DNA of 64,000 bases. It comes from Bugula neritina (Eukaryota > Animalia > Bryozoa). The position numbers and the translations under genes were made by a program. Where the stretch lies: the NCBI GenBank assembly GCA_964035545.1, contig OZ037769.1, positions 16,956,633 through 17,020,632 on the forward strand. The letters run 5' to 3'. The notes under the pieces are model-generated. The model did no database searches. It was not told the DNA's origin and was given only the letters and a program-made list of their open reading frames with translations. Numbering within the stretch: position 1 is the first letter of the stretch; every line of letters starts with the position of its first letter. Shown one piece after another: positions 1 through 64,000 of the stretch.

Positions 1-3000
1 GTATTAAACGATGTTATATAATATATAGAATATATAATATACTGTATACTGTGGCATGGTTTAAATCAATTTGTAAGCTATTTTCATATAACTTCATGGG
101 CTGTCATATGGCATCAATATTTATTATCAAAAGCTGATAATTATTGATAATATTGATATAAAATAAAACTATTGTCAACAAACAATTAATGAAGTGCTGC
201 ATTATCATTCCTCACATGCTAAAGAGTTAATACAGGTAGAATAAAATTTAGAACATAACCACAAAGTCTTGAAATAGTCAAGTTTTTTTCTACTACAAGC
301 TGGGATATCAGCTGGATACGCTCCTATATTTATAAATTCTAAGTTAAAAGAGCCACCACACTTGGTAAAGCTGACGCACTTTATTCTCATCAAATTCCCT
401 CTGGACTGATTGTATAAACAACGCAGCATAAAACTTTGTTGTTTTTTTCAAAAATATGTAATTACTTTTATTTATTAAAAGCACTCTAGGGTCATCAGAA
501 AATTTGTAACATGTCACTCTATGTATCAATGTCACACTGTGCTCCTGATGGTGATAAAGCACGGTTTATTGAATATAAATTGTAAACACATAAATACTTA
601 AGTAAGTTTGCTTTTCAACTTTGGGATTCAGGAATTCAGAAACTGATACTGAGTTGAAAAAACAATGACGACAAATTACCATCTTCAAATTTCTTTTATC
701 TTTAGACAGACACTTACGGTTTAGCCAATGAACTATACAACGAGACACCAAATTGCAAAGGCATGATATTTATAAAACTTTAGGCTTTAAAGCAAATAAT
801 ATTAGCAAGCTCATAGCTAACAAAATAAATCTACATAATAAATTTACCTTTTCTACCTTTAGTAAGAATTTAGGAACTCCTTGTTGAAATTTCAGACCGT
901 CTTTATCTCGTCAAATATAATGCTATCCAAAACCAAGAGATTAAACTTTCTCTCTCTTCATCTATCAGACAACTTACATAAGATTATTTGGGAGAGTGTT
1001 AATGGATTCCTCGGCCTGTAATATACACTAGCAACCTTTTCGGACCCAACGCTGTGTAACATTAGCTGTATAATCCTAACGCACTTCAACTCATGGCCAA
1101 AATTGTAAGTGGGCGGAGCTTAAAGCATAGACCAAAGTTTGTTGTCTGAAATAACACAGGTGAGGGGCAGCTGCTTGCTCCCCCCCACCTTCGTGGCTAA
1201 AGATTCTTGCAATTGAAAGTATTGTTACATTCGAAACCTAAAGAATGGCATGAAAGAATTGAAAAGAAGTTTTAAATCTGATATAAGAAGAGAATAGATT
1301 CCATAGATAGTATCCGGCTACTGTCTATATTCTAATCCTAGATAAATCTTAGCCCAGAAACCTAGTGAAATGTGAGGAGACAGGGCTATTCCTTTGCTGC
1401 CATCATAATCAAAGGACAGCAAGTAGGTTTCATAAGATAATATTTTCTATTATTCTCTGGAGTAGAGTACAGCATGCAACTTTCATATGACTTCACAGCT
1501 GTATTACATAATGCAATATTTGGAATTCCCGATTGCATAATATTTGGAAAACGCCAAATATATGTGAAAATTCTAGAAAAATTGCTATGATGGCAGAAAA
1601 CCGAACTGAAAGCCAGAAAGTGGAGAAGCCTGCAGCACCTTGCAACAGCAATTAATTTTAATGTCATGATGCATATGACACATGCTGCAGGTGTGTTCTT
1701 TGTGATTTGTCATCGCTAAAATATTCATATTCGCAGCTATTAGTATTTCCAGGGGATAGCATTTGATTAAATCATACGTCAGCCTGTCGCAAACATCCTT
1801 CTGTTCGTTATTAATAGCAAGCTTACGTCTGAGGTCTGCTGTGTGTCTTTATTCCCTCTACTTCCATCTTTATTGTTAACAAATCAACAGGTGGTCCCAC
1901 TTATTACAAAGTCAGACTATATCCCAAGTAAATAGTTGTAACTACAATTAGTGTGTTCTAGTTGCATCATCTATCAGTATTAGTTGCGTGACTATTGTTT
2001 GAATATTGATGCGTATTAATTTTAAACCTGATAGATGAGTCATTAAAGATATAAATAGCACTGGAGGAATTTAATGGAGGATAGAGTATAACTCCTAAAA
2101 TACTACAACCTATAGCTTCTTGATTTTTATTAAATCTTCAAGACTGCCCATTTATTGAATACAAATATTCATATATTTTTCTAATTTTTAGCAAATCCAA
2201 TGCTACAAAATCTGAGAGCAATTAAAAACCTCTGCCCCAAGTTATTTAGACATTATATCGCAATCTGATATAGCTCAACTGTCTCCAACAGTGATGTAGA
2301 AAGTGCTACACATAACTGTTTCTGGAATGCACTAAATTAATTCATCTCTTCTGCTGCCCCGTGCACGCTGACTTCTTGCACACCCCCAGCAGCAGTCTAT
2401 TCTTTGTGTTTGTTTAGCTGTTGTTATACAAAGTAATTCAATCAAACAGTTATGGAAATATGACTTCAAACATGAAACAATTAAACAATTAAATAAAAGT
2501 GGATCATCTATCCACTCTCTCAACAGGGGCTCAGTCAACCAGCTCAGTGGTGTTGATCAACACTTCACTCACAGTCATCCCTTTTATATAATCCAAGATT
2601 GTTCACTTCATAGTGGGCTGGAAAGGCTTTAATTCATGAGTGTGCAACTCCTTTAGCTCAAATGTTTATGTGAATACAGACTCAGATCATGCCTCAGGGC
2701 TGTTATTGTTCTAGTGGGTATAAGAAGGAGTCTGTGACTTGCCTATAGTATCAGCTGAGGGTCTGAGTCCTAGGTGTGAACAGCAATAGGAGGGCATTTA
2801 CTCACAATCACAAGAATTGTCTCCACATTGCAAGCACATATCAGTAATGTAGTAGAATAATTCACTCCCTTCTCTAAGCTTATATCAAGAGTAGCTTTAC
2901 TTATTATTAAAACTAGTTGGTCTCTTTTAGTACCTTGGATAAAAATTCACAAAATTGGAAAATCTAATTTCTAGAATAACAACAGCCCCCAGTTTCTGTC

Positions 3001-4659
3001 TGGTGCATGTCACATGACATTTAGCTGTTGATAAAAATGTTTGTTTACATAACAAAGTTAATCTATTTAGAAATAAGTTTTGGTAGTAAATTATAAATTA
3101 ATTTCATTTTGACATGTATACGGAATAATATAATTAACACTTGCTGCTTATTCTACTATTCTTACGTTTCCTTTGATGTATTAGACTAATTAGAGTTACC
3201 AAATTCTTTCTCTACTTGCAATTATATAAAGATTAATTATACCGAAAAGATATATCTGATATACATCAATACACACAATCTGAAGGGAAGATAACTCCAT
3301 GTTTTCAGATGCAACATTAAATGGCATGTGGTGTTAGAGAATTGAAAGGACAACTCCACTCTAGAAAAAAGTAAGTTTGATATGACATTCCTGGCAGACA
3401 CTTTGGACAATAACCCCACTGAACGAATATACAATTATTATCATGTGGTTCATAATACAGTTGCTTTTAATTACAAATAAGAAGATAACTTCTAAAATAT
3501 CCTTTAGCAAAATGTGAAAAGGCAAGTTTAAGGAGTTGTCTGTCCTGCAACATGCATAATATAGTATAGCGTTGTATTCTTGCCTCTAATAAGTGTTAGT
3601 TGTCAATTTGTTATTGTAGCTTCACCACCAACTGAACTTAGAGTATACTGCTGTTAAAAAATGGCTTTATTGTCACTATTGACTACTGTAATAACTTTTG
3701 CATTCTTAGTGGTGTAGACTCTTCAATATTTGTATTTCTTCATATAATAATATACTAAAATAATATGCTATTTTAAACATAGTATATTACGTTATATTAC
3801 AACATATTATCATGTTGTAATATATAACATAATATAATAATATAAAGTATTATAATATCAGTATGGTGTAATTTTTTACCCTACAATATTATGTACTATA
3901 TCATAACATATAAATGTTACAATTTACATTACTATGAAACATTAGTACAATAATTTTGTTGTAATATTTTCATATCATGATAATATGTTGTCATATTATA
4001 TTTCAACAAGCCTACTTTGATAGACTCATGGATAATAAAATATATTTGCTATAAATGTTTGGTTTAAAAATGTAATACCATGTTTTGTTGGAGGTTTTAT
4101 TTTAAGCATACAGTGTGTGTTGAGACACCCTGGAAGATGAATACAGGTATAACCACCAGATCTATAAACCAAACACTACACCAAATAATCTACTAACAGA
4201 AATATAGTAGAGACAATGGACATAGAAACTGTGAAGTGTTCACTTAGCAAACACTGAGACTCAGTAGGCCTACACACTATAAACTGGCCAGTTCTACTTT
4301 GTGGTAGATTAACAGCAAATTATTGACAACGTTCAGTTAACTTGTGAAGAATTGGCAGTGAGTTAAAGGTATTTGCAGTTATAACAACTGCAGGGGTCAT
4401 TAGTAATTTCTACACTTGCATGGAAGTCGAAGATAGGTATTATAGAAATGTATAATCACATAAATAAACTAATAAATATAGCAAGTTCTTATACAAGATT
4501 TTGTATTTTCAATATTTTTCCTCTATTGTATATAATTATTTTTAAAGTAATCCAGAATAAAATACTATAACATGAATTATTATGGAACATTATCTGTTCT
4601 AAAATATAATATTATATAGTTTATGGTCTAAACTTGCTGTAGGAATTTGCAAATGATTT

Positions 4660-4830
4660 TAGGTAAAAGTAACACAGGTAAAAACGGCACAGGTAATACT
4701 TGCACAAATGGAAAAGTAGGTAAAAATGGTGCACTGATGTTAAATTTTCCCAAATTCCAAACCCCAACCCCACCATTCCAAATCCCAACCCCACCCCAAA
4801 CCCTAATATTGCAAATATGCCCTTTTATGT
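4660..4830. repeat. Possible DNA-transposon subterminal fragment (GGTAAAA..GCACA repeats followed by C-rich AACCCC repeats)
   Basis: Several degenerate copies of ggtaaaaa(c/t)ggcac at 4662-4733, then aaccccaacccc/aaccctaa units; resembles ends of invertebrate non-autonomous elements; no partner end found. Confidence 0.35.
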
Positions 4831-5654
4831 AGACAAGTTCCATCTATATATGAAGGGCCACAGTCTACCCAGTTTAGAAGTATTTCAAGGATGGTTTGGT
4901 AGGTTTGACACTGTCCCCTACCAAACCATCTAAATCCAGAGTGCCCAAGGCTAAAATATACGTAGGCTATATCTGATAGCATTTTCTCCAAATTCTTGGC
5001 AAATATTATTTACTACTGTTCATAGTCAAAGTTTACATTCCTACAGATTAGATTTATGAAGCAAGAGCATATAAATCTAAGCGATTTGAAGAAATTTTCA
5101 ATTTAAGCAGATAATATCTCAAGCGTTACGCCCGTATCATGTTACCATAGAAACTAAAGAGGGTGGAAGATTCATCCCTCACATGAATAGATCTAAATGA
5201 AGATGTATTACAAGAAACTCTAATATAAGTGTTTTCCTACTTCAGTTTCCAATTATTCTCTAAATATATTATTTAGTAATTAACAAGACTAATAGTTGAA
5301 TAAATTTGAAAATAATGAGTAATTGAATTATAGAAATGTCAATAAATGTGTAGCATGTGATGTATTACATAGCGTGGCACCTTATTACTTGAGTCACCTT
5401 AATGGGTAATTTGTGATAAGCTCAACAAGTATTCGGTAGAGCACAAGCTAAACAAACATTCTGGTGGTTATCAAGTGCTACTCAAGAGCAGTAAACTGTA
5501 TGCATTGAGAGATTTGGGGTTTGCTTAGGCTTTAACTTCAGTACATATACTTACTCTGTTTGATTAGATGCTACCTTGATGCGTTAGGGTATATATAGGG
5601 GTGTCACTTGGTTTAGGACTTTAGGGGCTTTCTATGAGTAAAATGTAGTAATTT

Positions 5655-6095
5655 TGTAGAGGTAGCTTTGGTAATGTAGAGATAATGTAGAGGTAGTGTA
5701 GGGGTAATGTAGGGGTAATGTAGGGGTGGTGTAGGGGTGGTGTAGGGGTAATGTGGGGGTAATGTAGGGGTGGTGTAGGGGTGGTGTAGGGGTAATGTGG
5801 GGGTAATGTAGGGGTGGTGTAGGGGTAATGTGGGGGTAATGTAGGGGTGGTGTAGGGGTAATGTGGGGGTAATGTAGGGGTGGTGTAGGGGTAATGTGGG
5901 GGTAATGTAGGGGTGGTGTAGGGGTAATGTGGGGGTAATGTAGAAGTAATGTAGAGGTAATGTAGAGGTAGTGTAGAGGTAGTGTAGAGGTAATGTAGAG
6001 GTAATATAGAGGTAGTGTAGGGGTAATGTAAGGGTAATGTAGAGGTGATATAGGGGTAATGTAGGGGTGGCGTAGAGATAATGTAGGGGTGTGGG
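5655..6095 (+). repeat. 11-bp G-rich minisatellite (TGTAGGGGTAA / TGTAGGGGTGG variants)
   Basis: Directly visible array of about 40 units; explains spurious ORFs 5613..6155 and 5621..6148. Confidence 0.95.
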
Positions 6096-7425
6096 GAGGA
6101 GAATGTTAAAGTATGAGACTGCAGAGGGGTGTGAGAACAACTCAACATAAAACACAGCTTGGTATTTCTGTGGTTTGTGTTAAGTTACTACCAGCACTTC
6201 CCATATGATTGGACAGTTTAAGACTGGCTAGTTCCTACCAGCATAAGGACAGAGTATCAGACTAAGAGAGCAAAGGTTCTACACTGTAGACCAAGTTCCT
6301 TACATATTGCACAAAACACTAGTACATATTGGTTAGGATTATCAAATCTCCCATCTTCCTGTGTGTTGGTTAGAATATATTATAGGAATTTACATTTTCA
6401 TAATCGCAAACAATGCATCGTATAACAATAACTTATCACATGCAGTGTGTACTTCTTATAATTATTTCCTCTTATAAAGTATTATACTCTTTGTCATTTT
6501 GTGGTAACCATGCCATAACACCTAACAGCTACACTTTATCAAAAATAATACTGAATAAACTCTAAAGTAAGCCGAACCATTGCCCAGGTGCCATCAATTG
6601 TTTATGTATTTGTACATATTGTTTAGGTGTGGTTTTCATAAATTCCATATTATATGCACTGTTATGTAATATATTCCTATACATCAGAGTGTATTACAAC
6701 ACCAGAGGTCTTTTTATCATTATTGTTCTCAAATATGTTATATTTTTTCACCTCTCTGGTTTTCAAATAATGAGTTGCTACACTTGATAGAGCACACAGC
6801 ATAATATGATTGTTCGTAGCCATTATAGTATATTAATTACTCTGTAACACCTATAGCTGGTAACAGTTTTTCTATTCATTCAAGTTGGTCAGAAGAAATT
6901 TAAAATTGTCAGCAGATTATCAGCTATTCTCTGTTTCAGTGTATGACTCATAGCTTAGATCTGTATGACTCATAGCTAAGACTGGCTCACAATGGAAAAG
7001 TAGAGATATAAATTAAGAATTCTTACAATATTCTTCTATTGAGACTATCTATAGCATACAAATGGATGACACACCATGCGTCTTATAACAAATTATACAA
7101 AATACCCTGATCCCTTTATTTAGAAGATCTGTGATTGCAACTTCACAAATAACTTGGTAAGTACAGAGGTACAAAAAATTTGTAGAACTGCTATTATTAC
7201 AGTACTTTAAAACATTCACTAGCAGCTAGTGAGCACTAGTGTCTACGTATTATAACTGATTCATCCATAAACATAGATAATTCTATCATAAAAATTGTGT
7301 AAATATATAATAAGTGCAGGAAGACACCATAAATAAAGCTTCCTATGACATTACCATCTTTAAGTAAATTAAGAGTTTGATTCGTTGAGTCTATACTGAT
7401 TGTGGATTGATTATGCATGAAGTGG

Positions 7426-8415
7426 CTAAGGACTCTCCTTGATGCCTGAGTTCTCCTTTAGCCTAGCCTGAGACTCTACCTCCTTGTGTTTACCCCCTTC
7501 CTGAGACTGTTTCTTACTAGAGAACTCTAGATATGTGTAGACTACGCTAGCCGCAGCGCTGATATTTAGTCCAATAAAGTTCATCATACTAAACACATAA
7601 TCTCCGCCTATGAACATTCCCAGGTAGGTTATAAAGATATTCTTCATGACGCCAACTATGGTAGTGGTGAGGGCGGAGTTATACTGGGTGCACAGTACGA
7701 CGGAGTAGTTTAGGATAAATCCCATGACGCAGGCGATGACGAACTGGCCGGTAAACAGGAAATCTTCCCAGGGGGCGTGGAGAGCGAGCGAGAAACCATC
7801 TGTATAGAATACGAGAATGCCGGTAGGGATGACCATGAATAGTGAGTTATAGAAAAGAATTCCGTATTTCCCAAGTTTGGTGCCTTGCAACTTCTTCATC
7901 GTATAAACTCCGTTTAGAGCTGTTGCAATGTCACTAATAAACACCATTACATAACCGGGTAGGTTGAACGTCATGTCATACCAGGCAGCAAATATCGCCC
8001 CAAACACCATCATGTAGACTGTGAACTGCATGCTAAGGCTACGACTCTTGCCGAGCAGGATATACTCGAGGAACATAGTCATGAGTATGGAGAATCTACG
8101 TAGCACCGTGAACATAGGCAGGTTCAATCTTTTGGTACTGCCTAGACCGCAGATAATGTTACCGAGATATATTATTGGTAAAGGAAATATCTGATTAGTT
8201 GTATCTAGAGTTAGAGAAGGGAAGTCGACCAACTTGAATAATTTTCCTACTCCTAATATAAGTATAGTAGCTACCATCTGGCCAAATGCCAGAACTTCTG
8301 AGGGGAAAACATATGTAGTGAGAACTAGTTTGTTGATAACAACGATAGCGAATGACGACGCAGCGTAGAATATCGCCGTGGAGACTCGCTGAGCGAGGCT
8401 TGTCAGATTAGTCAT
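7426..8415 (-). CDS. SLC35D: SLC35D-family nucleotide-sugar (UDP-sugar) transporter, single coding exon, 329 aa
   Basis: Multi-pass hydrophobic ORF with family motifs NKxVLT.Y.FP, LNLPMFTVLRRFSI, LCTQYNSALTTTIVG, KNIFITYLGM..GGDY, GLNIS; probable 5'UTR intron acceptor near 8487. Confidence 0.92.
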   Translation of the reverse strand: MTNLTSLAQRVSTAIFYAASSFAIVVINKLVLTTYVFPSEVLAFGQMVATILILGVGKLFKLVDFPSLTLDTTNQIFPLPIIYLGNIICGLGSTKRLNLPMFTVLRRFSILMTMFLEYILLGKSRSLSMQFTVYMMVFGAIFAAWYDMTFNLPGYVMVFISDIATALNGVYTMKKLQGTKLGKYGILFYNSLFMVIPTGILVFYTDGFSLALHAPWEDFLFTGQFVIACVMGFILNYSVVLCTQYNSALTTTIVGVMKNIFITYLGMFIGGDYVFSMMNFIGLNISAAASVVYTYLEFSSKKQSQEGGKHKEVESQARLKENSGIKESP

Positions 8416-10297
8416 TGTCTCCCCTGGAACATAAATTAGATTGTCTCTATGGCAGGTTCAGGGGTAAAGCCCTCTGTTGGTGTTCTGCAATACAAGAAGA
8501 TAATGTGTCTCAAGTGCTTGAATAGTAAACCAACATGTCATGTACTTCAAGCAATCTGAACGGTCATGGATTCAAAGCAAATATGAAAATAATGAAATAT
8601 TATCTAAGCAACTTATCAACAAAACAAACTTGGCTAGTTGACAATATATTATGAAGTTAAAAAATTTTCATCAGAGTAAATTAAGCAAAGCCTGAATCTA
8701 TTAATGAGCCAAAATTATGAAATTTATATGATGCAAGTTGTGTATAAGCTTGTGGTTTTAAAAAGATACTCAAAACTAACCTAGTTATTTTACAGTTTAA
8801 TTAATCAATTTACAACATGATAATTACTAATCAATAGGCCTTACACATCTAGAATAAAATGACTTGATTAAAAGTAAATACAACTAAAAAAACACCTGAA
8901 AATTAAATAAATATAGAATATATTATAATCTTAAATCAGTATTAGTATAATACTACTAGTACTAGTAGTACTACTACTAATAGTATTATTTAAAAATAAT
9001 ATCACAATTATTATTAGTAATACTAATAGTTTAATAGTAATACTTAGTATCACTATTATAATTATACTAATACTAATAGTAATAGTAATACTAATAGTAT
9101 TAGTATTACAGTATTACTATTACTATTAGTATTACTATTAGTATTAGTATTACTATTATTACGAATCCCATTTTAACTACACAACGATCATGAAAAATTG
9201 CAAGTATAAATATTATAGATTAAGTATAAGTATTGCTATAGTTATAGTATAAGACTAAAATATTTAGTCTCGTATAGCAATCTTAATCTGAATATTCACC
9301 AACTATCAAGTGAAGATTTGTTTAGTATGTAGCGTTATTATATTGGCAATGCAGTGTCAAGGATTATTCAGAGTTTAAGCGGAAAAGCGTAGGCAAAAAT
9401 AGTAACTGTAGTTTTAATGATTACTTTTTGTTGCAAAACAAATTTCGGACTATTCAAAAGGACGAGGTAACTTTGTCAGACATTCTTTCATTCAATCTCA
9501 TTCTTTTTTGTTAATATAAGTATAAATTTAGTTATTGATAAATGACAAGTGCAACTATAAGTAATTTGACGCTAAGCCTAAAACTAAAAGCAACATGCTT
9601 TGTAGCTTAAATAGTTATTGCACTAAACTTGTCACACCAATAGGTAGACATTTTAAATTGTTTACCCGGAACCACATTCAACTCCATTCATTTTCAAGTT
9701 CCTTTCAGAATCACACCCACTGTCGGTCTCGTGCGCTTGCAGTCGGCGTCGTAAGCAGTTTTGGTCTGGTTCATAACTTAAAGCCTACTAAAAATCTTTA
9801 TGCAAAAACGTGTGTTTCCACTTTCTTATAGTTATTGCCTCGTATTCTGATTCAATCTTATTCTTTGTGCTATCCAGATATTTACAATCATAAAATTAAA
9901 AGTAAATTGTTGTCAAAATGCCTCTGTCAGTATCACTATGCTAGTTTAATAGTGAAATTGCAGTTTAGCATTAAAATACATTGTCACCATATTGCATTGA
10001 GTTTACAAGCTCAGGCTAGAGGTACTCGAGCTACGACACTGATTGAGTTTGATCAAATTAAACCCCATAGGTTTTGGTGGCTATGGAACGAATTTTGAAT
10101 GACTGGCTATTAGGCCTATATTCATATTAGAAAATGATGTTTTGGCATAACTGAGTGCCTTAACCGGTGTAACCTCAGTCAATGAAGTATTTAAGTTCAA
10201 TTAATGAGCAACTTTGAATATACATTCACTGTTTTGCAGCCCGACAAAGCTATTTTCAGCTACTCTCTCTCCTAATCAAACCCGATCACTGAGTACC

Positions 10298-13200
10298 ATG
10301 TCTGCCAAGAAGGAGTTTCAACGACTACCCAAAACTATAGTTCCCTCAAACTACAATGTTACCCTCACCCCCAACCTCCAAGACTTTACCTTTTCTGGTA
10401 ATGAGACCATATCAATTGAGGTCAGTTTTTAGATTGTAGTCATATTAGTTCTGTTTACTAATGAGAAATATTTTGAATTTCTTTTCTATACTAACCGTGA
10501 AACTGTAGATCCTATTTTACCACTTATTCTTCTCTGAAAAAGTGTAGGGGCAGCAAATATGAATCATCATTTTACTAAAAATGAAATGCTAGCGCTGTTG
10601 GTAGTTACTAGAGAACACATTACTTTATATTTAGCCACTACCCACTGTTGCCATGGTTACATGGTCTCGTACTGTTCAGTTACATGGTAGTTACCAATAG
10701 CAATAAATTAAATCTGTCAGTACACAGTGATTCTATTAATACTTTCTGTCATGTAGGGGGAGTGGGAGGAGTTATGTAAGTCACATGACTACTCCCACTC
10801 CTCCTTCAACTCAACACACTGCGTGTTTGGTTAGTCACCATGGGTTGGGGGAGGACTGGGTTATGGAGACAGAATAACATTAAACTTCTGACATAGCTGT
10901 GTATAATGTGTGTGTATATTCATACTGTCACATTAATCAGTTTGAATGGGTGTTTGTGAGTCAGTTAGACATTCGCGTTGATTAATCAAAAATACATTTG
11001 GTTGGTAGTTTTTGACTGATGAATACTTGGTATAAGGAAGCGTTTGACTCGGCTGTTTCAGCATTGTTGGCAATTGTCAACTGCAGATCTGAATTTAAAA
11101 ATCTAGTTAACAACTTTTCCAATAGCCAGCTACCCCTGCCTGCTCGGTAGATATTGAAAACACTAATTATAGTAGAAATACACTTTCATATCACCATAAC
11201 CATAAAAAACTTAAATTTAGCAATCTACTCTGTACACATACACATAGCTACATTATGAAATGTTAGTTATATGTAAATTACATTTCTCCAGTTTGCTGGC
11301 TGTACTTTCTTCATCCATGAATTAAACTGTATAATTTACATTTCAATTTGCCAACAAACTCTTATCTTGTCTGGACACAACAATACCAACTTTCTGTGAG
11401 TTGAAAGAAACTATAATTGCTTTTCATCTCTTCATGATTGACTTCACACCCACATCTTTAACAGAAAGACAATGTACATATAAAGGAAGTCTATACTCAC
11501 GGAGTGTGTATAGCTGTTACTCTATCACATTATAGTATTTATATTCCAGTGTATTATAACATGCAGGTGAAAGAGTCCACACCAGTTGTGATACTCAACT
11601 CTGCTGATATTGAGATTCAGTCAGTACAGTTCAGTGGAGGGGGCAAAGGTCAGTGGCAGCGTTACTATCCAATATACTGGGTAGACTTGAAATAAACTTC
11701 CTTTTACATGTTGAAACTCTGGTTATACTCCATATTCAACATTTATTTTATGTAGAACTTGAGGCTAAAGTTGAGCTAGATGCTGAGGCCGAGACGGCAA
11801 CCTTCACCTTCCCAGAAGCACTTCCTGTAAGAAATTATGTGATCACGTGTGCACAGAGCTGAATCTTTCTGTGTCGTTCTGATTTTTTCATAGTTTTGTT
11901 TATTGGTAATATATTTAACTACGCGGGGTAATACTAGATGGTGTGTTATGTTGCTATGCGGAGTAATACTAGATGGTGTGTTATGTTGCTATGCGGAGTA
12001 ATACTAGTTGGTGTGTTATGTTGCTATGCGGAGTAATACTAGTTGGTGTGTTATGCAGCAAGGGCAGGCAACTCTCTCAGTGCAGTTCACAGGATGTCTG
12101 AATGACAAGATGAAGGGTTTCTATCGGAGCAAGTACACTTCCCCAGATGGTGAGACCAAGCACGCCGCAGTCACCCAGTTTGAGGTACGGTAACCCCCTC
12201 CTTAAAGCATACTGTACTCTGTCTTTACCTTGCAGGCTAACAGTCGTGGTGACCTTAGTTTGGCCTTCACAGGTGTTATTAGTGACAATCTGCGAGGTTT
12301 CTATAGAGCCAAATATGTAGACCAGTCGAGTGGAGAGACAAAGTACAGTGCAGTCACAATGTTATGCGTGAGTTCTAGAGCTCAATGGTGCATGCTAGTA
12401 GACATCTCTGTACGCGATATACGGCTGCAGCAGGACGGAGTAGTTGTGTTGTGTTTCCTACATTCATTCATCATATCATAGTATCGTATCATATCACAGT
12501 ATCATATCACAGTATCATATCATAGTATCATATCATATTATCGTATCATATTGCAGTCTACTGATGCACGCAGAGCCATGCCTTGTTGGGACGAACCGGC
12601 TTGTAAAGCTTCCTTTGATGTCACTCTGATAGTACCTAAAGATAGGGTGGCCCTCTCCAACATGGTGAGTTGTAGTACTAGTAGTAGTAGTAGTAGTAGT
12701 AGCAGTAGTAGTAGTAGTACTAGCTCTCATAGTAGTAGTAGTAATAGTAGTAGTAGTAGTAGTAGTATATTACTGTATAAATATTTTAGCCTGTGATCAG
12801 TGAAAGCGAGACAAAGGAAGGGCTGCGTGCTGTCACCTTTGACCGCACCCCCATCATGTCTACCTACCTGCTGGCCTTCATAGTCGGGGAGTACGACTAC
12901 GTGGAGGACCGGGACAGTGACGGGGTGCTCATACGAGTCTACACGCCGGTCGGCAAACCGGAGCAAGGTCAATTCGCCTTGGAGGTCAGTCTAGCTCGTC
13001 TTCACAACTCCCGTGTTATCTATTCTCTTCTTATTGTGTGTGCTGACAGCTGAATCTGCTCTCTGAACACAAAGAGCAGGATGAACCTACAGTTGTACAG
13101 TAAACAGCTGCCCTGGGAGTTGTCGTCTCTCTACTGTATCATCACACAGGGAATACATTATGTAGTCTGAGATACTCTGTTGCAGGTGGCTAAGAAGACT

Positions 13201-13417
13201 CTGCCATTCTATAAAGAGTACTTTGGAATTGCCTACCCGCTGCCCAAAATGGACTTGATCGCTATTGCTGACTTCGCAGCAGGTATTTCCTGTCTTGCAG
13301 CGCCACCTGTACTGTTGTTATATATAGTAGAGGTCATTGTATTGTCTGAATAGTATTGGGATTACATGAAGAGATGCAGCGCTGTTGGCATACGAATAAT
13401 ACATACAATACAATGCT

Positions 13418-13450
<33 letters not shown>

Positions 13451-16400
13451 GTAGTATATGCACAGGTGCGATGGAGAACTGGGGTTTAGTGACGTACCGG
13501 GAGACGGCCCTACTTGTAGACCCCAAGAACTCCGCCTCCTCAGCCAAGCAGAGAGTTGCTCTCGTAGTCGGCCACGAGTTGGCTCACCAGTGGTTCGGTA
13601 ACCTCGTCACCATGGTAGGTTATGAGGTCAAGGTCGTCCTGTCATATATAAGTAGTAGCCTGAGGTCCATACTGTACACTCGGCATATCTTTGTAGGAGT
13701 GGTGGACCCACTTGTGGCTGAACGAAGGGTTTGCCTCGTTCATAGAGTACCTGTGTGTGGACTTCTGCTTCCCGGAGTTTGACATCTGGACTCAGTTCGT
13801 GAAACAAGATCTGGCAGAGGCCCTGGAGCTGGACGCTCTTAGGAACAGTCACCCCATCGAGGTGGGTTATCTCACCTTCTATAGCTGGGATCTCTCACCT
13901 TCTAGATCTGAGTTATCCCACCTTACACAGCTGGGTACTCTCACCTTCTACAGCTGGGTACTCTCACCTTACACAGCTGGGTTCTCCAAGTAAACTCTTC
14001 TCTCTATTCCCAGGTACCTGTCGGCCACCCTGCAGAAGTTGACGAGATATTTGATGCCATTTCCTACTGTAAAGGAGCCTCTGTGATAAGAATGCTTCAC
14101 AGCTGGATCGGTGATGAGGTGAGATAATAAACTGAGGTGAGATAATATACTGAGGTGGGATACTGAGGTGAGGTAATATACTGAGGTGGGATACTGAGGT
14201 GAGGTAATATACTGAGGTGAGATAATATACTGAGGTGAGATAATATACTGAGGTGAGATACTATACTGGGGTGAGATAATATACTGAGGTGAGATAATAT
14301 ACTGAGGTGAGATACTGAGGTGAGATACTATACTGAGGTGAGATAATATACTGAGGTGAGATTATATACTGAGGTGAGATACTGAGGTGAGATAATATAC
14401 TGAGGTGAGATACTATACTGAGGTGAGATACTGAGGTGAGATAATATACTGAGGTGAGATACTGAGGTGAGATAATATACTGAGGTGAGATACTATACTG
14501 AGGTGAGATACTGAGGTGAGATACTATACTGAGGTGAGATACTGAGGTGAGATAATATACTGAGGTGAGATACTATACTGAGGTGAGATAATATACTGAG
14601 GTGAGATAATATACTGAGGTGAGATACTATACTGAGGTGAGATACTATACTGAGGTGAGATAATATACTGAGGTGAGATACTGAGGTGAGATACTGAGGT
14701 GAGATGATATACTGAGGTGAGATACTATACTGAGGTGAGATACTGAGGTGAGATAATATACTGAGGTGAGATACTATACTGAGGTGAGATACTATACTGA
14801 GATGAGATACTGAGGTGAGATACTATACTGAGGTGAGATACTGAGGTGAGATAATATACTGAGGTGAGATACTATACTGAGGTGAGATACTATACTGAGA
14901 TGAGATAATATACTGAGGTGAGATACTGAGGTGAGATACTGAGGTGAGATAATATACTGAGGTGAGATACTGAGGTGAGATACTATACTGAGGTGAGATA
15001 CTATACTGAGGTGAGATACTGAGGTGAGATACTATACTGAGGTGAGATACTGAGGTGAGATAATATACTGAGGTGAGATACTATACTGAGGTGAGATAAT
15101 ATACTGAGGTGAGATAATATACTGAGGTGAGATACTATACTGAGGTGAGATACTGAGGTGAGATAATATACTGAGGTGAGTCACTGAGTCGCTGTGTGTC
15201 GCAGGCGTTCCGGAAAGGTCTCCATCAGTACCTCAACAAGTTTGCCTACAAGAACGCATTCACTGAGGACTTGTGGGAAGCCCTGGTGGAGTCGAGTGGT
15301 AAGCCAGTGGGGGAAGTTATGTCCACCTGGACTAGTCAGATGGGGTACCCCGTCCTGCAGGTGGATGAGAGGAAGGAGGGGGACAAGAGAGTGCTGACTA
15401 TTACTCAGTCCAAGTTCTGTGCTGACGGGAAACCCGCAGGTAATAAAGTAGCTCCATCTTGTAGACGTATGTCGTGGTGTGCGCACAGATGTACACACTA
15501 TATTGTATATTATATAATGTGTAATACTGTATATTGTGTACTGTATAATGTATATTACTGTATAATGTATGATATTGTAGATGGTGAATTCCATTGGATG
15601 GTTCCTATTGACATCATATCTTCTGCTGATCCCACTAAATCCATTTATTCTACTGTCTTGAAAGAGAAGACAACCACTGTAACACTAGAGGGCGTGAAAC
15701 CCTCAGACTGGGTCAAAGTATGTAATTATACTTACTCTACTAGTATTACTATACTTACTCTACTAGTATTACTATACTTACTCTACTAGTATTACTATAC
15801 TTACTCTACTAGTATTACTATACTTACTCTACTAGTATTACTATACTTACTCTACTAGTATTACTATACTTACTCTACTAGTACTACTGTACTTACTCTA
15901 CTAGTATTACTGTACTTACTCTACTAGTATTACTATACTTACTCTACTAGTATTACTATACTTACTCTACTAGTATTACTATACTTACTCTACTAGTACT
16001 ACTGTACTTACTCTACTAGTACTACTATACTTACTCTACTAGTATTACTATACTTACTCTACTAGTATTACTATACTTACTCTACTAGTATTACTGTACT
16101 TATTCTCATATTGCTAATGTCCACAGCTCAACCCCGGCACTGTTGGTGTGTATAGAGTGAGGTACACATCTGAGATGTTGGACAGTATGATACCTTCAGT
16201 GAAGGACCTCAGTCTACCTGCTAGAGACAGACTTGGGCTACAGAATGACCTGTTTGCTCTGGTGAGTTGGTCCACATTGCATTTGTTTACTGATCAGAGA
16301 TTAGTTTGGATCAGCTGAGTTAGTTTCTGCACCCGGGAGTTACCTCCTCTCTTATTGTAGGCTAGGGCAGGGCTGTGCTCCACCGTCGATGTACTGAAGG

Positions 16401-18213
16401 TGGCCGAAGCGTACAGATCTGAGACGGACTACACGGTCTGGTGTGACCTCACTGCTAACCTCTCCGCCATAGCAGTAGTCCTGCAGTACACCGACTGCTT
16501 TGACCTTTTCAGCGCTTTCAAGGTCAACTTGTTTTCCGATGTTGGCAAAAGACTCGGCTGGGAGAAACTGGCCAATGAGAGTGAGTGTCAGAATCAGGAG
16601 AAGACAATTACTATGCTTTATCTGTTTGTATAGTTTCTAGCTGCACCTCTAGACGTAGTATAGTAGACTAAGTCATAGGTGTGTAGGTTAGGACTAAGCA
16701 GTGAACTGTTCATGCAGGTAATAACATAGACTAGCCTGTGTTCTGCAGGTCCCCTTGACTCTATGCTGAGGACACTAGTGTTGGCCCAACTCGGGTCCTC
16801 TGGTCACCCTGAGACAGTCAACGAGGCTACGTCACGGTTTGATCAACATCTGGCAGCGACTAAGACACTCGACGCTGATTTGAGATCTGCGGTAAGTATC
16901 TGTGTGTCACTGTTAGTCACTGTTAGTTACTGTGAGTTGCTGTTAGTCACTGTTAGTTACTGTGAGTTGCTGTTAGTCACTGTGAGTTGCTGTTACTGTT
17001 AGTTACTGTGAGTTGCTGTTAGTCACTCTTAGTTACTGTTAGTCACTCTTAGTTACTGTAAGTTACTGTGAGTTACTGTTAGTCACTGTGAGTTACTGTT
17101 AGTCACTGTGACCATTATATTCACTTCTGCTCTTTGCAGGTCTACAGTGTAGTGATGAAGAGGGGAGATGAATCATACTGTGATAAAATGACAGACGTGA
17201 GTAACATTACCTGTTCACTCTTCTTTCTATTTACCTGTTCACTCTTCTCTCTATTTACCTAGACTACAGTGTACACATCTTGACCTGTTTTCACTCTGCA
17301 TCTATCATCATATTGTTGTGAACCGAGTGTATATAGTATAGTATATACATATACATATACTTGTGTAGTGTATACACTGTGTGTGTGTCCACAGCTATAT
17401 AGAACCAGTGAACTTAGTGAGGAGAAAGTAAGAATATTGCGGGTGCTGGGTCAGACCCCCAACTCTGAAAAGCTGAAGAGTGCTTTGGAGTTTTCCATAT
17501 CTGTAAGTTGACTATCTTATGAAGACAATATACAATGTTACATAGCAGCTCATTGGCTGTTGTATTACCTGCAACATGTATTGTGATGTTCAATTGGTTG
17601 ACCACAATTGTGCTGTTATTTCATTGGCTGATATGTTGGCAGGAGGAAGTGAGGTCACAGGATGCAGTGTTCTGTATCGCTGGGGCAACCAGCTCAGCTC
17701 AAGGTCGTCAGCTGTCGTGGGAGTTCCTGCAGAGCAACTGGACTAAACTCTCCTCCATGTACGAGGGGGGTTTCCTACTCGCCCGACTTGTCAAGATTTG
17801 CACTGAGAACTTTGCTGACCGAAACAAGATCTCAGAGATAAAGGTGTGTAGTCTGTGCTGACCAGGGCTATTGAGATATTAAATTTTAACATACCCGACT
17901 TATTAGCTAATATTTATTAAAAATAGGCTATTTTGTTTAAGGAAAAAACTGTATTTCAAACCAACTCTTAATAATTTGAACATCTGCGTTTATGAAATAC
18001 TGGAAAGACAACTCCTCCAGCTCTCCACTGTAATGTGCTGCCGCTGTTATATGGCTGCTGCTGCCACTGTTGTAGGAGTTCTTTGAGAAGAATCCAGCTC
18101 CTGCTGCAAACCGGGTCATCCAACAATCCTGTGAGAACATCGAGCTAAATGCAGCTCTTTTGGAGAGAGACGGGGACGCAGTGAAGGCGTACCTCTCCGA
18201 ACTTACCAAATAA
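10298..18213 (+). CDS. NPEPPS: Puromycin-sensitive aminopeptidase (M1 zinc metallopeptidase), ~864 aa with exon 4a
   Basis: Exons 10298-10420, 11567-11648, 11756-11826, [12059-12184 OR 12236-12367], 12557-12664, 12790-12984, 13186-13282, 13466-13614, 13697-13861, 14014-14118, 15205-15439, 15581-15717, 16127-16261, 16361-16580, 16749-16891, 17140-17196, 17395-17502, 17643-17843, 18076-18213; all GT-AG with matching phases; motifs [35 protein letters not shown]-x-NEGFA, FDAISY.KG. Confidence 0.95.
11923..12055 (+). repeat. 35-bp intronic tandem repeat abutting exon 4a acceptor
   Basis: Unit gcggagtaatactag(a/t)tggtgtgttatgttgctat, nearly 4 copies. Confidence 0.9.
12059..12184 (+). CDS. NPEPPS: PSA exon 4a (canonical, ends TQFE)
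   Basis: ttatgcag|CAA...TTTGAG|gtacgg; 126 nt, phase 0/0; [42 protein letters not shown]. Confidence 0.93.
12236..12367 (+). CDS. NPEPPS: PSA exon 4b (duplicated alternative exon, ends TMLC)
   Basis: ctttaccttgcag|GCT...TGC|gtgagt; 132 nt, phase 0/0, no stops; [44 protein letters not shown] aligns with exon 4a. Confidence 0.85.
12672..12767 (+). repeat. (TAG)n microsatellite in PSA intron
   Basis: Visible AGT/TAG run right after the donor at 12665. Confidence 0.9.
14115..15180 (+). repeat. 13/18-bp minisatellite containing the host donor TGAG|GTGAGA
   Basis: About 60 units of atactgaggtgag(ataat/atact) fill PSA intron 14119-15204. Confidence 0.97.
15728..16105 (+). repeat. 23-bp intronic minisatellite (ATACTTACTCTACTAGTATTACT)
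   Basis: About 16 copies fill PSA intron 15718-16126. Confidence 0.95.
16905..17110 (+). repeat. Degenerate 10-bp intronic repeat (CTGTTAGTCA/CTGTGAGTTA)
   Basis: Visible array in PSA intron 16892-17139. Confidence 0.9.
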
Positions 18214-18696
18214 AGTGGTCCAACGCTAACATTCCTCAGTGTACAACCAATCAAATGTACCGAACATTTGTGTGCAAGAGCAGTACACATTCTAGGGAGT
18301 TGTGTTCCCTTTGTTATGTATCGATGTATATCATCAATTATATCTGTCCGTAAACCGTAATATATATAAGTTGCTTCTTAATGTATATTTTGAGCATTAC
18401 AAACATTTGTATTGTTTTTAAAAGTTCAATAACAAATTTTAATGCAAAATTAAAAAATATAAATAAATCAACATAACAGTTTCTGGAATTATTGTAGTTT
18501 CACAGAAAAAATAATACATGTGAATAATACAGTAGATAATGTCAATACATGTTAATAATGTAGACTTTGTGTATAAAGTGTATAGCAGGTGTAATGTAAC
18601 TGAAACAGAACGATTTGCAAAATAACAAATATATACTACTGACTACATTGCATGAACCTAGTATTCCTAGTAATGAATATAAAAATAATATAAAAT

Positions 18697-20146
18697 CTAC
18701 CAGCTTTGCTGTAATTTCTGAAGATGTTCCACTGCATTGTTGCTAATATTGAGAGGTACGAATATAGACTTGAGGTCCGGTTCCCCCATCATTGACAGGC
18801 CAGCTAAACCCATGTAGGAGTGTAACGGGTCGGGGGTTGTAGTTGTCCACTTGCCGAACCCCCCTACCACATTGTCCTGAACTGACAGGAGCCATTTCCT
18901 ATTAGCCGAAGTGTTGACAAACTGAAAAGAGTTAAGTATGCGGAGTGTGGCGCCGATCCAGAAGGAATAGCACGTGTCGACTGGCTTGTTCGGACGTCCC
19001 TGGAACCCCGACTCCTGACGCTTGAGACACCATTGTTTAAGGAGGGACAACTCCACAGGTTTCAGACTGTCTAGTCTATTGAATAAGTAAAGAGCAGCTA
19101 CAGCGCAGAACGTGGAGCCACCGTGAGCTTCTAGGAAGGGGCCCTGCCCAAACCCGCCCTCATAACTCAGACTCGACAGGACATAGTTCACAGCTTTGTC
19201 AACGTTTATAGTAGAGAAGTCATTGAGGATGTAGCAGACACACGCCACGCAGTACAGGAACCTCATGTCATTCTCCGAGCCCTCTATGCAATACTGGAAG
19301 CTGCCGTCTGGCAGCTGTAAACTTGTCAGTCCGTAGGCGAGGGCCTGTCTGTCCACCCGACTCAAGTCATCTCCCAGTATTAGCAGAGAACAGAGGGCTG
19401 TGTAGGTCATGGCCACGTGTCCGTGGTCGTAATATATACAGTCTTTTTGAGGCTGGGTGAAGGAGGCCCCTGTCCACGTTGAACCTCTGAACCCACAGGC
19501 ACTCATGTCTGAAAGTCCATCCTAAAACATCAGAGAGATAAATATACTAAATCAACATATAATAATATATAATATAATAATATATAATATAGATATTAAA
19601 TCAACAAACTGAGTAGAAGGTCTATACACATCTCGACATGCATAGCTGAAAACAACTGGCTCATTACATATAAGAACTTACTCTCTGAGTGGGTAGAACC
19701 TGGAGAGAATAAATCCACTCCACCATTTCAGAACGAGATATCTTGATATCATCCAGTCTGTTTAATAAATCCAAACCGTTTATAGCAAAGAATGACAGCG
19801 TATTTCTGTTAACATCGAGGGAAGAGAACTGAGCAGGTATTACCTGAAACACAACAGCCATCTGGTGTACACTCTTAGGACTAAGGCACTTTGTTACACT
19901 GCTAGTTACAGGTAGACTATATATAACACTGCTAGTTACAGGTAGACTATATATAACACTGCTAGTTACAGGTAGACTATATATCACTGATAGTTACAGG
20001 TAGACTATATATATCACTGCTAGTTACAGGTAGACTATATATATCACTGCTAGTTACAGGTAGACTATATATATCATGTGTATTACCTGTAAAACCCTTT
20101 CAAAATACTTGACATGCTTTTTAACTTTCAATTCCTCTTCTTCCAT
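18697..20146 (-). CDS. PGGT1B: Geranylgeranyltransferase type-I beta subunit, ~348 aa
   Basis: Exons 20146-20087, 19843-19682, 19521-18697; motifs KHVKYF.R.LQ, WIYSLQV, GH.AMTYTAL, ENDMRF.YC, EAHGGSTFCA, GRPNKPVDTCYSFW, DPLHSY.GL. Confidence 0.95.
19895..20076. repeat. 30-bp tandem repeat in PGGT1B intron
   Basis: Unit cactgctagttacaggtagactatatata(a/t), 6 copies. Confidence 0.95.
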
Positions 20147-22860
20147 GGCATGAACTGTTGAAAAGAATAACATTAACTAGTGCTTCGACCAAATTACATT
20201 ATACCAGTTACAGATTCAGAAAAGATTAATGGGTGTTAGTGTTACCAGTAGTTAGCTATAATTATGCTGGTATAAGCTAAATCACATCACAGCAATTCCT
20301 TCAAAAAATAAGCAGCAATTTTCACAAAGATAAACCCGCAACAGAGTGTTAATAAATGAATAATGATACTAAATAAAATAATAATGGTGAAATGATTGTT
20401 TGATAATAATAATGAAAAGAATTATGATAACAATACTGTTAAAGTTAAAGCTAGACATACTTACTGATATTGATGCTACTACTCATATGCATAATGAGAG
20501 TTATACTTATAACAGTCTTAATAACTAATAGTAGTAGTAAATAAGTAATAAACAAGTAATAATAATAAGCAATATTAATATTTATAATAATCATAATTAT
20601 GCTCATACACTAATACAATGATACTCACTATGACAATAATACTCTCCTGTCTTACTGACTAACAGACACACTCACCCACACTGTAACCGTTAGACTAAAA
20701 CTTAGTATAATAATCATGAGGCATGGTATTGACTTTGAGAATCCTCATTCTGGTTCGCACAATCAATAGCACTGTCAGTATGAGTATCATAATGATAATT
20801 ATCGTGAGAACCAGAATAACTATAATATTAATAATGATAAAATTAAAATAACATTAATTGATTAACTTAACTTCAAGTTTAAATGATTAATTCTACGTTT
20901 AACCATTAATTTCAACTTCAACATTAGCATGAAGTAAAAAATAGCATAAAATTAAAATATGATTACCTGAGGCTAAGTTGAACAACTAGAACTAGAAGTA
21001 TAACAGTTGGTGTTACTATAAGTATAAGTATAACTCTATAAGTATAACTCACTTTTACTTTTAGTTTTAATAAAAAAAATTGTTATGATCATCAATATTA
21101 ATATAAATATCAATATTGACAAAATAAAATACACTAATTAATTAGTTACTAATTACTAACTAATAATAATAATGGGTAATTACTAATTAGTAATTAATTT
21201 AAGAATTAGAATTTCAATCTGAATCTCGATCTGAAAGTGAATTTGACTCAGCAGTTAGAACTTAGACTTAATTACTGTTAATAATTACTTATTAGTCTAA
21301 GCACTACTAATAAAACTAATAGTTGTAAGGCGTGAAAATTTAATATTGGCGAGCTCTCGTCGTTGACACTTGTAAATTATACTTTTTTAAAAAAAATCAG
21401 CCACAACTTCTTGATCTACGAGAGCTCCAGTATCAACGAAAGCTGGATATAGGTTTAAAAAAGGCTTAAACTAAAGCACTATAATTACGGAAACGGATAG
21501 AAATGTTTTAACTAGCAGTTGTCTTCTCTATACTAACAGAGCCGATGACCCCTCAGCTATTATACTAGTCATAGTGACAGAATCTACCAGTAATACCAAG
21601 TCTATTTTCAAGTAAATTAAGCCTTCAAACCATTATTATTGTGGTTAAGACCTTATAATTATGTTATACTAGTATAGTTGGAAATAGAGTTCATCTACCA
21701 GCTTTACAGTGTAGGTCAACTCTGGTCAATTATTTGCTGCTACTAGGCTTTAAAAACCAAACACTCATTTCCAGCTACATTTCAGGGTTAAAATCAATAC
21801 CTCATATTATGCAGCAATATTATGCAAACAGTCACTTTTGAGTATAGTTTTTAACACCAATTAGTTATACGAAATATTTTGTTTTCACTTGCATTAATCA
21901 ATCTAATGATCTATATGAGGTAATTTAGTAAAACTGTGTCCACATTTGTGTACTCTGTTTGCATTGTGATGCACATATCATTATTTTATTGCATCCTTGT
22001 GATTACTTGTCAAGTACTAGCAGGTATCTTGTAATGCTTGTACTACATGAGCTTGATATTGAGGTGTTACATGGACACTCCTGGGGCTGAGTAGTAGCAT
22101 AAAGACTATAGATATAATATCGAGTGACAGATGATGTACAACTATGTCCCTGCTGTCCTGTAACTTGATACAACGCGACAAAAATAGATGCCAATATAAA
22201 TTGTAGCTGTCACAGTTGAGAGGTAATAATAGTAAGTACTGCATGCCACACGCACTCTAATGATGTAACTTTACGCTACCCTTCAGCTATGCAAACAAAG
22301 TTAGCTAAACTTTCTTCATTCTCATTAGCTATTGGTTCATAAACTGCAGCAATAGTTACTGAGATTGTAGGAAGGGCGGTGGAAACAATTCTCAAGTTAC
22401 ACTTGCAATTAGACTGCGTACATTGTAAATTATATGGCTATTTAGTCTAAGGCAGCTTTAGGAATACTGTATATTACATTGGAACAAATAATATATTATA
22501 TAATATACTACATATATCACAATAATATATTACATATATTATAATATACTACATATATCATAATAATATATCATAATTCAGATATCTGAAAACAGCTATC
22601 TATTATGGCATGTTGCTTTAAAATCTCAATAGAAATAAAATAGATTATGACTGTATGATTATGTACACGTGTTGAAAATGGTGGATAAACATGATATAAT
22701 AAAGTTTTCTAATTTGTTAGAAAAATAAATATTGCTCCATAATGCAGAGTTGTCTTTCCTTGTATAGACATAAACTTAATATAAATATTTCCAAGTAATT
22801 TATAACTAACTTGTCAAACTAAATACTGTAAAACACTAAAAACAAGTAAGTCACCAGGAT

Positions 22861-25800
22861 TTAGGTCAGTGCTTTACCCCAGGTGAGGATCTTCCTATCC
22901 GTGTTGTATTCCAGGGCCCTATTCAAAGCGTTCCTCATATCCACCCCTTCGAACCCCCCCTGTACCAGCTCATCGTTGTGTATGTCTATGTTATTGTTAC
23001 ACACAGCCAGTGTTCGTAGTGAGAAGTTGTCATGTGACAGAACTACGAGCATCCTGTGTAGACTGGCCCGGTTGACACTGCAAAGGTTGAGATAGAGCGT
23101 CTGCAACGTGCTGTTCATAACCAACATGTCCGCCAACGCCTCACACCCGTCATCCCCGACAGCATTGTTGCTGAGGTAGAGGGCAGCAAGGGTGTGATTG
23201 TTAGTCAACACTCTAGCCAATGACTGAGCCCCTTCAGAGTGGATGCCACACTGCTCCATGTGTAGCTCCCTCAGTCCGTCGTAATTGTCCAGTATATCAC
23301 AGAAATGCGTCACGCCCTCGTCCCCAATGTCATTGTGACTGATGTCCAGGGCCTGTAGGCTCGTGTTACCCTTCAGCGCTAAAGCTAAGTAGCGACAGCC
23401 GATGTCGGTTATCTGATTGCCTCGCAGGTTCAAAGTTCTGATTGTTTGGTTTCCGTGGAGACCAGCGACCATGGCCTCGCAGTCTTCATCGGAGAGGTCA
23501 TTGTAACTTAGGTCAAGGATCTCTAGAGAAGAGTTCTGAGTTAGAAGACGAGACAGTATCGCACCAGCACCAGTCTGCAAAGAGAAGAGAAGAATATGTA
23601 GAATAATACATCCTTATACAGATAGAGAGATAGCACATCATCTCTTAGTTTCTCACTTATCAAGTTTCACAATACTGAGCACTCACTTTAGTTTATTTTT
23701 TACTTATTATTTCACAATTTATGAGAGAAACAGCTGACGAAGTCTGACTGTAACAATTTGTTATCAACACATCAACACAATTCAAGTGTAGAGTGAAAAC
23801 TTTGGCCCACTGTTCTACATTGCAACAAGATCATATAACATGTCAGTTTTTTCTAACCATAAACTTTTGACAAATTTAAAAAGCTTTGTTGCAGTTCCTT
23901 TGTTGAAGGGGTGACTGATGAGAGAGTTAATGTGATTATACAAAAGCTATGAGGTCAGCGAGATTATACAATTGTGAAAGACTTTCACTTGGAGTGTTGA
24001 ATATGTTATTCACATCAGAATGAGAATATCAAATTCCCTTTATGATTGTTACTGAATAATCATAAGAAGTCAATTCAAATTATCCCAAATAAAGACTTTC
24101 AACTTTTCAACTTTAGTTGAGAGCGGAAGACTTTTTACATTTGTACATTGGTGGGGTGATTAATTTTAAATACTGAACACAAATAATTACACAATAAATT
24201 AAGTTGTATGATAATAGTGCGACTAAAACAATTTTTCCACATTTAGATCAACAAACTGATGGAGTCTGTATAGCTGAAATTACTGAAAGCTGGAAGATGT
24301 TTAAGTGACTCATTTTTAAATCCCTGTTATATATCTCACGACATGCTCACTCTAGTGGCCCTCAAGTACAGGGGCCCACAACTCCACTGTGAACAAGAGT
24401 TATCCGCTCTTACCTGTAGATTAGTGTGACACAGTATCAGCTCTCGTATCGACCCATTCCTCTCCATAGCCTTAGCTAATATGTCAAAGCCTTCGTTCTC
24501 TATGGGGTTTAACCTGAGATTTAGCTTCTCTAGGCATCGGTTTCCTTCAATACCAAAGACTAGCTTTGAAATACCCTTAGAACTGAGTCTATTCTTGCCG
24601 AGATTGAGCTGAGAGATGACGTTGTATTTACGCAGAACTTCGCCAAGTGCGGCACAACTCGAGTTGCCGAAGTTTTCGTCGTACACCTCTAGAAGCAAGA
24701 TAGGCTGCATTCCATCCAACGTGTCACCAATGAGGTCGGGCTGGTCCAGCAGCACCCGAGGTCGATGTTGCTGCACAGTACAGTGTTTAGTAGTCAGAGA
24801 AAAGTTCCACTTGTTAGCCTTAGCTCCTATAATGAACACATCATTCAGTGTTTCCAGCAGATTGCTAATTAGCCTCTGGTCTTCGTGGACCCGAAGTATT
24901 TCCCTCAGTCTGTCAAACCACCCGTCCCCGTGTTCGAGAATACGGTCTACAATCAGCTGACTCGACTCTCTCTGACTGCACATGCTCAGGTTTAGTGCCT
25001 CCATTTCTGCCTCATTCACAAGAGACTCATTCACGAAACACTCCCACACGCGGTCGGGTTTCAGCCGATCCACGAGCACATCCTGAGACAGACACATAAT
25101 CTGCCATGACCTGTAAACACAACAGCAGCATTAGTTTGCTGACTCTGAGGTCAAAGGGCGCAAAACTCTGAGTAAATTTTATAAATGCCAAATTTTATAC
25201 CCGAAAAGCATTGAAATGCTTCCGTCCAAGTTTGACTAACAAAAAGCTATTCTGTAAAGTATTCTAGTAACAGAATAACACGTGTTTATCATGCAGGCCT
25301 TTAGGGTGTGAATAACACGGAGAATTAGTAAACAAGAGTGCAGCAGAAGGCGAGTGCCAGAGTCGTATGCTACTGTGACTCAACGTTGCCACTTCCTATT
25401 GTAAACAGTTGATTCAACTCCAATTCATCAATTAGTTGCCGGAAAGGAAAATAATGTTGAAACTGATTTACATAAACAATAAATAAAGTTATGTGACAGG
25501 AATGTCATAGCGAGAGGCTGCCATGTGATGTTCTAGAGATACTGTTTGAGCTAAATTCACCTCATTCTGGCAGCGTAGAGATTCTGGTACAGGTCGTCAG
25601 CGTCTTCTTCTGCCTCGCTGATATGCACCGACGTTGTGTCTCCTATTTTCTCTAGAGACAGGGCCTTTCGCACTTCATCCCATAATTCCATCACTTCCTG
25701 AATAACAAAATAATTGAACTCGTGCTAAACTGCTGTAGATACTCGTGCTAAACTGCTGTAGGTACTCGTGCTAAACTGCTGTAGGTACTCGTGCTAAACT

Positions 25801-28800
25801 GCTGTAGGTACTAGCGATATTTCAGTCACAGTTCTTACTAAATAAAACCAATCTGTTGTCAGCCTCTTTTTAATAAGAACTTTATTAAATAACGAGAAGT
25901 GAGAAAATGTCCATCAATCAAGACAAACTAACTCTCAGTTTAAATGCAAATTAAAATTGTCAGTCATTCCTGTGTAATGACCAAGTGTCTATTATTCCTG
26001 ACTTTCAAGTCAACTTTATTATGTATTATTTATTGATTCAAAAGTTAAAATCAATACTTCAAGTTGAATGGATAAATACTGAAGGTTAGATTATATATAG
26101 CCTCTCAGCCTCACCTCAGTTGTGTGGGAAATCCTCTTTGGTAAAGTGGAAGCTTTGTAGGAATAATTACGAGGGGGCTTCTTAGGCCCCTTCTTCACGA
26201 CCGCAGTAGAGACCTGAGGCTCCACAGCCTGAGATTTACAGCATGGATCTGCGGGTGGGAGGCTACAGCCCTCGCTGTTGAGTCCCAAGTCTGTGAATAC
26301 TACTTTCCTCGGTGGAGGGGATTTGGCAGCTGACTCGATGGAGGAATTGTCAGCAATCTGCAATTTGAGAAATGAGCATCTAGACAGACGAACAGACAGA
26401 CAGACAGACTAATAGACTGACCAAAAAACAACTGGCCAGTTAAATCTCAAGATCCATAGGTCTAAATGAGTTGTTGTTGAAACAAATATCGCTCACCAGT
26501 GAAAAGAATACAACAACAGAATATAGCTGTTGAATTTTTAAAGCCTTTATTGAACTCGGTACATTTGTACTTGGGCCGGAGTTTTACCTGTTCAGGTGAA
26601 ATATTGCGGGGAAGAGACAGGTGACTAGGTTTAGGCGGCAGTTTAGGTGACTCCATATTGAAACTCTCCTCTAGACAATGAGCTCTAGAGGAATTCCTCC
26701 TGAATGTTGGTGGAGTGACCTCTTCCTGGGGGATCACCTCTGCGGAACTCACTGAAATACACGGAACTCTCTAGAATACACAGAACTTGCCAACTAATTT
26801 AACTCCGAGTGACATTAGCAAGGCCTGTTTACTACCACCTGACAGATAAATTAAAATCCCATTAAATGATCACCTACACTAAAACATGCTCCAAGACATC
26901 AATGATACGATACGATATACATGTGACTGGTATATGATATGATACGATACGATACATGATATGTAATACATGTATACGATACGGAACACTTATTTAGACA
27001 CCAGCTTTAAATGTTTCACAAAAAATACTTAAATTTCATGACATGAAATATCGGCAGTATAAATATTCTCAGAATCTTACCAGAGACAAAGCTGTGACTC
27101 CCGTCTTCACTGTTGGGGGGCATATCAGGGGGCAAAGGAGGGAGCGGAAACATAAATGGTTTAATATTAACATAGCAGCTGTCTTTCGAATTTCTAGTCG
27201 AAGATTGGTCGGATATAGTGGCGGTGATGGGACTAGAAGATGTGGCAGCAATGGGACTACAGGATGTGGCAGCAATGGGACTGGGAGTGATTGGAATGGT
27301 CACCTGAAAGCAGACGACAAATTTGAGCAAATCTAAACATCTCCAAATCCTAACTGATGATATATTCTATACATTGTGATAAACTTTACTACTCAAATCT
27401 ATACTAAAGTTAAAATCCAACATTCTATATGTTTTATGCAATGATAAACAAGTTGCAGTAGACACAAAGCAGCTGGAGCGTACCATTGGTGGGCTGTTGC
27501 TGTGAAGCTGTGACATTCGAAATGCCGTCTCAAAAGTGAAAACTTCTGACTTATCGTTGTTGTTGGTCGGTTTGGGAGAGGAGGGGTTACTTTCATTCAG
27601 ACTTCGCCGAGAAAACCGCCTCTGTCTGGCCATGTGAGCCGCTTCTATCGGTAAGACGTCCGGCGCAACTGTGCGCTCTAGCGTGTCATCTCCGGGGATC
27701 TCCGTCACAAATTTACCTTCAAAATCAGAGAGTAAATGTTACACTCCTGTGGCTGACTGTCACAATGGCAAGAAGTTATTTACCTGTCAGCTTATCAGAG
27801 TAACTCTACCTGACATTTAATGTTGTAATTCATTACCACACAGCTATAAAAGAATGCTGCCAATTTTATATTGTATTCTCTGAAAGGCAGCATGCAAATC
27901 TCAATTATATATTCAATATCAACGAAATATGTTGAGCTGGCAGGTAGAGAACAAGGAAACATGCCATATCATATACCACAGGGTGAGAAGTAGTGTTTAT
28001 TCATGGCTTGTATTTGTTTATTTCATTTCTATAGTCTTAAAAAACTCCCACAGAAATTGAAGTCTAAAACAATTGTATGAAGTTAGAGAGAGCCTGTCAC
28101 AATTCTGTTAATTAACATGTCATAACTAAAGAAATTGAGCTGCCAGTGAGGCCATTATAAGGCAGCATAGAATTTCCCTTCAGTGTCATCCAGCAGTGAC
28201 TCATCTTACAGCTGCCGACAGACACAAAGTACTACACAATCAACATGGAATCTAATTACATTCTAGCACATGACTCTATCCTAAATAATATTCATAAACA
28301 TACCCTCTGAGACATCTATGGGAAAATGTTCTTTGAGATGTACTTTAAACATAACGTGTGGCTTAGAAGTTGTTCGACAAAACCAAAAGCTGTTTCAATA
28401 TTTATTGAGTTCTATTCATGTTGTGAATCACTGGACAGAAATGTTTAAATGTGTGTATAGTTATTACATGTAGACCATTCTACTAAAATGGGGGGTAACA
28501 TAATATAGTAATTATTCCTACAGCTGAATCAAATAATGTAGTGGCAACTTTTGAATAACAATCAATATGATTACAAACATCTGCTATCAGAGATTGAATT
28601 AATCAAACTATGAATGAAATTCCTAGGCATAGTTGTTATTGAACTTTTGATTTCTATTAAAAGCTACTCAATCACTTTCAGTTAGACGAAGTGCACTCAT
28701 GTAAACACGCGGGCTGAGGGCAACGAAATTAGGGGCTAGCAGTCGTTCTGAGTACGGGAATTTCGCAACGAGTGAGTGACGTATGCTACTACTACTACAA

Positions 28801-31800
28801 AGACTATGACGAGTAACTGAGGGGTGAACCGACCGACCGCAAAGTTATCTATCTTAGTAGTCTATGGAGAGGTGATTGCTGATGCATGGTGTGATTGTTG
28901 ACTGAAGTGACTATTGCAAGGGATTAATGTTTATTGTAAACATTATTGTTAGCTGTTGATAACAGATTATCAGTGTATTGTTTACCTACGTCATACTATG
29001 TCATAATAACCACAAAAAACTAGAAATATCGGCACATCTAAGACAGAAGACATCAATAAGAAGTTGCTATGCCAAACAAGTATTTCCTTCACCAAACCCT
29101 TGACTCCCGCATATAATTATTATACAGTGTGGGGCCAGATATAAACAATAGCCCGATGTTTCATACACTAAAACCATCTCAAGAACAAAACTATAGCTTA
29201 AACAGCTAGCAGAAGACAGGTTTAGCAGAAGACAGCATAGCTACAGTTAAACTGAGTTCTTAGAACTAAATCATCAACTCAGCTGGTTAACTTCTAATTC
29301 ATTTGACCGCAAGTAAAGTTATCCCCCTTTCTGAAAAAAGCATTGTTTTAACTTTGACTTGGACTACCCTAGCGCATGTGACTTAGCTAAGGAACTTAGC
29401 GCAGAAACAGAGCTAAGAAATAAACAGGGGGGTAACTTCATTTCAACACCTGCTAGATAGAATGAATTAACTTCCGCTAGCTTTAGGAAAAGTGAAGTCT
29501 TTCAGTGAACTATAGCATATCAGTGACATTAGATTCTTAAGTTATTGTAGAAAGACTGCGTAGGATGACTTTGATGTGGACCGCTAGTCCCATAGCCGCG
29601 ATTTGTGTTCCCCGATGTCATGCAATATCACACAATTATAAAGGAGAGGGCTGGTGCGTATTGTGTGCTCAACAAAGAGTGTATAAACATGGCATTGTGT
29701 TGCACTACCTATTATATATATAGTATTTGAGAGTGGAAGGCAAAGACAGCTGTTAGCTATCAAACTGTCCTGAAATGTGCATGTAATCATGGCCTTATTG
29801 TAGCAGGTCAACTTTGTGCCTGTTTCATATCTGAAATCAAAATAAATTAAGTGTGTCACGTGACTATTGTTAGTAGCTCATCAACAAGTGGGCTGATGCT
29901 GCCAGCTTCGGCAGCCAAGTTTTTATGGGAGATTTTAAAGGCAATAAAATCAATTTTGTTTGGCTTTCGAAACTTTCATGTTACATAAATGGGATTACAT
30001 AATCGGATTTTGTAACATTTTATGTTAGGATTAAACGTGCTTTCTTCATTTCAACAGTGTCTAGTTTCTCTGTTTAAAGTTATATACAGTAAATAGCTTA
30101 AGATCCATGAAAACTTTAGCCGAGGTGCGGATGGGGAGCTGCTATTAGCAGTCCCAAATTTGTACATTTTTATTCTCAATCAATCATACATTACATGGTG
30201 AAATATTTTATGCATGTAAATTGTCAAAATAATGAGAGAACTGAAGAGTCAATGAAATAATAATTGGTGATAAGCTGCAGGCCTGGCTCTCGGACTAGAT
30301 AAGGCAATACTTGGAATAGCTGCTCCATTCAGCTGGCAGTAGATGAGTGATTTGATTAGCGGGATTTTGACACCAATGAAGATAAGGAATAGTATATCTG
30401 TATAGCATTGCATACATCATACTGTATACTGTATAATAATACTTGATATAAATATTATATGTAATATTCTAGTGAATTAGAATAATTTAGCTTAGGATTT
30501 AGTGAAATGATAGTAAAAATTAGTCAAATGCTAGATGTAAGGCTAGTATACAGCAAGTCCCACAGGCTATACAGCAAGTACCACGGGCTATACAGCTACT
30601 GCTAGTATACAGTACCACAGGCTCTACAGCTACTCCTAGTATACAGTATCACAGGCTGTACAGCTACTCCTAGTATACAGTATCACAGGCTGTACAGCTA
30701 GTACCACAGGCTGTACAGCTACTGCTAGTATACAGTACCACAGACTAGTGTATATTGCCACGATACTATAATGAAGTTGGGTCAACACTCTGCAAGATGG
30801 AGATTTTCTAATCCCGGAGGCATTCATAAGGTGGTTCAATGACTGACTTGAGAGAGAGTTTAATGAGATTCGGTCACCATAATTATATTTATATTATACT
30901 TTCTAAGGTATCACGTGAACTTCTGAGGGTTATATTAGTGGTCTGGTAATAACCTGGCTTAGTAACATAATGTAATGTAAACCCTTTAGTCCTGGTCAGC
31001 ACAATATATAATATTACTGCTCAGGAACAGACAGACTATAATTGGCTTGAAACTATGAATATAGACGCTGTCTGGAAAATACTTGATGGGAGAGGGAAAA
31101 GAAAAATATCGGAATTATGTATATGATAGGATATAATAGATTCTATTTGACATCGTATTTGAATTGTATTTCGTATAATATTATATTACAATGTGTATTA
31201 TTTTCTATTTACAACTTATAGGTTTTATCTGTTACAATATAAACAATACAGTTTGCAACTGGTTGCTATACAACTCAGGGGATAAGGGAGAAGCTATAGC
31301 TGTAACATAACCCGTGATTACCTCAACTTATGAAAGGGATAGTACTAATTCCAACACTTAAATGCCAGCTTTTTCAGACAGCATCTCAAATGTCAGCCAA
31401 GGGTTCTCCTTTTCTAACATTGATGTTAATCTCAAGTAGTGGCTAATTTACTACCTCCAATTAAAAAGAGCTTAGCTAATGCAAACTTTTCTGAAAACCT
31501 TCTTTACAGAAAAACTTGTTGGCAAAAAATGTTATGAGTGAAACCAAAAATCAGTGAAATTGATAAACTTTTGACAGTAAATCATTTACCAACCCTCGAC
31601 GAGTATAACTCATGTTGATATAGCACTTCATCCGAAGATGGGGGGAAACCTAAAGCCACAAGTCATAAAACCAGGGATGTAAAATTAATTTAAGTTCAAA
31701 GAAAAAACTATAATCTATATTGAAAGTAGATTAAAGGCGTGTAACTAACACAGCTGGAGTTCCATAGCTACTGGGACCCGGATTAAGCCTTCTATGTGAT

Positions 31801-33240
31801 ATATTACAATAATCTATGTTTTACAGCTGGTTGGCAATCTGTAGGGTCCATTTGCATATGACATCTTTGAGGGGACAAAAAACGGCAAGAAAAGAGTATT
31901 TGCATTACGTATACTGATGACAAAGTTCCATTTGTGTCATTATGTAGGTTTAGTATTTCAGGAGGACGTTAAGAAATAGTGTTGGAGGTGTATTGTCGTA
32001 GTAACAGCATCTCCACTTTGGCTGTGTCAATATTTGTAAGGGATTTGCTTACTTTAAGAATTTATAGCAAACAGCTTTTACTGAATTAATGCATAGCTTG
32101 GGACAACTCCCTTTACTCAGTATCACTCATACCAGTTATTACTACTATTACTAGTAACTCTCACTAGTAACTATTACTAATAACTATCACTAGTGACTAT
32201 GACTAGTCACTCTCACTAGTAATTATCACTAGTAAGTCTCACTAGTGACTATGACTAGTAACATCACTAGTCACTCTCACTAGTAACTCTCACTAGTAAC
32301 TATCACTAGTGACCATGACTAGTAACTATGATTAGCAACTACCACTAGTAACTATTATTAGTAACTCTCACTAGTAACTCCCACTAGTTATGTCAGATTA
32401 GTTGGGATGTATTGAAACTGATAAACATGCCAATGACATGAACTCTTATGCAACAAAACAACAAATCTCGTCACAAGATGTTTTGAACTCAATGAATCCT
32501 GACAATAATAAACATTTACCAGAGGAAATGTAGATGCTTACAAGCAAACTATTTTAAATATACTGAAACTGTAGAAATATACTGAAACTGTAGAAATATA
32601 CTGAAACTGTAGAAATACTGGAACTGTAGAAATACTGGAACTGTAGAAAGAGGGGTTGGGTTGGTAGAATGTGATGAGTAATGGCTAGGCTGTTTTTCAA
32701 GTGATATCAAACTAAGGTGAAGGTGAGGTCTGCCAACACCAACATACTACTCTATAGTCATTAATTCACACTGGAGTCTTGAGGTGCGAGTTATGTGTGA
32801 TTTTGGCAGCTTTAGAAAGTACTTTGCCCGACACTCAACTTTTCCTAATTAGCATGATTACCCCTTCCTTGCTGAACACTCTCCACCCCCTCTCTCTCCT
32901 TGACACTTCCTCCACCCACCCCCTCCCGTGCACACACTCTCCATCCTCCTTCCTTGACACTCTCGCCACCCCCTCCTTTTTTCATACTTTCTCCACCCCT
33001 CTGCACACTCCAAAACAAGAAGTAATGCGACAAAACCCCCAAAGTTGAAAAATCTCCCTTGTCACTATCATAGACAAGACATCACTACCAGTGTTACTTA
33101 TTATTAATTTCAGAGCACATAAAACAAATAGTATTTAGACTAGTGTACTCACAATCTTTCTTTTCTGCCATATTGCTCTTGTACTTGCTGCTAGAGCGAC
33201 CAGCTGAGTTTCCACTTGCACAATTCAGTGAGTTTCCCAT
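22861..33240 (-). CDS. ~832-aa protein: MGNS..C N-terminus, Pro/Ser-rich low-complexity region, CARD-like death-fold domain, RI-like (NLRC3-type) LRRs, no NACHT
   Basis: Exons 33240-33153, 27716-27484, 27303-27081, 26751-26588, 26357-26115, 25697-25561, 25110-24414, 23574-22861 join in frame (2499 nt, GT-AG). 28-aa LRRs (L..N..L..L.Ls.N.I.d.G...La..L) are clear; CARD call and first exon are inferred. Confidence 0.75.
25728..25812. repeat. 23-bp intronic tandem repeat
   Basis: actcgtgctaaactgctgtag(g/a)t x4, from about 25718. Confidence 0.85.
30543..30750. repeat. Degenerate ~34-bp tandem repeat
   Basis: tagtatacagta(c/t)cacaggctgtacagctact(c/g)c units. Confidence 0.85.
32138..32390. repeat. 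Degenerate 13-bp repeat (ACTAGTAACTCTC)
   Basis: Visible array. Confidence 0.85.
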
Positions 33241-35464
33241 TGTTTGAAGAGGAGTCTTAAGACATGGGAAATTCAGTTGCAATATTCAGAGTGAGTGAGT
33301 GTGACTCACTTAGAACTACACTGACTAGTTACAAGAATATTGATTCCAGTCAGTTGATATTCTTGAAATAAATTACTTTTCAGAGTTGGAATGCTGCGCT
33401 ATTAGTCATTAGTTTAATCCGGCAGCTTATTCTCTGGCAGCAGTAACAGGTTCTAGCGATAAATCCTTGTAAACGGCTTGGGTGTAATACTAGTTTATAT
33501 TATTATTATTGTAGATGCAACGCACGCCTCGCAATCATAATCACCGACTCTTTCGTCGTCTGCAGAGCAATCTTAGCGCCTACAACAAAGGATGCGTGAT
33601 GCATACGTGCATAATGATTATATTGTTATTACTTTGACTCTAAAAATAATGCCACACAAGAAAAGGCAAACTATGGAATTATACCATAACAATGCGACCA
33701 CAATTAGGCCATTTAAATTAATTGTATTTGTTCAATGTTTGATAGAAAGGGGAGAGAACAATGGTCATACAGCTTTTTATACCAAAATGGTTATTGTATT
33801 TCAAATTGTAATTAAAACGAATGCTAATAACAACCATAATGCTAAAGCAACGTTCAAAATTTTAACATAAAGGTACTTACTTTTGTAGCTCGTTGAAAAT
33901 TCTTGTAAATCTTGTCTTCTAGTAAAAATTTCAAAGGATAAGTATTTGGCGTAGATCTTACAACTGCTAGTCGCATAAATGAATGTGTAGGTATTTGATC
34001 ATATTATTGTAATGTTTTGATCGTTGATCAACACGTGTTTGGGTCGTTGTAGATTGGTTAACTGATATCACGTGACCATAACAAATACTTGGCTATGATA
34101 ATTATGATACGCTACAAGACACTATTAATATTAATACAGCAAATGACTCACGCACGAGGACATATAAATCATGCATGATCAAATTATTATTTTATATTAG
34201 AAGCACTATTTATAGTGTAATATCGTAATAGTCTAATTGAGGGCGGTTGCAACACGAAATATAATATCTTCAACAGATCAGGGATTGTGCACTGCAGTGC
34301 GTCGAGCCTTGCAATTTACTTAGCAAGCAAAAATAAAACATATTTTAATTATGCATCTTGAAAACAATGACAATGTGGTTGTTTTGTAATATATAATTAC
34401 ATAAACAAACTTATGCAGCTGGTTATGGATTGACTGCATTTTGATAGTGCAAAGATATTAAATATTTATTCTATTATATTATGCTTGCTATTACATGCTG
34501 CATAACATTTAGCATGTATGCTATATACTACATTTTTGTATGTGTTGGAAGTACTTTATGTATAAATATTACATCAATTATACACAGTATCAGAGTATAC
34601 ACAACTCCAAAATTTATAGATAAGTTAAAATTCATTTGGGTAATGATATTATTGTAACTAATATTGAAGGGGAAAATACTTATGTATTGAATTGGTTTTG
34701 CTTCTATTGCTGTAATTTTATAGTTACACTCAAAATTCACATACTTACAACTCTAACTATAGTTCATTAGCACAAACTAGGCTTTAATAATATTATATAC
34801 ACATCCTATCTTCTTGGTAAAAGTTTATATGCTATAAATGCAGTTGCAGCAATTTGCGCTTTTTCCATTATAACATATAATGAGATTTACACATTTAATA
34901 TTATATAGAACATATATTATAATAGAATGCATATTATTACATATATCCTATTATTTCCTGATGAAAGTTGTGCACCAAACAGCAGATGACATGATAATAT
35001 GGGTGTCATCAAAACTATAGCGTATCCAGAGTTAGGTGCAGTGTAGACTGAGTGTGCCAGTATCGTATATTACTTGACTTTATACACAAGTGTAAATGTG
35101 GTAACGCAGTACATTATCATATAGAACTAAGGCTAAAGGTTAAACCATTTGCTTGTGATGATACTATACCAGCAGATGTGTTACTTCGGTTCAACTAAGT
35201 ACCACCAAACTATTAATTTAACATTTTTGTGTCTTGTAGTTTTTAAAATGAATACTTGTACATTTTACATGCTTTACACAATTTATATATAATACACGCC
35301 CACATTATCTAGTGCAGTGTTTAGTCACAGTACCCTGTGATGTGTTAAGTGGGAGTTGATACGTGGTAACGCTATTTATTGCTATTACATGGTATAAATG
35401 TGCTTTATATATTAACATGTATTGTAATAAATCATCACAGCTCTGTTATTCCATGGGTGTATTT

Positions 35465-36543
35465 GTGTAATATCAGGAGTGTAATATTAGGAGTGTAATA
35501 CCAGGAGTGTAATACCAGGGGTGTGATACCAAGGGTGTAATACCAAGGGTGTAATACCAGAGGTGTGATACCAGGGGTGTAGGTGGAGTGTAGGCCGTAG
35601 CACTATAAGGGCATAGTTGTCATAATACCAGTGCAGTATAGCTGCCGCAATACAAGAGGTGTAAATGCTAGTACTAAGGGCTTAGTTGTTGTACTACCAG
35701 GGGTTTAGTTATGTGTTATTAGGGGTGTATAGCTGTGTAATACAAGGGGGTGTAATGGTGTGATATCAGGGGTGTAGAGTATAGTTGTATAGTTGTGTGA
35801 TACAAGGGGGTGTAATGATGTGATATCAGGGGTGTAGAGTATAGTTGTAGAGTTGTGTGTTACAAGGAGTGCAATGGTGTGATATCAGGGTGTATAGTAT
35901 AGTTGTATAGTTGTGTAATACAAGGGGGTGTAATGGTGTGATATCAGGGGTGTAGAGTATAGTTGTATAGTTGTGTGATACAAGGGGGTTTAATGGTGTG
36001 ATATCATGGGTGTAGAGTATAGTTGTATAGTTGTGTGATACAAGGGGGTGTAATGATGTGATATCAGGGGTGTAGAGTATAGTTGTAGAGTTGTGTGTTA
36101 CAAGGAGTGCAATGGTGTGATATCAGGGTGTATAGTATAGTTGTATAGTTGTGTAATACAAGGGGGTGTAATGGTGTGATATCAGGGGTGTAGAGTATAG
36201 TTGTAGAGTTGTGTGTTACAAGGAGTGCAATGGTGTGATATCAGGGTGTATAGTATAGTTGTATAGTTGTGTAATACAAGGGGGTGTAATGGTGTGATAT
36301 CAGGGGTGTAGAGTATAGTTGTATAGTTGTGTGATACAAGGGGGTGTAATGGTGTGATATCAGGGGTGTAGAGTATAGTTGTATAGTTGTGTGATACAAG
36401 GGGGTGTAATGATGTGATATCAGGGGTGCAGAGTATAGTTGTAGAGTTGTGTGTTACAAGGAGTGCAATGGTGTGATATCAGGGTGTATAGTATAGTTGT
36501 AGAGTTGTGTGATACAAGGGGTGTAATGATGTGATATCAGGGG
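35465..36543. repeat. Intergenic minisatellite: 15-bp units grading into a 59/60-bp unit
   Basis: gtgtaataccagg(a/g)g units at 35465-35580; about 13 copies of gtgtgatacaagggggtgtaatggtgtgatatcaggggtgtagagtatagttgtatagtt at 35735-36543. Confidence 0.95.
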
Positions 36544-36810
36544 GGAGGGTTAGATAGAATCATATAAACTGTACATGAGGAACTACAATGAGTAAGAGTT
36601 GAATTATAATAACCATATTATTTTCATAAAATATTTTCATGCTAACTTATATAGTTGGGAAATTTAATCTAATTTATTTGGTTGGAAGCCAATGAATGAT
36701 AAATTGTTGGCAAGTTTTAAATTTAATAGCTTTTGTAAAATATGTTATATGAGGATGTAATTTTATATGTGCAGATGGCACCTCTGAACCACTCTCTACT
36801 CCTTCCCCCC

Positions 36811-36866
36811 CACACACACACGCACGCACGCACGCACGCACACACGCACACACACACACACACACA
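36811..36866. repeat. (CA)n/(CACG)n microsatellite
   Basis: Visible. Confidence 0.9.
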
Positions 36867-38045
36867 ATAGGGCAAAACGGATGCTCATGGCAGCTGAAGC
36901 ATTTCTAAAATTACCAAAAGTTACAGGATATATCTAAACTTTTTTTACAAAGCAAAAAATATAAGATGTTGTTTATTTTTGAAGTAGATGGCTAGACATG
37001 TATTTGTTTACTAAGTTGCAGTTTGAACTCGCCATTTCTGATTGCAACTGTGTTTCCTCTGAAAGGATACATGGGAACACATGAGGCTGGGATATCCATT
37101 TGTTGTGTTATTCAGGCGTAAGTCAGCTTCTGTAATACATTCCTGAATAAATACAAGATGGCAACTTGCCAATTTTTCAAAATATGACATCCATCAGGCT
37201 AACAAATCTAGAGTTATTTTGTATGGTTTGCTATAATTTATAAATAGACAATAGCTGCATGTGACTATAAACTTTATAATAAACATGTTTCCTAATATAG
37301 CATAGAACCTGATATGTGTATATTGATGTGTCCATAATTTGTTACGCAACGAATATTATATTAATATATACTATATTCTACAATATGGTAACTATATAGC
37401 TTTAACTACAATTTTTTTAATTGATGTTATATTTTCTAATTGATCGAACTGATGCATTTAGATGATGATGAATTTGCAATTAATGGGTATATTAGCTCTT
37501 TGAAATTATTTCAACAACTAGTTATGTAAAAATCAACTGTAATATGCATTATAATAATATAATATTATTAGGCTTCTTTATTCCAGATATGTGTATAATT
37601 AGTAGTTGTCCCATCATGGAGATACTCTTGGCCACGCGCAATGAATTAAAACTGAAGCTGTATTTCAGTGTTTACGAGTAATAACTCTAATTCAATAATG
37701 ACAAGTTTGCTTTTTATTAAAAAAGAAAACTCTGTAATTATTTCAACCGTGAACGACCATGGCACTTAGGAGACGATAACTCTAAATATACCCTTTTTTG
37801 AATTAGCCTATATTTATGTATTTTAGAATGTAGTATTATTGCGATGCAGCTGATTATATAGTTTTTGGTCCGTGAAACAGACTACTTTACGTGGCTGTGT
37901 AAAGGTCAAGGCTCACTTGAAAAATTTTGTTTCTTGACAACTCATTCTTCCAAGTGGTTGTGTAGCGGACACTTATTTTATTTTCCTAACGCTATTCGCT
38001 AAGAATTGCTTTCAGTATAATAACTGTTTAATAAATACATATAAA

Positions 38046-39926
38046 ATGAACTCTTCATTATATTCTTTGGCCGTTTGTGCTGCTTTAATCAGTGTTATTG
38101 GTAAGTACTAGACTACTAGCTATCAACTCCAAGATAAAGACTAACTCTAAAACTAAGAGTTACTCACTTACTGACAGTGACTCTGAGTATATAACGCATA
38201 ACCAAGCTATTGTTGGAATTAAACTCAAGCATTTACACCAATAGTTATTAGTTAAGCTTGTAGTTACCCCAAGTTGAGGTCTGATCACTCTCTATTTTTG
38301 TTTTGTTTGAAAGATTTAGATTAAGATTTTAATTTGCCCGTAGTCGCACCGGTGGCGGTACTCGAATTGAATTTTCAAGTTATATAATTAAATAAAAGTA
38401 CAAGTACAGAATACTATTTGTATTAAACTAGTAGACTGACATATATTGATATTCTTTCAAAAGATATAAAATTGTAATGCCAGCAACTAAACATTTTGAT
38501 GAAGTTGTGATAAGTCATGAACTGCTAAATGCTATGTGATATAATTATATGATGATATGTAATTATTATTAGCTATGCAATAGCTATAGTCTAAAGACAG
38601 CATAGAAATACAATTATAATGGATTATTTACCTATTTTTTTATATTTATTACAATTTAAATTGATAACCTCAAGTTTTAAAAGAAAGGTGTTTTTACTGG
38701 ATTTTGTGTCAATGAGTTTGGTCATGTAAACAGTTTTTAAAACGCATCAATACGAATATGTGCTGAAAAATATTACTGTCATAATAACCTTTGGCCTGCA
38801 AAGTGTATTTATAAACCTTTATTGAGTTTTTGATATAATTATAATACAACGTATTGTCAAGCTTCTGTGAGTGGTCTTTAATGTTACAGCTGCTAGCAGT
38901 GTCACCTCTAGCTCATACACAACCAGTGACGATGCCTCATCCAGACGCACACTGTTTATCTCAACGTTTGAGTTCACAGGAGAACAGCCCGTGAGTGTCA
39001 CTGTCTTATGCTTGCTAGTCATTGATGAGTATGTTTGTGAATTTGAAAATCACTTCATCAATTATCGGTTGTTGTCTTACCAGATAGCTACGCCTTATTT
39101 AAATACTTGGAACGTATTTTCTGCACAAAAGGTAAGTTAAGTACATCAAAACAACATCGGCTTAGTTTTTGTTATATTGCATCTGATTGGCTGTTGCAGA
39201 GGGGGACACTGTATGCTGTTGTGGGAGACAAATCACTTATTGCTGCCAAGAACCCTGAAACTAAATCATTCCAGGTCAGTTACACCCCCTTCTTTATAAT
39301 CAGTCACACCCCTTTCTCTATAGTCAGTTACACCCCCGTCTCTATAGTCATATAACACTGTACTGTAGTCACACTACATTGTTGTCCTGTCATGTTCCAT
39401 GGATGTGGTGGAAGTAAAGAACCAAGATTATAGCCCGTGTTTTTACAGGTATCATGGTCCGAGGAGCACAAGCTGGCTGGGGCAGGTACCTACACAGTAC
39501 AGCTGTACAGTGAGGAGGGACACGCGGCTCTCAGAAAGGCTAAGAGAGATGGACAAAGTGCAGAAGATATCACACCTCTGGCCACTCTAAACATTGACCA
39601 TAATGTGAGTATACAATGATCTCTAACTACTCTAAACATTGACCATAATGTGAGTATACAGTGATCTCTAACTACTCTAAACATTGACCATAATGTGAGT
39701 ATACAATGACCTCTAACTACTCTTAGCACTGACCATAATGTGAGTATACAATGAGCTCTAACTACCTGTATGAGAATGACATATTGTTGATTACTCATAG
39801 CCTGTGTTCTTCAACTTGTAGGGCGTGTACCAAGGGCCGTGGCTGAGCAGTGAAACCGTGGCCAGCATTGCCGCAGTTGTACTCATGTACTTTGCGTACA
39901 CCAAGAAATGTTCAATTCTAGCTTAG
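38046..39926 (+). CDS. SSR4: Translocon-associated protein subunit delta, ~163 aa
   Basis: Exons 38046-38100, 38890-38990, 39200-39274, 39449-39604, 39822-39926; signal peptide, SYTTSD, LYA.V, QVSWSEEHK, GTY.V..Y.EEG.A.LRKA.R, H.GVY.GPW..SE, C-terminal TM. Confidence 0.9.
39584..39764 (+). repeat. 45-bp tandem duplication spanning SSR4 exon 4 end and donor
   Basis: 4 copies starting 39584, 39629, 39674, 39719; each has actctaaacattgaccataat|gtgagt. Confidence 0.95.
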
Positions 39927-40174
39927 AGTAGAGTTGTGCCCTCATGTATTTACACACCATTTCTGCCACTTAGTCCGTAGAAACTTCTTTATTGTAATTA
40001 TACTCAGATATGTACAATAAAAATATATTCAAATTGTTATATAAATTGTAAAATAAAAATATTTACAAGAATTAAATGATAAGTGTGTTGTTTCCTCCTC
40101 TGTCAAACGCTGACTTTCAGCTGCTCTGAAGCAAGCTGTGACCATAGTGACAGCAGTGAATAAATACAGACGTG

Positions 40175-41871
40175 CTATTCGCCCATGGTGGCCATCGCAT
40201 CAGCTATGTGTGACTGTACGGTTTGCGTGAGTACAGTGTGCACATCCCTACACCCCTTCATCCCCATCTCTATTACCTTCGGTACGTGATCTTCATGTAG
40301 TCTGCCATTGATCTGTAGGAACACAATCTGCTCTGTCTTGGGTAATATTGCCATCACAATCTACAGAGATCAAGGTAGCTGATTGATTGGTTAATAGCAT
40401 AATATATATTAGTATACTATTGATTGGTCAATTAATAGAGAGTATGCTATTGTGTAGCTTCTGGAATAGGAACGTATGCCAGTGACTACCTAATAAGTAC
40501 GGCTGAGGAACCTGTATTGGGCCAATAAGAAGCCAGCCTACGCTGACTGAAGGGGTAATATGGCATCTTTAGTCTGGTCTTCGGCAATACATTATCTGGT
40601 TGATGATGATTAAACACCTACTCATAGCAACAGTCTCGAGAGATAAAATATACAGAAGGGACGGCCTACCTCGGTGCCAGCGTGCGTCTCCTCCAAGTGG
40701 TTGATGTCAACGACAGCAGTTTCCTTCATAAAGCTGGCGGAGCAGGCACACACGATGTCTTTCATGGGGATACCGGCATCAATAAGAGCCAGAGTGGCAG
40801 CATTGATTGACGCACAGTAGTTACCCCCGTCTGACTGCAACACCTGTAGCATGTAACAATGTAGAGAATAGAATACACACATGTACTGCCACAACACTAG
40901 TACCACAACAGAGACACTATGTACTGTAACAATAATGTCCCTATTTGGGTATGCTGCGTAGTATAATACCATAACTGTAATACCGCTACAGTACTGAAGC
41001 TATGTTATAACCACAATGTAAAAGCAAGATATAAATAAGTCTACAGCAAAACAATATAGCTACAATAATATTAGTGAGTTAATATTGAATACTGCTTAGT
41101 TTTAAAAAGTGGATCACCTCAACGAATATGTCTATCTGAGATTTGGGGTACAACTGAGTCAAAATGGCCGCTTCAAACGTCTGCTGCATGTGCAAAGTCA
41201 TCTCTATAGACTTACGGTCACCGCGTGGACGCCTTTTCCTCTCTCCTGAAAGCAAGAGTTTAGTCGGATATAAAGTATAACAACACTCAAAAAGCAGATG
41301 CGTCAACAGAATAATTTTAACAAACCTGTGCTGAATGTGGCCATACTGTACTGACAGTTGACTAGTACTCGGTCATGTAGTGCTTTACTCTTAGCTCCAG
41401 TCACCTGAAATTATACAGTAACTTGTATCAAACACAGAAACAAACTTTCTGGTTATTGATTTAATATAAATATTTGGCAGTTTTAACTAATAATTGATAT
41501 CAAAAATGTTTTGAAATACAAGTAGGCCTAACTTCCAAAAATTATCATAAATACCAAACTGAAAACTTGTGTAGCAAGCAATTTACAATCATGTAAGAAA
41601 CATCTGTATGGTTAATTGTAGAGGTCATCTATTTATACCTATATTCTAAATTACAGAATACAAAGCTACAGCTAAACACAGAGAGTTCAGTCCAGCTAAC
41701 CTCATGGGGCCCGTATACAGTTGCCAAGACTTTAGTGTTCCCCTGTTCAATGTAAGCTGAACCGTCGGCCTGAGTGAAGACACCCAGTCGACAGGATAAC
41801 TTCCTGAGTTCAGTCGGTCTTCTGCCGTCCATTCTCAGACCCTGATCAGATAACATTGTCATCCCCGCCAT
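40175..41871 (-). CDS. EXOSC4: Exosome complex component RRP41, 245 aa
   Basis: Exons 41871-41701, 41404-41326, 41245-41118, 40843-40670, 40360-40175; motifs GLR.DGRR..ELR, ADGSAYIEQGNTKVLA.VYGPHE, SQIDIFVEVLQ.DGG, INAATLALIDAGIPM. Confidence 0.96.
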
Positions 41872-43168
41872 GTTGATTTCTCTTCTCTGTGAATAGTAAG
41901 AACAGACTAAAGTATTACATTTTTGTATGATAGAACTATTTGTATTTTTATTAGAAAAGCATGATACATATGTATAAAGTAAATTTCATATTATAAAAAA
42001 CTACATGAATTGGCAACTTTTCTTACATCCAGCAGTACTACTACTAGTAGCAGTACTAGTTCTACATAACGTTCACTAAACTCTGATTTCACTTTAAATT
42101 TGAGCATCCTAATCTGTAGCCATAACCATAATATTAATAACAATCACAATAAGTAATACTAATAATAATTTTAGTATGAGTATCAGATTCCTTCTCAGTA
42201 TCAGTATCACTACCAGGATGACACTACGAGTATCAGTATGAGTAGGGCTATCATGATCATCATCATGGTTATCATTATTAATATTATTATTATAATGATT
42301 GTCATTGTGCCTATGATACTGACAATCATAATGATAATCTAATAGTAATAATTATTTACATTGATGAAAAAATTCATATCGATTATCATCACCATTATGA
42401 CTCTCAGTATCAGACTCAGTAGCAGACTAATCACTAAATCTAATAAGCAATAATAATCATAATCAGTATGAGCATCACTTAATTACTGTTAACTTGATGA
42501 GGATCAATAAATCATAGTGATCATCGTAATAATAATCATTATGATTATGCTATTGATTATCCTGATTTGTTATATTTATAATCATAATGATTAAATTAAA
42601 ATTTGTTACCGCTCCGAAAATCATAAATACTAAGTACTGAGATTCAGAGTGAATACCTGTACTGGGCAGTGGATACATCATACAACACGAAAATCATGCA
42701 AATAATCATAATGAAATATCAGTTCAGCTTCGTAATCGTTTACATGAATTGTAATTTAAAAAACAGTTATTGAATGATTATGATAATAATACTTTTACCG
42801 TTTACGTGACAGAGTATTGGTTGAAAGTTGAAACTGTGCTTCAACTATTATAAAGCTCACTAACGCTTAATACCACTACAATGTTGAAGTGACTTTCATA
42901 AAATCTATACGAAAAATAAATAAATCACGCCGACTTTCATAAGCTTTTACCTTGGCCTTGTCTTGGCCCTAAGAGTCATGGAATTTCCAGCATGATTATA
43001 ATCTATAATAACTATTTTTTGACCTTCTAAACTCTGATAAATGTAAATAAATTATTTATAAATTTTTTATAAATTAAAAAAAACAATTTTTAAAGTAATA
43101 ATTATAAAAACATAACTAAAATTTGAAAAAAGCTTTTTTTTAAAGACTCACGTCACATTACCATCAAA

Positions 43169-49355
<6,187 letters not shown>

Positions 49356-51937
49356 GAGTTATAACCCCTCACAAATATACTTTGTTTCAGCATATAATTC
49401 TATCCACTTATTCAGGTAAACTGATGGAATTTAGTTATAGATTTGTATGAATCAAAATGGTCTATCAAAAACAGAGCAACACTATAATATATTTATACAG
49501 TTTGGTGCTGGTGATTCAGCATATTGGTGGTTCCTTTTGTGAACATCAAACTTTTTTTACATTTTATTGTTTTTGGTATTTTGAACTTGTCATGTATTTT
49601 TATGAACTCAATAACATGAATAATGAAATTTCTCACCATTTTTATCTATTTACTGCATACCACCCTGATTTGTATGTTGCAATATAAGTAATGGGGAACA
49701 TGGTATAGGACAGCCCACCACAAGACCAACCCCGCCCACCACAGTATAACCCAGCCACACCCACCACCTTTCCTGCTTTCCAAAGCTACTAATAGTTGTT
49801 AACCTACAGTTATAATAACATACAATAATGAGTCAGATAAATAGTATATCAAGACATGCCCAGGGTAGAGTAATACGCCAGGATTTCATGAGTGGGAAAA
49901 TTAATTCAAACTGCAGATATATGCTGCAGTTAATCACAACTTACAGTTAGTGCATGCAAATGTCAATGTTGAAAATTCAGTTTTTACTGAAACCTGCATG
50001 TAATGTAGCTTCTAATTAGGATTATTATCAAGTTGGGGTTATTTTAAATATAAATGGATTAGAGTTATAAATACATCATATACTAGCTGCCCTCTACTAA
50101 GCAGAAAAGTGTCCAGTGAGAATATTGCATTGAATACAGCATTTACATGAAAGTATATTACGATAAAGTTGTTTAAGAAGCTTATTATTGGCTGCTGAAA
50201 CCTTTCAATTTACATAAAACTATATAACTGGTGTTCATGTCAAATTGGTAAATAGTAATTTATATAATTATCTGGGCGTGTCAGTTACTTATATTTCTAA
50301 ACACTCTCTATAATTTGTTATTTCAAGTAGAGTAATACGAATAAAAGACAATACAAATAAAACTCTTGGCACCACTTCACGCTGTGAATAGTCTGGACAT
50401 GGAGATAAGTAAATAAACACTTGGGATTGACTGGTGCAGAAAGTATAATACACTGATTGCAGTTTGAGTTTCACTCTATACTGATAGTCTGCATTTCATC
50501 CAATTACATGAGACGCTGAAGGTATAGCAGTACCAAGTGATGCAGAAAGGGGTGTGGTAATGTTAAATAGGGGGTTACTGTAAAGCTGTCCCTACCAATT
50601 ACCCACATGAAAGGTTGATATAATCATGGCACAATCTACTAGGCTATACACAAGGTATGGTTACATGTGCCTAAATTATTTCAGTAATTTGTAAAAAATT
50701 GGCTGCACAGGATATCTACGAGTATGTTGAATTCACACAGCACATGTGTATATGAAGTGTTTTAGCCACTTGTGACGTTTGCGTGAAAACTATTTACTAT
50801 GGCCACCAGGTTTTTCTAATAACTAGAAACTAGATAATTCTGTCCTGCTAGTGCTGTATGCACATTATACAACAATATTTTATAATACTAGTATTTGATG
50901 GGTTATTTAATCTGCATTGAATACAATTTTCATTCAAATGACAAATACCAGTTGACAACTCTGGATAGGCATAATATAACAAGCACCTGATGTGTACTGT
51001 CACTCCCAAGCACCTGTAGCACACTTGACAGGCTTGACTTGCTTTAACTTCCCTGTCAGCTTTGGAACATGTGGAACCGTTACAACTCCATTGGAATCTA
51101 GAGTTTCATCCGAAACTGTTGTTTGATTATACTATGTGGAATAACAGCTGTTCACTCAGAAAGGAACTAACACTGGCCAATAGCTAGCAGTTATTTTCTG
51201 ACACCAACCAGTTATAAGTTGAAAATGTAGAACTTAGTGTTGAAAACAAGAAATATTTTAATATTTCAATGTTAAAAATTCAGTCTTGCATACCTTTAAC
51301 ATGTGGATCAGCTCAATCAGTGCAAGCAGATACTGAGAATATTATAATTGTAGTGTGAGTTGAACACAAGAGCTACTGAGGTTATATCTAATGCTAGCTG
51401 GGAAAGCTGAAAGCTATATTTTTAAGGATGTAAAGATAAATGAATAATGAAATATTAACAGCTGTAAAACAAGCATTTGTTTGCTGGTGTGTGGTGGAGA
51501 AATATAATATAATAGCATCCCTTTCTTTGGTAACAAAGAGTATTGTAGTATTGAAAAATTGAAACAAATTTATTAGCTTGAAAGATTAGTTAAAACGTTT
51601 GGTTTACAAATTCTAGAAAAAGAGAAAGAGGACATCTAGTAGAGCCAGTGTCTTCAGCTGAATATAATATGGAAAGTTGATAATAAGAAAATACAATAAA
51701 ACAAAATATTATATAACATATACTTTTTATTATAATATAATCTATACTTTGTATTATATATTATATACTTGGTACTATATATTACATACTTTGTATTATA
51801 AAACAGCCATTAGAATAAAATCACCCTCAAAAACCTGAGAGGTGGGAAATGATGATTGAACTAAATACAAATACCAAAACGTACAGAATATAAAAAAATA
51901 CAATAAAACATCCAAGTTGTATTATGAATTTGATAAA

Positions 51938-52191
51938 TATATTATATTATATTCTATATACTATGTATATAATATATTATATTCTCTTTACTATGTATAT
52001 AATATAATATATTATATTCTATATACTATATATATAATATATTATATTCTATATACTATGCATATAATATATTATATTCTATATACTATGTATATAATAT
52101 ATTATATTCTATATACTATGCATATAATATATTATATTCTATATACTATGTATATATTATATTATATTATATATACTATGTATATAATATA
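51938..52191. repeat. 30-bp AT-rich tandem repeat just 3' of the carboxypeptidase stop
   Basis: atattatattctatatactatgtatataat, about 8 copies. Confidence 0.9.
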
Positions 52192-52212
52192 ACTTATGTG
52201 AATTATATCTCC

Positions 52213-55186
52213 TTAAATATATAAAATGTAGAACATAATTGATAGCCCAAAAACTAGTAGAGTGTTGGTTGAAGAAGGAGGGGTGGCTGAGATGAAGTTC
52301 CCTATTCCAGAGGTAGTTATATTGTAGACACTTGCACTATCTGAACTGGTATCTACGGTAACGGCAGCTACTTCCACATCATCTACACTTACCTGAAGAA
52401 TATGAGAAATTGATAATATATAATATAACATCATATCATACAATATAATATGCTATAATACAATATACACTAAGTATTACAACACCACAGTACATCCTAT
52501 CTGCAGTATATAATAATATCTAACTCAACGAGTACCTTCAACTTGTAAGTTCCAGGTAGCACTATTTTCCAGTATTCCCCGAGGGGAGTTGTCCTCACAG
52601 ACAGTGTGTTGTTTACTTGTATGATGGCATTAGGGACGGGTTTACCGGCCTTATCTGTGACTATTCCTTTAACACCTAGAGTATCAGTAGTACACAGTAT
52701 AGTGTAAGTGGACAGTGCAAGTATATAGTATACAGTGTAAGTATATATTATACAGTGTAAGTATATAGTATACAGTGTAAGTATATAGTATACAGTGTAA
52801 GTATATATTATACAGTGTAAGTATATAGCACAGTGTAAGTATATAGTACAGTGTAAGTATATATTATACAGTGTAAGTATATAGTATACAGTGTAAGTAT
52901 ATAGTATACAGTGTAAGTATATAGTATACAGTGTAAGTATATAGTACAGTGTAAGTATATATTATACAGTGTAAGTATATAGTATACAGTGTAAGTATAT
53001 AGTATACAGTGTAAGTATATAGTATACAGTGTAAGTACACAACACACTTACCCAAGTCCACTTTGCGTAGATACTCTATCATAGCCAGTTTATTGTCAAG
53101 CCAGTACCTCTCAATGTGAGAGTAGGGTGGGTGCTTACAGCACCCTACCTCTAGGGTCAGGTCCATGCAACCTCCTCGCACGTAGTTGTAGTCCTGCATC
53201 GTACCTACACAGTGTGACAGTATAGCAGGTGGTGACAGTATAACAGGTGGTGACAGTATAGCAGGTAGTGACAGTATAACAGGTAGTGACAGTATAGCAG
53301 GTAGTGACAGTATAGCAGGTGGTGACAGTATAGCAGGTAGTGACAGTATAGCAGGTGGTGACAGTATAGCAGGTAGTGACAGTATAGCAGGTGGTGACAG
53401 TATAGCAGGTGGTGACAGTATAGCAGGTAGTGACAGTATAGCAGGTAGTGACAGTATAGCAGGTAGTGACAGTATAGCAGGTGGTGACAGTATAGCAGGT
53501 AGTGACAGTATAGCAGGTGGTGACAGTATAGCAGGTGGTGACAGTATAGCAGGTAGTGACAGTATAGCAGGTAGTGACAGTATAGCAGGTAGTGACAGTA
53601 TAGCAGGTGGTGACAGTATAGCAGGTAGTGACAGTATAGCAGGTGGTGACAGGTGACAGTATAGCAGGTAGTGACAGTATAGCAGGTAGTGACAGTATAG
53701 CAGGTAGTGACAGTATAGCAGGTAGTGACAAGTGACAGTATAGCAGGTGGTGACAGTATAGCAGGTGGTGACAGTATAGCAGGTGGTGACAGTATAGCAG
53801 GTGGTGACAGTATAGCAGGTGGTGACAGTATAGCAGGTAGTGACAGTATAGCAGGTAGTGACAGTATAGCAGGTGGTGACAGTATAGCAGATGGTGACAG
53901 TATAGCAGGTAGTGACAGTATAGCAGGTAGTGACAGTATAGCAGGTAGTGACAAGTGACAGTATAGCAGGTGGTGACAGTATAGCAGGTGGTGACAGTAT
54001 AACAGGTGGTGACAGTATAGCAGGTGGTGACAGTATAGCAGGTGGTGACAGTATAGCAGGTGGTGACAGGTGTATAAAGTAGCTGAAATTGAATAAACGA
54101 GTAAGCTCTCACCTAAGGCCACATACCATTCGGCCCCGTTAGTGATTCCATCTGGGAAAGTTCTGCAGATGGAACTGTTGGTCATGTCGCGGTGGTTGTA
54201 GGAATACGCTTTGGCTAAATATTGGAATGTGGCGTCATCTGGACAAATTGATGGAGCACCATAGCTCATCCAGGCTGTAACAGCAGCATGTCTTTCTCAC
54301 GTCACTCAACCACTTGCGTCATGTCACTCAACTATTTGTGTCATGTGACACAACTACTTGCGTCACGTGACACAAATACTTGCGTCACGTCACACAACTA
54401 GTTGTGTCACATAACACAATATAATATAGACTTACACTGAGGTTCAGAATTGCTGTCATATGGATAGTTGGCGACTAAAGCACCCCCGTGAAAACCCGCC
54501 GACAGCACAAACTGTGTAGAATCTATCCAATCAGCTACAGCGCCTGATTCGGGTTGCATCATCTCCCGTGTTTGGTAAGTAGGGTTGAAGTAGTCCGGGA
54601 AGTCTCTGTTTAAGTCGACTTGAGCCATGTTGTATCTAAAGAGTACACACTGTAGTAGTTACTGTACACACTGTAGCATTCACTGTACACACTGTAGCAG
54701 TTACTGTACACACTGTAGTAGTTACTGTACACACTGTAGTAGTTACTGTACACACTGTAGTAGTTACTGTACACACTGTAGTAGTTACTGTACACACTGT
54801 AGCAGTTACTGTACACACTGTAGCAGTTACTGTACACACTGTAGCAGTCACTGTACACACTGTAGCAGTTACTGTACACACTGTAGTAGTTACTGTACAC
54901 ACTGTAGTAGTTACTGTACACACTGTAGCAGTTACTGTACACACTGTAGTAGTCACTGTACACACTGTAGCAGTTACCTGCCATAAACTCCCGAGCAGTT
55001 CCATTCAGTGGTGATGCCGTAGCCGTCTGGATTCATAGTGGGCATCACGTGTACCCTGGTAGTGTCCATCAGGTGTGTTATAGAGTCGTCTTCTCCATAC
55101 TGAGTCAATAGGAGATCTATAAACCTGATCAACAGCTCCCTTGATGTGGCCTGTAACACCGGTACTAGTAGTAGTAGTAGTAGTAA

Positions 55187-55230
<44 letters not shown>

Positions 55231-56301
55231 CTAGTAGTAGTAGTAGTAGCAGTAGTAGTAGTAGTAGCAGTAGCAGTAGCAGTAGTAGCAGTAGCAGTAG
55301 CAGTAGCAGTAGCAGTAGTAGTAGTAGCAGTAGTAGTAGTAGCAGTAGTAGTAGTAGTAGTAGCAGCAGTAGCAGTAGCAGTAGTAGTAGTAGCAGTAGT
55401 AGTAGTAGTAGTAGTAGCAGTAGTAGTAGTAGTACTAGTAGTGGTACTAGTGGTAGTAGTAGTAGTACTAGTAGTGGTACTAGTGGTAGTAGTAGTAGTA
55501 GTAGCAGTAGCAGTAGCAGTAGTAGTAGCAGTAGTAGTAGTATTAGTAGTAGTACTAATAGTAGTACTAGTAGTAGTAGTAGCAGTACTAGAACTAGTAC
55601 TAGTAGCAGCAGCAGTACTAGTACTAGCAGTAGTACTAGTATTACTAGTAGTAGTATTAGTGTTAGTAGTACTAGTACTAGTATTAATATTGGTAGTGGT
55701 AATAGTAATAATGCTAATAGTAATACTATTACTATGACTATTACTATCAGAACTAAAAACAGTACTAGTGCTACTAGTTGGAGTCCTACTAACAAACTAA
55801 CAGTAATACTAGTAGTACAAAATCAGCTAACACAGATTGTTATGAAGGAATATTCATACTGAAAGAGTTACTTATAACAGACAGACATAAACTCACCTCG
55901 TTGCCGTGTATATTCCCGACATATTTAGTCTCGGGCCTAAGCAGCACATGCTTATCAGGACTGTGGGAGCTGACAGCCATCACCCACAAATCCTTCCCTA
56001 AACAGTTAGAACATGGGCTATTTAAACTTGATTTCACAAAATACATGGTCTTTTAGTATACGAAAGGAGTGAGACAAAATAAACTAGATCCAGGCGCTAG
56101 GACTTTCAATTTCTTGGATTATTTGAATATTTTCTAATAACCTTCAATAGATTTCCCTATGGAATATATGTGCGTCATGTTGGGATAACTCCTATGAGTG
56201 GCCTCCAAGAACTCGTACATCTCATCATGACTCAGATAGTCCGTGAAGTTATGGAAGGCTTGGCATGTTGCCAGCAATGATATGAACCAACCAATCAGCA
56301 T
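52213..56301 (-). CDS. M14B (N/E-type) metallocarboxypeptidase, CPM-like, signal peptide and probable GPI signal, ~422 aa
   Basis: Exons 56301-56142, 55997-55897, 55150-54978, 54635-54436, 54274-54113, 53204-53052, 52675-52536, 52392-52213; KYVGNIHGNE, MNPDG, DLNRDFPD, HGGALVANYPYD, GITNGA.WY, MQDYNY, TLE.GCCK, transthyretin-like GVKG.V..GEYW...PG.Y, hydrophobic tail. Confidence 0.92.
52700..53038. repeat. 22-bp intronic repeat (sense strand ATACTTACACTGTATACTAT..)
   Basis: Fills carboxypeptidase intron 52676-53051. Confidence 0.95.
53214..54072. repeat. 18-bp intronic minisatellite (GTGACAGTATAGCAGGT(A/G))
   Basis: About 47 copies in intron 53205-54112. Confidence 0.97.
54298..54418. repeat. 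Degenerate 22-bp intronic repeat
   Basis: gtcacgtgacacaactacttgc-like units in intron 54275-54435. Confidence 0.8.
54642..54977 (-). repeat. 21-bp intronic repeat starting at the donor GT
   Basis: Sense unit gtaact(g/a)ctacagtgtgtaca x16 in intron 54636-54977. Confidence 0.95.
55162..55720. repeat. (TAG/CAG)n microsatellite in carboxypeptidase intron
   Basis: Visible; source of poly-L/V/S ORFs. Confidence 0.97.
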
Positions 56302-58606
56302 TTCCGATTTCCTATAACGCAGAAGTGAATACTAAGAGAAGACAACTTTATAACACTGAATAAGAAATATATATCTACAGTATATACCTACATGTTATAC
56401 CTATAGTTTTATTATTTTACAGGTTATACAAGTTATCAACCTACATAAATCAAATAATAATTTAGAATTGTGAACAAACTTTGTTTTTAAAATTTGCCTG
56501 AAACCTACCTACACTACGGTAATTACTACCTTTCAAATGTAGCAGTTATCTCCTCTGTGAGTGATAGGAGACATACTAAATAGTAATTATACGAAGAGCT
56601 AATTACGAGGATATGACCTTCACACACTACTAATATTCTCAACAGATGAGACAACTCTTCAAGTCTACTCGATTTTATTGCATCTTCTTAGCCTTTCTTC
56701 TCTGCACTTTGTATATTAGATGATATTTATATTTGACCTTCACATTTACTCAGCATTCTTTCTGTTGCAAAAAAATAGTTTAAGATTTGGAGCACCTGCT
56801 TTCGCCTGTCAAACTATTCCACCGGCACTTGATGGGGAAACAAACAAGGCAGTGGAAAGATACTTAGTGCAGTGTCTAGACAGACTGAGGTGGTGTGGAG
56901 GTGAAGTGTTGCTTTTGTTTAAAATGTATTTAGTATTTCGCAAACACATTTATTCTGAGGTGATGACTAACTGATGAGAAAATAGTGGGGCACAGGTGCT
57001 GCTGGTACTGTGACCTTTCACAATGCTGCCAGGATACAATGCTGCCGCAAATGGCTAGTCTATTCAGGATTTCTTTCTACTAGTTTGACAGCAAATATTA
57101 CTGAAACAATAACCTTGCAAAACTGCAAACTATATGAATAAGTATAATAAATACTAGTTTCAAGTTGTCAATGCATTAGGAATTGCTCTCTCCTGATTGG
57201 ACAGTAACCTGACAAGCACCATGCTCCAGCTGTCACATAGCTTAGCTCTGATTGACAGTTGCAAGTCATTTTAAGTTCAGATTGAGCAGAAAAATGCTGT
57301 AACTTTACCTGAAGCAGGTGGCAATCTTGATATCAATTTCATTACATTTAAATTAAGTTGAAGTTTTAATTTATATTAAGAATATTTATCTAGGTAATGA
57401 TGTCAATCACGTGACTTGGTATGCATGGAGACATGAGAGTCAATCAGCTGATGGAGCACGCTCAGTGCTTGCAGGTGCCCCAATAGCCCCAGCCATGAGA
57501 GCAGATTAGCAGGCATCATGATTACGTAATAGGTATGTCCATGTTAGTAGTGAAGAATGAACTAACATGTGAACTATTGCTGTACATAGATGTAGTAGAA
57601 TATTATTATATAATTAATTGCAATGCCCACACCCCAACAGCACCTGGAGAAATTAAATGGATGCTGACAAAGTGAAACTGTACAACTAATTCCAACATAT
57701 TGGAAAATATGCACTAGTATCGTAGGGAGAGGTCCAAACCCCCTTCTGTCTACACCCCTGAGCAGAGCTAAAGTACCCTTCTGTCTACACCCCTGAGCAG
57801 AGCTACCAACTGAAGTGGTGGAGGGGTGAAACTTTAGTTTATGGAATTTCAAAAATGCTGACTTTTTCATTGTCACTGCTGACGAGGATAGAAGGCAGCA
57901 GCTGTGTGACAGCTTCACTAAGAGGGCTGAGGCTATGATACTGTAAGAATTTAGGGCTATTTCAGAGGAAATGGTGTGTATGGTGGTATAAGAACACAGA
58001 TGTGACAGCTTACAAGACTCTAAGCTGAAGGTAATGAGTTTGTATGAGGATGTAGCTACATGTTTGCATAGACTCTGCAGTAGTTTATATGCTGTAATGT
58101 AATACTTGCTGATATTATATAACTTAATATTATATACACTGTATTATATATTATATTATACTAATACAGTAATATAATACGATGCACTAATAAAATATAT
58201 CATATAATATGAACATATTTACTGACTTAAAATATAACATACCACTTCTATATAAATACATTGATATAAAAAGATATTTTATAGGCAGAGTTTTAAAATT
58301 TAGTTGAAACTGTTCAAGTCCAAAACAACCAACACTACTGGATGTGGTTAAGTTACTGTATACTATAGCAGTGCAGTGCTATAGTATAAAGGAGTGTATA
58401 GTATGAAGGGGGCACAGGAGAGGAGGTAAAGGAGGGGGTTTGGAGGGGAGATTACAACTAGAGGTAGTGTGTGAAGATACACTAAGCAATGAACTACCCA
58501 CTGAACATGTCAACTAAGCAACTTTCTGAATTCAATTAGCTACTTGTACCCAACTACTGCGTAATATTAGATAATGTAATGGATATTCAGTTTAGTGATA
58601 ATCAAA

Positions 58607-58705
58607 GCAGGGTGCTACAAATACCTTACACGCAGGTAAACTGTTACCTTACACGCAGGTAAGCTGCTACCTTAGACGCAGGTAAACTGCTACCTTACAG
58701 GTAAA
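58607..58705. repeat. 23-bp tandem repeat (gcaggtaaactgctaccttacac)
   Basis: About 4 copies. Confidence 0.8.
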
Positions 58706-59974
58706 GTGGTACAGAGTGGCACTAGGGTTATCAATTAGTCCACTAATAAGGCTATATAATACATCTGAAGGACTGAATGAGTGGCTGGAGTGACAGTTAC
58801 CAACAACTAGCATATGGAGAGAGCATAATTAATAGGAGTTGTGTGCTCCATGAGATATAGTAACATTATTTCAGCTGCGGATGAAAATGATGCACCTATA
58901 TTTGTAATACTAAATTCTAGCAAACACTTTTAAACTGTGAAGTGATATAGTAATATAATATAATCTGATGCATAGTATCGGTATGAAATAATATAATGCA
59001 TTATATTTGTATATTTGTCTATAACCGCAATACAATACAATTTAGTATAATATAAAAAGATAGTATAATAATAATATAAAATATATAATATCATAACGTA
59101 AACATGATATAGTATAATACAATATTATAATATAGTATAATACAATATTAATATAAATATACATAAGCTAATAATACAATACCATAACATGGTATTATAT
59201 AAATTATAACACCATAATGATAACATACTATAGTATAGTAAAAGACCAAGTATTAGTATGTATCACATAGCCATAATACTCCTAGTTTATAGTTCATGTA
59301 TTACTAATAAGAACAGAGGAACATGTCTGCAACATACAATATAATTAAGTTCATCTCACACTTCCTATACACTTACCAGAGTGATGTGGAGAAGCAGCCG
59401 CAGGTAAAAGTTCACACAAGAGAGTGGCACCCTCCCCCCATTTCATTGTATTTATATAGTCTGTAGCTCACACGGGATTGGCTAGTCGGCTAGCAGACCT
59501 GTCATGTGATCGCATCACCCAGACCTGCCAACTAACTGCAAATACACAGTGAATGGTGTAGAATAATGTTGAAGGGAGGGAGTTGAGATTAGATCTCATT
59601 GTATGTCCATGACAACTGGCTCTATACATTGTTAGCTCTTATTCAGTTCTTAAAATCAATTTATTTAAACTACAAAATGGCCTCATGTGTTATAACAAAT
59701 TATTCAACACATTGTCTAATATTAATACATTTCCAGATACGCAATTAGGATCAAATAATACTTTATAGTCTTTGGCCATGATATTATCAGCTCATGAAGT
59801 GTACAAAGATATACAACCCCAAACAACAGCTCATGTTAAGTGCAAGTTACTGCATGAAACTTGATGTTACATAATAGCTGCCCAGTCAAGTGAAAAGGTT
59901 GAATACAAAGGAGTACTGAGTACTTCAAGGTGCCTAGATTCAAAGTGTAAACTAATGTTAGCAAAATATTCAGC

Positions 59975-60134
59975 ATACTAGCTGTGGTAGGTAATATAGT
60001 GACAGCAGTATACTAGCTGTGGTAGGTAATATAGTGGCAGCAGTATACTAGCTGTGGTAGGTAATATAGTGGCAGCAGTACACTAGCTGTGGTAGGTAAT
60101 ATAGTGACAGTAGCATACTAGCTGTGGTAGGTAA
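59975..60134. repeat. 35-bp tandem repeat
   Basis: atactagctgtggtaggtaatatagtg(a/g)cagcagt, about 4.5 copies. Confidence 0.9.
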
Positions 60135-61759
60135 GGCCTTGTTTACTCTGAATAGACTCAAATGCTAACCCCAGGCAGTCCCATGATGCCGCAGCAGACA
60201 AACTAAATATAATACTTTTCCTGAATACAATATAATTACAACATATTCATCAATATCTATACACTTGTGTACACAGTGAGTTAATATTTGCTATAGTGAC
60301 TCAACAAAACTTCTACAAGCTAATTAAAACAAAAGACTTTAGACTTTACGTGACAGTATGAGCTGTAGCAGCTTATGCTATATATATATTTATATGTACT
60401 TAACTGTTGATATTGAATTGCTGTTGCATAGTGGAAGATTTATATTATTGTTTATACTAATACAGAGCCTTAGATAAAAGTATTTTCAGTTACAGCACTA
60501 CTACGACTTTGATAGAAATAATTGATATCATAGGAATACTCATATTCATATTGATTATCATAATCACTTGACTTTATTAGTAAGTTTGACAAGTTAGTTA
60601 TAATTAGTTCGAGTTTGATAGTGACAGTCCCAGTGATAATAATAGCTATACTTATATCTACTGATACTGATGAAATGTTATTGTAATTGTTATTCAAATA
60701 AAGATGAATATCCAAATGTTCTATAACCAATTAATTAGGCACATTCCACATTTAATTCTCTCAAAACATTTAGAATAACGGAATTGAGATTCCCTTATAT
60801 AACCTTTTATTAACTATTAGTATTTCTAATACTATTATTACTAGTATTAGTACTAGTATTACTATTATTACTAGTACTACTATTAGTATTACTATTACTC
60901 ATTTGCATGAGACTGAGTGCATCAAGAGAAACAACTTTTGTACAGATAAAAGTAATACTAATACTAATAGTAATAAACTTACACTTTCTACAAATCATAA
61001 ACATTAACTTTAAAGTTTAGGATAATCATAATGATAATGACAAGAGTCAAGATAAAGATATTATAATTAATATTATAATATTTTTATTTGTTAAGAATTA
61101 TTACATAAATTTAGTTTTACTATAGCCAACTTCAGTGAACTTGTACTTATCCTAATAATACTATTACTTATAGTTATACTTATGGATATATTTACGTTTA
61201 CTGAAACTTTTAGAAACACTATCATTAATTTTAAATCTATTACTATTAGTATTAGCATTTAATTTTATTTTCAACTTATAGTTTTTATTTATAATATTAA
61301 TTATATCCATTTAATTTTATTTACTATCACCATGTCTATTAGTATTACTAATACTATTACATTACTATCAGTATTACTATTACTATTAGTATTAGTATTA
61401 GTAAATTAGACTACTACTGTAAATTAGTACTACTGTAAAACTTGAACTTGAAAGCTTTCGTTTCAATGCCATGAAGGTGAATAATTAATTCTTGGATAAC
61501 CCATAATGGTATAACAATTTCAATTGGTCGCTATAGAAGCGAAACATAGAGCTAAAACCATTGGTGGATGTCTAAATAATTTAGCGGCTCTATTGGTCAA
61601 AGTTTTTGATTTTTTGATTGAATAATATTTTAAGCAGTTCAGCGAATCCAGTTTTTACAAGTAAATTTGGTGTGAAATTTGTGGGAAAATAAGTTTGAAT
61701 TATTGCAATTATTAACTCTGAAAGCTAGTTTTAGAATATTACTTTCTTCGAAGATCAAA

Positions 61760-64000
61760 ATGTATTCGGTCTTTTTAGACACTCTCTATCAAACGTAAGT
61801 TTTCGAAGCTAGTCTAGGACAAACAAAGTCAATAAAATTAAATGTAATTTTCATTTTTAGTTTTAGTTTTACTTTTCACTTTTTAATTTCTGAAAAGACT
61901 TTTGTCTTTTTCAGTGATTAACTTAGTTTTGGTGTTTAGTCAATTTGAATTTATTTAATAATTTCAATTTATGAAGAACAGTAACTAATTATAAAATAAA
62001 ATGATGATCAAAATACTGTAAGGTTTACAGCATCGCCAAAACTAACCATTTGTGTATAAGCCCTGTATAAGTATTGTAGTAAAGATTTAACCCGCGTAAT
62101 GATGCCATGAAATCACATGGCCGGTTAGCTCAGTTGGTTAGAGCGTCGTGCTAATAACGCGAATGTCGCGGGTTCGAGCCCCGTACTGGCCAAATTTTTT
62201 ATATAATGTTATATATTGATTAGCCATACAAACGATTATAGTAATAAATAGGAAAGCAATCATCAAATAATATAAAACCGCCTTTCATGGTTTTTTTAAA
62301 AGTTGATTGAATTTTTTCCAGAGATTGTAAAGCGGAACCACAAAATACGTCTGTTAGATCTACCCTTGTGTCTGTACAAATTGCGGAGAGACTAGACAAT
62401 ATCCTTCCTCTTGTACCAAAGAATCTCGAAGGCAGTGCTATACTCATATCAGCTAAACAGTCTAAACAGGTGGAGTGTAATTTTTATATGAATGAGATGT
62501 TATGAAAAGTCTTTAGTTAGTGAAGTGTTGGCATTGTGAAAGTGTGGTACAAATTTAAAACTACCGCTAGGTGGCGCTGAGCAGGGGCAGTGATGACAGT
62601 TTCGGTGGTAGTGATTGCATTGGATCTCCTCTGAAGATCGAGTCATGCGTCAACTATGAGGATGTTGACCGTCAGATTTCACAGACTGGCAAGAAAGTGC
62701 GGGTGCTGCATCTAGACAGACCTAATGTTTACCCTTTATCGTACTCCAAGGCTATGTAAGACTGTGCTCCTTCTACTAACTGTTACCATGTAGATGTTGT
62801 TTCATGTCTCTTTATTTTGTGTTGATGTGAAAAACTGCTTTGGAAATATCTCCTTGGTTTATAGACTGTCACATGCGGAGGAGATAGCTAACTATTGTAT
62901 GTCCATATATATTCACTAGCTGATGTCAGTGTGAGTCATTTACTTGCAGTGAATTCATGTCAGTAGCCAAGTTGGATGGAAGCAATGACCTCAACAGACC
63001 TCTAGTGTGCGTCTGCAACCCGCTGGATAATAGAGATCATGTGATGGCTTTGGGTACATTCAGAAGGGATAGTAGCTCTCTGCTGTTCTCTCTTCACTAT
63101 CAGGGTGAGTGACTGAGGGTGTAGAGTTACTACACTATCAGAGTGAGTGACTGAGGGTGTAGAGTCACTACACTATCAGGGTGAGTGACTGAGGGTGTAG
63201 AGTTACTACACTATCAGGGTGAGTGACTGAGGGTGTAGAGTTACTACACTATCAGAGTGAGTGACTGAGGGTGTAGAGTTACTACACTATCAGGGTGAGT
63301 GACTAAGGGTGTAGAGTTACTACACTATCAGGTTTACTGTATTATTGTAATGTTGAAGAATGGCTACTGTATTGCAATCATCTTATTACTATATATTATA
63401 CAATGTGTTACTAACTAATATATTTGTTTTATACACAATAATACAATAATATAATAATATAATACAATACAATAATGTAATATATTAGTATAATGTAATA
63501 CGATAATATAATATAATAATACAATACAATAATATTGCAATGCTATCGTATAAGTAATATATTGGTTTGTAGAAGTTCCATCACATGACTTGATGAACAA
63601 GTCTATACTGAAGTCACTTCTGTCTGAATGTAGTTCTACTATCCCCGGGGGCAATGTATGTATTTCATCTCATTCATTTTATTTCCTTTGGCTCTAAAGA
63701 GTGAAACTGTTGAAGCCACACCACGCTATAAACATGGTGTCCTGTTTTATGTTCAGATCTTGACAAGAGCCAAGGCTGAGTATCATTTGATGTCTACATG
63801 CTCTAATCTGCTTAGAGAGAACCTCTCTGCTGAAGAAGTCAATGCGTACAGCTCACATAGTGCTGTTACAGTGTGTGAGTAAGACATCATTGTGATATAC
63901 TGACACTAAGTACTACACACACTGATATATTATATACTAATATACTGGTACTACACACTCAGGTGCTGAATGGAATGGTGTTGACTCACTCCTTCAGACT
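61760..64000 (+). CDS. ZWILCH: Probable kinetochore RZZ subunit Zwilch, 5' part (runs off window)
   Basis: Exons 61760-61794, 62322-62469, 62571-62755, 62950-63104, 63573-63655, 63757-63874, 63963->64000 join in frame; PLSYSKA, PLVCVC, TRAKAEYHL and AEWNGVDSLLQ resemble remembered Zwilch segments (LPVGKAR, PLWVRC, KGFAQYEL, SWSPVDEILQ). Confidence 0.68.
62119..62192 (+). tRNA. trnI-AAT: tRNA-Ile, anticodon AAT
   Basis: GGCCGGT/ACTGGCC acceptor stem, A box TAGCTCAGTTGG, anticodon loop CTAATAA, B box GGTTCGAGCC, downstream T-run Pol III terminator. Confidence 0.97.
63095..63332 (+). repeat. 38-bp tandem repeat spanning Zwilch-like exon end and donor
   Basis: About 6 copies of cactatcagg|gtgagtgactgagggtgtagagttacta. 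Confidence 0.95.

Follow-up and report, generated by a model that had tools for sequence, protein, structure and literature searches.

The window, a 64,000-nucleotide stretch of Bugula neritina DNA, carries a PSA/NPEPPS orthologue on the forward strand at 10298-18213. Downstream of the proteasome, PSA serves as the main cytosolic aminopeptidase; its gene is conserved and usually single. The B. neritina gene was rebuilt from the sequence as 20 coding segments, all joined by GT-AG introns, of which each isoform uses 19. The protein comprises 864 residues with exon 4a and 866 residues with exon 4b, the frame being open either way; the joined isoforms were used for this frame check, and the database searches were run exon by exon. 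The signature of the M1 zinc aminopeptidases is complete and common to both isoforms. Exons 8 and 9 (13466-13861) encode GAMEN (268), HELAH (304-308) and the third zinc ligand, Glu327 in NEGFA, which together give the zinc motif HEXXH-x18-E, and the catalytic Tyr390 is also intact. Human PSA (PDB 8SW0, 9O5K), which displays the same GAMEN, HEXXH-x18-E and Tyr, is the best PDB match of both exon 4 copies, with E values of 9e-15 (4a) and 1e-5 (4b) and all other matches at 5e-3 or weaker. Of the M1 enzymes with a solved structure, PSA is thus the nearest to this gene, which begins directly with domain I. An assembly-wide search of the 216 Mb found a single PSA locus and no exon 4 copy besides 4a and 4b. 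Upstream of PSA and head to head with it lies an intronless open reading frame of 329 residues (7426-8415, reverse strand) resembling nucleotide-sugar transporters (Pfam TPT), and a prenyltransferase beta-subunit gene (18697-20157, reverse strand; Pfam Prenyltrans) converges on the 3' end of PSA at a distance of a few hundred bases. Minisatellites, among them those at 14115-15188 and 15727-16106, occupy several PSA introns, and the array of intron 10 contains a donor-like unit, GAGGTGAG, repeated dozens of times.

Exon 4 is present as two adjacent copies, placed on the forward strand between the common exons 3 (11756-11826) and 5 (12557-12664). Exon 3 ends in a phase 0 donor at a boundary shared with three related loci (L004-L006), and the exon order of these relatives also agrees with the position of exon 5. 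Intron 3 (11827-12058, 232 nt) contains a 35-nt minisatellite at 11919-12055 that reaches the acceptor of exon 4a. The canonical copy, exon 4a (12059-12184, 126 nt), encodes a peptide ending in AVTQFE, with Thr-Gln-Phe-Glu as its last residues. It is followed by a 51-nt GT-AG spacer intron (12185-12235) and by the alternative copy, exon 4b (12236-12367, 132 nt), whose peptide ends in AVTMLC (Thr-Met-Leu-Cys); an intron of 189 nt (12368-12556) then leads to exon 5. Both exons are free of stops, bounded by AG and GT, and in phase 0 at either end. With 10.3 bits, the 4b acceptor ranks among the better half of the sites of the gene. The 4b donor combines the full intronic consensus GTGAGT, found in all four lineages described below, with weak exonic bases; at 4.7 bits it falls within the constitutive range of 3.3-11.1. 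The two peptides are identical at 19 of 42 aligned residues, 10 of which use different codons, and the nucleotides agree at 22, 27 and 18 of the 42 first, second and third codon positions, respectively. Both exons align to the same part of the Pfam Peptidase_M1_N profile (84-123 and 84-120), human PSA is the best PDB match of both over the same residues, and an atlas search returned Peptidase_M1_N clusters only. Thus, 4a and 4b form a tandem exon pair of adjacent, homologous units of the same phase and similar length with valid splice sites. Translation and the splice-site check confirm the description given by the first-pass annotation, namely two homologous open phase 0/0 exons with good splice sites 51 nt apart, and the identities bear out its reading that the DNA had diverged while the protein pattern was kept.

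The two copies differ at residues that contribute to the active site. The PDB alignment sets the final Gln and Glu of 4a opposite Gln178 and Glu180 of human PSA, which has the same TQFE, and 4b has Met and Cys there. Domain I of human PSA lends Gln178 and Glu180 to the active site; Gln178 lies in S1, Glu180 and Glu319 form a negatively charged pocket that receives the amino terminus of the substrate, and the loop 151-159 is part of the active-site wall (bioRxiv 10.1101/2023.05.30.542994). The corresponding residues of M1 paralogues are Q181/E183 in ERAP1, D198/E200 in ERAP2, Q211/Q213 in APN, Q134/Q136 in LTA4H and Q119/E121 in PepN (PMC6222927 Table 5). The human PSA structure paper and this S1-subsite table establish the earlier statement that the Q-x-E lines S1 and anchors the substrate amine. 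The Q-x-E/Q residues that complete the amino-terminus pocket are present in 4a and replaced by M-x-C in 4b, and Met-x-Cys occurs at this motif in none of the 160 other proteins compared. The wall loop (human 151-159) is also encoded by exon 4, and the consistent changes of 4b in this region are N153 to S/T and K155 to N/T.

A profile-free search using just 4b led to three unrelated contigs, on which the matching frames end in S/T-M-L/F-C followed by GT. These represent three further lineages whose PSA genes display the same exon order, with 4b directly behind the canonical TQFE exon, and the pair is intact in L004 (also L012, L013), L005 and L006 (also L007, L014-L017). The four lineages carrying the pair are probably bryozoans. 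The 4b peptides of the relatives are 39-55% identical to that of the window, and Met and Cys never vary across the four lineages. Comparisons between 4b copies give pS values of 0.46-0.85 (dS from 0.7 to saturated) and dN values of 0.22-0.67. In the closest pair, 4b has a dN/dS of about 0.31 and 4a one of 0.13, and the rate of evolution of 4b is about 2.5 times that of 4a; both copies are under purifying selection in the related genomes. The first-pass annotation had proposed an old duplication under selection, to be probed through dN/dS and through the conservation of 4b in related PSA loci, and the orthologous pairs of three further lineages, always with Met-x-Cys and with limited dN beside near-saturated synonymous sites, uphold that proposal. 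Fixed differences between the 4a and 4b sets are confined to three columns, namely His/Tyr, Gln/Met and Glu/Cys. A tree calculated without the last three columns, which hold the motif, unites the 4b rows (support 86/97) and, separately, the four 4a rows (93/95), on 39 columns and with long branches. These separate groups indicate that one duplication preceded the split of the lineages, and the PSA exon would have been duplicated in tandem in their common ancestor. Five other animal PSA-like loci (L011, L018, L020, L073, L074) have one exon 4 copy. L018, considered as an exon pair from TQFQ matches, was rejected as a divergent single-exon paralogue.

The last nine bases of 4b are well conserved as DNA too, and a splicing element located there could contribute to the Met-x-Cys invariance. 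The Cys codon occurs both as TGC and as TGT, which argues against such an element as the sole cause, and the M-M-A of the APN-like exons described below, which sits away from the exon end, also weighs against this account. The weak exonic bases of the 4b donor might suggest a dead or rarely used pseudo-exon. This is very unlikely, because the open frame, the splice sites and the Met-x-Cys ending have been kept in four lineages over saturated synonymous divergence and at the peptide identities given above. In addition, the look of neutral decay in this genome is illustrated by an APN-like M1 paralogue (L072, C9:2016513), the third of its kind, in which the second copy has apparently decayed.

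The spacer is the shortest intron of the gene in every lineage, with 51 nt in the window and 38, 71 and 40-42 nt in the other three. The remaining PSA introns measure 82-1146 nt in the window, at least 99 nt in L004, at least 235 nt in L005 and at least 242 nt in L006, and the shortest of about 40 myosin introns of this genome, as estimated from profile matches, has about 89 nt. The only TRAY-type branch motif in the spacer of the window lies 8-9 nt from the 4a donor. A conserved hairpin was absent at the spacer (z about 0), and a crude, uncontrolled test for docking-selector pairing revealed no obvious conserved one. A spacer of 38-71 nt that is the shortest intron of each gene points to steric mutual exclusion, since it would be too short for joint use of the 4a donor and the branch point and acceptor of 4b. 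From these lengths we infer a mutually exclusive use of 4a and 4b, with steric exclusion by the short spacer as the likeliest mechanism. The earlier idea that the short intron sterically forces the choice stands with regard to length (38-71 nt versus at least 82 nt elsewhere in the sample), although this support is indirect. Both exon lengths are multiples of three, and co-inclusion would therefore keep the frame and give a protein of 908 residues; 4b might also belong to a retained-intron product. Either outcome is highly improbable. Co-inclusion needs the removal of a 38-71-nt intron, when all other sampled introns have at least 82 nt, and would duplicate strands of domain I, while retention of the spacer introduces a stop in the window (in-frame TAA at 12191-12193) and frameshifts in L004-L006. 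A single-exon word search gave no match. In protein collections, a profile search with 4b returned the two known fragments only, and among the 120 best fragments of a mixed profile search there were canonical ones but none in which 4b was spliced to exon 5.

Exon duplications hitting the same motif are found in other M1 genes. Two APN-like paralogues of the same genome (L023/L069, G000:C9:2035263-2035620, and L024/L071, G000:C9:2057155-2057520) carry a tandem exon pair with TTQYQPTDAR in one copy and VSMMA(S/P)TDAR in the other, thus changing Q-Y-Q to M-M-A across a spacer of 51 nt. The likeness to the PSA pair extends to the motif that is toggled, to Met at the Gln position, to a small neutral residue at the Glu/Gln position and to the length of the spacer. 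The motif lies at the start of a 156-nt exon in the APN-like pair and at the end of a 126-nt exon in PSA. Since both the gene subfamily and the exon boundaries are different, the APN-like pair represents an independent duplication. Another animal (L008-L010, L019; L008:6058-6651) carries a tandem duplicate of PSA exon 4 of its own, which displays TQFA instead of TQFE. The TQFE and TQFA copies are separated by a dS of 1.25 and a dN of 0.12, with only synonymous differences between samples, and these exons fall outside both bryozoan-type tree groups. Exclusion cannot be steric in this case, because the spacer measures 219-345 nt. Contiguous TQFA, with Ala at the Glu180 position, is also present in PSA-like genes of other animals (P0080, P0085 (L020), P0095 (L021) and P0117), and the one such gene examined keeps AMEN, HELAH and NEGFA. 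On these alignments, exon duplication appears to have removed the amine-anchoring residue on three occasions, in two of which Met took the Gln position.

Isoform A would be an ordinary PSA. In isoform B, the zinc catalytic domain and GAMEN are retained in full, with Gln178 exchanged for Met, Glu180 for Cys and the neighbouring wall loop remodelled. Its anchor for the amino terminus of the substrate would thus be weaker and uncharged and its S1 pocket more hydrophobic. The substrate range would accordingly differ from that of isoform A, possibly including N-blocked (pyroglutamyl or acyl) peptides. We consider it probable, if by no means certain, that isoform B is an active peptidase with an altered, more hydrophobic or N-blocked substrate preference. 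The main alternative, a truly mutually exclusive but catalytically weak or dead isoform serving as scaffold, peptide binder or off-switch, is possible but rather unlikely. The lost Glu180 carboxylate should lower amine binding, the faster evolution of 4b also speaks for it, and PSA is reported to have a non-catalytic role as auxiliary subunit of volume-regulated anion channels (PMC12407707). Simple loss, however, requires neither an invariant Met and Cys nor the same Met-plus-small-residue change in an independent duplication, and APN and LTA4H are functional with Gln in place of Glu at this position (PMC6222927). The invariance of Met and Cys and the convergence of the change argue for altered specificity, and three duplications changing the same motif favour a specific second activity over mere loss. 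The new Cys, invariant in all 4b copies and placed in the active-site pocket, might alternatively act near the zinc site as a redox or metal switch. Such regulation is improbable, as both independent duplications have Ala at the Cys position, which suggests that a small and uncharged residue matters and not the thiol. Altered specificity, lost activity and redox sensitivity had been listed side by side in the first-pass annotation; the comparison across loci favours the first over the second, and the third is without support beyond the presence of the Cys. With the 4b swap kept in four lineages and mirrored by two other duplications, one gene probably makes both an ordinary enzyme and an enzyme of different taste.

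TRH-DE, a pyroglutamyl peptidase, has Ser at the Glu position of the Q-x-E, a change that goes with another substrate preference, and the idea that isoform B may accept N-blocked substrates rests on this Ser. Two substitutions form the specificity signature of TRH-DE (PMC7225337). Similarly, changes at the same two positions go with other substrate preferences in ERAP1, ERAP2, APN and LTA4H (PMC6222927). In these paralogues the variation arose through gene duplication, whereas in B. neritina PSA it is carried by alternative exons of one gene. TRH-DE (pyroglutamyl peptidase II) also differs in being APN-like with a type II membrane anchor, whereas the B. neritina gene is a PSA orthologue and starts with domain I, and the comparison is limited to the way the enzymes would work. 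Three independent duplications on the same motif suggest that a second activity can evolve repeatedly in this way. A bolder proposal, which we hold to be doubtful, is that the Q-x-E of M1 enzymes is a recurrent splice-controlled switch, arising from at least three independent duplications, whose alternative isoforms would be new cytosolic and extracellular metallo-omega-peptidases acting on N-blocked (pyroglutamyl or acetylated) peptides.

Duplicated mutually exclusive exons are a known device for retuning an enzyme or a binding site, exemplified by ketohexokinase 3A/3C, pyruvate kinase M1/M2 and FGFR IIIb/IIIc, and steric exclusion through the distance from donor to branch point operates between exons 2 and 3 of alpha-tropomyosin. 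The PSA pair would share with these cases adjacent homologous exons of equal phase, the use of one per mRNA and changed ligand-contact residues, the last deduced here from sequence. It differs in protein family and lineage, and its exclusion appears to rest on the shortness of the whole intron. A pair of this kind in PSA or another M1 enzyme appears to be without a published description: the papers searched yielded nothing on mutually exclusive exons in PSA or any M1 enzyme, nothing relevant on bryozoan exon duplication, and no duplicated exon 4 in human PSA. The pair provides a natural, long-conserved two-residue rewrite of the PSA amino-terminus pocket, and thus a ready test of the contribution of Gln178 and Glu180 and of the turning of an aminopeptidase toward other or N-blocked substrates. 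Splicing within one gene would here take the role that falls to gene duplication in other parts of the M1 family.

Two minor observations concern other parts of the B. neritina assembly. In a myosin head gene on contig C1, profile positions 90-121 and 174-216 are each matched twice (G000:C1:10717499-10717967 and 10719201-10719548), giving two more candidate tandem exon pairs. The myosin and M1 genes on contigs C101, C126, C127 and C194 are poor in introns and contain many in-frame TAA and TAG codons; these are probably ciliate contigs, reading TAA/TAG as Gln, that contaminate the assembly.

What the first reader, a model, noticed from the sequence alone, without database searches (positions are those of the whole stretch)
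22861..33240. NACHT-less CARD-LRR protein with a lipidation motif and an adaptor-like linker
Seen: in-frame model starts MGNSLNCAS (Gly2 plus nearby Cys), then ~350 aa low-complexity sequence with PPLPP, PKLPPKP, PKKPPR and tyrosine motifs YVNI and YQNL, then a ~85-aa helical segment with CARD-like pattern (LVDRL..DRVWE.FV...LV.E.E.E.L.....QRE....IVD.IL..G..WF..L..IL....Q..I..LL), then about a dozen RI-type LRRs. No Walker A/NACHT lies between them (~50 aa). Known: NLRs put NACHT between death fold and LRR; YxN binds Grb2-type SH2 and PxxP binds SH3. Inference: a membrane-tethered sensor/adaptor or NLR decoy linking LRR recognition, CARD assembly and tyrosine-kinase signalling.
Basis: partly seen in the sequence, partly recalled or inferred. 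Interest (0 to 1): 0.78.

Follow-up and report, generated by a model that had tools for sequence, protein, structure and literature searches.

The report
Conserved NACHT-less membrane CARD-LRR adaptor
This spliced gene of a moss animal (bryozoan), also found in other bryozoans and in a lamp shell, joins a predicted cell-death docking domain (CARD) directly to leucine-rich repeats without the ATP switch of NOD-like receptors, and it likely works as a lipid-anchored signalling scaffold of a kind we did not find described.

Summary
An 8-exon minus-strand gene (33240-22861) gives an 832-aa protein. All seven introns appear as joints in contigs of presumed RNA runs from near relatives, one contig spanning every exon, and none in the DNA-like run. 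Residues 365-460 are modelled as a six-helix CARD (pLDDT 82; best helical matches NOD1, caspase-1 and ARC CARDs). Eleven RI-type LRRs follow after 37 residues, and CARD and the first LRRs share one exon, so no NACHT exon can be spliced between them. The same layout occurs in Watersipora, in further bryozoan-like contigs and in the brachiopod Lingula. The MG-x4/5-C start, proline-rich and YxN motifs are conserved islands in a diverged tail. It is not an NLR. Low copy number, purifying selection and, among bryozoans, a conserved concave LRR face fit a scaffold for host proteins better than a variable pathogen sensor. Lipidation, partners and function are untested, and the range beyond these two phyla is unresolved. 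No description was found in 10 literature searches.

The parts
33153..33240 (-). Coding exon 1: ATG at 33240, Gly2 and Cys7 (predicted N-myristoylation plus S-acylation), then a weakly basic stretch
   Evidence: joint to 27716; first 10 residues identical in Watersipora against 39% for residues 11-145
27484..27716 (-). Exon 2 (aa 30-107): tail with conserved islands, among them FxFExAF[RK]xSQL at 27540-27505, function unexplained
27081..27303 (-). Exon 3 (aa 108-181): CYVNIKP (27177-27157, YxN type) and PLPPLPP (27147-27127)
   Evidence: kept in P0001 and L001
26588..26751 (-). Exon 4 (aa 182-236): SPKLPP[KR]P, an SH3 class II-type motif (26653-26627)
   Evidence: kept in P0001 and L001
26115..26357 (-). 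Exon 5 (aa 237-317): loose RVxF-type motif (26309-26295) and the most conserved tail island, PxKPPR..Y..KRIS (26186-26124)
   Evidence: 87% identical to Watersipora and 40% to Lingula over aa 289-318
25561..25697 (-). Exon 6 (aa 318-363): conserved probable amphipathic helix (25697-25650), acidic run and YQNLY (25589-25575)
   Evidence: kept in P0001, L001-L004
24819..25106 (-). CARD, aa 365-460, six helices with a long sixth helix
   Evidence: Pfam CARD_2 E 1.5e-4, under the cut-off; orthologues P0006 and L002 pass the CARD cut-off; model and fold matches
24708..24818 (-). 37-aa CARD-to-LRR linker with a predicted strand; no NACHT, no intron
   Evidence: lies inside exon 7 (25110-24414)
22984..24707 (-). 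Eleven RI-type LRRs (aa 498-792), split by the intron 24413-23575
22861..22983 (-). C-terminal cap ending in a conserved L[TL]WG motif, and stop codon
   Evidence: also in P0001, L001, L005 and Lingula
33241..33578 (-). 5' untranslated part of the first coding exon; a further intron 33879-33579 joins it to an upstream non-coding exon
   Evidence: joint 33578-33880 in X2, X8, X3, X12, X10

Best explanation
The gene encodes a CARD-LRR protein without a NACHT domain that likely acts as a membrane-tethered signalling scaffold: predicted fatty acylation of Gly2 and Cys7 would hold it on a membrane, its tail would dock SH3 and SH2 proteins under kinase control, its LRRs would bind a fixed host protein, and clustering on the membrane would take the place of ATP-driven oligomerisation in presenting the CARD to a CARD partner such as an initiator caspase. 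Shown: gene structure, splicing in near relatives, domain order, absence of NACHT, conservation across two phyla. Predicted by modelling: the CARD fold and a compact CARD-LRR unit. Inferred from motifs and general knowledge only: lipidation, phosphorylation, every partner, and the direction of the signal.
For: First 10 residues identical in Watersipora while residues 11-145 are 39% identical; Lingula keeps Gly2, Ser6 and Cys8. Window, P0001 and P0002 fit a recalled myristoylation pattern. YVNIKP, PLPP, PKLPP[KR]P, PxKPPR..KRIS and YQNLY are kept in the window, Watersipora and L001 amid variable sequence; Lingula has PPKPPRLYVN, KKRIS and YENI. CARD; weak sequence leads to the Apaf-1 (E 0.08) and caspase-9 (E 0.35) CARDs. 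Concave LRR positions are identical at 34 of 36 sites against 49 of 90 convex sites versus Watersipora (p 5e-6) and 26 of 36 against 46 of 90 versus L001 (p 0.024). Exon 7 has dN 0.18-0.21 with saturated synonymous sites between lineages. One copy in the window among housekeeping genes. Precedent for a myristoylated CARD protein: human NOL3/ARC (PMC10752898, passages).
Against: No partner, localisation or modification was measured. Lingula has Asp at position 3 and fails the recalled myristoylation pattern. The concave-face excess is absent against Lingula (11 of 36 against 26 of 90, p 0.51), and I chose the position classes myself; convex helix surfaces drift in many LRRs. The YxN motifs of Lingula do not align with the bryozoan ones. 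The window's own CARD and those of P0001 and P0003 stay under Pfam's cut-off or are not found. Fold Z-scores of 10-11 are under the tool's mark of about 13 for helical bundles. The long sixth helix may pack on the LRR and mask a CARD interface. NOL3 was myristoylated yet not selectively mitochondrial in PMC10752898, so a myristate does not fix a location.
Confidence: 0.5

Rival explanations
1. It is a brake: a lipid-anchored CARD-only-like inhibitor or NLR decoy that sequesters caspase or NLR CARDs at a membrane, as ARC and CARD-only proteins do in mammals.
For: Without NACHT it has no known means to nucleate a CARD assembly by itself. ARC is among the best fold matches (Z 10.3, rmsd 1.8, 75 aligned) and is myristoylated (PMC10752898). 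Lingula has CARD-NACHT-LRR proteins it could oppose (PMC11508797, passages).
Against: Fold scores of ARC, NOD1, caspase-1 and NLRC4 CARDs are tied within 1 Z. No NACHT-associated remnant lies in either linker. A simple decoy does not explain a 360-aa tail with several conserved docking motifs.
Confidence: 0.2
2. It is a non-immune scaffold, for example a membrane-targeting subunit of protein phosphatase 1 or a cytoskeletal or ciliary RI-type LRR protein, and the CARD-like bundle serves mainly as a cap on the LRR solenoid.
For: A loose RVxF motif sits at the same place in the window, P0002, Watersipora, L001 and L002, with three different spellings. The LRR profile scores ribonuclease inhibitor and axonemal LRR proteins as well as NLRPs. 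LRR fold matches begin at model residues 79-98, inside the sixth helix. Neighbours are housekeeping genes.
Against: The loose RVxF pattern occurs at random in about 25% of proteins and none of these copies fits the strict consensus (PMC4794898, passages); a match arises in 13-19% of shuffles of the tails; Lingula lacks it in the tail and has one only at the C-terminus. The CARD is at least as conserved as the LRR among bryozoans (78% against 68%), more than a cap would need.
Confidence: 0.2
3. It is a cytosolic pattern-recognition receptor whose LRRs sense a microbial ligand directly and whose CARD signals without a nucleotide switch.
For: CARD plus RI-type LRR is the input and output pair of NOD1, NOD2 and NLRC4; both are among the fold matches.
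Against: Low copy number, purifying selection and a nearly invariant concave face among bryozoans are the opposite of the expanded, diversifying receptor families of invertebrates (e.g. oyster TLRs, PMC4346834, passages). A sensor of an invariant ligand is not excluded.
Confidence: 0.1

Closest known systems
NLRC proteins (NOD1, NOD2, NLRC4, invertebrate CARD-NACHT-LRR)
   Same: CARD followed by RI-type LRRs; their CARDs and LRRs are among the best fold matches.
   Different: No NACHT, Walker A, winged helix or HD2; CARD is internal, behind a 360-aa motif-rich tail; predicted N-terminal myristoylation; low copy and conserved.
PIDD1 (recalled, not tested here)
   Same: LRRs and a death-fold domain in one chain with no NACHT; acts as a caspase-activating scaffold.
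   Different: PIDD1 has LRR-ZU5-ZU5-UPA-death domain order and self-cleaves; here the death fold is a CARD in front of the LRRs, with no ZU5 hit.
ARC/NOL3
   Same: CARD protein with N-myristoylation (PMC10752898, passages) and a low-complexity region; close fold match.
   Different: ARC is 208 aa with no LRR; its CARD follows the lipid site directly (recalled).
Lipid-anchored docking proteins such as FRS2, PAG/Cbp, LAT (recalled, not tested here)
   Same: Acylated N-terminus and a disordered region with YxN and proline-rich docking motifs.
   Different: They carry a PTB domain or a transmembrane helix, not a CARD-LRR unit; no sequence relationship was sought or found.
RI-type LRR scaffolds (ribonuclease inhibitor, LRRC34, RanGAP, CARMIL; PPP1R37 recalled)
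   Same: 28-residue RI-type repeats with equal or better profile scores than NLRs.
   Different: None is known to me to carry a CARD; the family's LRRs score 194-204 bits against each other and at most 119 against other proteins held.

Membership tests
NLR (NLRC) | Central NACHT NTPase with Walker A/B | tested here: not met
   No GxxxxGK[ST] in window protein, P0001, P0003, P0008; no NACHT Pfam hit; CARD and LRR1-4 lie in one exon; a full-length contig holds no extra exon
NLR (NLRC) | Winged-helix and HD2 subdomains before the LRR | tested here: not met
   Linker is 37 aa; no Pfam family on it at E 0.05 nor on the longer Lingula linker apart from an unrelated sub-threshold hit
NLR (NLRC) | Death-fold effector domain | tested here: met
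   CARD by profile in orthologues and by model and fold match
NLR (NLRC) | C-terminal RI-type LRRs | tested here: met
CARD family | Six-helix death fold closest to solved CARDs | tested here: met
   Six helices, pLDDT 82-91 per block; 25 of the 50 rows align to the bundle, 23 of them titled as CARDs or CARD-bearing apoptosome proteins, none as DD, DED or PYD
CARD family | Pfam CARD gathering score | tested here: inconclusive
   Window 22.1 bits on CARD_2 (cut-off 28.2); P0001 no hit; P0006 26.0 and L002 24.8 pass 23.9; P0008 45.8 summed over two copies
CARD family | Homotypic CARD-CARD binding | not testable with these tools
   No partner CARD of this animal was in hand
N-myristoylated, S-acylated proteins | Gly2 in an NMT-type context with a nearby Cys | tested here: inconclusive
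   Recalled pattern met by window, P0001, P0002, not by Lingula; Gly2 and Cys7/8 conserved; no predictor or experiment run
PP1 regulatory subunits | RVxF docking motif | tested here: inconclusive
   Loose consensus met at one aligned place in 5 of 5 bryozoan-type sequences covering it, strict consensus not met, absent from the Lingula tail
PIDD1 | ZU5/UPA domains and C-terminal death domain | tested here: not met
   No such Pfam family on P0001, P0003, P0008; the protein ends with the LRR cap

The most novel reading that the evidence does not exclude
An ancient lophotrochozoan signalling platform in which lipid anchoring and tyrosine-kinase or SH3-driven clustering replace the NACHT ATPase switch, coupling receptor signalling at the membrane directly to CARD-caspase assembly: a third way to nucleate death-fold complexes beside NLR/apoptosome wheels and death or Toll receptors, kept from the common ancestor of bryozoans and brachiopods.
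Probability: 0.25. Interest if true: 0.82.

Novelty: new variant of a known kind. Interest (0 to 1): 0.58.

Why it matters
Surveys of invertebrate NLRs start from the NACHT domain (seen in the passages of 10.1101/2025.07.21.665930 and PMC9334734), so a CARD-LRR protein without it is invisible to them. The public records also hide it: of the four named ones, one has a different first exon, one is frameshifted in the CARD, one fuses two copies, and all are 'uncharacterized' or 'hypothetical'. Unlike most shuffled immune architectures it is conserved between two phyla. If the scaffold model holds, it shows that a CARD can be switched by membrane clustering and phosphorylation instead of nucleotide exchange, and it gives a defined, testable link between kinase signalling and caspase control in lophotrochozoans.

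Tried and rejected
No whole genome is held for this window, so copy number beyond the 64 kb and the animal's NLR and caspase set were not examined. A single-sequence model of exon 7 failed (pLDDT 35); the 10-row alignment gave the usable model. Foldseek on PDB and viral libraries gave no match at E 0.001 and was filled by LRRs. The Atlas gave only generic LRR clusters under 0.9. A word search with Lingula residues 120-520 among proteins of 30-845 aa returned one plant LRR protein and missed the known 824-aa Watersipora orthologue, which shows its low sensitivity. The profile search covered only 1022-2915 aa and returned Lingula plus generic LRR and NLR proteins. A complex job asking whether the conserved tail segment (P0001 278-352) binds the CARD-LRR part gave no answer. 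The 19-row alignment A4 was misaligned and not used. NCBIfam gave nothing relevant. No run is on record as RNA; the kind is a guess. No earlier findings were found by sequence or words. Rejected: a hidden NACHT exon; a chance junction of exon 1; the alternative first exon of P0003 (maps to 30413-30273; no joint to it). PMC11508797 says both that NLRs are absent from and that they occur in Ectoprocta, so it was not used on that point.
Full report
Gene. The window is intron-rich animal DNA. An in-frame stop lies upstream of the ATG. Fourteen runs hold part of the stretch, none on record as RNA; eight were laid. X4, X8, X10 and X12 show 7 of 7 coding-intron joints, X2 6 of 7, X3 5 of 7, X1 4 of 7, and the DNA-like X14 0 of 7. 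In X10 one 2963-base contig runs through all exons with no room for another. These contigs differ from the window by about 5% (32 letters in 695 in exon 7), so they show splicing in a close relative, not in this stock, and contigs give no expression level.

Organism and relatives. The protein is 96% identical to Bugula neritina KAF6036206 (P0003) and 63% to Watersipora subatra XP_067929191 (P0001, 824 aa), both cheilostome bryozoans. A search of 1.84 billion representatives with residues 364-537 gave 7 hits at E 0.001: four through the CARD or linker (P0006, P0007, P0002 and P0008) and three through the LRR alone. P0008 is Lingula anatina XP_013395180, a brachiopod; it is two near-identical copies fused in one model, each with CARD and LRRs and no NACHT. 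Its LRR part scores 194-204 bits against the bryozoan proteins and at most 119 against the rest of the 51 proteins held, has the same number of repeats with one single-residue gap, and ends in the same L[TL]WG motif; I take it as the orthologue. Five metagenome contigs hold further bryozoan-like copies, 5 of 388 candidate stretches; L001 carries exons 2-8 with the same intron phases. The range beyond these two phyla is open: the two wider searches were insensitive or covered the wrong lengths.

CARD. The window segment hits Pfam CARD_2 at E 1.5e-4, under the cut-off; P0001 has no hit; P0006 and L002 pass the CARD cut-off and P0008 reaches E 6e-12 over its two copies. A model of exon 7 from a 10-row alignment has mean pLDDT 81.7 and pTM 0.81, six helices over residues 365-460, a strand in the linker and then LRRs. 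Against 48,161 solved chains, 25 of the top 50 rows align to the helical bundle and 23 of them are titled as CARDs or CARD-bearing apoptosome proteins: NOD1 (Z 11.1, rmsd 3.2, 84 aligned), caspase-1 (10.5, 2.2, 84), ARC (10.3, 1.8, 75), NLRC4 (10.2, 2.1, 82), Apaf-1 (9.7, 1.7, 84); none is titled DD, DED or PYD. These Z values are under the tool's mark for helical bundles, but the family agreement and the profile hits point the same way. LRR rows start aligning at model residues 79-98, which with the high pTM suggests that the long sixth helix packs on the first repeat (inference from a model; the Lingula linker is about 80 aa longer).

No NACHT. There is no Walker A in the protein or in P0001, P0003 and P0008. 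The CARD, the 37-aa linker and the first four repeats are one exon, so none can be spliced in. The linker has no Pfam hit. The LRR profile scores ribonuclease inhibitor (185 bits) and NLRP14 (184) alike, so descent from an NLR by loss of NACHT is neither shown nor excluded.

Tail. Identity to Watersipora is 100% for residues 1-10, 39% for 11-145, 67% around YVNI/PLPP, 79% at PKLPP, 87% for 289-318, 80% for 319-362, 78% for the CARD and 68% for the LRR. The same islands stand out in L001. Lingula keeps Gly2 with Cys8, PxKPPR followed by a tyrosine and KRIS, and has two YxN motifs, though not in register with the bryozoan ones. Singly the motifs are weak (p 0.035 for YxN, 0.09 for PxxPx[RK], 0.002 for three [RK]RxS sites). 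That YxN binds Grb2-type SH2, PxxPx[RK] and PxxxPR bind SH3 domains, and [RK]RxS is a PKA-type site is recalled knowledge. New here: a loose PP1-docking RVxF motif at one aligned place in all five bryozoan-type sequences that cover it; it fails the strict consensus and is a lead only.

Mode of evolution. One copy in the window, flanked by a nucleotide-sugar transporter-type gene, an M1 peptidase, a prenyltransferase subunit, an RNase PH protein and a short-chain dehydrogenase. Exon 7 shows dN 0.18-0.21 with saturated synonymous sites between the window, L001 and L002-L004. Over 9 of the 11 repeats, concave positions are more conserved than convex ones against Watersipora (34 of 36, 49 of 90) and L001 (26 of 36, 46 of 90), but not against Lingula (11 of 36, 26 of 90).

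Mechanism. I commit (0.5) to a lipid-anchored scaffold in which membrane clustering through SH3/SH2 partners would replace the NACHT switch, the LRR would hold a fixed host protein and the CARD would engage a caspase or adaptor CARD; the Apaf-1 and caspase-9 CARDs are the nearest solved sequences, weakly. Rivals: a CARD brake or decoy (0.2), a non-immune or PP1-targeting scaffold (0.2), a direct microbial sensor (0.1). Every functional step is inferred.

Literature. Ten full-text searches; 'CARD-LRR' with 'NACHT' and 'lack the NACHT' with CARD and LRR each returned 0 papers, and the others showed nothing on this architecture in their listings. I read passages only, by term look-up, of PMC8662601, PMC11508797, PMC4794898, PMC10752898, PMC11874512, PMC4346834, PMC9334734 and 10.1101/2025.07.21.665930; none describes it. 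I opened no supplements; domain-architecture tables there, and subscription papers outside the library, could list such a protein. PIDD1, FRS2, PAG, LAT and PPP1R37 are recalled.

Verdict. A real, conserved and apparently undescribed protein family built from known parts; not an NLR; new variant of the death-fold/LRR adaptor kind; interest 0.58.

Noticed in passing
window 30413-30273 (-): The public Bugula model P0003 takes its first 47 residues from this stretch of intron 1 and so lacks Gly2; no joint to it was seen in the runs laid. P0002, on another Bugula contig, has the right start but is frameshifted inside the CARD.
   Followed up: partly
window 33265-33257 (-): A two-codon upstream ORF (Met-Ser-stop) ends 16 bases before the start codon; two more ATGs lie further up the 5' leader.
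   Followed up: no
window 27540-27505 and 25697-25650 (-): Two conserved tail islands (FxFExAFxxSQL and EVMELWDEVRKA) match no motif I know; both could be binding helices.
   Followed up: partly
P0008 (Lingula XP_013395180): The record fuses two nearly identical tandem copies of the gene; the second lacks the N-terminal Gly in the model, probably a missed first exon.
   Followed up: partly
L005:323-426: This more distant copy has an extra intron of about 100 bases inside the CARD, but again none between CARD and LRR.
   Followed up: partly
P0041, P0043-P0046, P0048-P0051: Nine unnamed proteins of 1495-1603 aa combine NACHT, fibronectin type III and LRR families, six of them with a CARD: an unusual NLR layout.
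   Followed up: no
window 7426-8457, 12000-18000, 18697-20000, 40600-42000, 43200-49300, 52400-56000: Neighbouring genes: TPT-family transporter, M1 aminopeptidase, prenyltransferase beta subunit, RNase PH protein, short-chain dehydrogenase (Pfam) and, by my reading of the ORFs, a carboxypeptidase; introns are rich in short tandem repeats.
   Followed up: partly
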